A stretch of DNA of 64,000 nucleotides from Squalus acanthias. Taxonomy: Eukaryota. The stretch covers positions 39,930,001 through 39,994,000 of the forward strand of contig CM059432.1 in NCBI GenBank assembly GCA_030390025.1, in the 5' to 3' direction. The notes under the pieces are model-generated. The model made no database searches. It was not told the DNA's origin and worked only from the letters and a program-made list of their open reading frames with translations. The position numbers and the translations under genes were made by a program. Positions 1 through 64,000 of this stretch are shown here, piece by piece; positions within the stretch are counted from its first letter, which is position 1; each line of letters begins with the position of its first letter.

Positions 1-662
1 TGGGCCTAACTTTATCTCCGGCTGCTTCTCTAACTCTCTTAGTTAAAGTCTTTATTCACATGGTTATCTATAATTATATTAATTCGTTTCTCTAGTTATG
101 TTAGAGAGAATAAAACACTAATACTCACTCACCAATCACCTTCCTGCAGTCCTGTGACGTCACTCCTTGCTTTTGCTGTTCTTTTGGAATTCGCCGGCCC
201 TGCACTCTCTATCCTGTGCTGCAGCCTCTGCTGCCCATTCCTCTCCGGTCCGCTGTCCTCGGGCCCCGTGCTCTTTATCCTGTGCTGCAGCCTCTGCTGC
301 CCATTCCTCTCCGGTCCGCTGTCCTCGGGCCCTGCGCTCTCTATCCTGTGCTGCAGCCTCTGCTGCCCATTCCTCTCCGGTCCTCGGGCCCCGCACTCTT
401 TATCCTGTGCTGCAGCCTCTGCTGCCCATTCCTCTCCGGTCCTCGGGCCCCGCACTCTTTATCCTGTGCTGCAGCCTCTGCTGCCCATTCCTCTCCGGTC
501 CGCTGTCCTCGGGTCCCGTGCTATTTATCCTGTGCTGCAGCCTTTGCTGCCCATTCCTCTCCGGTCCTCGGGCCCGGTGCTCTCTATCCTGTGCTGCAGC
601 CTCTGCTGCCCATTCCTCTCCGGTCCGCTGTCCTCGGGCCCCGTGCTCTTTATCCTGTGCTG
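1..662 (-). mobile_element. Probable 5' UTR of a CR1 LINE running leftwards out of the window
   Basis: 120-140 (aatactcactcaccaatca) resembles the reverse complement of the CR1 5' UTR motif at 21795-21826 (tgattgggtgagta...ggtgagtatt), followed by a similar AT-rich tract; TGACGTCA at 154-161. Confidence 0.5.
197..662. repeat. GC-rich minisatellite, about 7 units of about 66 bp or 59 bp
   Basis: Unit tatcctgtgctgcagcctctgctgcccattcctctccggtc(cgctgtc)ctcgggccc...ctct; the 7-bp insert is present in some units only; explains the repetitive ORFs in all frames. Confidence 0.95.
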
Positions 663-689
663 AAGTGTAATCAGTCAAAAAAAAAATCA

Positions 690-2560
690 ACATGGAGATA
701 TTAGGAAGGGTGACTAAAAATCTTTGGCGTAAGGGGTCGGTTTTAAGCCCAAGGAAAGGAGGTGGAGAGGCAGAGAGATATGGGAGAGAATGCCAGAGCT
801 TAGGGCCCAGACTGCTGATGGAGCAAAGGGAATGGGGAATGCACAGGAGGCCAGAGTTGGAGGAACACAAAGTTCTTGGAAAGTTACATGCTCGAGAAAG
901 ATACAGTGATAGGGAGGGACGTGGCCATGATGGATTTGAATACAAGGATGAGAATTTTAAATCTGATGCACTGGGGGGCCAGAAGAAAATGCAGCAAGAC
1001 CTGGACGACATTCAGGCTTGGGCTGATAAGTGGCAAGTAACATTCGCGCCATACAAGTGCCAGGCAGTAATAATCTTCAACAAGCGAGAGTCTAACCACT
1101 GCCCCTTGACATTCAATGGCATTACCATCGCTGAATCCCCCACCATCAACATCCTGGGGGGTCACTATTGACCAGAAACATAACTGGACCAGCCACATAA
1201 ATACTGTGGCAACAACAGCAGGTCAGAGGTTGGATATTCTGTGGCGAGTGTCTCACCTCTTGACTCCCCAAAGCCTTTCCACCATCTACAAGGCAGAAGT
1301 CAGGAGTGTGATGGAATACTCTCCACTTGCCTGGATGAGTGCAGCTTCAACAACACTCAAGAAGCTCGACACCATCCAGGACAAAGCAACTCACTTGATT
1401 GGCACCCCATCCACCACCTTAAACATTCACTCCCTCCACCCTGGCGCACCGTGGCTGCAGTGTGTACCATCTACAAGATACACTACAGCAACACGCCAAG
1501 GCTTCTTCGGCAGCACCTCCCAAACCCGCGACCTCTACCATCTAGAATGACAAAGGCAGTAGGCACATGGGAACACCACCACCTTCAAGATCCCCTCCAA
1601 GTCACACACCATCCTGACTTGGAAATGCATCGCCGTTCCTTCATCATTGCTGGGTCAAAATCCTGGAACTCCCTCCCTAACAGTACTGTGGGAGTACCTT
1701 CACCACAAGGACTGCAGCGGTTCAAGAAGGCAGCTCACCACCACCTTCTGAAGGGCAATTAGGGATGGGCAATAAATGCTGGCCTTGCCAGCGACGCTCA
1801 CATCCCATGAACGAATATTAAAAAAAGTCAGCAAGCACAGGGGTGATGGATCTGTAGGACTTGTGCAGCGTAGGATATGGGCAGCAGACTTTTGGATGGG
1901 CTGAAGTTTATGGAGGTTGGAGATTGGAGGTCGGTCAGGAGAGCATTAGAATAGTCAAATCTAGAGGTGACAATGGTTGGATGAGAGTTTCAACAGCAGA
2001 TTTGCTGAGGTGGGGTGGAGATCAGGTTTGGTAGAGGAGAGGAAGGCCAAAAAGTGCTTGATGTGGTCCAGCCAGATCTAGCAATGGATGACTAAACCAA
2101 TTTTACACCAGATACGCTCAAGTCTGTGCCCCTTGGACTTGAGGGAGTGAAGATGGGGGCCAAACCATTGAGAACAACCAGGCTTGGAGAGAGTAAGGGT
2201 TTTGCTGTGGGCAAGGGCATTAAAGATGGAGGCGAGAGAGTAGCTAAGCAAATTGACAACTACAGAAATATCATGGCAACTGGAGGGGCAAAGGGAGTTT
2301 GAAAGTGAAGTTGTAAGTGACTTGGGGGAGAGTTCTTTCCAGGGGCACACATAAAAGGAAGTGGGTTTGGAAGGGGGTAGGAGGATGTGAGTGGTGAGGG
2401 ATACAAGGAAGTGGTCAGTGATGCCTTATCTGTGATCGAGATGATGGGAGTAGAAAGGCCACATGAGACTGTTAGGTCAAAGGGCTGGCCGTGAATATGG
2501 GTAGGAGAGTTTATATGGAGGGAGAGATTAAGGCAGGGCAGTGAAATCAGTGGACAGAGG
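690..2560 (-). mobile_element. Decayed L2 LINE fragments, interrupted by the LINE at 985-1827
   Basis: Minus-strand remnants FKILILVFKS (884-1198 ORF) and SPTHIHGQPFDL (EN-like, 2260-2733 ORF); similar to the L2 3' end at 26960-27640. Confidence 0.65.
985..1827 (+). mobile_element. 3' fragment of a CR1-group (L2B/Zenon-like) LINE, same family as 14054-17468
   Basis: RT C-terminus QQDLDDIQAWADKWQVTF...YKAEVRSVMEYSPLAWMSA...LDTIQDKA; 3' tail gggcaattagggatgggcaataaatgctgg...catcccatgaacgaat followed by an A tract. Confidence 0.9.
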
Positions 2561-2854
2561 GTAACATGAGCTCTGATGGAAATTGACATCACTGAGGCTG
2601 AGGAATCGCTGAGTGCAGAAGCTGAAGCAGGAAAGGAGGGGGGATATCTCGGCCAGCAGCTAACATCGCTGAGAGTGAAGTTACAACAAAAAAGTGACTG
2701 CAGTGCACAGGTATGTGTCAGCCTCCATCCCAAGCTTTATAGAAATAGAGCTGTCACCATTTGGGAAAAGCTAGAAGTGATTTTTTTTTTGTGATGAACA
2801 ATCTGTGTCACTCTTATGCCTTAATTTTAATCTCAAAACTTTCATACAAAGAAA

Positions 2855-3179
2855 CTATTTCCTCTGGTGGGGGAATCAAGAACAAGGGCATATAATCTTT
2901 AAATTAAAGCTGGGCCATTCAGGAGCAAAATCAGGAATCACTTCTTCACACAAAGGGTCGTAGAAATTTGGAACTCTCTCTCCCAAAAGGCAGTGGATGC
3001 TAGGACAATTAAAGCTTTCAAGACTGAGATAGATAGATTTTTGTTAGGTAAGGGTATCAAGGGATATGGAGCAAAGGTGGAAAAATGAAGTTGAGGTGCA
3101 GATCAGCCATGCTCTAATTGAATGGTGGAGCAGGCCCAACGGGTTGAATGGCCTATTCCTGTTCCTAATGTTCCTATGA
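2855..3179 (+). mobile_element. CR1 LINE 3' end
   Basis: FFTQRVVEIWNSL motif, conserved CR1 3' UTR and ttcctatg-type tail. Confidence 0.85.
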
Positions 3180-3519
3180 AACATCTGGAGTTGTTAGTTT
3201 TAAAAGTGGCAAATGTCAAATTAAGTTACATTTTTAAACCAAAATAATGATTGAATGTCAGTCATAATGAGCGATGCTTGGCTACTCTGGAGAAGAAACT
3301 GTACTCTGAAACCATGTTGTGGCATGCCTATTTTTTAATTAATGTACAATATACTTCAATCCTTCCAATCTGTTAAATAACTTCTGATGGTGATCCAGTG
3401 CACCCAAGTTTCTAGCACATTTTGTAGGTCTGATGTGTGTTGAGTTCATAGGAGGACCGAGAGAACTCAATCTCATTCATACATGAACACTTATTAAACA
3501 GTTTTTGAATCCAAATAAC

Positions 3520-4240
3520 CACAATGGGGGGGAAAGGGATGTTAGAGGGCAAAGGGGCCAAGGCCAGATTTTATGCAAAAGGGGACACAGAAGGAGGATT
3601 TTCAGATGGAACAGAGGGGTGGGGACAAGGGTATTGTTAGTTGGGGAAGGGGCATGTTCATGTTAGGAGGCCGGGTGGGAGAAGGAAGCATTGAAAGCAG
3701 AGGAGAGTTTAGGGGATGAGTGTGATCTTAAAAGTAAAAAAGTAATAGGGATGAGGAGGAGGGCAAATAGGAGGAGAGGAATATTTTAGGGAGTGATGCA
3801 GAGAGGGAAATTAGGGGCCATAAGCAGCTGTCAGGGTGGCCAAAGGTTATGAGGAAGTGAGGGTCCACACTGGCATAATAAGGGGGCATAGGCAGATATT
3901 AGGGAGGTGGAGGGCGATTTTGGGCATCAGAAGCAAAGGAAGCCAAAATGATGGGCAGTAGGGGCGAGTGCATGTTAGGGACATAGAGACAGAGATGTTA
4001 CAGGGGTCAAGGGGCCAGGGGGGTGGTTAGGAGAAGTGTCAGATTTTAGGGTGCGAGGGGCAGAGGTGGATATTAGCTGATGAGGAGCCATGTGCACTTT
4101 AGAGGCACAGGCAGATGTTAGGGAGGTAGATGCATAGAGATAGTAGGGGGATAAATTTGGTTTTAGAAGGAAAATCAATGGGCTGATGAGGGGGAATGGA
4201 GCAGAGCGGGATGGTCGGGGATTAATGGGGGTGGTGTGGT
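3520..4240. repeat. G/A-rich low-complexity tract
   Basis: Strong purine bias with many GGG runs and no recognisable coding signal. Confidence 0.5.
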
Positions 4241-4480
4241 TTTTTTTTTATTCGTTCACGGGATGTGAGCATTGCTGGAAAAGCCAGCATTTATTGCCCA
4301 ACCCTAATTGCACTTGAGAAGGTGGTGGTGAGCCACCTTCTTGATCTGCTGCAGTCCATGTGGTGAAGGTAATCCCATAGTGCTATTAGGGAGGAACGAC
4401 AATATATTTCCAAGTCAGGATGGTGTGTGACTTGGAGGGGAAATTGCAGGTGGTGGTTCCCATGTGCCTACTGCCTTTGT
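4240..4480 (-). mobile_element. Internally deleted 3' tail of the same CR1-group LINE family
   Basis: Reverse complement of the 1560-1827 tail, preceded by poly-T on +. Confidence 0.8.
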
Positions 4481-4589
4481 AGGTAGGCAACAACAGAGTA
4501 ATGGGAAGAGGAGGATAGAGGGAATAACAGAAGGATAAAGTGGGCCAAGTACACCAAGTGATATGAGACTCGGGTAGCAGACATGCAGC

Positions 4590-4914
4590 AAGGTGGTTAA
4601 AGCTCCCTGCTTTTCACCTCCTCCAGCCCTACAATCTCCTCTCAACTCTTCATTCCTCTGATTGGGCTCTTGTCCATCCCCACCCCTCCCTTCACCACCA
4701 TTGGCAGCCGTAGCTTCAGCCTTTGTAAATCCCATCACCTCGCCACCTCCCTCACCTTCTTTAAAATCCTTCTTAAAACCCACCACTTTGATCGAACATT
4801 TGTTTACCCCTCTGAATATCTCCTTCTTTGGATGGTGTCCATTTTTGGGGGGATTACGCCTTTGTGAAACACCTTGGGACATTAAAGGCGCTATATAAAT
4901 AACAGTTGTTGCTG
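4590..4914 (+). mobile_element. L2 LINE 3' end
   Basis: accattggcagccg...ttcagc, cttaaaaccc..tttga, tgtgaa.cacttggga...aaaggcgctatataaat...gttgttg tail. Confidence 0.8.
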
Positions 4915-4919
4915 ATTTT

Positions 4920-5810
4920 CAGTACCAGAAAATGAGACTCTCTTGGCCATCATGCTAGCCTTCACCATGCGCCTGAAAGCAAAGAAGAAAATAAAAATAG
5001 ACAGGAGCAGAAGATGGCACAGAGAGAGACCAAAGGTGCGATGAGTGAGAACAGAGTACAGAAGTGATGTGATGCTCTGGGAGTCTTTGTCAACACTAGC
5101 CCCCAGAGCCAAGATGGCAGACCTCTGAGCTTCCATGGCAACACTGTGAGCTGCCATGTAAGCTGTCAGAGCTGTCAGCTTGGTGGGAACCACTGTCATG
5201 TCCATGGAAATGACCATTCAGTCCGAGTTGGACAGAATGATTTCCATGCTCTGCGTGAAGCCTTGACACAAATTGGAGCTGGACTCCTCTGTGCTCTGAG
5301 CCAAATGTACACAAGGGGACTCTTGTGAGTAGTGAGGCTGGAAGTGGTGGAGATGTAAGAGGGCCGTATTCTTACATTGACAACTCTGGTGAGGGTATTA
5401 AACTTATTTGAGCATTGTAGCCATGTTCTAGGAGCTACGCTCCTGACATTGACCTCCTCAGCGATCTCTTCCCACTGGCGGTGGTGATATTGCCTGGAGG
5501 GCTTTCTGCCTCCTAGGGGAAACTGGATCACCCTCCTCCTGTCCACCACCTGGACCAGGGCCTCCAATGCAACCAGAGAACCTGAGTGCCCTTGCCTGGA
5601 CCTCTTGCAGCCATTTTCTTCAGTCTGGGAAGTTTCCTGTTGTCTGAGTGCACCTTCCCTTTAAAAGGTGCTGGATGTCTCTACATGGCGTCAGAGATGC
5701 CTGATTTACTTCGACGTACCACCCACCACCCGCACCCCCCCCCCCCCCCCCCCACCCCCCACCCCAACTAGGCATAAAGCCAAAGAATAGCCCGAGTAGT
5801 GCTGGCTGCA
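4920..5810 (-). mobile_element. Decayed Harbinger fragment with Myb/SANT-like exon
   Basis: ORF 5196-5567 ALVQVVDRRR..FP.GGRKP...WEEIAEEVN.RSVAPRTWLQC..KFN.LTRVV is homologous to exon 1 of the Myb gene at 50436. Confidence 0.8.
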
Positions 5811-6204
5811 CATCTACATAATTTTAATGTGGTCCCAGCATGGTCCCAGGGACCATGTGAATATGCACGTGCAGCGTGTGTCGCCCCCCTGAGCACCTGT
5901 TACAATGGGTTTTAAAAACATTTAAAACGGTTTGAGGAAAGTAATGGATTTTCCTATGGGAATACCCTTGTTTTTGTGTCATGAGGAGAAGAATGATGAG
6001 AATATGTAGAAGGTTGCCCAGGTCAAAAAACCAGGATAGATGTAGCATGGCCAATTACCAACCTCTCAGCCTCCTCACAATCATCAGTAAAGTGATTGAA
6101 GAAGTCATCAATAGTGTCATCAAGTGACACCCACTCACCAATAACCTGTTCACCAACACTCAGTTCAGATTCCACCAGACCTTTACAGCATTGATCAGGA
6201 TGTG

Positions 6205-9200
6205 GTAACAAGAGCTGACTGCCAGATAGAAATTAACAGGTTTGATCTAATAGCCATTACGGAGATGTGGTTGCAAAATGGCCAAGGTTGGGAACTAAAT
6301 ATTCCAGGATACTTAACTTTTAGAAGAGATAGGCAAAATGGAAAAGGAGGAGCGGTAGCCCTCATAATAAAGGATGGGATAAAGACAGTAGAGAGAAAGA
6401 ATCTTAGCTCCGAAAATCAAGAAGTAGAATCAGTTTGGGTGGAGCTACGAAACAGCAAGGGGCAGAAAACATTGGTGGGAGTTGTTTATAGGCCCCCAAA
6501 CAGTAGTTGTAATGTAGGGCAGAGTATAACTTCACAACATAGCTGTAGTATCAATCATTGGTCAAAAAACAGACCTTGTCATGATTTCAGTGCCATAGTG
6601 ACCAACTTTATACATTATTGACTAGTTTCATTGTATCACGTAAAAATTTGAAGTTAATTACAACCTACTGTTGAGTGGTTAAAAAATTACGTGTAACAAG
6701 GGTAATACAGTAATCATTGGGGACTTTAATCTACATATAGACTGGGCAAACCAAATTTGCAGTAATAGTGTGGAAGATGCATTCATGGAATGTATGCAAG
6801 ACAGTTTTCTAGATCAGTATGTTGAGGAACCAACTAGGGAACAGGCTATTTTAGATCTAGTATTATGCAACAAGAAAGGGTTAATTAATAACCTTGTAGT
6901 AAAGGGGTCCTTAGGGAAGAGTGGCCATAATATGATAGAATTTTATATTAAGTTTGAAAGTGATTTCGTTAAATCCGAAACTAGGGTCTTAAATCTAAAC
7001 AAAGCAAACTACGTAGGTATGAGGGGTGAGTTGGCTAAGGTAGATTGGGAAACTACATTAAAAGGTATGATGGTAGACAAGCAATGGCTAGCATTTAAAG
7101 AATTAATACATAATTTTCAACAAATATACATTCCTCTAAGGCACAAAAACCCCACAGGAAAAGTGGTCCAACCATGGCTAACAAGAGAAGTTAAAGATAG
7201 TATTAGATCAAAGGAAGAAGCTTATGATGTTGCCAAAAAGAGTAGTAAGCCTGAGGATTGGGAGGATTTTAGAATTCAGCAAAGGAGGATGAAGAAATTG
7301 ATAAAGAAAGGGAAAATTGAATATAAGAGTAAACTAGCGAAAGACATAAAAATAGATTGTAAAAGCTTCTATAGGTAAGTAAAAAGGAAAAGATTAGCGA
7401 AAGTAAATGTGGGTCCCTTACAGGCTGAGACATGAGAAGTTATAATGGGAAATAAGGAAATGGCAGAGAAATGAAACAAATACTTTGGGGGCATTTTTCT
7501 GACATCAGAGGAGGCGGGTTTGGAGGCGGGAAAGGCGGGAAAATCAGATTCAAAGAGGTCGGGTTCGGAACCCGCCTCCAACCCGCCTCCATGGGATTTT
7601 ACCGGTTTCAGGTTTGGAGGTTGAGAAACGCTCCTGCCTCCAGCTGGCCATTGCGCTATTTAACATCCTTAAATGCTCTTTCAGGGCCTCTCTAAGCCTA
7701 TTTTGAGAGGCCCTCGTGATTTTTCGAGCTTTTCGGTGTGATCCACGCAACTCCTAAACCATGGCAGGTAAACCTGGCGGGTTGACTCGTGGGTGGCCTC
7801 CTCACTGCTGCAGGTCTAACAAGACATCGTTTATTGCAGCAAGGATTACTTGCAGGTGCCAGACCTTGGCTTTAAAAGGTCTCTGAGCACTTTTAGAAGG
7901 CCTTCCAAAGTCGGAGGTGCTGCAGCTTGACTCCATCAACTGTGGGACCTCCTTGGAAGACCCTCTTCCCGCTTGCAATGAGCGCTTCCCCAAAGGAGGC
8001 ATCTACAAGCAGCATGGGAACCATTCGTTTTCTTTCTGCATGGACCTCAGATGAGGATGAGGAGGAGGAGGAGGAGGAGGATCTCGAGGAGGAGGAGGAG
8101 GAGGTCAGAGCCCGGGATGCAAGGGATGAACTTATCATGGCCAGATTTGCATAGGTTGCCCAAGTTGGCACATGTCCTTTGCTCCATCCTAGGACATCAT
8201 TGACAATGGACTCTCTGGCCTCCTTTCACTCAGGCCACCAACCTGACAACGCAAGTGTGGCGGTGCCCGCAATGTGGAGCTGCCTAAGGCAAAAGAACAG
8301 ATGGCATAACGCCAACATTTTGGTTTCAAATCATTTTAATGCTTTCCAACAGGGATGGCATTTCATCAATACACAGAAACAGTCTCCCAATCTGCACACA
8401 GATCTGGAGGTTATATCCCTTGCCAGCTGTACCCACACAGCCTTGGTTTCTTTGGCAGGCCTCTTCCTCCGAGATGAGTGGAAGAGCACCTCCATGCTAG
8501 CTGTCACCCCCTCCAACAACATTTGCAGCTCCTCAGCAGAGAGCCTCGGGTAGGCCATTGCCTTGGAATTGGACATAGTGATTTCTCAAAAGATGTTGGA
8601 GGTGGTGCAGGAGACACAGAAATGCTGTGGAATGAGCCAAGGGAGAAAGAAGCCATAAAATCAGACCTGGAAAAGTGCTGTCAACAGAGGCGAGTTTCAG
8701 TCTCAAAACACTAATTGAGAAAGGGCATCCCACACCTCTGAAATCAAGTGGCCAATCATGGGAAAATCGCAAATTTTTTAAACCTATCAGTGGAGGCGAG
8801 TTTCAAACCCACCCAAACTGAAACCCGCCTCCATCTCATATCCAGTGGGAAAATCGCCCCCAAGGTGTCTTTCTTCACGGAAGAAGACGCAATAAACTTC
8901 CCAGAAATAGTGGAGAACCAAGGTTCTAGCGAGAATGAGGAACTGAAAGAAATTAGTAAATTAGTATGGGGAATAAGGAAATGGCAAAGAAATTAAACAA
9001 AGGTAGCAAATGTAACCCCACTATTTAAGAAAGGAGGGAGAGAGAAAACGGGAAACTACAGACCAGTTAGCTTGACATCAGTAGTAGGGAAAATGCTAGA
9101 ATCTATTATTAAGGACTTGGTAACAGGGCACTTAGAAAATAATAATAGGATTGGGCAGAGTCAACATGGATTTATGAAAGGGAAATCGTGTTTAACAAAT

Positions 9201-9880
9201 CTGTTAGAGTTTTTTGAGGTTGTAACTAGCAGAATAGATAAGGGGGAACCAGTGGATGTGGTGTATTTGGATTTACAGAAGGCATTCGATAAGGTGCCAC
9301 ACAAGAGGTTATTAAACGAAATTAGGGCTCATGGGATTGGGGGTAATATACTAGCATGGATTGAGGATTGGTTAATGGACAGAAAAAAGAGTGTAGGAAT
9401 AAATTGGTCATTTTCGGGTTGGCAGGCTGTAACTAGTGGGGTACCGCAAGGATCAGTGTTTGGGCCTCAGCTATTCACAATCTACATCAATGATTTGGAT
9501 GAGGGGACCAAATGCAATATATCCAAGTTTGCTGATGATACAAAGCTGGGTGGGAATGTAAGCTGTGAGGAGGATGCAAAGAGGCTTCAAGGGGAAATAG
9601 ACAGGCTAAGTGAGTGGGCAAGAACATGGCAAATGGAATATAATGTGGAGAAATGTGAAAGTTATCCACTTAGGTAGGAAAAATAGAAAAGCAGTTTTTT
9701 TTAAATGGTGAGAGATTGGGAAATGTTGATCTTCAGAGGGACCTGAGTGTCCTTGTACACGAATCACTGAAAGTTAACATGCAGGTACAACAAGCAATTA
9801 GGAAAGCAAATGGTATGTTGGCCTTTATTCCAAGAGGATTTGAGTATAAGCATAAAGACATCTTACTGCAATTATATAGG
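6205..9880 (+). mobile_element. Decayed CR1 LINE ORF2 (APE endonuclease plus RT), interrupted by insertions at about 6530-6690 and 7487-8861
   Basis: DLIAITEMWL, GVVYRPPN, GDFN, ILDLVL, QHGFMKGKSCLTNLLEF, YLDLQKAFDKVPH, GVPQGSV, KFADD. Confidence 0.92.
7487..8861. mobile_element. Non-autonomous Harbinger inserted into CR1
   Basis: Ends GGGGGCATTTTTC / GAAAATCGCCCCC; Myb remnant on - (8331-8576, PRLSAEELQMLLEGV...VWVQLA); deleted transposase on + (7927-8154); CR1 sequence resumes after it; no clean TSD. Confidence 0.85.
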
Positions 9881-9965
9881 GCTGCCTTTGACATCAAGGC
9901 AGGATTTGACTGAGTATGGCACCAAAGAGCTTTAGCAAAACTGAAGTCAATGGGGGTCAAAGCGA

Positions 9966-10268
9966 AAATCCTCCCAGCATCTACCCTGTCAAGCCCTGTA
10001 AGAATGTTGTATGTTTCAATGAGATCACCTCTCATTCTTCTAAACTCTAGAGAATATAGGCCTAGTCTACTCAATCTCTCCTCATAGGAAAATCCCCCCA
10101 TCCCAGGAACCAGTCTGGTGAAACTTTGTTGCACTCCCTCTATGGCAAGTATATCCTTCCTTAGGTAAGGAGACCAAAACTTTACACAATACTCCAGGTG
10201 TGGTCTCACCAGGGCCCTATATAGTTGGAGTAAGGTGTCTTTATACTGAAATCCTCTTGTAATAAAGG
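9966..10268 (-). mobile_element. Inverted CR1 RT C-terminal fragment
   Basis: LLQLYRALVRPHLEYCVKFWSPYLRKDI...RMRGDLIETY. Confidence 0.85.
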
Positions 10269-10289
10269 ACACAATGGATGAACAAAGAC

Positions 10290-13200
10290 TGAAGGGAAAA
10301 TTTAAGGATAAGGAAAGAGACATACACTAAGTACAAGGATAGCAGGGGAGAGCAAGACAAGGGATAATACAAAGCGACTGGGAGAGAAGTCAAAAAAAGC
10401 AATTAGGAAGGCAAAGAATGGCAGAAATATTAAATAATTATTTTGCTTAAGTATTTACCAGGAAGACAGATCAGGTGGACATGACATCAGGAGATAAGAT
10501 TAGAAATTATGTAACCACATTTAAAATAAAAGGAGGTGAAACATTAAATAAACTAATCAAACTCAAAGAGGATAAATCCCGGCTGTTGTGCTGAAGACTT
10601 GTGCTCCAGAACTAGCCGTACCTCTAACCAAGCAGTTGCAGTACAGCTACAACACTGAGATCTACCCGACAATGTGGAAAACTGTCGTGGTATGTCCTCT
10701 CCACAAAAAGTAGGACAAATACAAATCCAGCCAATTACCGCCCCATCAGTCTACTCTCAATCATCAGCAAAGTGATGTTGACAGTGCTATCAAGCAGCAC
10801 TTACTCACCAATAACCGGCTCACCAATGCTCAGTTTGGATTATTCGGCTCCAGATCTCATTACAGCCTTGGTCCAAACATGGACAAAAGAGCTGAATGCC
10901 AGAGATGAGGTGAGAGTGCCTGCCCTTGACATCAAGGCAGCATTTGACCGAGTGTGGCATCAAGGAACCCGAGTAAATTGAAATCAATGGGAATCAGGGG
11001 GATAACTCTCCACTTGCTGGAGTCATACCTAGCACAAAGGAAGATGGTTGTGGTTGTTGGAGGTTAATCATCTCAGCCACAGGACATTGCTGCAGGAGTT
11101 CCTCAGGGCAGTGTCCTAGGCCCAACCATCTTCAGCTGCTTCATCAATGACCTTCCCTCCATCATAAGGTCAGAAGTGGGATGTTGGCTGATGATTGCAC
11201 AGTGTTCAGTTCCATTCGCAACTTCTCAGATAATGAAGCAGTCCATGCCCGCATGCAGCAAGACCTGGACGGCATTCAGGCTTGGGCTGATAAGTGGCAA
11301 GTAACATTCGCGCCATACAAGTGCCAGGCAATGACCATCTCCAACCATCCCTTGACATTAAATGGCATTACCAGCGCCGAATCTCCCACCATCAAAATTC
11401 TGGGGGTCACCATTGATCAGAAACTTAACTAGACCAGCCACATAAATACTGTGGCTACAAAAGCTGGTCAGAGGCTAGGTATTCTGCGGCGAGTGTCTCA
11501 TCTCCTGACTCCCCAAAGCCTTTCCACCATCTACAAGGCGCAAGTCAGGAGTGTGATAGAATACTCTCCACTTGCCTGGATGAGTGCAGCTTCAACAACA
11601 CTCAAGAAGCTCGACACCATCCAGGACAAAGCAGCCTGCTTGATTGGCACCCCATCCACCACCTTAAACTTTCATTCCCTCCACCACCACGTACCGTGGC
11701 TGCAGTGTGTACCATCTACAAGATGCACTGCAGCAACTCGCCAAGGCTTCTTCGACAGCACCTCTCAAACCTGCGACCTCTACCATCTAGAAGGACAAGG
11801 GCAGCAGACGCATGGGAACACCATCACCACCAAGATCTCCTCCAAGTCACACACCATCCTGACTTGGAAATATATCATCGTTCCTTCATCGTCGCTGGGT
11901 CAAAATCCTGGAACTCCCTCCCGAACAGCGCTTAGAGAGTACCTTCACCACACGGACTGCAGCAGTTCAAGAAGACAGGACACCACCACCTTCTCAATGG
12001 CAATTAGGGATGGGCAATAAATGCTGGTCTTGCCAGCGACGCCCACATCCCATGAATGAATAAAAGAAAAAACTCCTGGTCCAGATGGATTGCATGATTA
12101 CATTTTAAAAGAATCTAGCGAAGAGATCGCAGAGGCTCTCTGACACATAATTAATAATTTGTTCAAAAAAATTGTAATGCCAGAGGACTGGCGGATAGCT
12201 AACGTTAAACCTATATTTAAGAACATGTCCAGGGAACTATAGGCCAGTCAGCTTAATATCGGTAGTGGGAAAAATAATGGAATCCCTATCAAAGGAGAAA
12301 ATAGAAAAGCATCTAGAAACCAAAAATATAATAATGAATAGTCAACATGGAATTCAAAAGGGTACTTGACCAACCTCAGCGAATCATTTCAAGAAGCAAC
12401 AGAGAGAGTAGACCAGGGTAACGTAGTAAATGTAATATATCGAGATTTCAAAAAGTCCTTCGATAAGGTACCAAATAATAGACGAATGGAGTCAGGAGAC
12501 AAGTAGCAGAATGGATAGCTAGCTGGCTGCAAGACAGAAAGCAGAGAGTAGGGGTAAAGGGTAGCTATTTAGAGTGGCAAGAGATAGGAAGTGGGGTCCC
12601 ACAAGGATTAATGCTGGGCCCACTGTTGTTAACAATTTATATTAATGATTTAGACCTTGGAATTAAAAAAACAATTTCTAAATTTGCGGACGACACCAAA
12701 TTGGGAGGGATAGTAAACACTGAGGAGGACTGCAACAAATTACAAGAAGACATTAATAAAGTTGCAGAATAGGCATATAATTGGCAAATGAATTTCAACA
12801 CAGTTAAGTGTGAGGTATTACATTTTGGTAAGAAAAATAAGGAGGTCACATATTACTTGGAAAATAAGAATCTAAATGGGGCAGAGGAGCAAACGGATCT
12901 AGGAGTACAAACACACAAATCACCAGAAGTTGTGACACAGGTCAATAAGGCCATAACAAAAGCAAACCAAGCACTAGGATTTATTTCTAAAGGGATAGAA
13001 TTAAAAAGTAGAGACGTTATGCTAAACTTGTATCAAACCTTGGTTAGACCACACTTGGAGTACTGTGTACAATTCTGATTGCCATACTATAAAAAGGATA
13101 TGGAGGCACTGGAGAGGGTGCAAAAAAAGATTTACAAGCTTGATACCAGAACTGCGAGGTTATACCCATCAGGAAAGGATGAACAGAGAAGCTGAGGGTG

Positions 13201-13563
13201 AAAGGTTTTGATAGAGTAGACACAGGGAGAGTGTTTCCACTTGTGGGGAAGAGCAAAACTAGAGGTCAACAATATAAGATAGTCACCAAGAAATCAAATA
13301 GGAAATTTAGAAGAAACTTCTTTACCCAGAGAGTGGTGAGAATGTGGAACTCACTACCACAAGGAGTGGTTGAAGCAAATAGTACAGATGCATTTAAGGA
13401 GAAGCTAGATAAGCATATGAGAGAGAGGGAAATAGAGGGTTATGCTGATAGAGTTAGATGAGGAAGGAGGGGAAGAGGCTCGAGTGGAGCATAAATGCCA
13501 GCATGGAATGGTTGGGCCGAGTGGCCTATTTCTGTGCTGTTTATTCTATGTAATTCTATGTAA
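10290..13563 (+). mobile_element. Older CR1 LINE (ORF2 remnant plus 3' end), split by the insertion at 10581-12070
   Basis: gaggataaa...cctggtccagatgg is continuous across the insertion; KFADD, RPHLEYCVQF, FFTQRVVRMWNSLP; (attctatgta)n tail at about 13543-13563. Confidence 0.85.
10581..12070 (+). mobile_element. 5'-truncated CR1-group LINE, same family as 14054-17468
   Basis: ALDIKAAFDRVWHQG, GVPQGSVLGPTIFSCFINDL, ADD, SPLAWMSAA; family 3' tail and A-rich end. Confidence 0.92.
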
Positions 13564-16500
13564 AGAAATTATCTAATCAGTGACCATTAAATGTGTCTTT
13601 TTTTTTAAAATGTTCCCTTATCTGAAAATGTTTGAAAATTCTTAGAAAGGTTTTTCGGAGGATGTCTATAATATGCAATCGGTACCAGTGCTAACTTCAG
13701 CTATTTCTCTTCAATGCCTAACTAACATTGAAGTGTTTATTTAAAAACGGCTTACACTGCCATCTAGCAGCTGGAACTGGAAAAGATAGTGGCTATTAAT
13801 TAATGTTGACAAATAATGTGCCAAACTAATGTTTTCAGATTTTTTTTTAATGGGGAAGTATTTGCATCTCCTGAAAATCCCAAAAATAAATTGATAATGG
13901 AAATGAAGCTCTCACAAATTCTATATAGGCAGTTTATGCTGGCCTAATAGATCCAATGGAAAATAGCACCTGAACTAGTGCAGTGGGGAGCCAGTGAATG
14001 GAATATTCTCCACCAGTACATTGGCAGGAATAAACCCACCAGTCAGAAGATCTTTTTTTTTCATTCACGGATTGTGGGCGTCGTTGCCAAGGCTAGCATT
14101 TATTGTCCATCACTACTTCTCCTTGAGAAGGTGGAGGTGAGCCGCCTTCTTGAACCGCTGTAGTCCGTGTGGTGAAGGTACTCCCACAGTGCTGTTGGGG
14201 AGGGAGTTCCAGGATTTTGACCCAGCGATGATGAAGGATCAGCGATATAGTTCCAAGTCAGGATGGTGTGTGACTTGGAGGAGAACTTGGAGGTGGTGGT
14301 GTTCCCATGCGCCTGCTGCCCTTGTCCTTCGAGGTGGTAGAGGCCGTGGGTTTGGGAAGTGCTGTCGAAGAAGCCTTGGCGAGTTGCTGCAGTGCATCTT
14401 GTAGATGGTACACACTGCAGCCACGATGCACTGGTGGTGGAGGGAGTGAATGTTTAAGGTGGTGGATGGGGTGCCAATCAAGCGGGCTGCTTTGTCCTGG
14501 ATGGTGTCGAGCTTCTTGGGTGTTGTTGGAGCTGCACTCATCCAGGCAAGTGGAGGGTATTCCATCACACTACTGACTTGTGCATTGTAGATAGTGGAAA
14601 GGCTTTGTGGAGTCAGGAGGTGAGACACTCACCACAGAATACCCAGCTGCTGGCCTGCTCTTGGAGCCACAGTATCTATGTGGCTGATCCAGTTAAGTTT
14701 CTGGTCAATGGTGATTCCCCCAGGATATTGATGGTGGGGATTTAACGATGGTAATCCCATTGAATGTCAAAGGGAGGTGGTTAGACTTTTTGTTGTTGGA
14801 AATGGTCATTGCCTGGTACTTATGTGACACGAATGTTACTTGCCACTCAGCTCAAGCCTGAATGTTGTCCAGGTCTTGCTGCAAGTGTGCACGGACTGCT
14901 TCATTATCTGAGGAGTTGCAAATGGAACTGAACACTGTGCAATCATCAGCGAATATCCCCACTTCTGATCTTACGATGGAGGGAAAGTCATTGAGGAAGC
15001 AGCTGAAGATGGTTGAGCCTAGAACACTGCCTTGAGGAACTCCTGCAGCGATGTCCTGGGACTGAGATGATTGGCCTCCAACAACCACAACCATCTTCCT
15101 TTGTGCTAGGTATGACTCCAGACAGTGAAGAGTTTTTCCCTGATTCCCATTGACTTCAATTTTACTAGGGCTCCTTGATGCCACATTCCGTCAAATGCTG
15201 CCTTGATGTCAAGGGCAGTCACTCTCACGTCACCTCTGGAATTCAGCTCTTTTTTCCATGTTTTGACCAAGGCTGTAATGAGGTCTGGAGCCAAGTGGTC
15301 CTGGCAGAACCTAAACTGAGCATTGGTGAGCAGGTTATTGGTGAGTAAGTGATGCTTGATAGCACTGTCAGTAACACCTTCCATCACTTTGCTGATGATT
15401 GAGAGTAGACTGCTGTGGCGGTAATTGGCCAGATTAGATTTGTCTTGCTTTTTGTGGACAGGACATACCTGGGCAATTTTCCACTTTGTCGGTAAATGCC
15501 AGTGTTGTAGCTTTCCTGGAACTGCTTGGCTCGAGGCGCGGCTAGTTCTGGAGCACAAGTCTTCAGCAGTACAGCCGGGATGTTGTCGGGGCCCATAGCG
15601 TTTGCTGTATCCAGTGCGCTCAGCCATTTCTTGATGTTACGCGGAGTGAATCGAATTGGCTGAAGACTGGCTTCTGTGATGGTGGGGACCTCAGGAGGAG
15701 GCCGAGATGGATCATCCACTCGGCACTTCTGGCTGAAGATGGTTGCAAATGCTTCAGCCTTGTCTTTTGCACTCACGTGCTGGGCTCCACCATCATTGAT
15801 GGTGGGGATGTCATGGAGCCTCCTCCTCCCGGTAGTTGTTTAATTGTCCACCAACATTCACGACTGGATGTAGCAGGACTGCTAGAGCTTGGATCTGATC
15901 CGTTGGTTGTGGGATCGCCTAGCCCTGTCTATAGCATGCTGCTTCCGCTGTTTAGCATACATGTAGTCCTATGTTGTAGCTTCACCAGGTTGGCACCTCA
16001 TTTTTACATACACCTGGTGATGCTCCTGGCATGCTCTTCTACGCTCCATATTGAACCAGGGTTGGTCCCCTGGCTTGATGGTAATGGTAGAGTGAGGAAT
16101 ATGCCGGGCCATGAGGTTACAGATTGTGGTGGAATACAATTCTGCTGCTGCTGCTGGCCCACAGCGCCTCATGGATGCCCAGTTTTGAGCTGCTAGATCT
16201 ATCCCATTTAGCACAGTGGTAGAACCACACAACATGATGGCGAATGTTCTCAGTGTGAAGACAGGACTTTATCTCCACAAGGACTGTCACTCCTACCAAT
16301 ACTGTCATGGACTGATGCATCTGTGACAGGTAGACTGGTGAGGACGAGGTCAAGTAGGTTTTTCCCTCATGTTGGTTCTCTCACCACCTGCCGCAGGCCC
16401 AGTCTGACAGTTATGTCCTTCAGGACTCGGTCAACTCAGTCAGCAGTGGTGCTACCGAACCACTCTTGGTGATGGACATTGAAGACCCTACCCAGAGTAC

Positions 16501-16895
16501 ATTCTGTGCCCTTGCTACCCTCAGTGCTTCTTCCAAGTGGTGCTAAACTGATTCATCAGCTGAGGGAGAGTGGTAAGTGGTAATTAGCAGGAGGTTTCCT
16601 TGCCCATATTTCACCTGATGCCATGAGACTTCATGGGGTCCGGAGTCAATGTTGAGGACTCCCAGGGCCACTTCCTCCCAACTGTAATGCTGCCACCTCT
16701 GGTTGGACAGGACATACCATGAGATAGTAATGGAGGAGTCTGGGACGTTGCCTGAAAGGTATAATTCTGTGAGTATGACTATATCAGGCTGTTGCTTGAC
16801 TAGTCTGTAGGACAACTCTCCCAATTTTGGCACAAGTCCCCAGATGTTAGTGAGGAGGACTTTGCAAGGTCAACTGGGCTGGGTGTGTCTTTGCC

Positions 16896-17058
16896 CAATG
16901 GTCCCGTTAAGCCGCGCGGCCACGCAGCACTCTGGAGGTCCTGTGCAGGCCACTCACCGGCTTTACAATCGAAAAACCGCACCTGCGCAGTAATTTGAAT
17001 GGGTCACGCAGCCCGTTAAGGGAGCTGCACGTCCCCCAAAAAATTAGAGGGTACATTG
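16896..17058. mobile_element. hAT-type MITE inserted into the LINE 5' region
   Basis: TIRs CAATGGTCCCGTTAA / TTAGAGGGTACATTG; imperfect 8-bp TSD tctttgcc / cctttgtc. Confidence 0.75.
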
Positions 17059-17384
17059 CCTTTGTCATGTCCGAATCCGGTGCCTAGTTTGATGCCTGGT
17101 GATCCATCCAGTTTTATTCTTATTACAGTTTTTCGTCATGGTTTTGATACAACTGAGTGGCTTGCGAGGCCATTCAAGGGCAGTTAAGAGTCAACCACAT
17201 TGCTGTGGGTCTGGAGTCACATATGGGCCAGACCGGGTAAGGACGGCAGATTTCTTCCCTAAAGCAGTGAACCAGATGGGTTTTTACGACAATCCAGTAG
17301 TTTCATGATCACCATTACTGAAACTAGCTTTTTATTCCAGATTTATTTAATTAATTAAACATAAGTTCCCCCTGCTGCCGTGGT

Positions 17385-17468
17385 GGAATTTGAACTCGTG
17401 TTTCCAGTTCCTTCATCCAGGCCTTTGGATTGCTAGTCCAATAACATAACCACTATGCTACCGTACCC
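17385..17468 (-). promoter_or_regulatory. tRNA-derived internal Pol III promoter (A box 17450-17462, B box 17385-17397)
   Basis: Minus strand reads GGTACGGTAGCATAGTGGTT...GAGTTCAAATTCCACC, matching type 2 A/B box consensus at tRNA-like spacing. Confidence 0.75.
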
Positions 17469-18376
17469 TTAGTAAGTATAATCTCAGTGCCGAGATTATA
17501 CTTACGAAGCAGATTTTTTGCTATTAACTAAAGTGCACAGGTGACTTAAACGAGTTAGCCAGGAGCATTTTAACTTCCCCTTCTGAAACTAGACTCTGAG
17601 CTGGATCTCTACAGCTCTTAGTCAACAGGGTCATTTTATGAATCTACTCTGCCAGTAGGGAGCCTCGCCCGCTGGCAGCACGCAACAGATATGCAGGCAA
17701 GTGCTGCCCACTATTTTTCAACCGTTTAACATTAATCTTCATCCAAAACAGATTATAATTCAGTCAAATTCATAATTATTATGAATCCCCCAATTTGTTC
17801 TTATTAGTAGAGAGAAACAGGTGATGTACTGGATCAGGTGGCCCAATGAGCTCAAAACGTAATTTGGTGAATTCTCCTTATTTCTATTTTTAAGTTAAAG
17901 GGTAGATGATCCATGTCCTCACACCCAATGGGAGGCTTTACACATTCCAAATCCACACCTGAAAATCATGGTCCAGCTGCATGTGATTTTCTGATGTGCA
18001 CTTATTTGCATACAAGCACTCAAGTCTACTTTTCTGTCTATTTTTATACATCATGAGATGTTTGCAGAACTATGGAAGATTTGCTACGTGTCACAGAATT
18101 GTAAATTGCAAAATTGCATTTTGATAATTGCAGTGTATCTGGTGGCCAGAAGAAATCAGTCCCTGCTGTTTGCACTGGAGAGAAGAAGAATGAGAGGGAA
18201 GTCATGATCCACATTGATAAAATGCTAAAACTCATGCATAATGTAGATGCAGGCGACTTATTTAACTTGAACAGTGAGCATCAAACTTGAGGACTCTAGG
18301 TACAAAATTAATAAGCCTCAAGCATTACGAGAGATTAAAAACAATTTGCCCTCCCACAGAGTGACAGAGACACTCA

Positions 18377-20700
18377 GGCCCTGAAATTGGATGGGGCCTA
18401 CTCCACCAGCATAAGGGCAGCTAAATAGAACCCCCGTCCGGCTGCCACTGAGGCTGAAGGCTGGAAAAAAGAACAAGGTAAGTGAATGTTTTGTTCCTAA
18501 GGAAGCAATTTATGGGCATTTCATAGGTAATCAATCTCCTCCAGGATTGATTACCTTTGTCGCTGGAACTTCTGGAACCTTTTCTGGGCCTCAGCAAATC
18601 GCACATCAGCTCTCAGCTGGCATGAGCTCTCAGCTGAGACCTTATAAGGACGAAATGGGCAGAATTTACCAGGGGGAAACTCAGGAACCTTCCTTTTGAC
18701 ATGAGGGGAAGCAAGGGGACTTTTTGCCCCTGGTCCCCCTATCAGAATTTCAAGGGGCATTACAAATGTTGCAGAAACCTGGTATAAATGAGTTCTGCCC
18801 CAAATTCTTGTCCCCCCTCCCCCTCCACCAGATGCACACTGAAATCACTATCCATCCCTCGGAATTTTCAGCCCCTGGTAAAAGCAGCTAAACTGGGCTA
18901 AAATTTCCACCACTGGGAACATTTCTACCAGAGCATATTGGGTGTGTGAGGACTGGTAAATTGGATGTTCTGTAAATGCACACACCCAAACCCAGGGATG
19001 TCTTATAGTACAGCGCCACCAGGGTCCTTCAAGGTTATCATTGTCTGCTGTGTGCTGAATAACGTTGCCATCCAAATGAAGGTCCGTCCACAGAAAAGGC
19101 ACATAAGGACAATGACAATGACCCTGAAGATGTCAAACAGCCAGGAAGAGTAGTATGCCAGGCTCATATAGAGGAGGCATTTACCTAAGTACCTGAGCTA
19201 AGTTTCTGTACACATAAGCAGTAATGCAATGCACTATCGCCAACATTTTCCTCTGTGCTACTTCAACTATTATGGATGGCCATCCTTTGAACTGCAGTTA
19301 TTTTATTCTGCACCATCAGAAAGAAACTGTCTGGGCAAAGTTGAAATTAACTCCAACCTTTATTTGCTGGTGATACTCAACAGGTGAGGTAGCATCTGTG
19401 GAGAGAGAATCTGAGTTAACATTTCAGGTCATTGACCTGAAACATTAACTCTGTTTTTCTCTCTCCACGGATGCTGCCTGACCTGCTGAGTGTTTCCAGC
19501 ATTTTCCGTTCTTATTTCAGATTTCCAGCATCCGCAGTATTTTGCTTTTGCAATCATTATTTCCCTGTTAGTGAAGTGTGTTTAGTGACACTATATAGTT
19601 TGTATCTTTTAAAGCCTATCCTATTACTCTGGTAGGTGCTTCCCCAGTGGAAGGAATAAATGAGGGCCTAACTGATCAATCTCAGTGGGAGCTCTGTGGC
19701 ACTGAGGGGTTAGATGGGCCAGATATGGCATCGCCCTGAGAGACAGGGGACTCATCTGCTTCTAGTGTAGCCATGTCTCTCCTGCTGGATGTGCCCTCAT
19801 CATATCCTTTGATTTGCCTGGGAGCAGACCTTTAGGCAGCAGTGGAGTTAGTGAAGCCCTGTTTCATTACTCTCTCCATCTGATCCCCCAGCATTTTGAG
19901 CCTGTTGCACATTAAAGCCCAGGGCCTCCGTAGCAGCAGTGTAACCATTCATGAGAATTTAATCCCACAACACTTGGGGACTGTTCCTATTGGGACTCTG
20001 CTACAGATGCCTATGGAGTTGTTATGTGCTCCATGGTGGACTGAAGTGCTGATAAGCAAGCGCAACTACACGGATGCAGCTAATGGTCTGCTCCACAATC
20101 ATCGTCACACCTTGCAGAATGCTTTGGACGACTTCAAATAACTTCTCAGACACTTACCTTCATCTATAAAAATATTCTGTAACATTCAAAGCCTTTGACT
20201 CAACAGCCAAGGAAGGATATGACCTGACACTCCAGTCAGCAGGTTCTTGGTCCTTCTCAACCCATACTACTTGCTTTTTCTCTCTTGTCTTCATTGTTTC
20301 ATCTGGTGCTGCTTCCTCAGCTTCACTATTTACTTGTGCTGATGCTTGTGACAGAATGAATGAGTGCAGGGTGCTGTGATATTCTAGTTAATACAGGCCA
20401 CTGGCATTTTAGTCTGTTTCTTGGAAAACACATCCTAGAATGCTGCCTGCATGAATCTGCTTCAATAGTATTTACAAACGATAATGATATGCTTGAGAGA
20501 ATGAATGAGTGTGACTGAGCAAGTGAAGTGAACAAGTAGGTGAGTGGGAGGAGAAGAACATAACAAGAGTACAGTGGTACTAGCATTGAGATTAGGGTGG
20601 CCATCAAATTCTTTCTATGCTCGCCAATCATTTTGAGCATCACCTCTTTAAAGGGGTTCAATGGCTTGAAATTTCATGGGCCTACTTTCATACAGATGTG
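18377..20700. mobile_element. Heavily decayed Harbinger-derived patches
   Basis: TIR-like GGCCCTGAAATT (18377) and GGGCTAAAATTTCC (18895); KVIIVCCVLNNVAI (ORF 18965-19153) resembles the transposase C-terminal VVCCMLHN motif. Confidence 0.45.
19365..19552. mobile_element. Penelope-type terminal hairpin repeat with centre deleted
   Basis: Inverted repeat gcatctgtggagagag...gttaacatttcaggtca / tgacctgaaacattaactc...ctccacggatgctg; same family as 20801-21022. Confidence 0.7.
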
Positions 20701-20800
20701 CTCCTTTCTGTTACATGCTACCTTGTCTTACAAAGAGAGATGTTGGAAGTGTCAGAAGCACTTACAGTGATACCCAAGTACCAAAGTTCTCTGATACAAT

Positions 20801-21022
20801 AGCAAAATACTGCGGATGCTGGAAATCTGAAATAACAGAAAACGCTGGAAACACCCAGCAGGACAGGCAGCATCCGTGGAGAGAGAAACAGAGTCAACGC
20901 TTCAGGTCTGTGACCCTTCATCAGAACTGTTCTGACGAAGGGTCACAGACCTGAAGCGTTGACTCTGTTTCTCTTCCATGGATGCTGCCTGGCCTACTGG
21001 ATGTTTCCAGAGTTTTCTGTTA
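20801..21022. mobile_element. Penelope-type inverted terminal repeat with 15-bp TSD and hammerhead-like core
   Basis: Long inverted repeat centred near 20928; direct repeat TACCAAAGTTCTCTG at 20779-20793 and 21023-21037; CTGACGA-stem-GAAG at 20932-20956. Confidence 0.75.
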
Positions 21023-22029
21023 TACCAAAGTTCTCTGGGTGCTTTATGTAGGGTAGCAGTCAGTATCTAACAACTTGTGAAGCAACACTTTATGGGATAT
21101 ATACTTTGCCTACCTATTTAGTATAAGGTACTGGTGGATAATCTCATTTTGGCAGATTTTTCAGCTCAGCATTTTCATATCTATGTCCTCCAGATATTGT
21201 AGACACCTTTGTGCTATCCCTCATGCTTTCTGCACCACTCTCCTGTTGAGATAGTGTTCCGGAGTGCCAAAAAGGGCAACCCTCCTCTTACCCATTCCTG
21301 AAGTAGCAGCTTCATGTGAATGTGTGCTTCACGGCCATTGGTCCATAAATTGACCAGAAATGATGAATACAATCTTTTGGAAGGAAAAGCAAACTTCCCT
21401 ATAAATGGCTACTTCAGCCCTTTAAGTAACCGCAACACTGCTAAAAATCCCACTCCCCACTCTGCAAGCTCCTAGTGTTCGGCAGGGGATTGCAATATGT
21501 TAATGATCCAGAACTAGAGATTGCAGTGAGAACAGCCTTGTTGATTGTGTATAGGCACAGAGCTCTAGGCACCCTGTGCTCACTTCAGGAAATGTACCTT
21601 ACTGTGTCAGTTAAGATTTTTATAAAGATCAGGATAAATATCTGTTAAGGAATTCAGTTGAAGGTTATCAGGTTAAATAGAAATAGAGATGATTAAGTTT
21701 TGGTTGTTGATTTGTTGGGAGTATTACAATGTCACATCAAAGAAAGCAATCAATCAAGTATGAATAATATAAACTGAAAGAGGAAGAGGAAGCAGCTGAT
21801 TGGGTGAGTACGGCCAGGTGAGTATTTATACTACTCTATAGTTTGACAGTGAAGGTTAATAGTTTAGAAAGTTTAGAAGGTCTTAATTTTGTGGTTATAG
21901 TTTCTAAGGTCTCTGTTGTGTAGCGGGGAGTGCTAGTAAACAAGGGCCCTTGAGTATAACATTTAATTGTAGTGTAATTGGTGGTATTGATTTGATTTAA
22001 TTTAATTTAAATTAATTAAAGGGTAAGTC

Positions 22030-22982
22030 ATGGCAGCACAGCTCGGCCCTGTGGTATGCTCCTCCTGCGCTATGTGGGAAATCAGGGACACTTCCTGTGT
22101 CCCTGACTCCCATGTGTGCAGGAAGTGTATCCAGCTGCAGCTACTGGCAGACCGCATTGCGGCACTGGAGCTGTGAATGGATGCATACTGGAGCATTCGC
22201 GATGCTGAGGACGTCGTGGATATCACGTTTAATGAGTTGGTCACACCGCAGGTAAAGGCTGCACAGGCAGGAAGGGAATGGGTGACCACCAGGCAGAGTA
22301 GTAGGCGCAGGCAGGTAGTGCAGGGGTCCCCTGTGGCCATCCCCCTCTCAAACAGATATACCACTTTGGATATTGTTGAGGGGGATGGCTTATCGGGGTA
22401 ATGCAGCAGCAACCAACTTCCTGGCACCATGGGTGGTTCTGCTGCACAGGAGGGGAGGAAAAAGAGCGGGAGAGCTATAGTGATAGGGGATTCTATTGTA
22501 AGGGGAATAGATAGGCGTTTCTGCGGCCACAAACGAGACTCCAGGATGGTATGTTGCCTCCCTGGTGCAAGGGTCAAGGTTGTCTCGGAGCGGCTGCAGG
22601 GCATTCTGGAGGGGGAGGGTGAACAGCCAGTTGTCGTGGTGCATATAGGTACCAACGATATAGGTAAAAAATGGGATGAGGTCCTAAAAGCTGAATATAG
22701 GGAGTTAGGAGGTAAATTAAAAAATAGAACCTCAAAGGTAGTAATCTCAGGATTGCTACCAGTGCCTGCGTACTAGTCAGAGTAGAAATAGAAGGATATA
22801 TCAGATGAATACATGGCTAGAAGAATGGTGCAAGGGGGACGGATTCAAATTCCTGGGACATTGGAACCGGTTCTGGGGGAGGTGGGACCAGTACAAACTG
22901 GACGGTTTGCACCTGGGCAGGACCGGGACCGATGTCCTAGGGGGAGTGTTTGCTGGTGCTGTTGGGGAGGGTTTAAACTAAA
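22030..22982 (+). pseudogene. CR1 ORF1 (Cys zinc-knuckle/leucine zipper plus SGNH esterase), disrupted
   Basis: MAAQLGPVVCSSCAMW...HVCRKC; IGDSIVRG, HIGTND, DGLH; in-frame stops (e.g. 22174-22176) and frameshifts. Confidence 0.85.
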
Positions 22983-23159
22983 ATGGCAGGGGGTTGGGAA
23001 CCTGTGCAAGGAGACAGAGGAAAGGGAAGCAAGGATAGAAACACAAGACAGGAAGGAGAAAAGCAAAAGTGGAAGGCAGAGAAATCAAGGGTGTAAATCA
23101 AACATGGCCACAGTAAACAATAATTCTAAATGGTCTAAGAGTGTTAAAAAAACAAGCCT

Positions 23160-25959
23160 GAAGGCTCTGTGTCTTAAAGCATTCATAATAAGGTGGATGA
23201 ATTAGCTGTGCAAATAGATGTAAATGGATATGATATAATTGGGATTACGGAGACATGGCTCCAGGGTGACCAAGGCTGGGAATTCAACATCCAGGGGTAT
23301 TCAATATTCAGGAAGGACAGGCAAAAAGGAAAAGGAGGTGGGGTAGCATTGCTGGTTAAAGAGGAGATAAACACAATAGTATGGAAGGGTATTAGTTCTG
23401 ATGATGTGGAATCTGTATGGGTAGAGCTGCGAAATACCAAGGGGCAGAAAACATTAGTGGGAGTTGTATACAGACCCCCAAACAGTAATGCTGAGGTTGG
23501 GGATGGCATTAAACGGGAAATTAGAGATGCATGCAATAAGGGCACAGCAGTTATCATGGGTGACTTTAATCTACATATAGATTGGGCTGACCAAATTAGT
23601 AACAATACTGTGGAGGAGGAATTCCTAGAGTGTATACGGGATGGTTTCCTGGACCAATATGTCGAGGAACCAACTAGAGATCAGGCCATCTTAGACTGAG
23701 TATTATGTAATGAGAAAGGATTAATTAGCAATCTTGTTGTGCGAGGACCCTTGGGGAGGAGCGATCATAATATGATAGAATTCTTCATTAAGATGGAGAG
23801 TGATGTAGTTGACTCAGAGACTAGGGTCCTGAATTTAAATAAAGGAAACTACGATGGTATGAGGTGTGAGTTGGCTAGAATGGATTGGGGAACGTTACTT
23901 AAAGGGTTGACGGTGGATAGGCAATGGCAAACATTTAAAGATTGCATGGATGAACTACAGAATTTGTTCATCCCTGTTTGGCATAAAAATAAAACAAAAA
24001 ATGTGACACAACCGTGGCTAACAAGGGAAATTAGGGATAGCATAAGATCCAAGGAGAGGACATATAAATTGGCCAGAAAAAAGCAGCAATCCTGAGGATT
24101 GGGAGCAGTTTAGGATTCAGCAAAGGAGAACAAAGGGATTAATTAAGAGGGGGAAAATAGAGTATGAGAGTAAGCTTTCAGGGAACATAAAAACTGACTG
24201 TAAAAGCTTCTGTAGATATGTGAAGAGAAAAAGATTGGTGAAGTCAAGCGTAGGTCCCTTGCAGTCAGAATCAGGGGAATTTATAATGGGGAACAAAGAA
24301 ATGGCAGACCAATTAAATACATACTTTGGTTCTGTCTTCACAAAGGAGGACACAAATAACCTCCCAGAGATGTCGGGGAACATAGGGTCTAATGAGAGGG
24401 AGGAATTGAATGAAATCACTATTTGTAGGGAAATGGTGTTAGGGAAATTGATGGGATTGAAGGCTGATAAATCCCCAGGGCCTGATAATCTACATCCTAG
24501 GGTACTTAAGGAAGTGGCCCTAGAAATAGTAGATGCATTGCTGGTCATCTTCCAAAATTCTATAGACTCTGGAACAGTTCCCATGGATTGGAGGGTAGCT
24601 AATGTAACCCCACTATTTAAAAAAGGTGGTAGAGAGAAAATGGGGAATTATAGACCAGTAAGCCTGACATCGGTAGTGGGGAAAATGCTAGAGTCCATTA
24701 TAAAAGATGTAATAGCAGAGCACTTGGAAAACAGTGACAGGATCGGACAAAGTCAACATGGATTTACAAAAGGTAAATCATGCTTGACTAATCTACTGGA
24801 ATTTTTTGAGGATGTAACTGGTAGAATAGATAAGGGGGAACCAGTGGATGTGGTGTATTTGGACTTTCAGAAGACTTTCGATAAGGTCCCGCATAAGAGA
24901 TTAGCGTGCAAAGTTAAAGCACATGGGATTGGGGGTAAGGTACTGTCTTGAATAGAAAACTGGTTGGCAGACAGGAAGCAAAGAGTTGGAATAAACGGGT
25001 CTTTTTCCGAGTGGCAGGCAGTGACTAGTGGGGTACCGCAGGGATTGGTGCTAGGACCCCAGTTATTCACAATATATATTAATGATCTAGACGAGGGAAC
25101 TAGATGTGATATCTCCAAGTTTGCAGACGACACAAAGTTGGGTGGGCGTGTGTGCTGTGAGGAGGATGCAGAGAAACTCCAGTATGATTTGGACAGGTTG
25201 GGTGATTGGGCAGATGCATGGCAGATGCAGTATGATGTGGATAAATGCGAGGTTATCCACTTTGGTGGCAAAAACAGGAAGGCAGATTATTATCTGAACG
25301 GCAATAGATTGGGAAAAGGGGAAGTGCAACAAGACCTGGGTGTCCTTGTGCACCAGTCGCTGAAGGTAAGCATGCAGGTGCAGCAGGCGGTTAAGAAGGC
25401 AAATAGTATGTTGGCCTTCATAGCGAGAGGATTCAAGTACAGGAGCAAGGATATCTTGCTGCAGTTGTACAGGGCCTTGGTGAGACCACACCTCGAGTAT
25501 TGTGTGCAGTTTTGGTCGCCTTATCTGAGGAAGGATGTTTTTGCCATGGAGGGAGTGCAGCGAAGATTCACCAGACTGATACCTGGGATGGCTGGAATGA
25601 CATATGAAGAGAGATTGGGTCAATTGGGCTTGTATTCGCTAGAGTTTAGAAGAATGAGAGGGGATCTCATTGAAACTTATAAAATTCTAACAGGACTAGA
25701 CAGACTAGATGCAGGAAGGATGTTCCCAATGGTGGGGGAGTCCAGAACCAAGGGTCACAGTCTAAGGATAGGGGTTAAGCCATTTAGGACTGAGATGAGG
25801 AGGAATTTCTTCACCCAGAGAGTGGTGAACCTGTGGAATTCTCTACCACAGAAGACAGTTGAGGCCAATTCATTAAATATATTCAAGAAGGAGTTAGATA
25901 TATTTCTTAAGGCTAAGGGGATCAAGGGATATGGGGAGAAAGCAGGGACAGGGTACTGA
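23160..25959 (+). pseudogene. CR1 ORF2 (endonuclease plus reverse transcriptase), disrupted
   Basis: ORF pieces 23193-23699, 23739-24095, 24220-24951 and 24964-25959; TGA in place of Trp at 23697 and 24949; a frameshift near 24080. Confidence 0.92.
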
Positions 25960-26399
25960 ATTTGGATGATCAGCCATGATCGCATTGAATGGCGGAGCAG
26001 GCTCGAGGGGCCGAATGGCCTACTCCTGCTCCTATCTTCTATGTTTCTATGAAAAGTTAGATAAATATTCTTGAAATTTACTCCATTTATCTTTGGGGTG
26101 GGGGCAGGGGGGAAAACTTTGTCGAACTCTACTCTCAGGAAAGAAAGTGGATAGGATTGAAAAGGATTGCATGTGGAAGGTTCCAAACTGAAGGGCTCCA
26201 TCACTTTTTATTTCTTGCTTTCTTATGTTCTTGTTTAGCTGGAAATTATTTTGAGATTATATTCTTGCAACTGATAAAATATAGTTAAGAACATTAAAAA
26301 AAAATCTGTTGTTTTTGGTGGGGAGATGAACAAAAAAAACAGGGGCAATTCAAGTACAGCTGACAATTATCACAGCATGCACATTTCAGCAAAAAGTCA

Positions 26400-26700
26400 A
26401 AAGAGAACATAAGAACATAAGAAGTAAGGGCAGGAGTAGGCCATTCGGCCCCTCGAGCCTGCTCCGCCATTCAATAAGATCATGGCTGATCATTGACCTC
26501 AACTCCACTTTCCCGCCCGATCTCCATATCCCTTGATTCCCCTAGAGTCCAAAAATCTATCTATCTCAGCCTTGAATATACTCAAAGACTCAGCATTCAC
26601 AGCCCTCTGGGGCAGAGAATTCCAAGATTCACAACCCTCTGAGTGAAGAAATTCCTCCTCATCTCAGTCTTAAATGGCCTACCCCTTATCCTGAGACTAT
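26400..26700 (-). mobile_element. CR1 3' end
   Basis: (aagaacat)n tail; HSLRIRGRPFKTEMRRNFFTQRVVNL. Confidence 0.88.
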
Positions 26701-26955
26701 GGGCTGGATTTTTATTGACCCATGGAGGTGTGTTTGGAGGCGTGTGGGGGGTTAAAATTGCGAAAACTGGCGGGTGGGCACAAGCCCGCCTCCATCCCGC
26801 CTCCACGCAATTTTCATTAAATCGTGTCTGCTGGTCCCGACTCCGTCCCGCCTCTAAGAGGCGGGATAGGCTGTTAAGGCCCTTAACAAGCACTAAATTG
26901 CCTCTATAATGCCATTTTGAAAGGCCTTTGTGATTTTAACCCTTTTTCTACGTGA
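26701..26955. mobile_element. Truncated Harbinger-type element end
   Basis: Begins GGGCTGGATTTT like the element at 41364 and carries the same ggcgggt/cccgcc subterminal motifs; the other end is missing. Confidence 0.65.
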
Positions 26956-26959
26956 AGCA

Positions 26960-27640
26960 CGCCTGTTCTGAACCTACTTCCACCTCCGTAACATCGCCCA
27001 TCTCCGCCCTTGCCTCAGCTCATCCGCTGCTGAAACCCTCATCCATGCCTTTGTTACCTCTAGACTTGACTATTCCAACGCACTCCTGGGTGGCCTCCCA
27101 CATTCCACCCTATGTAAACTTGAGGTCATCCAAAACTCGGCTGCCCGTGTCCTAACTCGCACCAAGTCCCGTTCGCCCATCACCCCTGTGCTCGCTGACC
27201 TACATTGGCTCCCGGTTAAGCAGCGCCTCAATTTCAAAATTCTCATCCTTGTTTTCAAATCCCTCCATGGCCTCGCCCCTCACTACCTCTGTAATCTCGT
27301 TCAGCCCCACAATCCCCCCGAGATATCTGCACTCCTCTAATTCTGCCCTCCTGAGCATCTCTGATTATAATCGCTCAACCATTGGTGGCCGTGCCTTCTG
27401 TTACCTAGGCCCTTAGCTCTGGAATTCCCTGCCTAAACCTCTCCGCCTCTCTACCTCTCTTTCCTCCATTAAATCGCTCCTTAAAACCTACCTCTTTGAC
27501 CAAGCTTTTGGTCATCTGCCCGAATTTCTCCTTATGTGGCTCGGTGTCAATTTTTTTGTCTTATAATACTCCTGTGAAGCACCTTGGAACGTTTTACTAT
27601 GTTAAAGGTGATATATAAATACATGTTGCTGTTGTTGTTA
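26960..27640 (+). mobile_element. L2 LINE 3' portion
   Basis: LIHAFVTSRLDYSNALL, LHWLPV, FKILILVFKSLHGLAP; (tgt)n tail. Confidence 0.9.
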
Positions 27641-28172
27641 AATGTTAAAATCTCTGCTTTAATCACTCTGGTCGTGCATTCCACAGCTTAGCAACCCACT
27701 GTGTATAGAGGTTTCTGCTGTTTCTTGTCCTAAACTCTTACTTCTAATCTTAAATCTATGCCCCCATTGTTCTAGACAGTGAGCATGTGTAAAAATCAAA
27801 ATAATTCTCGAAACAGCACAACCGTTCAAAGAGAAACATTTTAGGAGCTCTCGGTTGTATCTCATGACAGCACTGCTCGCCCACTTGGTTTACCGAGGAA
27901 ACAGCTGCACCTCATGAACACAGCAGCGAACCATCTTTCCCAGCCTGTGCCTACATTGAAGAAGTAACATCTGGGGCAGCGCACACAACGAAGCCCCCTC
28001 CCTCCCTCCCCCCAACTCTTCATCCAATCGGATCACTCCTATCGACCTTCTCACTTGTCTGTAGATTGTGATCCTGAGCCACAAAACAAACCTGGAGATG
28101 CAGAGGAGCAGCTCAAGGACAAGAGTAAGACCAGAGCGGGGACTATGGCGTTCGCTGTAACTGGATGATAAG

Positions 28173-28890
28173 GTAGGATCTTTCAGATGAGACCTTAAGA
28201 AAATTATTTTTTGCCAAAAATTTACCTTAAATGTCATTTGGAAAGCTGGTAATAAAAGGTATTTTTTCCTCTTGGGGGTTGGGTAGTGGGCACTACTCTT
28301 TTGCTTATAGAATTTGAGGTCGAAACCAACCCAAACGCATCGAACGAGAGATTTTTTCTGTCTGCTGGTTGTAAAGATCCGAGCTGAAGTGAGTTTGAGC
28401 AGCCCCAACTTGGTTTGGTTTGGGTCCAAAGTATAAAACTGCGCACGATTCAGTTCTAAATCGGCATTCTCGTGGACAGAGATCACAAAGCCGTTTGATG
28501 CGCGAATTGGAAATTTCACATTAGTACAGTACAGGGTCGCCTTCCGAGGCTCTGGCTAAAGCACGTGGTTGAATTGAAGGGGTTTCTTCAAGCGCCTGAC
28601 TGCTATACTCGAGATACATTGACACTATGTGCTAAAGTAGGGACATGTTTAATTCCCTCACTCCAACATGAAAATATAATTTAAAAAGTCAATCCAAATA
28701 TAAAAAAGCGTTTTAATTAGATAATTAGCTCCTGCAATGACTTACGTAAAGTGCTTGGCAACGAGTTACGAGCTGTCTAAGTTAATGGGAAACCCCACCT
28801 GGTAAAATGCTTTCAGGTTGTAGCTCTCCCAACAAAGCCTGACATCTCGCCTTCAGGCGAATATGATACATGTCCGTTTTTTGATTGTAG
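28173..28890 (+). other. Candidate 5' UTR intron of the GPCR gene
   Basis: Donor AAG|GTAGGA at 28172/28173 and acceptor ttttttgattgtag|AC at 28890/28891; motif evidence only. Confidence 0.4.
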
Positions 28891-29064
28891 ACGTCAATGA
28901 TGTCTCTTGTGGAAAATGATGGCCATTTGAAGATGAGATAGTTCCTCAAGCAACGAAATCTTCTGATTGAGCCCAATCGGTGGAATCAACTGGAAGCGCT
29001 CGCACACGGTATCTTTGTACCTGGTGTCAGAACTTTGGAGAGCCGTATCTTTCCGGGAGAAGTC

Positions 29065-30063
29065 ATGGTGGATGAATTGCAGCAAACCAGCTGCAGCATC
29101 TGCTGCTGCACCTTCATGGGCAAAATGCTAACTGTCATCTTCATGATCTTACTGACCCTCGCTATTCTGCTTGGCAACCTGGTGACTTTGGTCGTGTTCT
29201 TAGGCTTCAAGCGCGCCTGCACCCCTCAGGGCTACCTGAAGGTTTCTCTGGCAGTGGCCGATCTGGCTGTTGGCGTTCTCGTGGTCCCATTTTCCGTCTA
29301 CGCGGAGATACTCCTCCTGCTGAAAAAATCGTCTACAGACTGGGAGGGGGACACTTTATTTAGCGACTATTTCCAGCCCTGCACGGTGATTGGGACGGTC
29401 TACGCCGGCTGCACCCTGGTCTCCATCAGCACCATCTTTCTACTGACCCTCGAAAGAAGCATCGCCATCCTGAAGCCCCTGCACAAAGAGGCGGTGATTA
29501 CCAGAAAGAGAACATTGTCCCTGATTGGCATCTCCTGGTTTGCCAGTTTCTTCCTAGCCGTGTCCCCTCTGATATTTGGCGAGGGGATCGTGCTCCAATA
29601 TAACCCCTGCAGTCGAATGTGTAACTTCGCCTTGGTAGCCGGGAAGTTGCCTCAGGATGGCTGGAAAATTCTGCTGCTTTTCCCAGCTTTTGATTTCACA
29701 CTCCTGGGAGGGACGGTGGCGATAAACATTTTATCTTTCAGCAGTATTCGGCAGTACTCCAAACAGAGGAAACTGATGGCGAAAAGCAAGTTGTCCCGCC
29801 CATCGTTTTCCGACATCAAAGCTGCAAAAATCATCGCGACTCTGACTCTCGCCTTCACAGCTTCCTTCAGCCCCATCGCGGTGTTCGTGGTGGGAAACGT
29901 CCTGGGATATCAATGGTGTGACTTCTCCTTTTTCGCCTTTTGGATCCTGACTTCAAACAGTTGCTGGAACGTGATCATTTACAGCGTTAGAGATCAGAAA
30001 TTCCGGCAACGGGCGCTGGCGTTGTTGGCCCTCTCCAAACCGGCCGCCTCCTCGGACAGCTAG
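29065..30063 (+). CDS. Orphan class A (rhodopsin-like) GPCR, single coding exon, about 332 aa from the first in-frame ATG
   Basis: Seven hydrophobic segments; TM1 GN, TM2 LAVADL, TM3 Cys and ERS (DRY position), TM4 W, ECL2 Cys, TM6 FTASFSP, TM7 NSCWNVIIY, helix 8 DQKFR; intact frame in a repeat-free, CpG-retaining island. The ORF-track start at 29035 is a TTG. Confidence 0.92.
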   Translation: MVDELQQTSCSICCCTFMGKMLTVIFMILLTLAILLGNLVTLVVFLGFKRACTPQGYLKVSLAVADLAVGVLVVPFSVYAEILLLLKKSSTDWEGDTLFSDYFQPCTVIGTVYAGCTLVSISTIFLLTLERSIAILKPLHKEAVITRKRTLSLIGISWFASFFLAVSPLIFGEGIVLQYNPCSRMCNFALVAGKLPQDGWKILLLFPAFDFTLLGGTVAINILSFSSIRQYSKQRKLMAKSKLSRPSFSDIKAAKIIATLTLAFTASFSPIAVFVVGNVLGYQWCDFSFFAFWILTSNSCWNVIIYSVRDQKFRQRALALLALSKPAASSDS

Positions 30064-30643
30064 CTGAAGGCAGCGCAAGGGCTAAATCTGCTCCAATTTA
30101 GCTTGTTTTCAGCGAAAGTTACTTTAACGTACTGACACTGTTGGATCAAACTTCGGGTTAACAGTCGCTTTCTGTAGTTTAACTGAGAGGTTGTATAATG
30201 GTTAAGTTTAAGCAAGAGTGTTTCCCCGCAAATGAAGCCAGGACACAAATGGTCGTGTTTTTTCCACTCGATAACTTTTGACACGTCTTGGCATTTTAAA
30301 AAGCACACATATATGTGTATATACACTGCAGACGGGATGCTGCTGGTTCCCCAACCTGTTCTGCTTGATGAAATAAGATTGATGGGTGATGATAAATGCA
30401 TTGTTAATCTGCAATGGAAGTTTGCCTACGTAAACGCTGGGATGGTGCAAACATGTTTGTTTTAATTGCATTTATTGTTGTTTGAATCATGATCTTTTGG
30501 CCGCATGCCATTCAGTTCCCCCTCTTGTACCGACTTTGCATGGTTACAGTCAGTGTAGGCGTGGACCCGATGCTGTGTTTGGAGAACATTGAGGAATGCA
30601 TGTAGACCTATTCTTATTTGGGAGTCTGCCACAGGCTTTACCA

Positions 30644-30649
30644 AATAAA
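30644..30649 (+). terminator. Candidate polyadenylation signal of the GPCR
   Basis: AATAAA about 580 bp after the stop; an alternative ATTAAA lies at 30749. Confidence 0.35.
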
Positions 30650-31269
30650 TTGTACCAGTGAATTACATATTTTTCGAACTGACTACAGGACTTTAATGAT
30701 AAATCTCGCTAGTTTCCTCCAATGAAAACATCCGGTTGTCATAGTAGCATTAAAGTGTTTATAAATAGTGAAAGCTGTATGTGTGTTCGCTGCATTGTCA
30801 CTGCCTAAATTAACAAGCTACAACGCGCTGAATCCTGTGTAAATCGAGTCTCTAAATGCCTGAAGAAAAGATAAACCCGTTACATTAGGGATGGCAAAAG
30901 AACTTATTATAATGTACTAATTGTAATTAAGTACCATGGACAGCGGCCATTCCGCCCTGGCTACAGCTACCCGCTCCTGCCTGGTTTCCACATTCGCCTT
31001 TATCCTCAAGTTTTTCCACTTCTCTCGTCCCTAGTCGTGTTCTATATTCCGGCAACGGCTAGATGTTATTTTCAACGCGGGAGTTCATTATCATCAAGTT
31101 GTGTAACTGATAGGAAAATTAAAGTGTCATTTTCTCTTATTTCAGATTGCACACAAGTTGCATCTTGAATCTTACATTTAGTCCTGCTGATGCTATTGAC
31201 GCAATCCAGTAAGAAATGTAAATCCAGTGTAAAATCTCGTTCTTCACCATGTGCAACTATAAAGCTCCT

Positions 31270-34200
31270 CGGTACCGTCCCCCTCCCTTTCAAAACTGTC
31301 CTCATCACCCCTCCTCAAAAACCCACCCTTGACTCCTCTGTCCTGGCAAACTGCGCCTCATCTCCAACCTCCCTTTCCTCTCCTAGGTCCTGAAAGTGGT
31401 GTCACCTCTCAAATCCATGCCCATCTTTCGCAACTTCGGGCTGGATTTTGCTATAGAAGTAACAGCTCCCGATTTTGTGGTCAGCGGCGAACTAACGGTG
31501 CTAGCTGTTCGTTACACTTACACTTGCTCACAGACTTTCTGTGGGCTTTTGCACTGGAAGTTGTGGTAATTAGAAATCAAAAACTGGGCAGAGCCCTCTA
31601 CAGGGGATCTGGGACCTGTGTGAACAGGGCAAGTATGGTGTGTCTCAGTAATCAATCAGATTGAAGAATCCATACTGAGGCACACAGAGGCTAAATCAGG
31701 AAATCTCAATTATAGTTAAAGTTCAGGCTCGAGTGGAGCATAAACGCAGGCATGGACTGGTTGGGCCAAATGTTTCTGTGCTGTATATTCTATGTAATAG
31801 TTAATTCAATGCCACATTATGTAGAGAAAGTAAAATAAAGAGAGGGACAGAAAGATGGGATTAAGAGAGAGAGATAAAAGAGACAGAAACAAAAAGTTAA
31901 ATTTTCCAACAATAAAAAACATCTGAAGGAATAAGACTCCACACTTGTAAAAATTAATTTTCAGTGCCAGAGAGGCTGTTTGACAGTAATTAACACTTAA
32001 CATGCTATTAAAAATTCACTTACACTTGACTGGACAAGCCCTGACCTTTTCTGGCATGTTAAGTGAGTATCTAATGGGTAAGTACCGCAACTTAACACTA
32101 TTCATGTATTTCAATGCTGAGTCTCTTGATGAGATACTGGTAAAGCGAAGCTTCTGGAGGAGCAGGGCAACTCGGACAGCAACTTCCTGATTTCTGCATT
32201 TAACTGTGCATGTGCATCGCTGGAAGTTGCTGTCCGATTTACTCCTTAATAATGGTGAGCGCTGATAGCCTCACCGTTATTTCTAGTACAAAATGTGGGT
32301 CAACAGGCACTGCACATGCGCAATTAAATGCAGAATTCCAGAAGTTGCTGTCCGATGCGATGTTCCTCCGTAAGCTTCCTAGAACAGCATCTCACTATCT
32401 GACTCACCATTTAAATACATTGAAAGGCATGAAGTTGCTGTATTTACCTCATAGATACGGACTAAACTTGCTAGAAAAAGTTAGGGCTTGTCCATTCCAG
32501 TGTAAGTATCCTTTTTAACGGCATGATAAGTCTTAATTACTGCCAAACAATCTCTCTGGCACTGAAAATTCACTTTTGCAAGTGTAGAGTCTCATTCCTT
32601 CAGATTATTGTTAATGTTGGAGATTTTAAAAAATGTAAAAAAACATTTTTTAACTTTTTGTTTCTGTTTCTTTTATCTCTCTTAATCCAATCTTTCTTTC
32701 CCTTTCTCTTTTTCACTTTCTATACCTGATTTGACATTGAATTCAATATTATAACTTACACTTCCTGATTCAGACTCTGCACTGCTCATTAAAATTCTTC
32801 AATCTGATTGACCCAGAAAGAAAGATGGGATTAAGAGAGAGGGAGATAAAAGAGACAGAAATAGAAAGTAAAAAGAAATGTTTCATTTAAATTTTGAATT
32901 TTTGTAAATCTCCAACAATAATTAAAATCTGAAGGAAATAGACTCCACGCTTGTAAAAGTACAGTTTCTGTGGCAGAGAGGTTGTTTGGCAGTAATTAAG
33001 ACTTATCATGCTGCAAAATTTCACTTGCACTTGAAAGGACAAGTCCTAACTTTTTACGGCGTGTTTAGTGGGTAAGTACTGCAACTTCACGCCATTGCAT
33101 GCATTTGAATGCTGAGTCTCAGTGAGATACTGTAAGAAGAAGCTTCTGGAGGAGCAGGGCAACTCGGACAGCAACTTCTTGATTTCCGCATTTAACTGCG
33201 CATTGTGCGGATGCCGGAAGTTGCTGTCCGATTTACTCCTTAATAACGATGAGCGGTGATAGCCTCACCATTATTTTTACTGCAAAATCTGGGCCATTGG
33301 TTAAGGAGATACACAGTTGCTTGCCCTGTTCACACAGGTCCCAGATGCCCTGTAGCGGGCGCTGCACTTTCTGAATGGTTGACTGACAGGAACTTGCTGT
33401 GCAAAAGCTTATAGAAAGTCTACAGGCAAGTGCAAGTCTAACGAATGGCTAGCACCTTTCATTCACTACTCAGCACAAATTCCGGCCCATTATATTTGAA
33501 CCTGTTCAATCAAGTTTCTGCGCCTGCCACAGCAATGAAACGACCCTAATCAAAGTCACAAATTACATCCTCTATGACTATGATTATGGTGCTCTATCCC
33601 TCCTCATCCTTCTCAACTTCTCTATAGCTTTTGACACCGTTGACCACACCATCCACCTCCAATGCCTCCTTTTTTGTCCAGCTGATTCGGACTGCCCTCA
33701 CCTGGTTCCATTCTTTCTTATCCAGTCAAAGTAGAGAATCTCCTGCTTCTCTTCTTGCCCTGCACTGTTACTTCTGGAGTCCCTCAAGGATATATCCTTG
33801 GCCCCCTCCTATTTCCTGCTTCCTCTCAGCAAAATCATTCAAAGACATGACATCAGGTTCCACATGTACCTTAGCACCACCTCTCTTGACCCCTCCACTA
33901 TGTTGTCAAACTGCTTGTCCAACATCTAGTCCTAGATGAGCCAATTAAACATTGGAAAGACCAAAGTCATTGTCTTCAGACCCTGCTACGAAGTCCATTT
34001 CCTTGCCTGGTCACTGTCTCAGGCTGAAACAGACTGTTCACAACCTTGGCATCCTATTTGACCCTGAGCTTCTGACTCCACACCCTCTCCATCACAAAGA
34101 CCACCATACACCTCCATACCATTGCCCACTTGCATCTGCTTATCTGCTGCTGAAACGTCCATCCATGCTTTCGTTACCTCCAGACTCGACTGTTCCAGTG

Positions 34201-34672
34201 CTCTGTTGGCTGGTCTCCCATCTACCACCCTCCATAAACATGAGCTTATGCAAAATTCTGCTGCCAGTATTCTAACCTGCACCAAGTCCCGCTTACCCAT
34301 TAACCCTACGCTCGCTGGCCTACATTAGTTCCCGATCCACCAATGTATCAATTTTAAAATTCTCTTCCTTGTGTTCAATCCCTCCATGGCCTCATCCCTC
34401 CCTATCTCTGTAACCCCCTTCTTTTGCCCCACCATTGGTGGCCATGCCTTCAACTGTCTAGGCCCTAAAACCTGGAATTCCCTCCCCAATCTTCACTGTC
34501 ACTCTATCCTCCTTTAAGATTATCCTGAAAATGTAACTCTTTAACCAAATTTTTAGTCACTTATCCTAATATCTCCTTTGGCTCTGTGTCAATTTCTGTT
34601 GTATTATGCTCCTGTGTAGCGCTTTGGGGTGTTTTCCTATGTGAAAGGCACTATAGAAATGCATTGCTGTTG
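31270..34672 (+). mobile_element. Decayed L2 LINE split by the MITE cluster at 31438-33488
   Basis: KPTLD...LAN before the cluster; ETTLIKVTN, AFDTVDH, IHAFVTSRLD and the L2 tail after it. Confidence 0.8.
31438..33488. mobile_element. Cluster of three copies of one Harbinger-type MITE family: forward 31438-32301, reverse about 32303-33488, forward nested 32810-33295
   Basis: Ends GGGCTGGATTTT, AAAATGTGGGTC, AAAATCTGGGCC and AAATTCCGGCCC; mutual forward and reverse-complement similarity; ATT TSD around the nested copy; short CR1 tail at about 31725-31800. Confidence 0.8.
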
Positions 34673-35399
34673 TAATCAGTATGGAAAATATCGATTTTTA
34701 ACAGCATCCTATTGAGTTAAAATGTAAGAAATAAAATCCAACTTTAGAAACATCTTGTTTATGAGGTTATACTTTCTGTATTAGGAAATGTACATAGTTT
34801 TTAGGTGTTATGCCGGAAGCCTTTTAACATCAATTTCAATTTATCGCAGAAGAAAAATCATCAGTAGTAATATGAGTGCCAAAAAGATAAAGTTCATACA
34901 ATACTAACTTTCTGTACTTCAAAAACTTCATATTTACCAAACTGTTCCGCACTTTGTGAGCCAGCTAAAATACATGTTAATATGTATTATGATGAAGGGT
35001 AATCTTTTGCATACGCTCAACACCAATGATGCTAATTCTGCCCCATTCAAAGGTTACAAAGAAACAGTAACCCTAATTTTAAGAAATGTGATTATCTCCA
35101 TGATGAGACATCATGATGATACACATTGTGTAAGCCAATAAAAAACACAAAACACCAATAAACAGCAAATCTTACCAATAGCAGAATCCCGGACTTTGCA
35201 TGTGTGAACAAACCAGATGAAATGTAAGTTGATTAAACATTGCAGCTTGAGAACCCTTAGCAGGAGCAGCCAGCACAAGAGATCTGTGTCCTGCATCTGC
35301 TGACACCTAATGAGCTCCCACCTCTTCTGTCACTTATCACCACTATGTTGTGCAATATTCAATGCTTTCTCTAGCCCCTCACTTGCTGCGAAACCTAAA

Positions 35400-36292
35400 G
35401 GGGTAAAAATTCACTTGGTTGCGCCTCCCGTTAGCGCCTTAAGAGGGCGCTAATGGGGCGCAAAGCCGCTAACGCCCGGGCGCAGCGATGTTTGCGCCGC
35501 TCGAGAACTTAACTTGAGATTGTGCGGCGGCGCTAAAACTTACCGCTGCGACCACCTGCGCGCGCAGATTGTGACGTCATTCCATGGTGCAACGCCCTTG
35601 TGGCGCCCTGTAGCGGAAATTGAGTGGCGCCCCCTGCCTTACCGCCTGGCGCTTCCAACGACCAGAAGACTGGAACGCTATCAATCGCTGTGGGGCTGGG
35701 GGGGGCGCTATTTAAAGGGGGCCTCTTCCTGCCTTTTATTGTTGGTGGCATTTTTGAACTACGCATTCTGAGAGAGAGAGGGAGAGACTTCTGGAGAGAT
35801 TCAACATTGTGTGAAGGAGTTTTGGGTACTGAGCAGCACTTTGCAGGTTCATTTTGATTTGCCATTCCTTGTATCGATTTAGCAGAGACTGTGGGAGCTG
35901 CACTCTGAGCTCTTTGCCTGGTACTCTCCATTGTTCTTTCCAGCAGATTTGATGTGCAAGTCTCTCCAGGCCGAGATTCAAGGCTGCAATGAACAGGATG
36001 TGGATGGAAAGCAAGATTAACCATCCCCTTTAAGAACTGGCCCGTGCCATTGTGTGTGTGTTCCATTGCTGACTGACATTACATGAGCTTCGCCAGCGCT
36101 CTGAGTTAGCGCCTCACTGCTCGGCCTTTGCGCCTTAAGAGAGGTGTGCAGCGCCTGCTTTAGCGCTCCACTCACCTCCCGGGGCAGTAAAAGTGAAGTT
36201 TCCTGTCAGTGCCGATAATTAGCGCCAGGCGCTAATATTTGCGTCCGGACGATATTTGCGCCCCAAATGGGGCGCGACCTAATTTCTACCCC
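35400..36292. mobile_element. Young 893-bp non-autonomous Harbinger (partner of 50078-54414, opposite orientation)
   Basis: TIRs GGGGTAAAAATT / AATTTCTACCCC; TSD AAA; near-identical to 58870-59762. Confidence 0.97.
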
Positions 36293-36612
36293 AAAATGTT
36301 TGATTGTGGGCTGTAGTTTGGTGTAAGTGCAAATGGTGATAAAGCTGTTGTGCTGTAAAATGCTCCTCTGAGTTACAACACAGGTCATTGCTTTCTCCAA
36401 CACCATTTGCAAAGAGAGCAGAGGGTACATTTATAAACACACAAACAAACTTGTACAAAGCACTGCAGCTTTTGAATGTCCAGAGTTGCAAAATTCTTGT
36501 ATTCAGTATAACAGTATAGGAATATTGATGCCACCTTTTCAAATCAGAAGTTTGCATAAATCTTGCACATTTCAGCTAGTCTTTGGTTCCTTCTCAACTA
36601 CGCAACAGGAGT

Positions 36613-37041
36613 GAAAGAAAGAACTTGCACCTTTCACAACCTCAGGATGTCTGAACGCACTTTACAGCTAATTAAGTAATTTTGAAGTGTAGTCACTGTT
36701 GTAATGTAACACAGCAGCAAATTTACGCATAGCAAGGTCTCGTGAACAGCAATGACCAGATAATCTGTTTTAGTGATGTTGGTTAAGGGATAAATATTGG
36801 CCAGGACACCAAGGAGAACTCCCCTGATCTTCTTCGAAGTAGTTTTTGCATTATGTCAGAGGGCAGCCGGGGCTATGTTTTAACATTTCATCTGAAATAA
36901 AGTCAGCACCTCCGACATTCCCTTGGTACTGCGCTCCAGTGTCAGCCTAGATTATGTGCTCAAGTCCCTGAGAGTTAATTTAAACCCACAACCTTCTGAC
37001 TCAGAGGTGAGAGTACTGCCACTGACCCAAGGTTGATACCT
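36613..37041 (-). mobile_element. tRNA-derived SINE (Deu-domain/SacSINE1-like)
   Basis: Minus-strand head cagtggcagtactctcacctctgagtcagaaggttgtgggtttaaa; conserved body (gaagaag..caggggagttctcc..ggtgtcctggccaatattta) and L2-like tail. Confidence 0.75.
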
Positions 37042-37152
37042 GACTGCCACTGACTTCAAGAAGAGTAATATGCTTTCTTCAAAGCCTATCAGTCTTCTGT
37101 GTGGGTGTCACCCTCCACTGTAGTCCTGGCCCTTAGGTTGTAAAATGATATT

Positions 37153-38829
37153 GGCCGGAAGTTTCCAGGGTATCAGCGGGCGGGATTGGTGGCGGGTTGG
37201 GTGGGAAAGTGTTTTTTTTTTTACAGCGGGTCGGGAACCCGCTGCAATGCGCCTTTCCCAATGGCGCGTGTGTGATCTCCAATCCGACCCGGCCCGCAGA
37301 GGCGGGTGACCCAGTTAAACCAATTATTGAGTTGTTGACAGACCCTTAATAATGCTTTTAACCTTTCCTTTTAACTTTTACTGCTCTCCCATGGGGTCCA
37401 CGCTGCTCGGGGACCATGTCTGTGAACCTGAGGCAGGAGTTGAATGGCCATTGCTGCAGCTGATTACTTGACAGCTTTAAATGTACAGTAACAGCTCCCA
37501 CCTGCCAGATCATCACGTTCCTCAGCCACAAGCTGTTTATCAGTCCATTTCCAGCACAGATTCTGCAGGCTTTCCACTTTCCACTCTCCATCCACTCTCA
37601 CCTCATTGGAAGAACTCTCTCACCATCTCTACTTCACCTGCCATCTATTCCATTAATATGGGTGCCCTTTATACGTCTCACCTTGGTCCTCAGAATCCAA
37701 CCATGATCAGCCCCAACACTAGCAGCGCCAGGCACACCAGCAGCACCAACAACAACACCATCCTTCTCCGCAATCACCTGATGCTGCACAGGACAGAGGA
37801 CATCAGCATCTGACCACATTGCTGCCCGGGAGACTAGGGATGGCCTCACCATGGCCAGATTTACTTCACTTGACGCTGTACACCCTGGCTGCCACTTGAT
37901 GCGCCAGGTTGGCACCACCCTACACCAACACCATAAAGCATCCCTACAATGTCCAAGCCATACCTTGCACACTCACCACCATTGCGGGGGGTAACGTTAT
38001 GTCTCACCATTCACTGCAATTCACTAAGCCACTTCCAAAGGTGCACACAAATCTGTTCAAGAACGCAAAGTTTTGAAAATAAAGATTTCAATGTTTGACA
38101 GCACATTAACAGAAACTTTACATAAACATTGGATAAAACACCCAAGTGCCTACCCTTGTGTGTTGTTAGTTGGTATGATTACACTCGGATGAGGGTGAGT
38201 GTGAGGGGTGGCTAGTGAGATGGGGATGTGATAATGTAGATAGAGAGGGATGGGTGGAGGTGCAAGGTAAGTTGGTGTGAGTAAGGATGTGCAGTGGTAG
38301 GGTAGGGAAGGTAGAGTGATGGGGATGTGATGAGAGGCACAGCAGGGTGAGGTTGAGTGTGGCTTTGTACTAACGTTTCATGATCTAATGAGATCATTGA
38401 AAGGTTTGTGCCACTGCACCCAGGTCCTCCTGACCACATCCCTGCTTGTGCCCTCCTCTGCAATGTGCAACCAGGCTGTTTTGGTCTCCTGGGGAAGTGT
38501 CTTCTGCGCATCGGAAGGGAAGAGGACCTTCCTGCGTACTCTCTTGGGAGAACCTGGGTGCAGCCCTGTGCCTTTGTGCTGTCATTGTCAGTGTTTGCAG
38601 CACTTCAATGCTGTAGAACACTGACAACACAAGAGTCAAAAGAAAGTTGGTTATGGTCCTTTTAAGGAAACTGGCTGATGACGCGTCATGAATGACATCA
38701 CCAGACCCACTTCCTCTAATTAGCCCGGGAAACACGCTAGGTGGGCTTAACAAGCCCTATCAACATAAATTCATTTTACACAATGGGATGGAGCCAGTGG
38801 GGGCCGCCGAGGTAAGGAAAATCCCGGCC
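37153..38829. mobile_element. Internally deleted Harbinger
   Basis: TIRs GGCCGGAAGTTTCC / GGAAAATCCCGGCC; TSD ATT; transposase N- and C-terminal remnants on + (MGAL..., HIAARETRDGLTMARF); Myb remnant on - (MTAQRHRAAPRFS). Confidence 0.88.
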
Positions 38830-40157
38830 ATTGTTCAGAAAAATGATAAGATTGGGCATTAGCACTAACTGAGTTTACCAAAATACTGTATAAGTTTCTC
38901 TGTGCCATCATGGAAAGAGGAAATATATCTACTAGTCATAAAACAAGAGCAAGATCAGGACACATAGTACTAATTGCTGAAAAATAATAAGTGGTCGATT
39001 TACAGGGATGTGAAAAATACAACTGCATAAATCCAACTTTTCCTGACAGCCCCAAAGTAATTTCCACTCATGCAAATTCACGCGTTCATTTTCCAATATG
39101 AGTAAGCTTTAATGGCTTTATTAATAATTCCTCAATAAAGTCACATTAAGTACTATACTCCATTGAAAAATTTAATTAATTACAGTTCAGACTCTAATGA
39201 GTCATAACCTTAATACAGATCATCAATCATTCAAGGACATCAATTGTGCTAACTAATTGAAAATCTATTAGCTTAAAACAAATTTTCCATGTAAATAGCT
39301 TTAAAAGACTATAAAGTAATTGGCTTAGCTATCCTCTCCTTTTATCTGTTTGTTTCAATTCCCAAGTTTCTCACTCTGAAAGATTTATGATTTCTCACTT
39401 TCAGATTCTCTAGCTTTGCTTCCATTTGAATCTCCTTTCCTCAAATTTTACAGTTCTCTCATTTGTGTGTGTCCATGTTCCTTCTCTTTGCCTATATATC
39501 TGTTAATCTTTGGTAATGCTCCTCTTAATTTGCCCATCCCTTGATCCTGCAGAGTTCTCAGTCTAATTCCTCTTTGTCTCCAACCCCCCACTCAGTCATT
39601 TATCTTGAAAGTGAGGGTCCAGAGAGAAGGCTGGCCCTAGCATGGGTCTACATGTTCAAGACACGAGGGTATAAGATGAAGGGTGGGCGAAGGAGTTGTA
39701 CTGTAATCCCAGTGCTGTTAATAAAGAGTATGAACAGACAAGTATATTTCCCTTTATCCACATTATCAGCATGCAGGAAACGTTACACTTCACAACTACT
39801 TTACACGGTTGATGGATGTATGGAATAGACTGTCAAGTGAGGCAGTGGGGGCTAATAATATCAGCAAATTCATGTGTTTGGATAAGTACTTGGAGAAAAT
39901 TTGATAAAGGGTATTGTACAACAGGTATTGTGGAATAGGATATTTTCTGGACCCTACGGTTGGCCAGATGGACTTCAGTGGTCTTTTCCGTCCTCTGCAG
40001 TGCCACATTCCTTTGATGTGAGAAATATTTTATTAAATCATGAATGTTATATTTGTTTTACTATTTGAAATCCTCACTGGCTTTCACAGTTACAATAATA
40101 TTTTTCATTTCATAACTACATTTTCGTTACAGGGTATACTATAACATTAAAAGTATA

Positions 40158-40331
40158 GGGGGGTTGAATTTCCATGGGGCTCTTCTGATCATCCATCATC
40201 ATCAACTTTGGCGGAAGGGCCACAGAAACCCCGTAAAAATAGCATTTACGTTATTTTTCCAGGGGTTTCCATGGCTTTTCCATTGAAGTCACAGCAGACA
40301 ATTGGGAGAACTCCCACGGAAATACAACCCC
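40158..40331. mobile_element. Palindromic Harbinger-type MITE
   Basis: Ends GGGGTTGAATTTCC / GGAAATACAACCCC with internal fold-back symmetry. Confidence 0.7.
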
Positions 40332-40522
40332 ATGCTGCAATTGTTAACTGCTTCTCTAAAGCGCAGTAGAGCTGATGTTCTGGCTTAGCACGCTTCACAT
40401 AAACACTGAGGAGAAACACCTAAAATGAACTTCGGTATAATACTAGAGTATTGGTGAAATATATCAATTTAATTACTGATATGCTAATAACATTCCAACT
40501 ACACGTAAGTGTAAGATTACAT

Positions 40523-40699
40523 GGGGTGGCGAATTTTGTTAGTTGTTCTCCTGCCGTCTACTGTAACTTCAACGGAAGAGCCAAGGACATCCCACAAAAA
40601 CAATAACAACACCGTTTATATGATTTTTCCGGGGTTTCTGCAGCTCTTCTGGAGAACTTACAGTGGATGATCAGGAGAACTTCCGTAGATATCCAACCC
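40523..40699. mobile_element. Second, more decayed copy of the same palindromic MITE
   Basis: Similar arms (gttctcc...aactt..cggaagagcc / ggggtttc...gatcaggagaac...ccaaccc). Confidence 0.6.
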
Positions 40700-40929
40700 T
40701 TGGAATTTAAGAATAAAAGTGTTAATTAAATTTTCACCATTTCTGTTTAAAAACAACTCCAATAATCATGAATAAAGCTGCTATTGTTTAAAAAAATCTA
40801 GCAGATCTCCCGTGGTGTTACTTGTGGATAGTCCAGAACCTGGAGTGTGGTTTCTGATCTTTACTGTGATCCTGCTGCAGCCTAAGTGAGACAGTGGCTT
40901 ATTCATCATCCAGAAAGCTTACTGAAGCT

Positions 40930-41193
40930 GGCCCCGATTTTAACTCTAGATTGATTCCCTGCTCTGGCCTGAGTTAAAATTACAATTGGATTTCAATTAT
41001 GTCATCCGACCACAACAGGCATATGTAAAGAAGGAACCTGTTGGCTTTGCTCTCCTTGCTGCCTGCTCAGGAGAGTAGGTTAAAATTGCAGATGTTGCAA
41101 TCATGGCGGCTTTCAGACACGTAAGAGCCAGGGCGATTTTAACTGCCCACCCGCCAGGTTTTTGCTGAGTGAGTCGGGTTAAAAATCGCCCCC
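40930..41193. mobile_element. Harbinger-type MITE remnant(s)
   Basis: GGCCCCGATTTTAAC ... GTTAAAAATCGCCCCC with repeated internal terminal motifs. Confidence 0.6.
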
Positions 41194-41363
41194 ATGACTG
41201 CTGACATGAAGTAATAATGTTGCACACCTTATTGATACTGAAAGAGCAAATCACACAGATATAAGTCTAGAAATTATTGTTTCAGCGCTATTGAGGGACT
41301 AACTGAGGGTTGTTTGATGTTTTTGAGAGTTATTATGCATGCTGGTTACCCCACAAATTTATT

Positions 41364-42214
41364 GGGCTGGATTTTCAATGACCCGTGGAGTCGGGTTTGG
41401 AGGCGGCGGGGGGGGGGGGGGTTAAAGTTGCAGATTCGGGGGTCCCGACCCCATCCCGCCTCCAACCCGCCTCCATGCCAGTTTCTCTGGTGGCGGGTAC
41501 CCGACCTGCTCTGAGACCCGACTCCCTGAGGCGGGAAGGGATTAGTGACAATTAACTGCCTGTTAACAGGTAGTTAACAGGCAGTTTTTTGCATAATCCC
41601 TATTTTAAAAAGAAAAGTGTGGGCTTCCCGACAGGTGGCAACCACGCCAAGTTATTGAGGCAGGCCGTGGGTCTGCAGGGGTTGGAGGGGTCGATATGTC
41701 CGGTGGGCAGGTGAGTGATGGGTGCATGTGTGCAGAGGTAAGTGTGTAAGGTAAGTGCTAAGTGTTGGAAAAAGTTTTACTTACCTTAACTTCCTCCTGC
41801 AGGTGTCAGCCCTTCAGTTCTCGGGAGTTAGAAATCTCACCGGCACAGAAAGCAGGAAAGCCGTGGTTCTGTCAGAAACGGCAGCCTTCTGTTTTCTGTG
41901 CTGGAATGATTTCTAACTCAGCCTGAGAGGAAGGACTGAAGTTAGAAATCATATTGTGAGTGTTTGACAGCTTCACAGAGCTGTCAAACGCTGATATTTC
42001 ATCTGTCAAAAGCTCTTGACAGATGAAATGTCAGTCTGTGACGTCACCTGTTGCCGGGTGGCCCTTAATTGGCCTGCTGAGCCCACTGGGCGGGCTCAAC
42101 AAGGTCAATCAAGGGAAAATACAGTGGGTTGGCCACATCTCGATGGAGGCGGGTTCACAAGCCAGAATGTGTGATTCCCGACCCCAACCCGACCCCAGAT
42201 TCAAAATCCAGCCC
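41364..42214. mobile_element. Non-autonomous Harbinger, 851 bp
   Basis: Perfect 12-bp TIR GGGCTGGATTTT / AAAATCCAGCCC; TSD ATT. Confidence 0.92.
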
Positions 42215-42379
42215 ATTGTTTCCTGGAGCTATGTTACAACGTGAACTTAAACACTTAACATAGTAGGGTGAAGCAGCAGAGTCAATAATATGGACCACCA
42301 GCTATGAACTGCAAGAATTAGCCATTTAAACAGTTGAAATGACACATGGAATCCCAGGACAGCGGTTACTGAGAAACAT

Positions 42380-42630
42380 TCCAGAAAAATGGGGTGTTTT
42401 ACTCCGAAGAAAGCCAAGTTCACTGACCAGGCACTGGAAATCCTGCTGAACAGAATGAGGGAGTAGAGGGGCAGACTGCTTGGGACTGATGGCCACCTTC
42501 CTCAGAAGTGCCTGATGCAGCTTGGACAGGAGGAGGTAGCTAAAAGGACAAATGCTGTGTCCTGGACTACAAGAGCTGCCAAGATAGTAGAAAGAAAGAT
42601 GCCAGACCTGGAAAAACCTGCTGAAGTATG
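42380..42630 (+). mobile_element. Ancient Myb/SANT-like exon remnant (Harbinger-derived)
   Basis: RRKAKFTDQALEILL...W..VA, with frameshifts. Confidence 0.45.
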
Positions 42631-43004
42631 GCAACAATACAGTTATGCAGGACACATAGGTGCCACGAGTAAGCCTGTAAGAAAGTAATGTCTGCTAAGC
42701 AGTAAGAGGAGGTTGCCCAGGCGCATAATGACAAAATAGGGACATTTAGGATGTATGCTGTAGTTACCCTTTGGAACTGCAAATGCAGCTTACAATTCTT
42801 AAAGGTGTTAGGGAGAAATTATTTCACTCCAGTCTGTTGATAGGTAAAAGCAAAAACAGTTTATTTAATATTCAGAGATCCCTGGGAGAAGCGTCACAGA
42901 CCTTGCACAGCCTGGTGACTACAGCTTCTCGACCTCCCGTTGTCAATGACAACCTTTTATTGAAGAGTTGTCCAATCACATAGTTACAAAATATCACATG
43001 ATTA

Positions 43005-43222
43005 CAAGTATGTCAATTCAAACTTAAACAATTAATTTGTTATATTCTAAACAATTTATGTCAGTTCAAACTAAATCATTAATTCGTTATATTTCAATTC
43101 AAACTAAATAATTATGTCGATTCAAACTAAACAATTATGTCGATTCAAACTAAACAATTATGTCGATTCAAACTAAACCATTAATTCGTTATATTCTTAT
43201 CTCTGTCAGTTACAAACTAAAA
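43005..43222. repeat. AT-rich minisatellite, about 23-bp unit aattatgtcgattcaaactaaac with longer degenerate units
   Basis: Three near-exact units at about 43110-43178 plus degenerate flanking copies. Confidence 0.85.
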
Positions 43223-43499
43223 GCATTAATGACGTGTATATATGCGGCTGTGTAGAAGCCCTGTCTGGCTCTTACAGTCGTTCTATTGTATTTTGGCCTT
43301 GGATGTTGCTAAGTATCACAACTCTCAACCAGGCCTTATCTTCCACCTGGGCTCTTTATTCTATTTCATACAGAAACGATAAATTATTTATTTTAATTTA
43401 ACATGAGTTCAAATTAACTCCTTCACTCCCCTTCAAAGGGATGTTACACAAGGAATATACACCTTCAATTTATAACACACAGTATGCCCCTGAAGCTGT

Positions 43500-43912
43500 G
43501 CAACATTAATAAACTTGCAGAATGGGTAGATAATTGGCAAACAAATTTCAACATAGATAAATGTGAGGTATTACATTTTGGTAAGAAAAATAAGGAGGTT
43601 ACATTTTACTTGGAAGATAAGAATCTAAATGGGGTAGAGGAGCAAAGGGATCGGAGAGTACAAATACAGAAATCACTACAAGTAGTGACACAGGTTAATA
43701 AGGCCATAAAAAAAGCAAACCAAGCACTAGGGTTTATTTCTAGAAGGTTAGAATTGAAAAGTAGAGAAGTTATGCTAAACTTGTATCAAACCTTGGTTAC
43801 TGTGTACAGTTCTGGTCGGCATATTATGAAAAGGATATAGAGGCACTGGAGAGAATACAAAAAAGATTTACAAGGATGATACCAGAACTGCGAGGTTATA
43901 CCTATCAGGAAA
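43500..43912 (+). mobile_element. CR1 RT fragment, same family as 12071-13563
   Basis: ORF 43484-43840 closely matches ORF 12788-13078. Confidence 0.88.
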
Positions 43913-43914
43913 GT

Positions 43915-44265
43915 TTACAACCAATTAAGTACTTTTGAAGCGTAGTCACTGTTGTAATGTAGGAAATGTGGCAGCCAATTTATGCACAGCAAGGGCCCAC
44001 AAACAGCAATGAAATAGATGTCCATTTCATCTATTTTACATTTTGGTTAAGGGATAATTATTAGCTAGAACACTGGCAGTACTCTCCTGCTCTTCTTCAA
44101 ATAGTGGATTGGATCTTTTACGTCCACCTGAGAGGACAGACGGGGGCTCGGTTTAACATTTTATCCAAAAGGATGGCACCTCCAACTTTGATATCTATTT
44201 GTTTGAAAGCACTTTAGGTGATTCAAAGATGTGATAAGTTGCTATGTAAATGGAAGTTCTTTCTT
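43915..44265 (-). mobile_element. SINE body (family of 36613-37041)
   Basis: Shared body: aagtacttttgaag.gtagtcactgttgtaatgt...cacaaacagcaatg...ggttaagggata. Confidence 0.7.
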
Positions 44266-44328
44266 TACTTCACAATTGATTTTTAATCTAAAAAATTATC
44301 GCAAAAATAAGCATACATAGTATTACAT

Positions 44329-45837
44329 GGGGAAAAATTCAGTTGGTTAGCACCTCCCGTTAGTGCCAGCAGCTGGCGCTAATGGGGCGTTGATGCAGTA
44401 GCGCCGGGGCGAGGCAAATCCAGCGATGCACAGCAAATCCGGACCCGCCGTTGCGCCGCCAGTACGAGGTACCGCTGGGGACTTCAACGCCAGGCAGATC
44501 ATGACGTCAGTGAGCGTCCAACGCTCACTGGGCGCCCGATCTGAAAAATTGATTTTCGCCACTTACCTTTACGCCTCGACCAGACAGCGACAGGGAGAGC
44601 GGGCGCACAGCTGACGGAAGCTGGCTCCAGCGACATTATTTAAAGGCAACAGCATTAATCACTTGCAGCTGTCAGGGCAGGTTAGTTTCAGTGGCTTCTT
44701 GTCAGTTTCAGCCAGTGGAGCAGTTTGTATGATTAACTTCAAGCTTCCTTTTTTATCAGCAGTCTTCTGGCAAGTGCAAAGTGGCTACATTTATTGTTCA
44801 AAGATTCAAACTGCTACCCTTGGCAATATTAATGGGGGCTGTACTGGCATGCCACCTCGCCCTCCAGGATCTATGGCGGAGGGAACGTAGGCAGCCAGAA
44901 ATACAGGAACATGTGCACAGAGGGATGAGGAGGGACATCTGGGCTCTCACCAGGAGGCCTTACCCTCCGAGGGTATTCTGACAGCACTTCACCTACCTTC
45001 AATTAAGCGAGGAGCAGTGTATTAGATGGCTCCACATCACCAAGGTGCTGGTCACAGAACTCTGCCATCTCCTCCAAACAGATCTCCAGCCTCACAGCAG
45101 GATGACTAAAACCCCAAATCCCATTTGCTCACCACATGCCCATCCCTGTGTCATGCCATATCACAGCATTCTCCTGGGTGCAAAGGTGAAATGAGAGAGA
45201 CCACAAAATATTGCAAACTCCATTAATAAATTTATGCATACACATATCACATTCATTCTAATAACTAATGATCCTTGTGACTGCCATAATTGAATAGCTG
45301 TCATTGTGTGCAAGGCGTGAGATGTGGGTGTGAGTGTTGGTAGGTAGAGATTGTTGGTGGGTGAGCGCTGGGGGTGTGGTGCTTTGGGCAGTGTGTGAAG
45401 CCGGTGATACAGATGGTGGTATGTAGCATTTGTTGAAGCATTCAATCACCCTGATCACAACTGAGGTGGATCTGCCATGAGCACACCTGCTTCAGTCCTT
45501 CGGCTCCTTCTCCTTGTTGTGCTTTTCCTTGCTGAGGCAGCTGCACAGCCAGCAATGCTGAGAATGAGGTGCTGCAGTATCTATGAACCTTCCCATTAAG
45601 TACTGGGAAAAGCCTGTGGCAATGATGAGTTGAGATTAGACTACACCCAATATTGGTCCACCCTTTGAGTGTAATGCCACTGAGCTAGGCCTTTAAGACT
45701 TGATTTAGTGCCCCAATCATTTCTTTGAGCAGTGAGAATGAATTTTGCGTGCAGTCTAAAGCATTAGCGCCTGGTGCTAATTCTCAAACTTTTCTGAAGA
45801 TACCAGCCATTCCTGGGCTATAATGAATTTCTAGCCC
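44329..45837. mobile_element. Older internally deleted Harbinger related to the 50078-54414 family
   Basis: Ends GGGGAAAAATTCAGTTGG / GAATTTCTAGCCC; transposase N-terminus MGAVL...RRPYPPRVF*...LSEEQC...LVTELCHLLQTDLQP on +. Confidence 0.85.
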
Positions 45838-45839
45838 AT

Positions 45840-46262
45840 AGTATTTACAGTACAGAAACAGGCCATTCGGCCCAACAGGTCCATGCCAGTGTTTATGCTG
45901 TACATGAGGCTCCTCCCACCCTTCTTCATCTAACCTCATCAACATACCCTTCTATTCCTTTCTCCCTCATATATTCCCCTTAAATGCATCTATGCTAGTC
46001 ACCTCAACTACTCCTTGTGGTAATAAATTCCACATTCTTACCACTCTCTGGGTAAAGAAGTTTCTCCTGAATTCCCTATTGGATTCATTAGTGACTATCT
46101 TATATTTATGGCCCCTAGTTCTGGTATCCCCCGCAAGTGGAAACATCTTCTCTACGACTACCCAATCAAATCCTTTCAAAATCTTGAAGACCTCTATCAG
46201 GTCACCCCTCGGTCTTCTCTTTTCTAGAGAAAAGAGTCCCAGCTTGTTCAATCTTTCCTGAT
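45840..46262 (-). mobile_element. CR1 3' end
   Basis: LGLFSLEKRR.RGDLIEVFKIL...FFTQRVVRMWNLLP plus 3' UTR. Confidence 0.88.
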
Positions 46263-46368
46263 AGTCCATATGAGAACTGAGAGGTTATAACTATCAACAT
46301 TTCACACTGACAGCCAATGTTTTGGGGCCCAACCAACGTGTCAATGTTTGCTGATGAAAGTCAGACCC

Positions 46369-47861
46369 TGTAAAATTCGCAATTATCGCGATTCGAAATA
46401 ACGAGATAAAGCAGATTCGTTTCATCAGTTTTATTTCAACGAAATGCTGTCATGATTAAACAGGACACAGAAGCCTGTAAAATGGCCGCCGCGCCTCATG
46501 GCAGAAGCTTCCAGAATTTTCAGTGGGCAGACAAGATGGCGTTCGAATAAACATTTCAGTATAAGATTGGTTAATACGCAGCAAACACTGATAAAGACAG
46601 GATGCAACCTGTCTGCATTCGACACAATAGCGAGAGATATAAGTGCTGGAATAATTTTCCATGCACAAGTAAGGACCATTGTACTGGGCAATCGAAGGCC
46701 CATCCAGATACATCACTACGCAAATTCCCCACGGCTCTACAATGAGAGAGCCATTCTCGGGTGATTAAGTCAGTATTCGAGGAGGCCCCAAAACCAGTCA
46801 GGGAGGCTCCTAGCCGGTTCGACAATGGGGAAAACATTAACGGATAGTTGGCCAGTTTAAGGTGCTACCGAAACCCATTAAAGGAAAGAATCGCCCCATG
46901 CTGGGAGTTTTGTGCACCAGTATTACACAAAGGACAAACATCAAGATTTGAGCGGGAGATAAGGGAACACAGCACTATAACTATAGTGAACAAATGTCCA
47001 TCGGGGGCTTATTCTCTGGATTCGACTCTTATCTCTGCTGACTTTTGACTCGGGCTGAGCTCTTGACTGTTTTATCTCGCTGATGACTGCTGAACTTTTA
47101 TTCTCCTATTCTGATCCTCGGGTATCGCTCTGCTGGACGAGCAGCTTTCTGTTTTTCTCTGGACTCTGTTGACTATGTTGGGTGGAGCTCGAACGGAACG
47201 AGCCGCCTCAACGAAGGCCAGTGACCGGGTGCACCATCCCGAGAGTCGGTAAACGGTGTCTGGACCCGAAGGCCCGACGAGACAAGACGAGATGAGACGA
47301 GAAGAAGAGGAGAAGAATCCACGTACCGCCACGGTCAGTAAACCCCGACCGCGCCCGAAAATACAAGAAAGAACTGCAGCGAAATGAACCGAGTGCCTCG
47401 TTTAAAATTCTCCGAAGTATCACGAGTGGTGAGCATGTTTCCCGACCCTACAAATCTAGATTAGTGTAGGTATTGATAGGGGAGGGTGGTTTTTATTAAG
47501 GATAAATATAATGTGTTCCCCTTTTTACGATGTGCCGTGCGTTCCTCATTACCCTAGACCAAGTTTTATGAATGTATGTATACTTGTACTGTCATTAATT
47601 TGTGCCTATGACATGTACTTCATGATTTTGGACGTTATACAATAAAGGTTTCCATTTCGTACTATTCAACCGGGTCTATTTGAGTTTTCTCTGCATTACT
47701 GCTCTCGCACCTAAGTCCAGTGTTAGAACCGTAAGGGCGAGTGGGTCGAACCACTCACAGGTGCTTATTGCAACAAGGCTGGCCGGAGACCAGAGCAAGC
47801 AATAGTATTAGGCAACGAAGGCCTAACCCCGCACAAGCACCTACGAACCGAACCCCTTACA
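46369..47861 (+). mobile_element. Solo LTR, 1493 bp (endogenous retrovirus or LTR retrotransposon)
   Basis: Starts TGTAA and ends TTACA; flanks ACCC / GCCC (4-bp TSD with one mismatch); AATAAA at 47641; sharply CpG-rich relative to its flanks. Confidence 0.75.
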
Positions 47862-48297
47862 GCCCTCTGCTCTTAGTCTTGCTCCTACCGGAGCCTGGTT
47901 GCTAACAGTCTGAACCAGACCCTTTTCACCTCAATGCTTTTCCTAATATTAATGGCACTGATTCCACCCTCTATACACTGTATTCAGGAATTCTTGCAAG
48001 TACGGGCATTTCTGTGCACAATACACAGATGCCGGAATGACTACTATTAGCATTAGGAGAAAGGGGCCCATTTCAGTCTATTAGCAACCAGGATTGGATA
48101 ACAGCAAGACTCATGGGGTGGGGAGGAAATAGATGACAATGATGGCAGGTGGGAAGGGTGAAATGGATAATAATGAAGGGGAGAGGGAAGGGATACTTTG
48201 GAGTGGGTGAGGAAGATGAGTGCCAGCATTAACTGACAGGGAGTTGGGAGAGGGAATGCCAGCATTAGCTGAGTGTGAAGAGTACCAGTTTGAAGTA

Positions 48298-48525
48298 GTA
48301 AAAGAAAGAAAGAACTTGCATTGATATAGCATCTTTCATGACCTCAGGACATCCCAAAGCACATCACAGCTACTGAAGTACCTTTGAAGTGCAGTCACTC
48401 ATATAATGTAGGAAACACGGCAGCCAATTTTTGCACAGCAAGGTCCCACAAACAGCAATGTGATAATGACATGGGGATCTATTTTTTTTAGTGATATTGG
48501 TTGAAGGATAAATGCTGGCCATGAC
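48298..48525 (-). mobile_element. SINE 3' part (family of 36613-37041)
   Basis: (aaag)n tail, aacttgcatt.atatagc..ctttca.gacctcagga, ggtcccacaaacagcaatg. Confidence 0.72.
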
Positions 48526-50435
48526 ACTATGAGAATAGAAGAAAAGGTGAGTTAAGACTAGAGGTGGAGATTAGGATGCCAAGGTTGGGTTCCAAGAAAA
48601 GAGTTTCAGCATAAACTGTGGAAAAGAAGAGTGCAGGTTGAATTGAGGAGGGAGGAAATATAAGATGTTGAATTGAGGAAGGAAATGGAGAAAAGTACCA
48701 GCATGAATGGAGAGGGTTGGAGGAGGATAGAGAATCTCTGTGAAAAGTTGGATGCAGTACAGTGTCTCTGTGAATTAGACCCAGAGGGTGTTTAGTGCCA
48801 TGGTGAACTGGGGAGGTGGCGGGGGTGGGGGGCGAGGAGGGTTGCATGTAGAAGAGTGACTGGTAATATAACTTTTGGGAAAGTGATGATCTGGTTGGTC
48901 TGTTGAAAATTCAAGGCAATTTTTTCAATTTTTTAAGATTAAAAATCTTTTAATTATGAAATATAATTGTGTTTAAAATGAACCAGAAGGTATAATTTTA
49001 ATGTAAAAATTCAGAGGAGCATGATCCCAGACACCCACTGAAAATGCACAATCAGTGCTTCAACATTTGGATTCTTTCTTCAGGCTTTCATGTACTTATT
49101 TTTTTTCTCCCTCCAATGCAAGTGAAGGAATGTCATGCATGCCTACAACTTAAGCTACAAAGCCTGTGTAACTATTTGTTTTCACATTATATAGGCTTAT
49201 AATTGGTGGGGGGGTTGTGTCAGCTTTTTTCGGTCAGCTTTTGCTAGTTTTCTAGTTGGTACACATGAATAAGTGACATTTGGGTTTATTCCTACTCAAC
49301 AGACACACCAAAGCATCACTTCCCCAAAAGCTATCTGAACAAAACTCTCCCTTCTCCGAGTTCTCTTCTCCATCTCTAACTCCCAACAGTTTCTCTTCCC
49401 TCTAGCTCCCTCCCCATTTTACAGAGGCACCCAGTTCACAGCAACAATCTATCCCATTCAACCCTCCCCCCTCTAGTCCACAAAGACATTCTATATCATT
49501 TTGTCACTGTGGCCTCAGCTGCCGCTTTTACCTGATGCTGCTGCTTTGCTCTGGAAGCAGACTCTGTACTGCAGGCAATCTATTGGGAGACCAGGAATTC
49601 CCCAGCTGCACACCGCAGGACAGACACTGCCCCAAAGCAGCAAATCAGCCATTTGAACACGAGCTTGATGATTTGCTATCCCAGGGATAAACAGTGTATA
49701 GATTTGTATACAGTGTATACACCTGGTTACGCTCCTCTTTAGAAATGACTTAAAGGGGATGTGAATATTGAAGGGGATGTGAATATTGAAGGCATGAGAT
49801 TTATTTTCTAAGCGGTTGGCGCATACCCCTCTAGAAATTTTTTTTTTTAACATGTTGGGCTGGATATTCCGATGCCTATGGGTGAGTACGCACTGTGTAC
49901 ACACCCGTAGGGACATCAGAAATGCCGGTTTTAGGCGTGCACAGCGCATGTGCTGAAAACCGGCATTTCCGATCTGTCAAGAATGCTCTTGACAGATCGC
50001 ACGCCTGCCCTGGAGAAGGGCCTCTGCAGGCGGATAGTTCCGCTTTCTGGAGACCCTCCGCCCGCTGAAAACCCTTAGGGGTAGAAATTAGGTCGCGCCC
50101 CATTTGGGGCGCAAATATCGTCCGCGCGCAAATATTAGCGCCTGGCGCTAATTATCGGCACTGACAGGAAACTTCACTTTTACCGCCCCGGGAGGTGAGT
50201 GGAGCGCTAAATTAGGCGCTGCACACCTCTCTTAAGGCGCAAAGGCCTAGGAGTGAGGCGCTACCTCAGCGCACGAGCGCAGCGCAGCTGCTGCCAGTTA
50301 GCGAGGGAACACAGACACACTGGCGCCGGACACTTCTTAAAGCGGGGGGGGGCCACTTGCTCCCCAGCCACACCCTGCTCATTGCAGCCTTGAATCTCAG
50401 CCTGGAGAGACCTGTAATCCATTTTGCTGCCAAGC

Positions 50436-52453
50436 ATGGAGAGGGTGAGAGAACGCGCTCATCGCTTCACCGAGCGGGCCTTGGATGCTCTGGTTGGCGC
50501 AGTGGAGCGCAGACGATGCATGCTGTTCCCGGAGAGTGGCAGGAGGCCTTTGCCACGCGAGTTCAGAAGAGTGTGGAGGGAGGTGGCTCAGAGCGTCTCC
50601 TCCAGGAGCATGGTGCCCAGGACCCATGTTCAGTGCCGCAAAAAATTCAACGACCTCACTCGGGTCGTCAGGGTGAGTGGCTTTTTCTCAATACCTCTCC
50701 ATCCCTCCATCTCAACCTCACTATATGGCCAGAGGGTCTTAAAACTCCAATGCACAACACTCATGCAACACCTATGGCCCTTTCATCAAACACACACACA
50801 CATTCCACACTTTGCATACAGTAAGGGCTATTCACCTATGGGAGGCACATCAGGCAAGACCATGGCTGCATATTGTAAGGGCTATTCACCTATGGGAGGC
50901 ACATCAGGCAAGACCATGGCTGCATATTGTAAGGGCTATTCACCTATGGGAGGCACATCAGGCAAGACCATGGCTGCATATTGTAAGGGCTATTCACCTA
51001 TGGGAGGCACATCAGGCAAGACCATGGCTGTATATTTACTCAGATGCTGTCCTTTTTCTTGCAGGCTAAGTTGGCTCATAATCGGAGACAGCAGCAACGG
51101 ACGGGTGGAGGGCGGCTTCAGCTGCAACCCCTCAGCGATCTGGAGGAGCGCGTCCACAGGATTGTGGCAAGCCGGGTGATCGGTCCCGTCGCCACTGGGG
51201 ACGCCGACCCCGTTGTGGACAGCAATGGTAAGGTCATCACCTTTTTGTCCTCTGTCCTTCCACTTGTCCCTCACAATACCAGCCTTTGACACTTTCAATC
51301 CAACTTGCTAACTCGCTGCACTTATTCCTCCCTTACTGCCACCCTGTCCTCACGCTAAAGCCACTCTTGTACCTCCCTGCTTTCAGATGGTGATTCACCA
51401 GCTGAGGAGATGGTCCCTGAAGCTGCCACTGGGAGTGATGCTGCAGCTGAGGAGGAAGAGGAAGCCGGAGCATCAGTGCCACCCTCTCCCGAGGAAGCCC
51501 ATGGCCACACTGGGAACACGCCTTCCCCGGAGGGGAGCAGGGGGGAAGGGGCTGATGATGGTGAAGCTCCAGGACCCAGCGGGCTGCAGCAACGCCATTG
51601 GGGGGGGAGGGAAGAACGGGGGAGCAGGGGGGAAGGGGCTGATGATGGTGAAGCTCCAGGACCCAGCGGGCTGCAGCAACGCCATGGGGGGGGGAGGGAA
51701 GAACGGGAGCCTTCTCCCCAGAGGGAGAGTATGCCAGACACTCCTAATGCAATGGACGCAGAGGAGGAGCGGCTGATTGCAGAAATGAACAGCCAGGCGG
51801 TGGGCATGCACACTGAGCTCATGGGTGCAGTGGGAAGGGTGCCCGAATGCATTGAGGCACTGGCAAGGAGTGTGGAGCACTTCGCTGTAGCACAGGCGGA
51901 TGCCACACTAACGCTTAGTGCTGCAATTCAGTCACTGGCTGCCAGGAACCCATCTGAGACTGCTCTCATGCAGACTCAGATTGAGGCCACGCGAGCACTG
52001 ACTGCTGCCATCCTCGATGGTTCGTGCACATGTCCCCGGGGCTGTCACCGCGCCGCAGCAGGCCAGCAATCTGTTCTCCGGCAAATTGCTCCGGATGCTG
52101 AAGTGCTGCCCCGTGGGAGTGCCAGTGTGTCGGGCGAGCAGGGAGTTGCTGTCCTCTCTCACGATGACAGCATTCCTGCTGCCAACACTGTCACTTCTCC
52201 ACTGCACTTGCCACCGCCTGTAGGACAGACTGCTGCCGCCCATGCAGAGTTGGTGCAGTCTGCAGCCGGGCCCTCCAGGCCCAGAAGTGGTCGAGGCCGT
52301 CCTTCAGGGGCATCTGCAGTGTCAGGGTCTGACGAGCAGCAGCCTTCCACCAGCCTTGCTGCAGCCACTGAGGTCCCATTACGGAGGAGCAGTAGGGTTA
52401 GAAGGGGGGAAGTGCGCAAGGGAAGGAGATCACCCTCGAAGGGCAAAAAGTAG
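50436..52453 (+). CDS. Harbinger Myb/SANT-like DNA-binding protein; exons 50436-50672, 51065-51227, 51387-52453; 488 aa
   Basis: Trihelix-type RFTERALDALV...FP...VWREVA...RTHVQCRKKFNDL; canonical GTGAGT/GCAG and GTAAGG/TCAG sites with matching phases (0, 1) give one open frame; QRTGGG in exon 2; basic C-terminal NLS-like LRRSSRVRR...KGKK. Confidence 0.88.
50821..51036. repeat. Four tandem 54-bp repeats in intron 1 of the Myb-like gene
   Basis: gtaagggctattcacctatgggaggcacatcaggcaagaccatggctgcatatt at 50821, 50875, 50929 and 50983. Confidence 0.97.
51532..51706 (+). repeat. In-frame 87-bp tandem duplication in exon 3
   Basis: GSRGEGADDGEAPGPSGLQQRH(W/G)GGREER occurs twice. Confidence 0.93.
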
Positions 52454-52747
52454 GAGGTGTGCCAAAATGCTGGTCATTTTTTTATTAAAGGCCGAGGTTC
52501 ATGGCCCAACTTTTGTTTAGTGTTTTGGACATTATCTCCAGGTTGTGAGAACCAGTTATGTTATTGACTGTTTTTTTGTGTTTATTTCTATGAGTTTGTC
52601 ATGAGGAATTGACACACACAGAGTTTGTACAATAAATAAGTCTCTGTATTCAAAATATACATGGCTGGTGGTTGGAATTATTGGTGCCTTGGCCGGCTTA
52701 GGGGTTGCGTGCTGGGTTGATTCGTGTTTGTAGCAATGGCAGGGGCC

Positions 52748-53908
52748 CTAGAAGCGGCTTGCTATTAGTCGTTGACGGACGGCCCTTGCAGTTTGACCAT
52801 TGTGGGCCGCCCTCCTGCCTTGGTGCTGCTGCTGATCATCGTCCTCGTCCTGTTCCTCCTCTTCCTCCTCCTCCTCTTGTGGTGCTGCAAGGCCTGGTGG
52901 CATTGGCTGCGTCCTGAGGATTGCCATGTTGTGCAACATGCAGCACACGACTACGAATTTCGAAACTTGCTCAGGCGAGTACTGCAGGGCTCCTCCGGAA
53001 TGGTCCAGACAGCGGAATCGTTGTTTGAGCACGCCGATTGTGCACTCAATAATGTTCCTGGTTGCTTGTTGGCTTTCCTGGTACCGCAGCTCAGCAGGGG
53101 TGTTTGGCGCACGGAGCAGTGTCATCAGCCAGGTGCTCAATGCGTACCCCTTGTCCCCCAGAAGCCAACCAACTGGCTGATGCGGTGCCTCGAAAATTTC
53201 TGCCACAGTACTCTGGCGCAGGATGAAAGCATCGTGGCAGCTGCCCGGATAGTGGGCATTGACAGCGAGAATCACCTGTCTGTGGTCACAGACCAACTGC
53301 ACATTCAAGGAATGGAACCCCTTTCTGTTCCGGAACTCCTCTGCATTCTCTCGCGGAGCACGCAAAGCCACATGCATGCAGTCAATGGCGCCCTGCACCA
53401 TGGGGAAGCCCGCTACCCTCGCAAAGCCCATAGCACGGTCATGCTGCTTGTCTGGGGTCATAGGGAAGGAGATGAAGTCTCGTCTCCTTGTGAAGAGGGC
53501 ATTGGTGACCTGCCGGATGCAGCGATGCACCGCAAACTGGGAGATATTGGCGAGGTCCCCAACAGCAGCTTGGAATGAGCCAGTGGCGTAGAAGTTCAAA
53601 GCCACTGTGACCTTCACTGCCACCGACAGAGACGTCCTGGACCTCAGCTGAGGCTGCAGATCTGGCTGCAGCAGGTGGCAGAGCTCAGTGACCACCTCCT
53701 TGCTGAATCGCAGCCTTCGCAAACACAGCTCCTCGGACATGTGGATGTAGGAGAGCTGTTCACGATATACCCTGGGAGGGTAAGCTCTCCTGTACATGCG
53801 CCTGATGGCCCTCCTCCGTCTGGCCATCATTGCCACTCTCTGTCTGCGTCTCACTATCCTCCGATTGAGCTGGAGCAGGACGACGCCCCCAATCATTGCA
53901 GCCCCCAT
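52748..53908 (-). CDS. Harbinger (HARBI1-like, DDE) transposase, 386 aa, open frame
   Basis: RLRFSKE, VALNFYATGSFQ, GAIDC.H, NRKGFHSLNVQLVCD, PGSCHDAFIL, WLLGDKGY, RNIIE.TIGVLKQRFRCL, CCMLHN, acidic tail. Confidence 0.95.
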   Translation of the reverse strand: MGAAMIGGVVLLQLNRRIVRRRQRVAMMARRRRAIRRMYRRAYPPRVYREQLSYIHMSEELCLRRLRFSKEVVTELCHLLQPDLQPQLRSRTSLSVAVKVTVALNFYATGSFQAAVGDLANISQFAVHRCIRQVTNALFTRRRDFISFPMTPDKQHDRAMGFARVAGFPMVQGAIDCMHVALRAPRENAEEFRNRKGFHSLNVQLVCDHRQVILAVNAHYPGSCHDAFILRQSTVAEIFEAPHQPVGWLLGDKGYALSTWLMTLLRAPNTPAELRYQESQQATRNIIECTIGVLKQRFRCLDHSGGALQYSPEQVSKFVVVCCMLHNMAILRTQPMPPGLAAPQEEEEEEEEQDEDDDQQQHQGRRAAHNGQTARAVRQRLIASRF

Positions 53909-54009
53909 ATTCTCTTTGCCAGAAAAGTAATGAGGTACAGCAACTAAAGTAGCAGCAAAGTTAGGATGAACTAGGCAAAACTACCTCACAAAGCGTTGAG
54001 TCAATGTAG

Positions 54010-54012
<3 letters not shown>

Positions 54013-54044
<32 letters not shown>
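54013..54044. repeat. (CT)n/(GA)n microsatellite in the transposase 5' region
   Basis: About 15 TC units; shorter in the 893-bp relatives. Confidence 0.9.
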
Positions 54045-54046
<2 letters not shown>

Positions 54047-55605
54047 AACGAGTGGTGCATAAATGTCGACCACAGAAAAAGACAGGAAGAGGCCCCCTTT
54101 AAATAGCGCCCCCCCCAGCCCCACACCGATTGATAACGTTCCAGTCTTCCGGTCGTTGGAAGCGCCAGGCGGTAAGGCAGGGGGCGCCACTCAATTTCCG
54201 CTCCGGGGCGCCCCAAGGGCGTTGCACCACGGAATGACGTCACAATCTGCGCGCGCAGGTGGTCGCAGCGGTAAGTTTTAGCGCCGCCGCACAATCTCAA
54301 GTTAAGTTCTCGAGCGGCGCAAACAGCGCTGCGCCCGGGCGTTAGCGCCTTAACGCCCCATTAGCGCCCTCTTAAGGCGCTAACGGGAGGCGCAACCAAC
54401 TGAATTTTTACCCCTTAGAATTCTTATGCCTGGTAAAAGCTTTTACCAGGATAAGAGTTGAAAAAAGTTTTTAAAAAATTTTTCACTGATTTATCATTTA
54501 AAAATACTTTAAAAAAGGTAAGTTTATTTTTAGCCCCGTAAAAAACTTTAAATATTTTTTCAAAAAATTAAATTTTTGTTTAAAATATTTAATTTATTGT
54601 AATTTCAACTAATTTTAAAAAGGTGATGGTTTTTTAAAAATGTATTTAAAGTTTTACTATGTTTTTGGGGTGATCTCCATTCATATATTTGACACGTCTA
54701 TCTGTCAAGTGTATGAAGGGAGATTCCCTTCTTCTATTGGCTCCCCATGGCCCACGTAATTCCAGGGACGCTTGCGAACTGCCTGCGCCTCTGGGATACG
54801 TAGGCCCCGTGCACTTGGAGTTTGGAGAGGCCCAGGATTGGAAGTGTAGGCACCTCGGGAGCCCTCAGGTAAGTGCGTAGATTTTTCCAGATCGGAGGAC
54901 TCCGCCCGCGGGAGGCCTGCGATCGGAAAATATGGCTCGTTATTTGGTACAACTTCCAGTATCTTTGCCTTTCTAGTTGAATATAATAAATCCTGGAAGG
55001 GTTATAGATACTTTAAATATAAAAATAAAGATAATTGTTCAGACTTGAAGAAACGTTACCAGGGAACTTCAGGTACATCATGGCCCAGAATTTCCTCGGA
55101 GCGGTTCCCAATCTGCCACCCTAACTTTGCCGGATGTGTGGCGGAAAATCTGTTTACCTGTGAAAATAGCAATCCTGCTGCATGACTGGCAAAGTTCGAG
55201 CGGTGGAGTGAGAGCAGCTCCAAGGAAACCCCTGGCCCATGTTTATTTGCACCTGAAAGATTTTGCAACAGGCAGTTGCAATAGTCCCAACCGATAGCGC
55301 AGTCTATGTTCATAAGAGATGTGGTTCACTACCACATCCATCTCTGTCCAGGACCCACGACATTACAGAGACAGGCAAAAGGTTACCTGGACTGAGGGTT
55401 TGCTGACTGACCTATCTTGCATTTAAAAAAAATAACTTTATGTAGCTTCAGGCGCAATAAATATGAGTCAATAATATCAAAACAAAATCTTAGAAACAAG
55501 TTCACACAGAGAGGTTCATTTATTTTTCTTTTAGATACTGATCGATCTGTTTGGCATTTCAAACATTTTCTGTTTATAAAACCTTAAAACATGAGGCTAT
55601 AAATT

Positions 55606-55950
55606 GCAAAAGCAAAATACTGCAGATGCTGGAAATCTGGAATAAAAACAAAAATGCTGGAAACACTCAGCAGATCAGGCAGCATCTGTGGAGAGAGAAA
55701 CGGAGTTAATGGGGGCAATTTTAACCTAACCAGGCTGTCGGTAAACTGACAGGATCGGGTGTAACACTGGTTTTACAGCCCGCATGATTTTACTCTCCAC
55801 TGGAGTCAAGGCAGGGTGTAAAACCGGCGTTCCACCCAATCCCGTGGGATTCCCGCCCAGTGAGTTGGGTTAAAATTACCCCCAATGTTTCAGGTTGATG
55901 ACTTTTCATCAGAAGGTTCTGACGAAAGGTCATCAACCTGAACCATTAAG
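55606..55950. mobile_element. Penelope-type hairpin repeat interrupted by a MITE
   Basis: gcaaaatactgcagatgctggaaatctg...gagttaa|MITE|tgtttcaggttgatgac.tttcatcagaa..ttctgacgaaaggtcatcaacctgaa. Confidence 0.75.
55711..55883. mobile_element. 173-bp palindromic Harbinger-type MITE
   Basis: TIRs GGGGGCAATTTTAACC / GGTTAAAATTACCCCC; TSD AAT. Confidence 0.88.
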
Positions 55951-57439
55951 GCTATTAATTACTAGTGGCAAAAATAACCGCATAACCCCCCCGAGAAGTT
56001 AATTAAAACAACAAATGGAGAGATGTCATAGGCATTAAATGTTCATTCACCGTTATCACCGACAGACATTTCTACCCTATAGAGCTCATTTGACTCTGTC
56101 AGAAGGGTTTATTTTCCACGCATTACAAAAATTAAAATATAATTGCAATGCACAAAAATGTGGTTTGTAGGAAGACACAATACTAACAGCTAAATACTGT
56201 GCTCTCAGATAGCCCTAACTGACTTACTTCAGTCTAGGGTAACAATATATTATAATTTTATTATCAAGGCTACGCCTCACATTTTTCCTGTTAACTGTGG
56301 TGCAGGCCCTCTGCCCAGTTACTGCATGGTAACAAAGACACTCCCACCACATGTGTAAACATACTGCTTTCAAAGTTATGGAACATAATCGGCGACAGTG
56401 TGCACATACAAACACCGCATTACACATCACAGTAGTACATTTATTAAAATTTATTGCTATTCCAACCCCTCTCTCTATTTCAGTTCCAAACCAATGCAAT
56501 TTCACAAGTGTGCTGACAGGAAGGCTTAAATATAGCCAGTTTATTCATTTGCACCAAGGAGCATCTTCTTCCTCTCAGAAAAGCAGGTGCAACTAACGTT
56601 GGCGAAAAATAAACCTTCTCACAAGACAACAGCTGGGCATTCCCCAGAAAATTCACTTGAGGAAAATTAAAAGTTCATAAGTGCTGCATTTTAGCAAACT
56701 AAGCGTTATATATTATTTCTTTGGGGGTAAACACTATAAAAAACATTCCTGTAACTGTGCCTTTCAGAAACTAGCAACTCATTGAAAATTTTTATGTCTC
56801 TAGCTCATGAACAATATATAATATACAACACTTGATTTGACACAATGCAGTGGGATAAAGTAAGATGTGATTGATTGTTTCTGACAGGCTCCAGATCTTC
56901 CCTTGAAGTAACCTCAGTGGCTCTGACAGCCTGCAGTTCTGCCTTGCAACTGATCTGATCGTCTGATATGGACAACTGCTAATCCCACTGAAGAAACCTG
57001 TTTTTTTGTGTGAAGTGTGAGCAAGTCGACTCCTGGGTTGAAGTGCTGTCAGCTGCAAACACTGACAGTTAGCTTTCAAGAGTAGTTTTAGTGCACCATA
57101 ATGTAAGCTTCAGAAAGCACACAGTGCAAGAATATGCTTTCTTGACGGTTACAAATGAACAAAACCTTTAACTCCCATTTAACACACTGTCTGTGCACAA
57201 AGAATAATTTCACCGAGTGAGTAATTAATATAATGAGTATATTTAAATTAAGTCCAATTAGTCTGACCTATCAATAATTTATCCCGAATTGTGTTTAGGA
57301 TTGTACATAAAGTTTTTGGATTAAGGAAACAAGTCTGTTCTCTAATTGGTGCATCCAAAACCACTACAATTAGCATAATTTTGACTTCTTTATTCTTAAT
57401 AGCATATTAAATGTATTCACAAGATAAATGCCTTTTGAG

Positions 57440-58869
57440 TTCCATTGTTTAAAAAGGGAGAAAGGGATAGACCGAGTAATTGCATGCCAGTCAGCCTAAC
57501 CTCGTGGTGGGCAAATTGTTGCCAAAAATTCTGAGGGACAGTATTAATCGTCATTTAGAAAGGCACGGATTAATCAAGGACAGTCAGCATGGATTTGTTA
57601 AGGGAAATCATGTCTGACTAACTTGATTGAATTTTTTGAGGAGGTAACAGGGAGGGTCGATGAGGGTAGTGCGTTTGATGTAGTCTACATGGATTTTAGC
57701 AAGGCTTTTGACAAGGTCCCACATGGCGGAGTGGTCAGTAAAGTAAAAGCCCATGGGATCCAAGGGAAAGTGGCATGTTGGATCCAAAACTGGCTCAGTG
57801 GCAGGAAGCAAAGGGTAATGGTCAACGGGTGTTTTTGTGACTGGAGGCTGTTTCCATTGGGGTTCCGCAGGGCTCAGTACTAGATCCCTTGCTTTTTGTG
57901 GTATATATCAACTATTTAGACTTCAATGTAGGAGGCATGATAAAGAAGTTTGCAGATGATACAAAATTAGCCATGTGGTTGATAGTGAGGAAGAAAGCTG
58001 TAGACTGCAGGAAGATATCAATGGACTGGTCAGGTGGGCAGAAAAATGGTAAATGGAATTCACTCCGGAGAAGTGTGAGGTAATGCATTTGCGGAGGGCT
58101 AACAAGGCAAGGGAATACACAATAAATGGTAGGATACTGAGAAGTGTAGAGGAATAGAGGGGCCATGGAGTGCGTGTCCACAGATCCCTGAAGGCAGCAG
58201 GACAGGTAGATAAGGTGGTTAAGAAGGCATATGGGATACTTTCCTTTATTAGCCGAAACATAGAATATAAAAGCAGAGAGGTTAAGCTAGAACTGTATAA
58301 AACACTAGTTAGGCAACAGCTAGAGTATTGAGTACAGTTCTGGTCATCATATTACAGGAAAGATGTGATTGCACTAGAGAGGGTACAGAGGAGATTTACG
58401 AGAACGTTGCCAGGACTGGAGAATTTTAGCCATGAGGAAAGATTGGATAGGCTGGGGTTGTTTACTTTGGAACAGAGGAGCCTGAGGGGAGATTTAATTG
58501 AGGTGTATAAAATTATGAGGGGCCTAGACAGAGTAGATAGGAAGGACCAATTTCCCTTAGCAGAGAGGTCAATAACCACGGGGCATAGCTTTAAAGTAAT
58601 TGGTAGAAGGATTAGAGGGGAGTTGAGGAGTACTTTTTTAACCCAGAGGGTGGTGGGGGTCTGGAACTCACTGCCTCAAAAGGGTGGTAGAGGCAGAAAC
58701 CCTCATCGCATTTAAAAAGTACTTGGATATGCACTTGAAGTGCCGTAACCTGCAAGGCTATGGACCAAGAGCTGGAAAGTGGGATTAGGCTGGATAGCTC
58801 TTTTTCGACTGGCACAGACACGATGGGCTGAATGGCCTCCTTCTGTGCCATAAACTTCTATGATTCTAT
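57440..58869 (+). mobile_element. 5'-truncated CR1 LINE
   Basis: QHGFVKGKSCLTNLIEF, YMDFSKAFDKVPH, KFADD, RGDLIEVYKIM; (ttctatga) tail into which the MITE at 58870 inserted. Confidence 0.9.
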
Positions 58870-59762
58870 GGGGTAAAAATTCACTTGGTTGCGCCACCCG
58901 TTAGCGCCTTAAGTGGGCGCTAATGGGGCGCAAAGCCGCTAACACCCGGGCGCAGCGATGTTTGCGCCGCTCGAGAACTTAACTTGAGATTGTGCGGCGG
59001 CGCTAAAACTTACCGCTGCGACCACCTGCGCGCGCAGATTGTGACGTCATTCCATGGTGCAACGCCCTTGGGGCGCCCCGTAGCGGAAATTGAGTGGCTC
59101 CCCCTGCCTTACCGCCTGGCGCTTCCAACGACCAGAAGACTGGAACGCTATCAATCGCTGTGGGGCTGGGGGGGGCGCTATTTAAAGGGGGCCTCTTCCT
59201 GTCTTTTATTGTTGGTGGCATTTTTGAACTACGCATTCTGAGAGAGAGAGGGAGAGACTTCTGGAGAGATTCAACGTTGTGTGAAGGAGTTTTGGGTACT
59301 GAGCAGCACTTTGCAGGTTCATTTTGATTTGCCATTCCTTGTATCGATTTAGCAGAGACCGTGGGAGCTGCACACTGAGCTCTTTGCCTGGTGCTCTCCA
59401 TTGTTCTTTCCAGCACATTTGATGTGCAAGTCTCTCCAGGCCGAGATTCAAGGCAGCAATGAACAGGATGTGGATGGAAAGCAAGATTAACCATCCCCTT
59501 TAAGAACTGGCCCGTGCCATTGTGTGTGTGTTCCATTGCTGACTGACATTACATGAGCTTCACCAGCGCTCCGAGTTAGCGCCTCACTGCTCGGCCTTTG
59601 CGCCTTAAGAGAGGTGTGCAGCGCCTGCTTTAGCGCTCCACTCACCTCCCGGGGCGGTAAAAGTGAAGTTTCCCGTCAGTGCCGATAATTAGCGCCAGGC
59701 GCTAATATTTGCGTCCGGACGATATTTGCGCCCCAAATGGGGCGCGACCTAATTTCTACCCC
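58870..59762. mobile_element. Young 893-bp non-autonomous Harbinger, second copy
   Basis: TIRs GGGGTAAAAATT / AATTTCTACCCC; TSD TAT; about 17 substitutions and no indels relative to 35400-36292 (counted by eye). Confidence 0.97.
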
Positions 59763-59849
59763 TATGAGTTGTAAGGAAAAGTTTATTTTGTATTTATCCT
59801 AATTTACATAGGCTTGTTAAGTCTAATTAGAATATGCATCAATCTTTTA

Positions 59850-60373
59850 TCCCTCATAAAATCATAAAATCTTACATTTGGCCCATCATGCCTGTGCCAC
59901 CTCTTTGGAAGGCTATCCAATTAGTACCACATTCCTGTTCTTTCCCCATAGTCCAAAAGTTTTCAAGTATATATCAATTGTCTTTTGAAAGTTAATACTG
60001 AATCTGCTTCCACCACCCTTTCAGGCAATGTATTCCAGATCATAACAACTCGCTGCGTAAAAACATTCTGCTCATCTCCCCTTTGGTTCTTTTGCGAATT
60101 ACCTTAAATCTGTGTCCTCTGGTTACCGACCCACCTGCCAGTGGAAACAGCTTCTCCTTATTTACTCTTTCAAAAACCCCTCATAATTTTGAATACCTCT
60201 ATTAACTCCCCCCCTCAACAGTCACTGCTCTAAGGAGAACAATACCAGCTTCTCCAGTCTCTCCACATAACTGAAGTCTTTCATCCCTGGTATCAATCTG
60301 GTAGATCTCCACTGCACTCTCTCCAAGGCCTTGACATACTTCCTAAAGTGTGATGCCCAGAATTGGACACAAT
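59850..60373 (-). mobile_element. CR1 3' fragment
   Basis: Reverse complement of CR1 RT C-terminus and 3' UTR; truncated by the element starting at 60374. Confidence 0.8.
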
Positions 60374-63300
60374 GGCCCCGATATTAACTGCGAGGTGTGT
60401 TGGGAGCGGGGAGGGGTCCGATATCGCATGGGAAACCCAGAAGCAATTTCAGCGCATCTGTCTGTGGCATTTTAACGTGGCCACCTCATTATCATTTGAC
60501 TTCTAGGTTTGGCATCGAATGCGTGGCAACAGGCGTGGTACAGACCCACGTGACTGGGGCTCCACTCCAGTATTTAAAGGGCCAATCCGGAGATGGTATT
60601 TGGAGGAGTTGGGAGGTTTGGCACAGAGACTGCAATTTCACAATTGATTCAGGACGTCAAAGGCTGCGCCCCGCTTTAATGAAGCCTCACTTAATGTACT
60701 GCTGGGGGCAGTGACGAGCAGGAGAGAGATACTTTTCCCCAGTAACGGGAGAAGAAACCTGCTGCTGCCACAAAGCAGGCGTGGCTGGATGTGGCTGAGG
60801 AGGTCAGCAGCAGGAGCATTGTGCCATGCTCCTGGCTTCAGTGCAGGAAGAGCTTTAATGACCTAACCAGGTCAAGAAAGGTGAGTACAGTTGCACTTTC
60901 ACCTACGTCCTGCTGAGCGCATCACCGCCCTCCATGCCCCCCACCACCCGCCTCCACACTGTGCCTTGTCAAGCCTATTCCATCATATCACTCCTCATAG
61001 CCACTTACTTTCGAAGCGCACCCATCCTTCTCTTTCTATGCACTTCCTCACATTCCTAACTATCCATCCACTGCTGCCACACACCCTCATCATTATACAA
61101 TTTCCTGCCTCTCCCTGATAGTCACCCTCATCAAATGCACTGCATCCATCGCGTGAACACATGCCATTACAGTCACTCATAGGTCTGTTCTTCCCCTGTT
61201 GCGGGAGAAAAGTGCACAAAATACAAGGGTGAGTGAGAGGACCGGAGTTGGTCCTCCACAGATCTCGCAGCTGATAACTGCAGAGCAGCAAGCGCTGGAG
61301 ATCAGTAGCATCTCGGTGTCCCTGGCCATCGAAGATGGCGAGATGTGGACCTCCCTTGGTGACTGATTTCAGCAGCGAGTAAAATATGATCATCTTCATA
61401 ATGATAAGTTGCAACATTCTTACCTTGCCAGTACTAATTCATACCTTTTCTCTTCGCCAGGTCCTTCACGCGTGCAGCAGCAGTCGGTGGACGTTACGGG
61501 CGACGAATCTTCAGGGGAGCTGGTTCCCTCTGAGGGTGCACCGTCCCAGGACTCGTGCTTACCATGTGCCAGCACAGATACTCACACTTCGGTGGGTCCA
61601 GTTAAGACAGATAGTTGGGTTTTCACCTGGTGACTCACACTTCATAAGTGAGCAAGAACAGACAGTGGTGGCAGGGACAGCTTTGGAGAGTCTGCATCGG
61701 AGGGCATAGTCCTTTCCAAGCTCTGCTCAGCTGGACACAGATGCTGTACCCTGGGGGCCGTCGATGAAAAGAATAATAATGATGGGCAGCAGAGAACTGA
61801 CAGGCCTTCCACGCACACCGTCCACGACTGCAGAGAGAAAGGAGGAGTCCACCTCAAGCATGAGTGGGATGATGTTGCAGGTCATTGCGAGGATGTCTTC
61901 TTCCGTGGATAGAGTGGCCAAATCTGTGGAACATCAATCGCGCCAATCAAATGAATCCATGCAGGCCTTGACTGCGGCCGTCCAGACTCTTAATGCCAAC
62001 ATGTCTGGCACCTTAAATAGAATGACAGACACCTTAGCCTAGGCCTTACAGCACGTCACTGATCTGCACCAAACTGCTCTCCATCAGAGTAGTAGGAGTG
62101 AAGTGCAGCTGGCCCATGAGAGTGATGATGGTGAAAGGGGACATGGAAGTGGCGACTCCACTCAAAGCACTCCCACTTCTCAACCGTTGCTGTTTCCTCA
62201 GTTAGTACCCGGCATGCTGCCTTCTATCCCGATGGCCAAGTCAGCCCCTGCACAGCTACAGGTGAAGCATTTTTTGGCAGGTTCCTCACAGGCTTCAAAG
62301 CCCAGAGGTTATTGGCCAAGAGCATCTCAGCATTCAGAGCAGGGGTCTGAGCAGCCTGCCTCTACCTCTGCTCAAGCCACGGGGGTTGCACCACGTAGGA
62401 GCAGTAGGAAAAGAGTAAAGCTTTGTAGTTGCACAAGGGTATGCACATGGGTGTATGAGAAAATGTTACATGTTTTCGTTCTTTAGTAGAACCACATAAA
62501 ATGTATTACTTTGCACCACTTCCCCGTGTTGGCCATTCTTGGTGTTGGGTGGCAACTCGTCGTTTCGGTTGTTTGTTGATGAATGGGAAGACATGAATTG
62601 ACGGGAACCAATGGGGGGATGTGTAAAGGGTGGCTGTTTGGAAGCAGGACTGCTTTGTGTCTGTGGGATTGGCGGGGAGGGAATGACAGTGGCAGTTGGA
62701 TGTGGTTGTTACATGGGTCTAGTGGTGGTAACTAACTGAACCTTACAGCTAGAAGGGAATCCCTGGCATCCCAGGCAGCAATGTGAGCAGCTGGTGCTGC
62801 GATGGGGTCGCCATCTTCCTCCTCCTCCATCTCCTCCTCGGATTCGTCCGCAGACGATGTGTGCTCAGCGCCTTGTTCCTCCTGTGGCTCCAATCCTTGC
62901 TGCTGCGCAATGTGGTGCAGAGCACAGCATACCACGATCATTCTGGAGACACTGGCTGGTGAGAACTGAAAGGCGCCTCCAGATCTGTCCAGGCACCTGA
63001 AGTACATCTTGAGCATGGCGATCACTTGCTCAATGACACATCTGGTTCTCATTGTACTGCTCTTGGGCTTCCTTGGTTGGGTTTCTCACGGGTGTCATCA
63101 GCCAAATATGAAGGGGGTATCCTTTGTCTCCTAGCAGCCATCCCTTAAGTCTCTTTCCAGATCCAAAGAGCCGAGGGAGCTTGGACTGCCACAGGACAAA
63201 AGCATCATGGCAGCTCCTGGGAATCTGGCACACACCTACATAAACCTTTTCTTGTTGTTGCACACCAGCTGCATGTTGATGGAGTGGAACCCCTTGCGGT

Positions 63301-64000
63301 TAACGAATACTCCTGCTTGATCTGGGGTGCGCGGATAGCCATGTGTGTGAAGTCGATGACACACTGCACCTGTGGGCAGCCAGCCAGAGACACAAACCCA
63401 AGCGCCCACTCATTTTAACTGGTGCCATCACAGGCGACGTTGACAAATAGTTGCCAGCCCTGGCAAACAACCCATCAGTGACCTGCCTTATGGATTTGTG
63501 TGCAGCTGACTGGGAGATCCTGGATATGTCTCCAGCAGATCTCAGGAAGGATCTGGAGGCAAAAAAGTTGAGGGCAGTGGTGACTTTCACAGCCATTGGT
63601 AATGCGTGGCCACCAAGTCCAGCAGTGAGCAGGTCTTCGTCTAGGATGCTACAGATGTCGTCCACCACCTGACGTGACGACTTCAGCCTGGGGAAGCACA
63701 GCTCTTCCGAGAGGTCAAGGAAGCTGAGCCTCTGCCTGTACTCCCTGTTACACGGGTAGTGCCTCCTGCCAGCCCAACGCCTCTGCTGCTCCCCTCTATG
63801 CTCACCACCTGCAGGTCTCTCAGGTTGCTGCTGCTGATGATACTCATCTTGATCCTCATCTGAGGTCCAATGCGCCGCCATCCTCATCTGAGGATGTCCA
63901 AACTGTAGAAACTAACCTCTCACCACAAGTACTGTGAACAAACCCTTTCCCAGTGGGAGGTAACAAAGCAGCTGTGAGCACTGGGTATTTATTGCACAAT
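60374..64000. mobile_element. Decayed autonomous-type Harbinger of a different family; right end lies outside the window
   Basis: Left end GGCCCCGATATT; Myb-like gene remnant on + (about 60650-62415, donor AAG|GTGAGT at 60880); frameshifted transposase on -. Confidence 0.88.
62732..63887 (-). pseudogene. Harbinger transposase pseudogene
   Basis: Fragments in four ORFs: ALNFFAS, VIDFTH, SCHDAFVL, WLLGDKGYPL, RCVIEQ.IAMLK..FRCL, CCALH. Confidence 0.9.

Follow-up and report, generated by a model that had tools for sequence, protein, structure and literature searches.

The window analysed here is a stretch of 64,000 nucleotides from the genome of Squalus acanthias. A decayed LINE lies on its minus strand and begins at 17468 with the bases GGGTACGG; two 5'-truncated sister copies of the same family were found on the plus strand (Table 1). 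With the insert taken out, 448 nt lie between the start of the head and the LLTNIWG codons, in agreement with the spacing of about 450 bp between head and endonuclease given in the original prediction. The insert itself had been labelled a MITE. Its status as a later, foreign insertion of a dispersed repeat of ~160 bp is borne out: none of the 28 other copies spanning the site carries it, and 39 further full-length matches (78-85%) exist in the genome. The terminal inverted repeats expected under that label, however, were searched for in the 163 bp and not found.

Table 1. Features of the LINE copy and its sister copies, in positions of the window
Feature	Position	Strand	Basis or remark
Decayed LINE, whole element, ~3.26 kb	17468-14053	minus	one reading frame (endonuclease + reverse transcriptase)
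tRNA-derived head, element 5' end	17382..17468	-	sequence; 79 other copies aligned
A box TAGCATAGTGG, from element position +9	17450..17460	-	near-invariant over 79 aligned copies
B box GAGTTCAAATTCC, from +73; GAGTTCAAATCCC in most copies	17385..17397	-	sequence, alignment
5' untranslated region, split by insert	16858..17381	-	
Foreign 163-bp dispersed repeat, landed later than LINE copy	16894..17056	.	missing from other copies
Decayed endonuclease-then-reverse transcriptase frame	14113..16857	-	motifs in three frames; Pfam
LLTNIWG, first codon	16857	-	
AFDGMW	15198	-	
GVPQGSV	15043	-	
FADDC	14953	-	
Stop TAG	14115-14113	-	
3' untranslated region, short	14053..14112	-	
AATAAA	14104-14099	-	
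A9 tail	14061-14053	-	
Sister copy, 5'-truncated	10576..12065	+	element positions 1737-3263, 86% identity
Sister copy, 5'-truncated	990..1827	+	element positions 2435-3266, 87% identity

The protein motifs of the window copy are spread over three frames, so this copy is frameshifted. Pfam RVT_1 was recognized in its ORFs 15106-15636 and 14852-15190, as well as in two other copies, L065 and L035 (86.6 bits in the latter). The endonuclease was identified in other copies, where all three open segments covering the region matched Exo_endo_phos (profile positions 4-225 of 225) and Exo_endo_phos_2. The family frame follows a leader of about 340 nt, has ~950 codons and encodes an apurinic-type endonuclease followed by a reverse transcriptase. 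Among the 101 other places scored, the longest open frame reached 874 aa of about 950, nine places had at least 800 aa, and an intact full-length frame was not seen. The original prediction could assign no in-frame ATG in the decayed copy, and across 39 copies of the family none is conserved either: eight have one in the main frame, at six different places. A 77-codon upstream frame, with its ATG at 17200-17198 on the minus strand, overlaps the main-frame start. The context of this ATG is kept in 40 of 55 copies, and at least 74 codons are kept in 14 of those 40. A check by eye for a canonical slippery heptamer revealed none.

The predicted A and B boxes of the tRNA-like head could both be located. 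About 53 nt separate the end of the A box from the start of the B box in the window copy and in the aligned copies, and the two boxes lie at tRNA-like spacing from the element start and from each other, which is the geometry of a type-2 Pol III promoter. The Rfam tRNA model matched the head in 5 of 20 less decayed loci, at 25.5-26.6 bits, under the cut-off of 29, and did not match the decayed window copy. The matches cover model positions 7-64, that is the D arm, the anticodon arm and the T arm with a 22-nt insertion. ARAGORN called no tRNA over the window and only one in the 36 loci of the family, missing 35. On reading the sequence, no acceptor-stem pairing was seen between the first bases and those past the T arm.

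Is this head a property of the family or of a single copy? Two unbiased genome samples were drawn, one with the 5' part of the ORF only as a query and one with a younger copy. Of the 29 other loci retrieved with the ORF-only query, 19 extend as far as the head start and 10 are 5'-truncated within the element. With the younger copy, all 39 other places match unbroken into the endonuclease at 91-95% identity; the match starts in the first 7 query bases in 25 of them and at bases 10-55 in 14. All 29 loci compared have a head piece whose start lies at element bases 9-22, and in 28 of them it is joined straight to the ORF with no 163-bp insert. The joint of head, leader and ORF is base-identical in every copy reaching it. 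Attachment of the head in this copy only, a one-off SINE-LINE juxtaposition, had been named in advance as the outcome that would speak against the prediction, and both samples show that it is not the case.

Upstream of the head there is nothing in common. Among 79 aligned copies none continues past the head and the 5' flanks are unrelated, so there is no ORF1, as had been predicted; the flanks downstream of the A tail are likewise unrelated between copies. Unrelated flanks in the 79 copies, 5' truncation in 10 of 29 loci and the A tail are signs of independent insertion. Of 13 copies in which both ends are present, 12 showed no target-site duplication of at least 6 nt lying at most 5 nt from the start, and the remaining one has a weak ATATAT match as a candidate. 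The family is abundant, with thousands of copies.

The same genome has a SINE of 436-483 bp, also abundant, which has the same head and corresponds to the LINE without its interior (about positions 353-3123). The parts shared with the LINE are the 5' part up to about element position 340, with the insert removed, and the last ~140 nt. The LINE reading frame enters this shared tail and stops ~60 nt ahead of the A tail. The LINE unit has a tRNA-related head of SINE type (SINE2), yet it is long and coding, and only the deletion form of 436-483 bp is non-coding and in the size range of a SINE, about 100-700 bp. In a tree built from the first 330 nt, 37 rows form a group that has no SINE among them (support 91/92), and 34 of the 48 LINE rows belong to it. 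On this tree the LINE label changes 11 times, against a mean of 21.0 after shuffling, and none of 500 shuffles was equally low. This separation from the SINE rows indicates that the head has been inherited along LINE lineages.

The second peculiarity is the shortage of T runs on the sense strand. Outside the insert, the window element has no run of four or more T (T4+) in 3258 nt, against 5.7 expected with independent bases, so the T4-free sense strand of ~3.25 kb noticed earlier by eye is real; a T6 and a T5, the sole such runs on the LINE sense strand, both lie inside the 163-bp insert. The sister copies, also described beforehand as free of T4+, indeed contain none, and the ordinary CR1-like copies of the window, whose T4+ runs include those predicted at 9210 and 24802, carry 19 over 3739 nt and 4 over 2782 nt. 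Dinucleotide-preserving shuffles gave a mean of 3.36 T4+ for the window copy, with 64 of 2000 reaching 0, and 2.48 for its LINE-only part, with 118 of 2000 reaching 0. At about 0.03-0.06 in these strict shuffles, the window copy alone is only marginally significant. One control CR1 copy was also low (4 T4+ against 8.35, with 76 of 2000 shuffles as low).

The counts for the family cover 87 other loci in addition to the window copy. Pooled over 136,214 nt from about 85 copies, there are 26 T4+ runs against 221.9 expected, a total that reduces to few ancestral sequences because the copies are related. Runs of the other bases were observed and expected as follows: A 746 and 682.5, G 354 and 284.8, C 273 and 519.4. 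No T4+ site is common to more than 7% of copies, and 17 A4+ sites are common to at least half. The depletion extends over the LINE-only part (15 against 140.1) and is equally strong in the SINE-shared leader (10 against 93.3). TCTTT and TATTT, described as minimal mammalian Pol III terminators in part of PMC8466645, are also rare (17 against 75.8 and 16 against 81.8), with no site in 30% or more of the copies. Without a T4+, TCTTT or TATTT site common among copies, the unit is free of shared internal Pol III terminators.

The coding sequence follows the same pattern. In 12 open ORF segments (10,824 nt) only two T4+ runs remain; synonymous-codon shuffling of these segments gave a mean of 8.4, with 0 of 300 shuffles as low, and codon-order shuffling a mean of 10.4, with 1 of 300 as low. 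T|T codon junctions number 47 against 111.7 expected, and phenylalanine is encoded by 24 TTT and 52 TTC codons. In contrast, CR1-like LINEs from this genome, for which 69 of 150 segments (33,487 nt) were retained, have 129 T4+ runs where 91.2 would be expected; their T|T junctions number 135 against 136.7. The signal survives the codon-aware nulls, and these control LINEs are undepleted, which was the comparison proposed in the original prediction. We also considered T depletion as a trait of the wider clade of the protein, and this was ruled out, since 48 metagenome relatives have 693 T4+ against 545 expected. The matched stretch is T4-free in only two of the 48, L109 (1795 nt) and L139 (2378 nt). 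A pair of A and B boxes was found upstream in none of the 34 relatives having upstream sequence, while the same pattern matches 15 of 29 family copies.

The signal is graded. The ratio of observed to expected runs is 0.92 for T2, 0.57 for T3 and 0.13 for T4, a maximal-order Markov null gives 30 occurrences of the word TTTT against 59.5 expected, and the T4 signal weakens under nulls that already account for the overall scarcity of TT and TTT. Every T-rich pentamer is low, beyond the known terminators, and C runs are low as well, at 0.53, which leaves room for a general compositional habit.

A LINE with a tRNA-like head, without ORF1 and without T4 runs is thereby confirmed as real and family-wide: the anatomy, the fixed 5' end, the inheritance of the head in LINE lineages and the strand-specific depletion of T clusters, absent from the controls, are all observed. 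If so, then we can ask: Which polymerase makes its RNA? From the sequence we cautiously favour the reading that the head is a type-2 Pol III promoter which would drive the whole coding element, its T clusters having been purged for read-through. The head would act as an internal promoter as in tRNA-derived SINEs, and transcription would begin on its first base. With TTTT, TCTTT and TATTT kept off the sense strand, Pol III could read the full 3.26 kb, and the full-length RNA would be reverse-transcribed into new copies. Protein might be translated directly from the uncapped Pol III RNA or be supplied by other transcripts in trans, and the SINE partner would be the LINE unit minus its interior. 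That Pol III is the polymerase, that its full-length RNA is the template of retrotransposition, and how protein is obtained are points which we infer. The original reading of a coding retrotransposon on a captured tRNA promoter, with terminators avoided, is supported to this extent, and none of the three contrary outcomes named with it occurred.

A wider version of this reading, which we hold tentatively and at somewhat less than even chances, takes the family as an autonomous coding retrotransposon that has switched its polymerase, a 'giant SINE'. It would have a 3.3-kb Pol III genomic RNA, enzymes made from uncapped RNA without a conventional AUG or in trans, a dispensable ORF1, and a SINE formed by internal deletion. 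Such a genomic RNA would be, to our knowledge, the longest natural Pol III transcript. The absence of ORF1 would then follow, since Pol III transcripts would not need it. On the side of translation, the absence of a conserved ATG and the uncapped state that a Pol III RNA would have count against the Pol III reading. According to part of PMC2666806, Alu made by Pol III needs ORF2p and not ORF1p, and the Pol II-made Alu transcript needs ORF1p; this dependence on the polymerase fits an element without ORF1. As for protein, luciferase activity from a Pol III promoter has been reported in PMC5703244, where Gunnery and Mathews 1995 is given as the source for the production of functional mRNA by Pol III.

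We regard it as rather unlikely, although deserving serious weight, that the element is an ordinary Pol II LINE. Here the head and leader would be a passenger swapped with the SINE, in either direction, by recombination or template switching, the Pol II start would fall on the first base of the head by chance, and the T shortage would be a compositional habit unlinked to termination. LINEs are regarded as Pol II transcripts in the parts of PMC10886601 and PMC5786205 that treat them, the element requires a translatable RNA, and its tail with AATAAA and an A run resembles those of Pol II LINEs. The T depletion, graded without a sharp step at four, accompanied by low C runs and marginal by the strict nulls on one copy, would suit such a habit. 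However, this habit would have to act on one strand, leaving A runs normal, be equally strong in ORF and non-coding leader, reach the synonymous and codon-junction level, and spare the CR1-like LINEs of the same genome and 46 of the 48 relatives. An added head, moreover, would be lost in progeny unless transcription started at or before its first base, yet a head with a sharp common start persists through subfamily diversification. In the SINE, this head forms an internal Pol III promoter complete in itself, and full-length copies of the LINE therefore carry one.

HDV-like ribozymes define the 5' ends of R2 and some RTE elements. Self-cleaving ribozymes are reported at LINE 5' ends in six clades in part of PMC5786205, and the exact 5' end at tRNA position +1, common to the copies, would suit a head working as an RNA-processing signal, at whose first base a co-transcript from a host promoter is cut, for example by RNase P. 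We consider this very improbable: the Rfam match is limited to the middle of the tRNA model and acceptor-stem pairing was not seen, the strand-specific loss of T clusters would be left unexplained, and the SINE partner, which shares this head, is built like a classic Pol III SINE. A chance or nested juxtaposition of two separate elements, or targeting of the SINE by the family, has a negligible probability and was rejected, for, abundant as the SINE with this head is, the joints are identical in all copies reaching them, the flanks before the head and after the tail are unrelated, the LINE frame runs into the shared tail, and no second tail is seen beyond the LINE's own A tail.

How does a LINE on a putative Pol III promoter compare with known systems? 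Standard autonomous LINEs such as L1, CR1 and jockey have an internal Pol II promoter. They share with the present family the endonuclease and reverse transcriptase frame, frequent 5' truncation, a short A tail and thousands of copies. Unlike them, the present family carries tRNA-type A and B boxes right at its 5' end, lacks both ORF1 and a conserved ATG, and has no ancestral T4+, TCTTT or TATTT on its sense strand; the CR1-like LINEs of the same genome have none of these peculiarities of head and T content. Our literature search found no earlier description of a tRNA-headed coding LINE.

The closest likeness in architecture is given by the bipartite tRNA-derived SINEs whose partners are RTE and Vingi elements (Kojima 2018, PMC5786205, in part), since the partner SINE there also joins its head to the LINE 5' leader and the LINE 3' end. 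In that work only the SINE has the head and the autonomous LINE is taken as a Pol II unit, whereas here the coding LINE itself has it; SINEs are stated there to be unable to encode a protein. The single frame, the very short 3' end and the bipartite derivative of our family resemble the build of the RTE or Vingi clade. The TRIMp3 elements Cassandra, Helenus and Ajax (Kojima 2024, PMC10886601, in part) are LTR retrotransposons with Pol III promoters derived from 5S RNA or tRNA, and so another case of a non-SINE retrotransposon with a promoter of small-RNA origin, but they are non-coding and 311-1263 bp long, against a coding element of 3.26 kb. In that source the poor processivity of Pol III is given as the reason why their autonomous partners must depend on Pol II. 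By the same author's argument, weak processivity keeps such elements at or below about 1.3 kb, which counts against a 3.26-kb Pol III unit.

Pol III transcripts of the T+ SINEs (B2, Dip, Ves) are polyadenylated via AATAAA according to part of PMC8466645, and our element is similar in having AATAAA near the 3' end together with a Pol III-type head. In these SINEs the signal is followed by a terminator that the SINE itself provides (TCTTT, TATTT or TTTT), whereas none lies within the present element. In sharks and rays, the tRNA-derived SINE HE1 and its partner LINE HER1 have a common 3' end (Ogiwara et al. 1999, via part of PMC3747384, where HE1 is listed as a V-SINE); their likeness to the present pair is one of description.

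In textbooks, and in the relevant parts of PMC5786205 and PMC10886601, non-LTR elements are split into LINEs, which are coding Pol II units, and SINEs, which are non-coding and length-limited by Pol III. If the Pol III reading is true, a coding LINE with a SINE-type promoter and 3.26 kb purged of Pol III stops would break this rule. It would also provide a natural system for studying the reach of Pol III and the translation of an uncapped RNA without a clear AUG, and would test whether the polymerase sets the need for ORF1, as cell-culture work described in part of PMC2666806 suggested. A simple origin would be offered for the SINE, too, which would have arisen from its own LINE by deletion, with no separate capture of a head. 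Repeat annotation is prone to splitting such elements into a 'SINE plus 5'-truncated LINE'.

It is useful to trace the family outside the window. The family and its SINE-type joints (14154|17177 and 14194|17143) are present in contigs from four organisms. Its full-length protein relatives have 23-36% identity, and homologous fragments with 63-86% identity were found in shark and ray gene models, among them those of Heptranchias, Heterodontus, Pristiophorus, Scyliorhinus and Mobula.

How is the retrotransposon copy on the minus strand of the window built? It begins with a tRNA-derived head, followed by a leader and a main frame with reverse-transcriptase motifs. Since these motifs occupy three different frames, the copy is frameshifted. 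Pfam recognised RVT_1 in it, and a complete Exo_endo_phos domain together with RVT_1 in open segments of other family copies. The distance from the head start to the first recognisable residues of the main frame is 448 nt with an insert removed, in agreement with the first estimate. This 163-bp insert in the leader is missing from 28/28 other copies spanning the site. It belongs to a dispersed repeat distinct from the LINE, for which a genome search of 3225 first-look candidates gave 39 other full-length matches (78-85%); CCCGTTAAG occurs in it twice, as internal direct repeats, and it brings T6 and T5 runs to the LINE sense strand. The original prediction had called it a foreign MITE; its foreign nature stands, while the MITE label is unconfirmed because terminal inverted repeats were looked for in it and none were found.

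Coordinates of the LINE copy, the CR1-like controls and other features in the window
Feature	Window position	Strand
Decayed retrotransposon, single copy	17468-14053	-
Element 5' start GGGTACGG	from 17468	-
A box TAGCATAGTGG	17460-17450	-
B box GAGTTCAAATTCC	17397-17385	-
77-codon frame overlapping the main frame (likewise in family copies L002-L060)	17200-16970	-
Inserted 163-bp repeat	16894-17056	
Main frame, first recognisable residues LLTNIWG, downstream of leader	from 16857	-
Reverse-transcriptase motif AFDGMW	15198	-
Reverse-transcriptase motif GVPQGSV	15043	-
Reverse-transcriptase motif FADDC	14953	-
Stop codon of main frame	14115-14113	-
AATAAA, then A9 tail at element end	14104-14099 (AATAAA)	-
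CR1-like LINE control, endonuclease + RT (Pfam), 19 sense-strand T4+	6145-9883	+
CR1-like LINE control, endonuclease + RT (Pfam), 4 sense-strand T4+	23178-25959	+
Open 373-aa frame, full rhodopsin-family 7tm_1 domain (E 1.7e-25)	28942-30063	+
Open 410-aa DDE_Tnp_4 transposase frame in G+C-rich stretch	52748-53980	-
Myb/SANT-like frame adjoining the DDE_Tnp_4 frame, same G+C-rich stretch	50418-51179	+
Further Myb/SANT-like fragment	5196-5660	-

The head is tRNA-derived yet degenerate: its Rfam matches stay below the cut-off, its acceptor stem is unmatched and ARAGORN called a tRNA in 1/36 loci. ARAGORN found no tRNA in the window, nor did Rfam in the head of the window copy. Heads of copies with less decay gave a match to the Rfam tRNA model in 5/20 loci (25.5-26.6 bits, cut-off 29), aligning the D arm, the anticodon arm (loop CUAGUAA) and the T arm, with a 22-nt insertion within the variable region. 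Degenerate heads of this kind are common among SINEs. In one family copy, L039, two heads lie head-to-head on opposite strands with about 30 nt between them (2183-2381 of that locus), and these are the only heads called by ARAGORN, as Ile-AAT (73 nt) and Thr-AGT (93 nt).

The head could have been attached by chance to the window copy, so we searched the same 3.71-Gb genome. With a query from head to endonuclease, the head piece began at element bases 9-22 (base 1 being the head start) in 29/29 other loci and was joined directly to the ORF region in 28/29; in 15 loci the match reached the end of the ~1500-nt locus. As such a query is biased toward joined copies, the search was repeated with 394 nt of the ORF only. 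Here 19/29 other loci reached element base 23 or lower, 10/29 were 5'-truncated at element bases 31-369, and in none of the 29 did the copy extend upstream beyond the head. When 79 other head copies were aligned, they had a sharp common start and unrelated upstream DNA. When the query was taken from a younger copy (its 5' 931 nt), 39/39 other places matched in one piece to the endonuclease at 91-95% identity; the match started within the first 7 query bases in 25 of them and at bases 10-55 in 14. By these last two queries the head belongs to the family and not to the window copy alone, as predicted. The predicted lack of ORF1 is also borne out: copies start at the head with unrelated DNA upstream, which leaves no space for an ORF1, nor was any remnant of it seen.

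The head alone, used as a query, found mainly short elements: in about 16 of 29 loci head and leader run straight into the LINE's final 100-140 nt, and 6/29 are LINE copies. Eight complete SINE partners measure 440-483 bp by one measurement and 436-470 bp by another; they consist of the first ~340 nt of the LINE joined to the part of its 3' end that begins near position 3124. The tail is LINE-derived, since the LINE frame continues into it. Passages of Kojima (PMC5786205) describe the same 'bipartite' build for partners of RTE and Vingi; in contrast to those, the autonomous element here also bears the head. A 73-row tree was built from the first 330 nt; its bootstrap was unsettled and most of its forks were unsupported. 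In it, 34/48 LINE rows fell within a group of 37 containing no SINE rows (support 91/92), and the LINE label changed 11 times against a shuffled mean of 21.0 (0/500 shuffles as low). LINE-specific head variants exist, which shows that the head has been passed along LINE lineages and not re-borrowed each time. The SINE may have arisen by deletion, or else the headed LINE by recombination with a SINE.

The second character of the family is its scarcity of T clusters. As the original prediction had noted, the window copy has no run of four or more T (T4+) on the sense strand: 0 in 3258 nt at 21.8% T, against 5.7 expected for independent bases, with 19 A4+ runs. The pooled set of ~85 other copies (136,214 aligned nt) held 26 T runs of this length against 221.9 expected (A, 746 against 682.5; G, 354 against 284.8; C, 273 against 519.4), although the copies are related and the pooled counts thus reflect a few ancestors. 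The 26 runs lie at 19 places, 14 of them single-copy, and because none is common to more than 7% of copies, the family ancestors lacked T4+ runs; 17 A4+ sites are common to at least half of the copies. Depletion rises with run length (observed/expected 0.92 for T2, 0.57 for T3, 0.13 for T4, 0.11 for T5), and runs of T6 or longer number 0 against 10 expected. The SINE-shared leader (10 against 93.3) and the LINE-only part (15 against 140.1) are depleted equally strongly. The pentamers TCTTT and TATTT, which in mammalian SINEs act as minimal Pol III terminators (PMC8466645), number 17 against 75.8 and 16 against 81.8 expected, and no such site is common to at least 30% of family copies.

Could codon usage account for this? 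In twelve segments that are open by nature (10,824 nt; they overlap and belong to a single frame) there are 2 T4+, against means of 8.4 in synonymous-codon shuffles (0/300 as low) and 10.4 in codon-order shuffles (1/300 as low). Their T|T codon junctions number 47 against 111.7 expected, and Phe is encoded by TTT 24 times and TTC 52 times. For comparison, eleven CR1-like segments from this genome gave 30 T4+ against 35.6 and 32.9 in the respective shuffles, 135 T|T junctions against 136.7, and 72 TTT and 50 TTC codons; in cleaned controls TCTTT and TATTT reach 1.60 and 1.23 times expectation. The T4 scarcity thus holds against codon shuffles and controls. The signal is weaker under a null that retains the low TT/TTT content (TTTT 30 against 59.5). 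Dinucleotide shuffles reached zero T4+ in 64/2000 cases for the window copy and 118/2000 for its LINE-only part. Every T-rich pentamer is low in the family, terminators and others alike, and one control CR1 copy is low as well (4 T4+ against 8.35).

Which polymerase would make such an RNA? The head can be retained in new copies only if the template RNA begins no further downstream than the head's first base. With a type-2 Pol III promoter, transcription begins a few bases before the A box, and all family copies do begin at just this point; the promoter being internal, every full-length copy would bear it. On the simplest reading, Pol III makes the LINE template RNA, and lineages that gain a terminator cease to propagate. 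Two papers make this reading less far-fetched: luciferase activity was obtained from a Pol III promoter, though such RNAs are uncapped (PMC5703244), and Pol III-made Alu RNA requires ORF2p and not ORF1p (PMC2666806). Translation is the weak point of the Pol III reading. No conserved in-frame ATG follows the last stop of the main frame: 8/39 copies have one, and these lie at 6 places. Upstream, a 77-codon frame from a conserved GCAATGTGG overlaps the first ~57 codons of the main frame in another frame, an arrangement that resembles RTE elements, where the first frame is short and overlapping. The protein may instead be supplied in trans by other transcripts.

Fragments with 63-86% identity occur within gene models of several sharks and one ray. 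An alignment of seven distant full-length relatives was used to scan metagenome contigs; of the 80 loci obtained, 48 were tabulated. Over matched stretches of 1278-2910 nt these 48 carry 693 sense-strand T4+ against 545 expected. Two are T4-free, L109 (0 against 2.5) and L139 (0 against 4.5); both are contigs of one project, and their 5' ends lie outside the contigs. The A+B box pattern is present in 15/29 family copies against 0/34 upstream regions of relatives, and it had no match in all 557,662 nt of the relatives' loci. An ORF1-like upstream frame of 331-523 aa precedes 15/34 relatives; 11/34, some with little upstream DNA, have no upstream frame above 92 aa, and Rfam found no tRNA in these 11. 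In the closest of the relatives, L136 (33-41% identity), the 1120 nt upstream hold no frame above 42 aa, and T4 content is normal (16 against 15.2). Among the relatives compared, this LINE family alone thus combines the head with freedom from T clusters. On metagenome contig L092 a tRNA-Ile (GAT) gene (1965-2039) on the opposite strand, probably a neighbouring gene, precedes a 5'-truncated relative of the LINE protein by 64 nt.

The observation of a tRNA-headed LINE with a T4-free sense strand is confirmed. Its interpretation as a coding LINE in which terminators are avoided, with Pol III as the candidate polymerase, is supported at the level of sequence comparison. Copies within one subfamily are 91-95% alike, and open frames of at least 800 aa were found in 9/101 other places (a 406-aa segment being scored), the longest having 874 of ~950 aa. 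Full-text literature searches turned up no LINE with a tRNA-derived head, and reviews give the opposite rule (PMC5786205, PMC10886601). The family may have been catalogued already without the head being noted.

Elsewhere in the window, the 7tm_1 frame is apparently an intronless GPCR gene among repeats. The DDE_Tnp_4 frame and the Myb/SANT-like frame beside it look like a two-gene PIF/Harbinger-type DNA transposon.

Follow-up and report, generated by a model that had tools for sequence, protein, structure and literature searches.

In this study, we identified, in a 64-kb stretch of DNA from the shark Squalus acanthias (hereafter the window), a full-length two-gene transposon that is very probably a Nuwa-type Harbinger element, one of about 2,500 near-identical copies of a family whose likely mode of movement is cut-and-paste insertion into a loose 15-bp palindrome, with the window copy itself likely impaired. 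The element and its boundaries, proposed in an initial annotation, proved to be real (Table 1): the terminal inverted repeats (TIRs) pair at 11 of 12 positions, the target site duplication (TSD) TTA stands on both sides, and paralogues of the older repeat that the element splits provide empty sites. This host repeat is 6–7% diverged from its best paralogues, and all 11 paralogues examined lack the element at this position; eight keep one TTA and the remaining three are shifted or mutated at the insertion site. Of the features by which the Harbinger superfamily in the broad sense (PHIS) is recognized, the element shows a DDE_Tnp_4 open reading frame (ORF), a Myb/SANT ORF, short TIRs and a 3-bp TSD.

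Table 1. Features of the Harbinger element and of its 893-bp relatives in the window
Feature	Position	Strand	Remarks
Older host repeat split by the element	49850..54940	.	about 0.7–0.8 kb, limits approximate
Left TSD TTA	50075..50077	.	single TTA at 8/11 paralogous empty host sites
Harbinger element	50078-54414		4,337 bp; delimited by TIRs and TSD
Left TIR, 12 bp, GGGG start	50078..50089	+	pairs with right end at 11/12
Left subterminal array, 7 TTAGCGCC-like motif copies	50108..50264	.
Myb/SANT exon 1, 79 aa, DNA-binding domain	50436..50672	+	PF13873 E=4.7e-9
Intron 1, GT-AG, with 54-bp tandem repeat of variable copy number	50673..51064	+
Myb/SANT exon 2	51065..51227	+
Intron 2, GT-AG, 159 bp	51228..51386	+	skip in contigs from probable RNA runs
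Myb/SANT exon 3, with an acidic region, an 87-bp repeat bearing two G runs and a basic C-terminus	51387..52453	+
Convergent-gene spacer	52454..52747	.	poly(A)-signal hexamers on both strands
DDE transposase, 386 aa from first ATG, intronless	52748..53908	-	PF13359 E=4.9e-36
Right subterminal array, 8 TTAGCGCC-like motif copies	54103..54383	.
Right TIR	54403..54414	-	matched to left TIR
Right TSD TTA	54415..54417	.	same triplet as left side
893-bp element, TSD AAA	35400..36292	-	98.4% to majority of 30 best copies
893-bp element, TSD TAT, in 3' tail of LINE	58870..59762	-

The TTAGCGCC-like motif occurs 15 times across both ends and never in the interior, a number reached in none of 200 shuffles (maximum 14); by analogy, these arrays are likely binding sites of the Myb protein. 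The ends are CpG-dense, as had been noted, with observed/expected ratios of 1.06 and 1.10 versus 0.42 for the whole 64-kb window. Special protection of the CpG ends was considered and rejected: across 67 copies, decay per CpG site is 1.5% and 1.2% at the ends and 1.1–1.8% in the Myb exons, so the little decay at the ends reflects youth.

TTA is the TSD of the window copy but not of the family, as 83 distinct sites gave WWW 60 times and TWA 18 times, with ATA/TAT and AAA/TTT together accounting for 38. The target is a 15-bp palindrome, ARASWC-WWW-GWSTYT, whose central three bases are duplicated. Its strongest preference lies at -5/+5, A(-5) being combined with T(+5) at 70 of the 83 sites; after symmetrizing, the TSD is preceded by C in 66% and followed by G in 66%, and the two flanking letters occur together at 38 sites. 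The flanks match the zebrafish Harbinger3_DR target at a mean of 7.7 of 12 letters, compared with a background of 3.4–3.5. Strict targeting of LINE tails was rejected, there being only a modest excess (11/87 vs 36/679, p=0.015) over a background drawn from the flanks of other repeats.

None of the PHIS groups that are defined by TSD accommodates these target data. The CWG triplet of NuwaI occurs at 0/83 sites, although the GGG-start TIRs of 12–61 bp, the two ORFs and the size of about 4.5 kb that define that group are all found here. TNA, required between C and G in the C-TNA-G target of NuwaII, was seen at 20/83 sites and the flanking C and G at 38/83, whereas two ORFs, GG-starting TIRs and C/G flanking the TSD are shared with NuwaII-4_XTro (PMC4482050). 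With canonical PIF/Harbinger elements (Ping/Pong/mPing), as far as they are described in PMC4482050 and PMC13668399, the shark element has in common two proteins, a 3-bp TSD (TTA in the window) and short non-autonomous relatives; it differs in that TWA is found at only 18/83 sites and the target extends to 15 bp. The ANT triplet of Pangu occurs at 4/83. The closest described system is that of zebrafish Harbinger3_DR (NuwaI-2_DRer), as presented in PMC3016246, PMC9710019 and PMC4482050. Both combine a DDE_Tnp_4 transposase with a Myb_DNA-bind_5 protein in about 4.2–4.3 kb, and share 12-bp TIRs, a repeated subterminal motif and a palindromic target of 15 bp in which the 6-bp flanks are alike. 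In a by-eye count over the DDE blocks as printed, the family majority is identical to Harbinger3_DR at about 47 of 92 residues and to NuwaII-4_XTro at about 46 of 92, or roughly 50% in either case. In contrast to Harbinger3_DR, the shark family has a WWW-biased TSD with no CWG, about 2,500 copies rather than the 293 listed for zebrafish, and a Myb protein of 488 aa rather than 221 aa. Harbinger3_DR was reconstructed and its activity demonstrated, whereas the shark family is known from sequence and has many open-frame copies.

Both genes are open in the window, as the initial annotation had stated. The three Myb/SANT exons join through GT-AG introns into a stop-free 488-aa protein whose first exon carries the DNA-binding domain; no Pfam match was found in exon 3. 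The two introns differ in their evidence from RNA. The 159-nt GT..AG skip of intron 2 is seen in contigs from all four probable RNA runs (two studies), with shorter sides of 19–25 nt, the RNA status of these runs being presumed and not on record. The junction of intron 1 is not among the eight joints listed from contigs of these runs; it is instead indicated by protein homology, as the shark or ray gene-model protein P0007 aligns gap-free over residues 5–113 and spans the junction. A search for homologues of the Myb protein returned one protein. Six other short skips in these runs have non-GT-AG ends and low depth. The longer contigs listed are mostly 2–7% divergent from the window copy and several traverse introns, so the signal may largely derive from older relatives, read-through or DNA. 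The transposase is uninterrupted and retains the motifs GAID, HDA, GDKGY and IIE, with D176, D226, D252 and E288 being the commonest residues at these positions in 120 homologues. These homologues (P0001-P0120), shark and ray proteins labelled 'putative nuclease HARBI1', belong to the same transposase family and are up to 65% identical; all top matches come from sharks and rays, and the gene model of P0007 spans the Myb exons too. The labels are those of gene models, not of described transposon families, and a domesticated HARBI1 gene was ruled out for the window ORF, which lies in a mobile multi-copy element with TIRs. With an alignment, the transposase model reached a pLDDT of 90.3, while the single-sequence fold (39.8) was unusable. 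When the alignment-based model was compared with the PDB, nothing reached E<=0.001 and the rows obtained were weak ones to DDE transposases and integrases; a sequence search of the PDB returned nothing relevant.

The family is large and little diverged, which is the part of the claim of a 'recently active family' that stood. A transposase 30-mer has 2,526 exact matches in the genome and the first 30 bases of the left end have 8,592, with none for the reversed controls; at about 4.2 kb per copy, the family would make up an estimated 0.25–0.3% of the genome. Old, middle and young subfamilies lie 0.37–0.58% from their own majorities and 1.9% apart end to end, in a ladder-like tree, and a perfect 3-bp TSD flanks 88 of 98 delimited insertions. 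Among scored protein matches (best candidates only), 106 of 107 are stop-free. Both frames are open in 13 of 32 position-ordered full-length copies, and among 42 young copies, 13 combine an open Myb frame with a transposase free of rare changes; where the Myb frame of a young copy is broken, the break lies at the exon 3 G runs in 11 of 16. The ratios of non-CpG nonsynonymous to synonymous changes, shared versus private, are 18:12 vs 42:17 for the transposase (p=0.34), 4:7 vs 24:8 for Myb exons 1-2 (p=0.03, uncorrected) and 20:2 vs 54:19 for Myb exon 3 (p=0.14). Pooled, they are not significantly different (42:21 vs 120:44, p=0.33), and any signature of purifying selection on the master lineage would be weak.

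Whether the family is mobile today is, judging from these sequences, close to an even call. That it is extinct or fully silenced, with a last wave millions of years old, copies nearly all fixed and a fresh look owed to slow mutation, is distinctly possible, though we lean against it. At the epaulette-shark mutation rate of 7e-10 per generation given in the part of PMC10587355 consulted, the private non-CpG divergence of 0.10% corresponds to about 1.4 million generations (0.7–7.1 million). 'Young' may therefore mean about a million generations, and the slow rate weakens the word 'recent' as a statement about time. CpG transitions exceed other rare changes about 5–11-fold, resembling methylated DNA, and runs labelled with eight organisms contain at least half of the sampled words. 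However, the clock is borrowed from another shark species and is based on five mutations. Moreover, young copies carry only 0–11 singletons in 3,761 sites (one copy has none, one has one and nine have two), or 0.13% overall. This is about half of the 0.24–0.30% by which unique flanks differ between the genome and two other DNA runs (5 in 2,069 and 7 in 2,311 bases), and many insertions should thus be of the same age as ordinary alleles, or younger. No empty orthologous allele emerged: the unique flanks of the window copy are covered in DNA runs X1 and X3, but among the contigs listed for these runs none bridges the orthologous site, and a second haplotype of the locus is absent from the genome assembly. 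Some joints pass over the element in full; they were not counted as empty alleles because of their short sides or other letters between, together with the high copy number of the host repeat.

The description of the locus as a near-ready two-component system suits the family, given its clean young copies, better than it suits the window copy. The latter differs from the family majority at 7 of 3,799 sites, three of which are CpG-type missense changes at transposase residues 178, 264 and 289. These changes, overlooked in the earlier description, sit beside or between the named catalytic motifs. At each site, the window copy stands apart from 36 of the 37 best copies; T at 178 and P at 264 are found in 81 and 96 of the 120 homologues, C is outside the five commonest residues at 289, and Harbinger3_DR, read by eye, has T, P and R. 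It is unlikely that the window copy is itself a competent autonomous element, in spite of its two open frames, four acidic residues, intact splice sites and ends, few differences and confident alignment-based fold, since the three changes fall at positions kept both in the family and in Harbinger3_DR. Each recurs singly in older copies, as post-insertion CpG decay predicts, no other aligned copy has two of them, and three rare transposase changes are the highest number among the 42 young copies. The window transposase is thus likely impaired and the copy likely a passenger, with some uncertainty because M occurs at residue 178 in 17 of the 120 homologues (many of which may be decayed copies) and no acidic catalytic residue is touched.

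Low divergence could also stem from a horizontal invasion in the recent past instead of long residence in the lineage, as runs X11 and X13, which bear other-organism labels, hold the element at about 98% identity without any unique flank of the locus, and identity to database transposases does not exceed 65%. This we consider improbable: the top homologues are all from sharks and rays, the genome contains a graded series of older relatives, and X11 and X13 are accounted for equally well by traces of shark DNA or by a relative at low coverage. An artefact of assembly or segmental duplication, to which a few copies duplicated with their flanks (L040-L042; L112/L113; L119/L120) and the many Myb frameshifts in assembly-error-prone G runs might point, is next to inconceivable, being largely refuted by the own flanks and own TSDs of most copies, with distinct TSDs at 83 sites, and by element contigs at a depth of about 19,000–25,000 versus 7–26 for unique flanks in two DNA runs.

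The 893-bp elements keep all 15 TTAGCGCC-like motifs and share the target profile of the long elements, and long and short elements are found at the same position in paralogous host repeats. Their tips are 96–98% identical to those of the full element, but identity falls to 75% over bases 181–340 and the middle is unrelated. Direct deletion from the family of the window copy was rejected; the 893-bp element derives by deletion from an older relative and is likely mobilized by the same proteins. Its proposed use as a donor in a transposition assay thus remains plausible through the near-identical tips, although it is not the cognate substrate.

In the available text of PMC9710019 and PMC13668399, Harbinger transposition, as known for Harbinger3_DR, needs both proteins, with the Myb protein binding subterminal motifs as well as the transposase. 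If the shark element works in the way of Harbinger3_DR, the product of the spliced Myb/SANT gene would bind the TTAGCGCC-like arrays of either end and recruit the DDE transposase, which would cleave at the 12-bp TIRs and insert into ARASWC-WWW-GWSTYT with duplication of the central triplet. The family would have expanded in successive waves, leaving the old, middle and young subfamilies, and copies would have decayed thereafter mainly by transitions at CpG sites and by slippage in G runs. The window copy, having acquired its three changes, would probably be movable by sister copies, and the same proteins would likely serve the 893-bp element.

Elements of this type, and the way they move, are already known, and shark homologues are in databases. 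According to the parts consulted of a 2022 survey (PMC9179366), no Harbingers were found in the elephant shark, checks in other cartilaginous fish were called for, and all Harbinger-like elements together make up 0.002–0.14% of teleost genomes, a total that this single shark family, at about 0.25–0.3%, exceeds. If a proportion of 13/40 holds genome-wide, about 800 copies would have both frames open, and a test of activity would need no reconstruction. It is possible, though doubtful, that this is a natively active vertebrate Harbinger, with several hundred open copies moving in wild sharks, a clean copy working unreconstructed in vertebrate cells, and recognition of the palindrome flanks, rather than of the TSD, being the conserved trait of the clade, as the flanks are common to Harbinger3_DR while the centre varies freely. 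No structure of a Harbinger transposase or transpososome was found in the PDB by sequence and fold search, and such a family would be tractable for one, as well as a ready semi-site-specific delivery tool. The clean sister copies, rather than the window copy, would be the candidates for tests of gene delivery into a 15-base target that is loosely specific.

In this study, the Harbinger element of the window was found inserted in an older repeat, the best paralogues of which are 93–94% identical to the interrupted host sequence. The element was absent from the same position in all 11 host-repeat paralogues examined, and eight of these have a single TTA, confirming that TTA was duplicated as a 3-bp target site (TSD). 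The terminal inverted repeats (TIRs) with their TSD, the open transposase and the Myb/SANT partner proposed in the initial annotation were all borne out (see table). The two genes are convergent, with poly(A)-like hexamers between them on both strands. A confident structure model of the transposase (89-sequence alignment; pLDDT 90.3, pTM 0.84) assigns D176 to a strand and E288 to a helix.

Features of the window (forward-strand numbering)
Feature	Position	Strand	Details
Tandem arrays	189-747 and 43034-43204		Alternating 66/59-bp and 23-bp periods
Class A GPCR ORF	29068-30063	+	Single-exon, intact, 331 aa from chosen first ATG; 7tm_1 E=1.2e-25
Decayed pieces of other Harbinger families	about 62900-63750 (-), 44329-44411, 44982-45101		One end bearing a similar TIR; remnants of transposases at 34-55% identity
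Harbinger element	50078-54414		TTA on either side; termini match 11/12
Transposase ORF	53908-52748	-	Open, 386 aa; PF13359 E=4.9e-36
Myb/SANT gene	three exons	+	GT-AG introns; stop-free 488-aa product; PF13873 E=4.7e-9 on exon 1
54-bp repeat	50813-51036		Inside intron 1; copy number differs among young copies
87-bp in-frame repeat	51532-51707		In Myb exon 3; copy number differs among young copies

The searched genome (G000) contains 2,526 exact matches to a 30-mer internal to the transposase and 8,592 to the element's first 30 bases, against none for either reversed control. This excess of left ends leaves some 6,000 same-end elements that are non-autonomous or come from sister families. Two samples were taken: the 39 best other copies, which are similarity-biased, and the first 40 exact 30-mer hits on one contig (C1), free of overall-similarity bias; both ends lay within the fetched stretch in 36 copies of each. 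Two duplicated twins were removed from the first sample; from the second, two twins, a copy with an internal deletion and another with wrong limits were removed. The remaining 35 best copies (including the window copy) and 32 position-ordered copies were aligned with repeat tracts masked. The 67 copies fall into ladder-like old, middle and young subfamilies of 16, 9 and 42 copies, diverging from their own majorities by 0.58%, 0.51% and 0.37%, respectively, and the old and young majorities differ at 70 of 3,760 sites. The recent activity suggested by the initial annotation is therefore supported in sequence terms, on both copy number and divergence. Young copies are about 4.1–4.6 kb long and encode a Myb protein of 459, 488 or 517 aa. 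In some cases (L040-L042, L112/L113, L119/L120) an inserted copy was later duplicated along with its flanks, segmentally or in tandem.

Of the 32 position-ordered copies, 13 have both reading frames open, as do 21 of the 35 best copies; extrapolating 13 in 40 would give approximately 800 doubly open copies genome-wide. Eleven of the 16 broken Myb frames in young copies lie at two G runs, and such breaks may partly be assembly errors. Singleton changes in young copies amount to only 0.13%, about half the difference of 0.24–0.30% between G000 and two other DNA runs (X1 and X3) over the unique flanks of the locus. Many insertions may therefore still segregate as polymorphisms, although no empty allele of the window insertion was found in G000 or among the listed contigs of the DNA runs. 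At 7e-10 mutations per generation, the shark rate given in PMC10587355, 0.1% divergence would correspond to an uncertain absolute age of about 1.4 million generations. A selection test on the master lineage was weak overall (p=0.33), with an uncorrected p=0.03 for Myb exons 1–2 alone. In Myb exon 3, 20 of 22 subfamily-shared non-CpG changes alter an amino acid, many clustered at 51912-52011; this pattern may reflect fast change, though the comparison with private changes is not significant (p=0.14).

Compared with the majority sequence of the 37 best copies, the window copy shows 7 differences over 3,799 sites. Three of these differences are CpG transitions altering transposase residues 178, 264 and 289, each unique among the 37; each turns up again on its own in one or two of the older copies, a pattern that independent decay would produce. 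Of 120 homologues, 96 have P at position 264, and 81 have T and 17 have M at position 178; C falls outside the five commonest residues at position 289. Harbinger3_DR, which one table row of PMC4482050 equates with NuwaI-2_DRer, has T, P and R at the matching positions (PMC4482050 supplementary file 2). The window copy carries the most rare transposase changes of the 42 young copies, 13 of which have none together with an open Myb frame (rare Myb changes being outside the count). Judged from its sequence, the window copy is likely impaired, and it is probably not the working copy. The near-ready transposon system initially proposed can thus be upheld for the family but not for this copy.

Target preference was studied in 98 delimited insertions (35 best long, 30 short and 33 position-ordered), of which 88 have a perfect 3-bp TSD, leaving 83 sites once identical contexts were merged. 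The TSD centre is WWW in 60, TNA in 20, TWA in 18, ANT in 4 and CWG in none, so the TTA described previously is correct for the window copy but is not the family rule. The symmetrised target reads A(71%) R(88%) A(92%) S W C(66%) - W W W - mirror, with A at -5 and T at +5 occurring together at 70 of 83 sites, and its profile is similar for long and short elements. Several insertions occupy one common position of paralogous host repeats; as these repeats (81–92% identical) are more diverged than the inserts, and one long and one short insert share a position in two cases, the data point to one site having been used independently more than once. Of the 88 insertions, twelve lie in the tail (8-bp repeats) of a LINE with a detectable RT domain, which we take to be CR1; omitting the window's own case, the excess is 2.6-fold (p=0.015, rough background). 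The flanks match 7.7 of 12 letters of the Harbinger3_DR consensus AAACAC-CWG-GTCTTT, as quoted in PMC3016246, against a background of 3.4–3.5. The family's 15-bp target looks conserved around a relaxed TSD.

The element contains 15 copies of an 8-mer resembling TTAGCGCC, all confined to its outermost 190 bp on the left and 315 bp on the right; none of 200 shuffles, with the best motif re-chosen each time, reached 15 (maximum 14). These motifs are likely binding sites of the Myb protein, since that of Harbinger3_DR binds a 9-bp subterminal motif as well as the transposase (PMC9710019). The 893-bp element retains all 15. Its first 180 bases match the old majority at 177 and the young at 173, and its last 340 at 330 and 326, respectively; further in, only 120 of 160 match, and about 135 central bases have no match. 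Divergence from the majority is 0.32% among its 30 best copies, and a 30-mer taken from inside the second copy in the window is found 38 times. By these comparisons the 893-bp element is a remnant of an older relative and likely borrows the proteins of the long family.

None of the runs holding the element is recorded as RNA, and four runs from two studies were taken as putative RNA. Contigs of all four skip intron 2 exactly, with GT..AG ends and a shorter side of 19–25 nt; the 15 joints with the best support listed for DNA runs (136 more exist) do not include this skip. The eight joints listed for putative RNA runs lack an intron 1 skip, and contigs of these runs extend from exon 1 into intron 1. 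Of the two predicted introns, the joints listed for putative RNA therefore support intron 2 but not intron 1. A predicted sawshark protein (P0007) aligns gap-free over residues 5–113, across the exon junction after residue 79, indirectly suggesting removal of intron 1. All four splice dinucleotides are kept in 66 of 67 aligned genomic copies. As the longer contigs among those listed for the putative RNA runs mostly differ by 2–7% from the window copy, older relatives likely give the bulk of this signal.

The GPCR, 20 kb from the element, is 91%, 88%, 80% and 77% identical to its sawshark, sevengill shark, houndshark and elephant shark counterparts, respectively. It has LERS at what is presumably the usual DRY position, and it looks like an orphan receptor, given that its orthologues in sharks, bony fish and amphibians bear inconsistent automatic names. 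Other Harbinger families are nested in or adjoin copies L106, L124, L132 and L068 (transposases 45–69%, or DNA 70–83%, identical). Across positions 48800-60600 of the window, two runs labelled as other organisms (X11 and X13) match both the long and the short element with ~98% identity, at low depth and without unique flank. Horizontal transfer, a relative sequenced at low coverage or traces of shark DNA could account for this signal.

The best transposase homologues, at most 65% identical, are from sharks and rays; together with the GPCR identities, this makes a shark the most probable host. According to PMC9179366, no Harbinger was found in the elephant shark, and examination of other cartilaginous fish was recommended. 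Our literature searches, which covered papers rather than repeat databases and were judged mostly from listings, gave no paper on a shark Harbinger family; passages of PMC12637253 and PMC12292965 were uninformative about Harbinger tests, and sequence and fold searches of the PDB gave no solved Harbinger transposase structure. By eye, the DDE blocks are ~50% identical to Harbinger3_DR and equally so to NuwaII-4_XTro. The window element has the structure that defines a Harbinger in the broad sense, and its family departs from each TSD rule of the PHIS groups (TWA, CWG, C|TNA|G, ANT) given in PMC4482050. By analogy, its mode of action is probably like that of Harbinger3_DR, yet that TSD rule places it outside NuwaI. 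In summary, this two-gene Harbinger family of a probable shark, about as likely as not to be mobile today, is real, unusually intact and very abundant.
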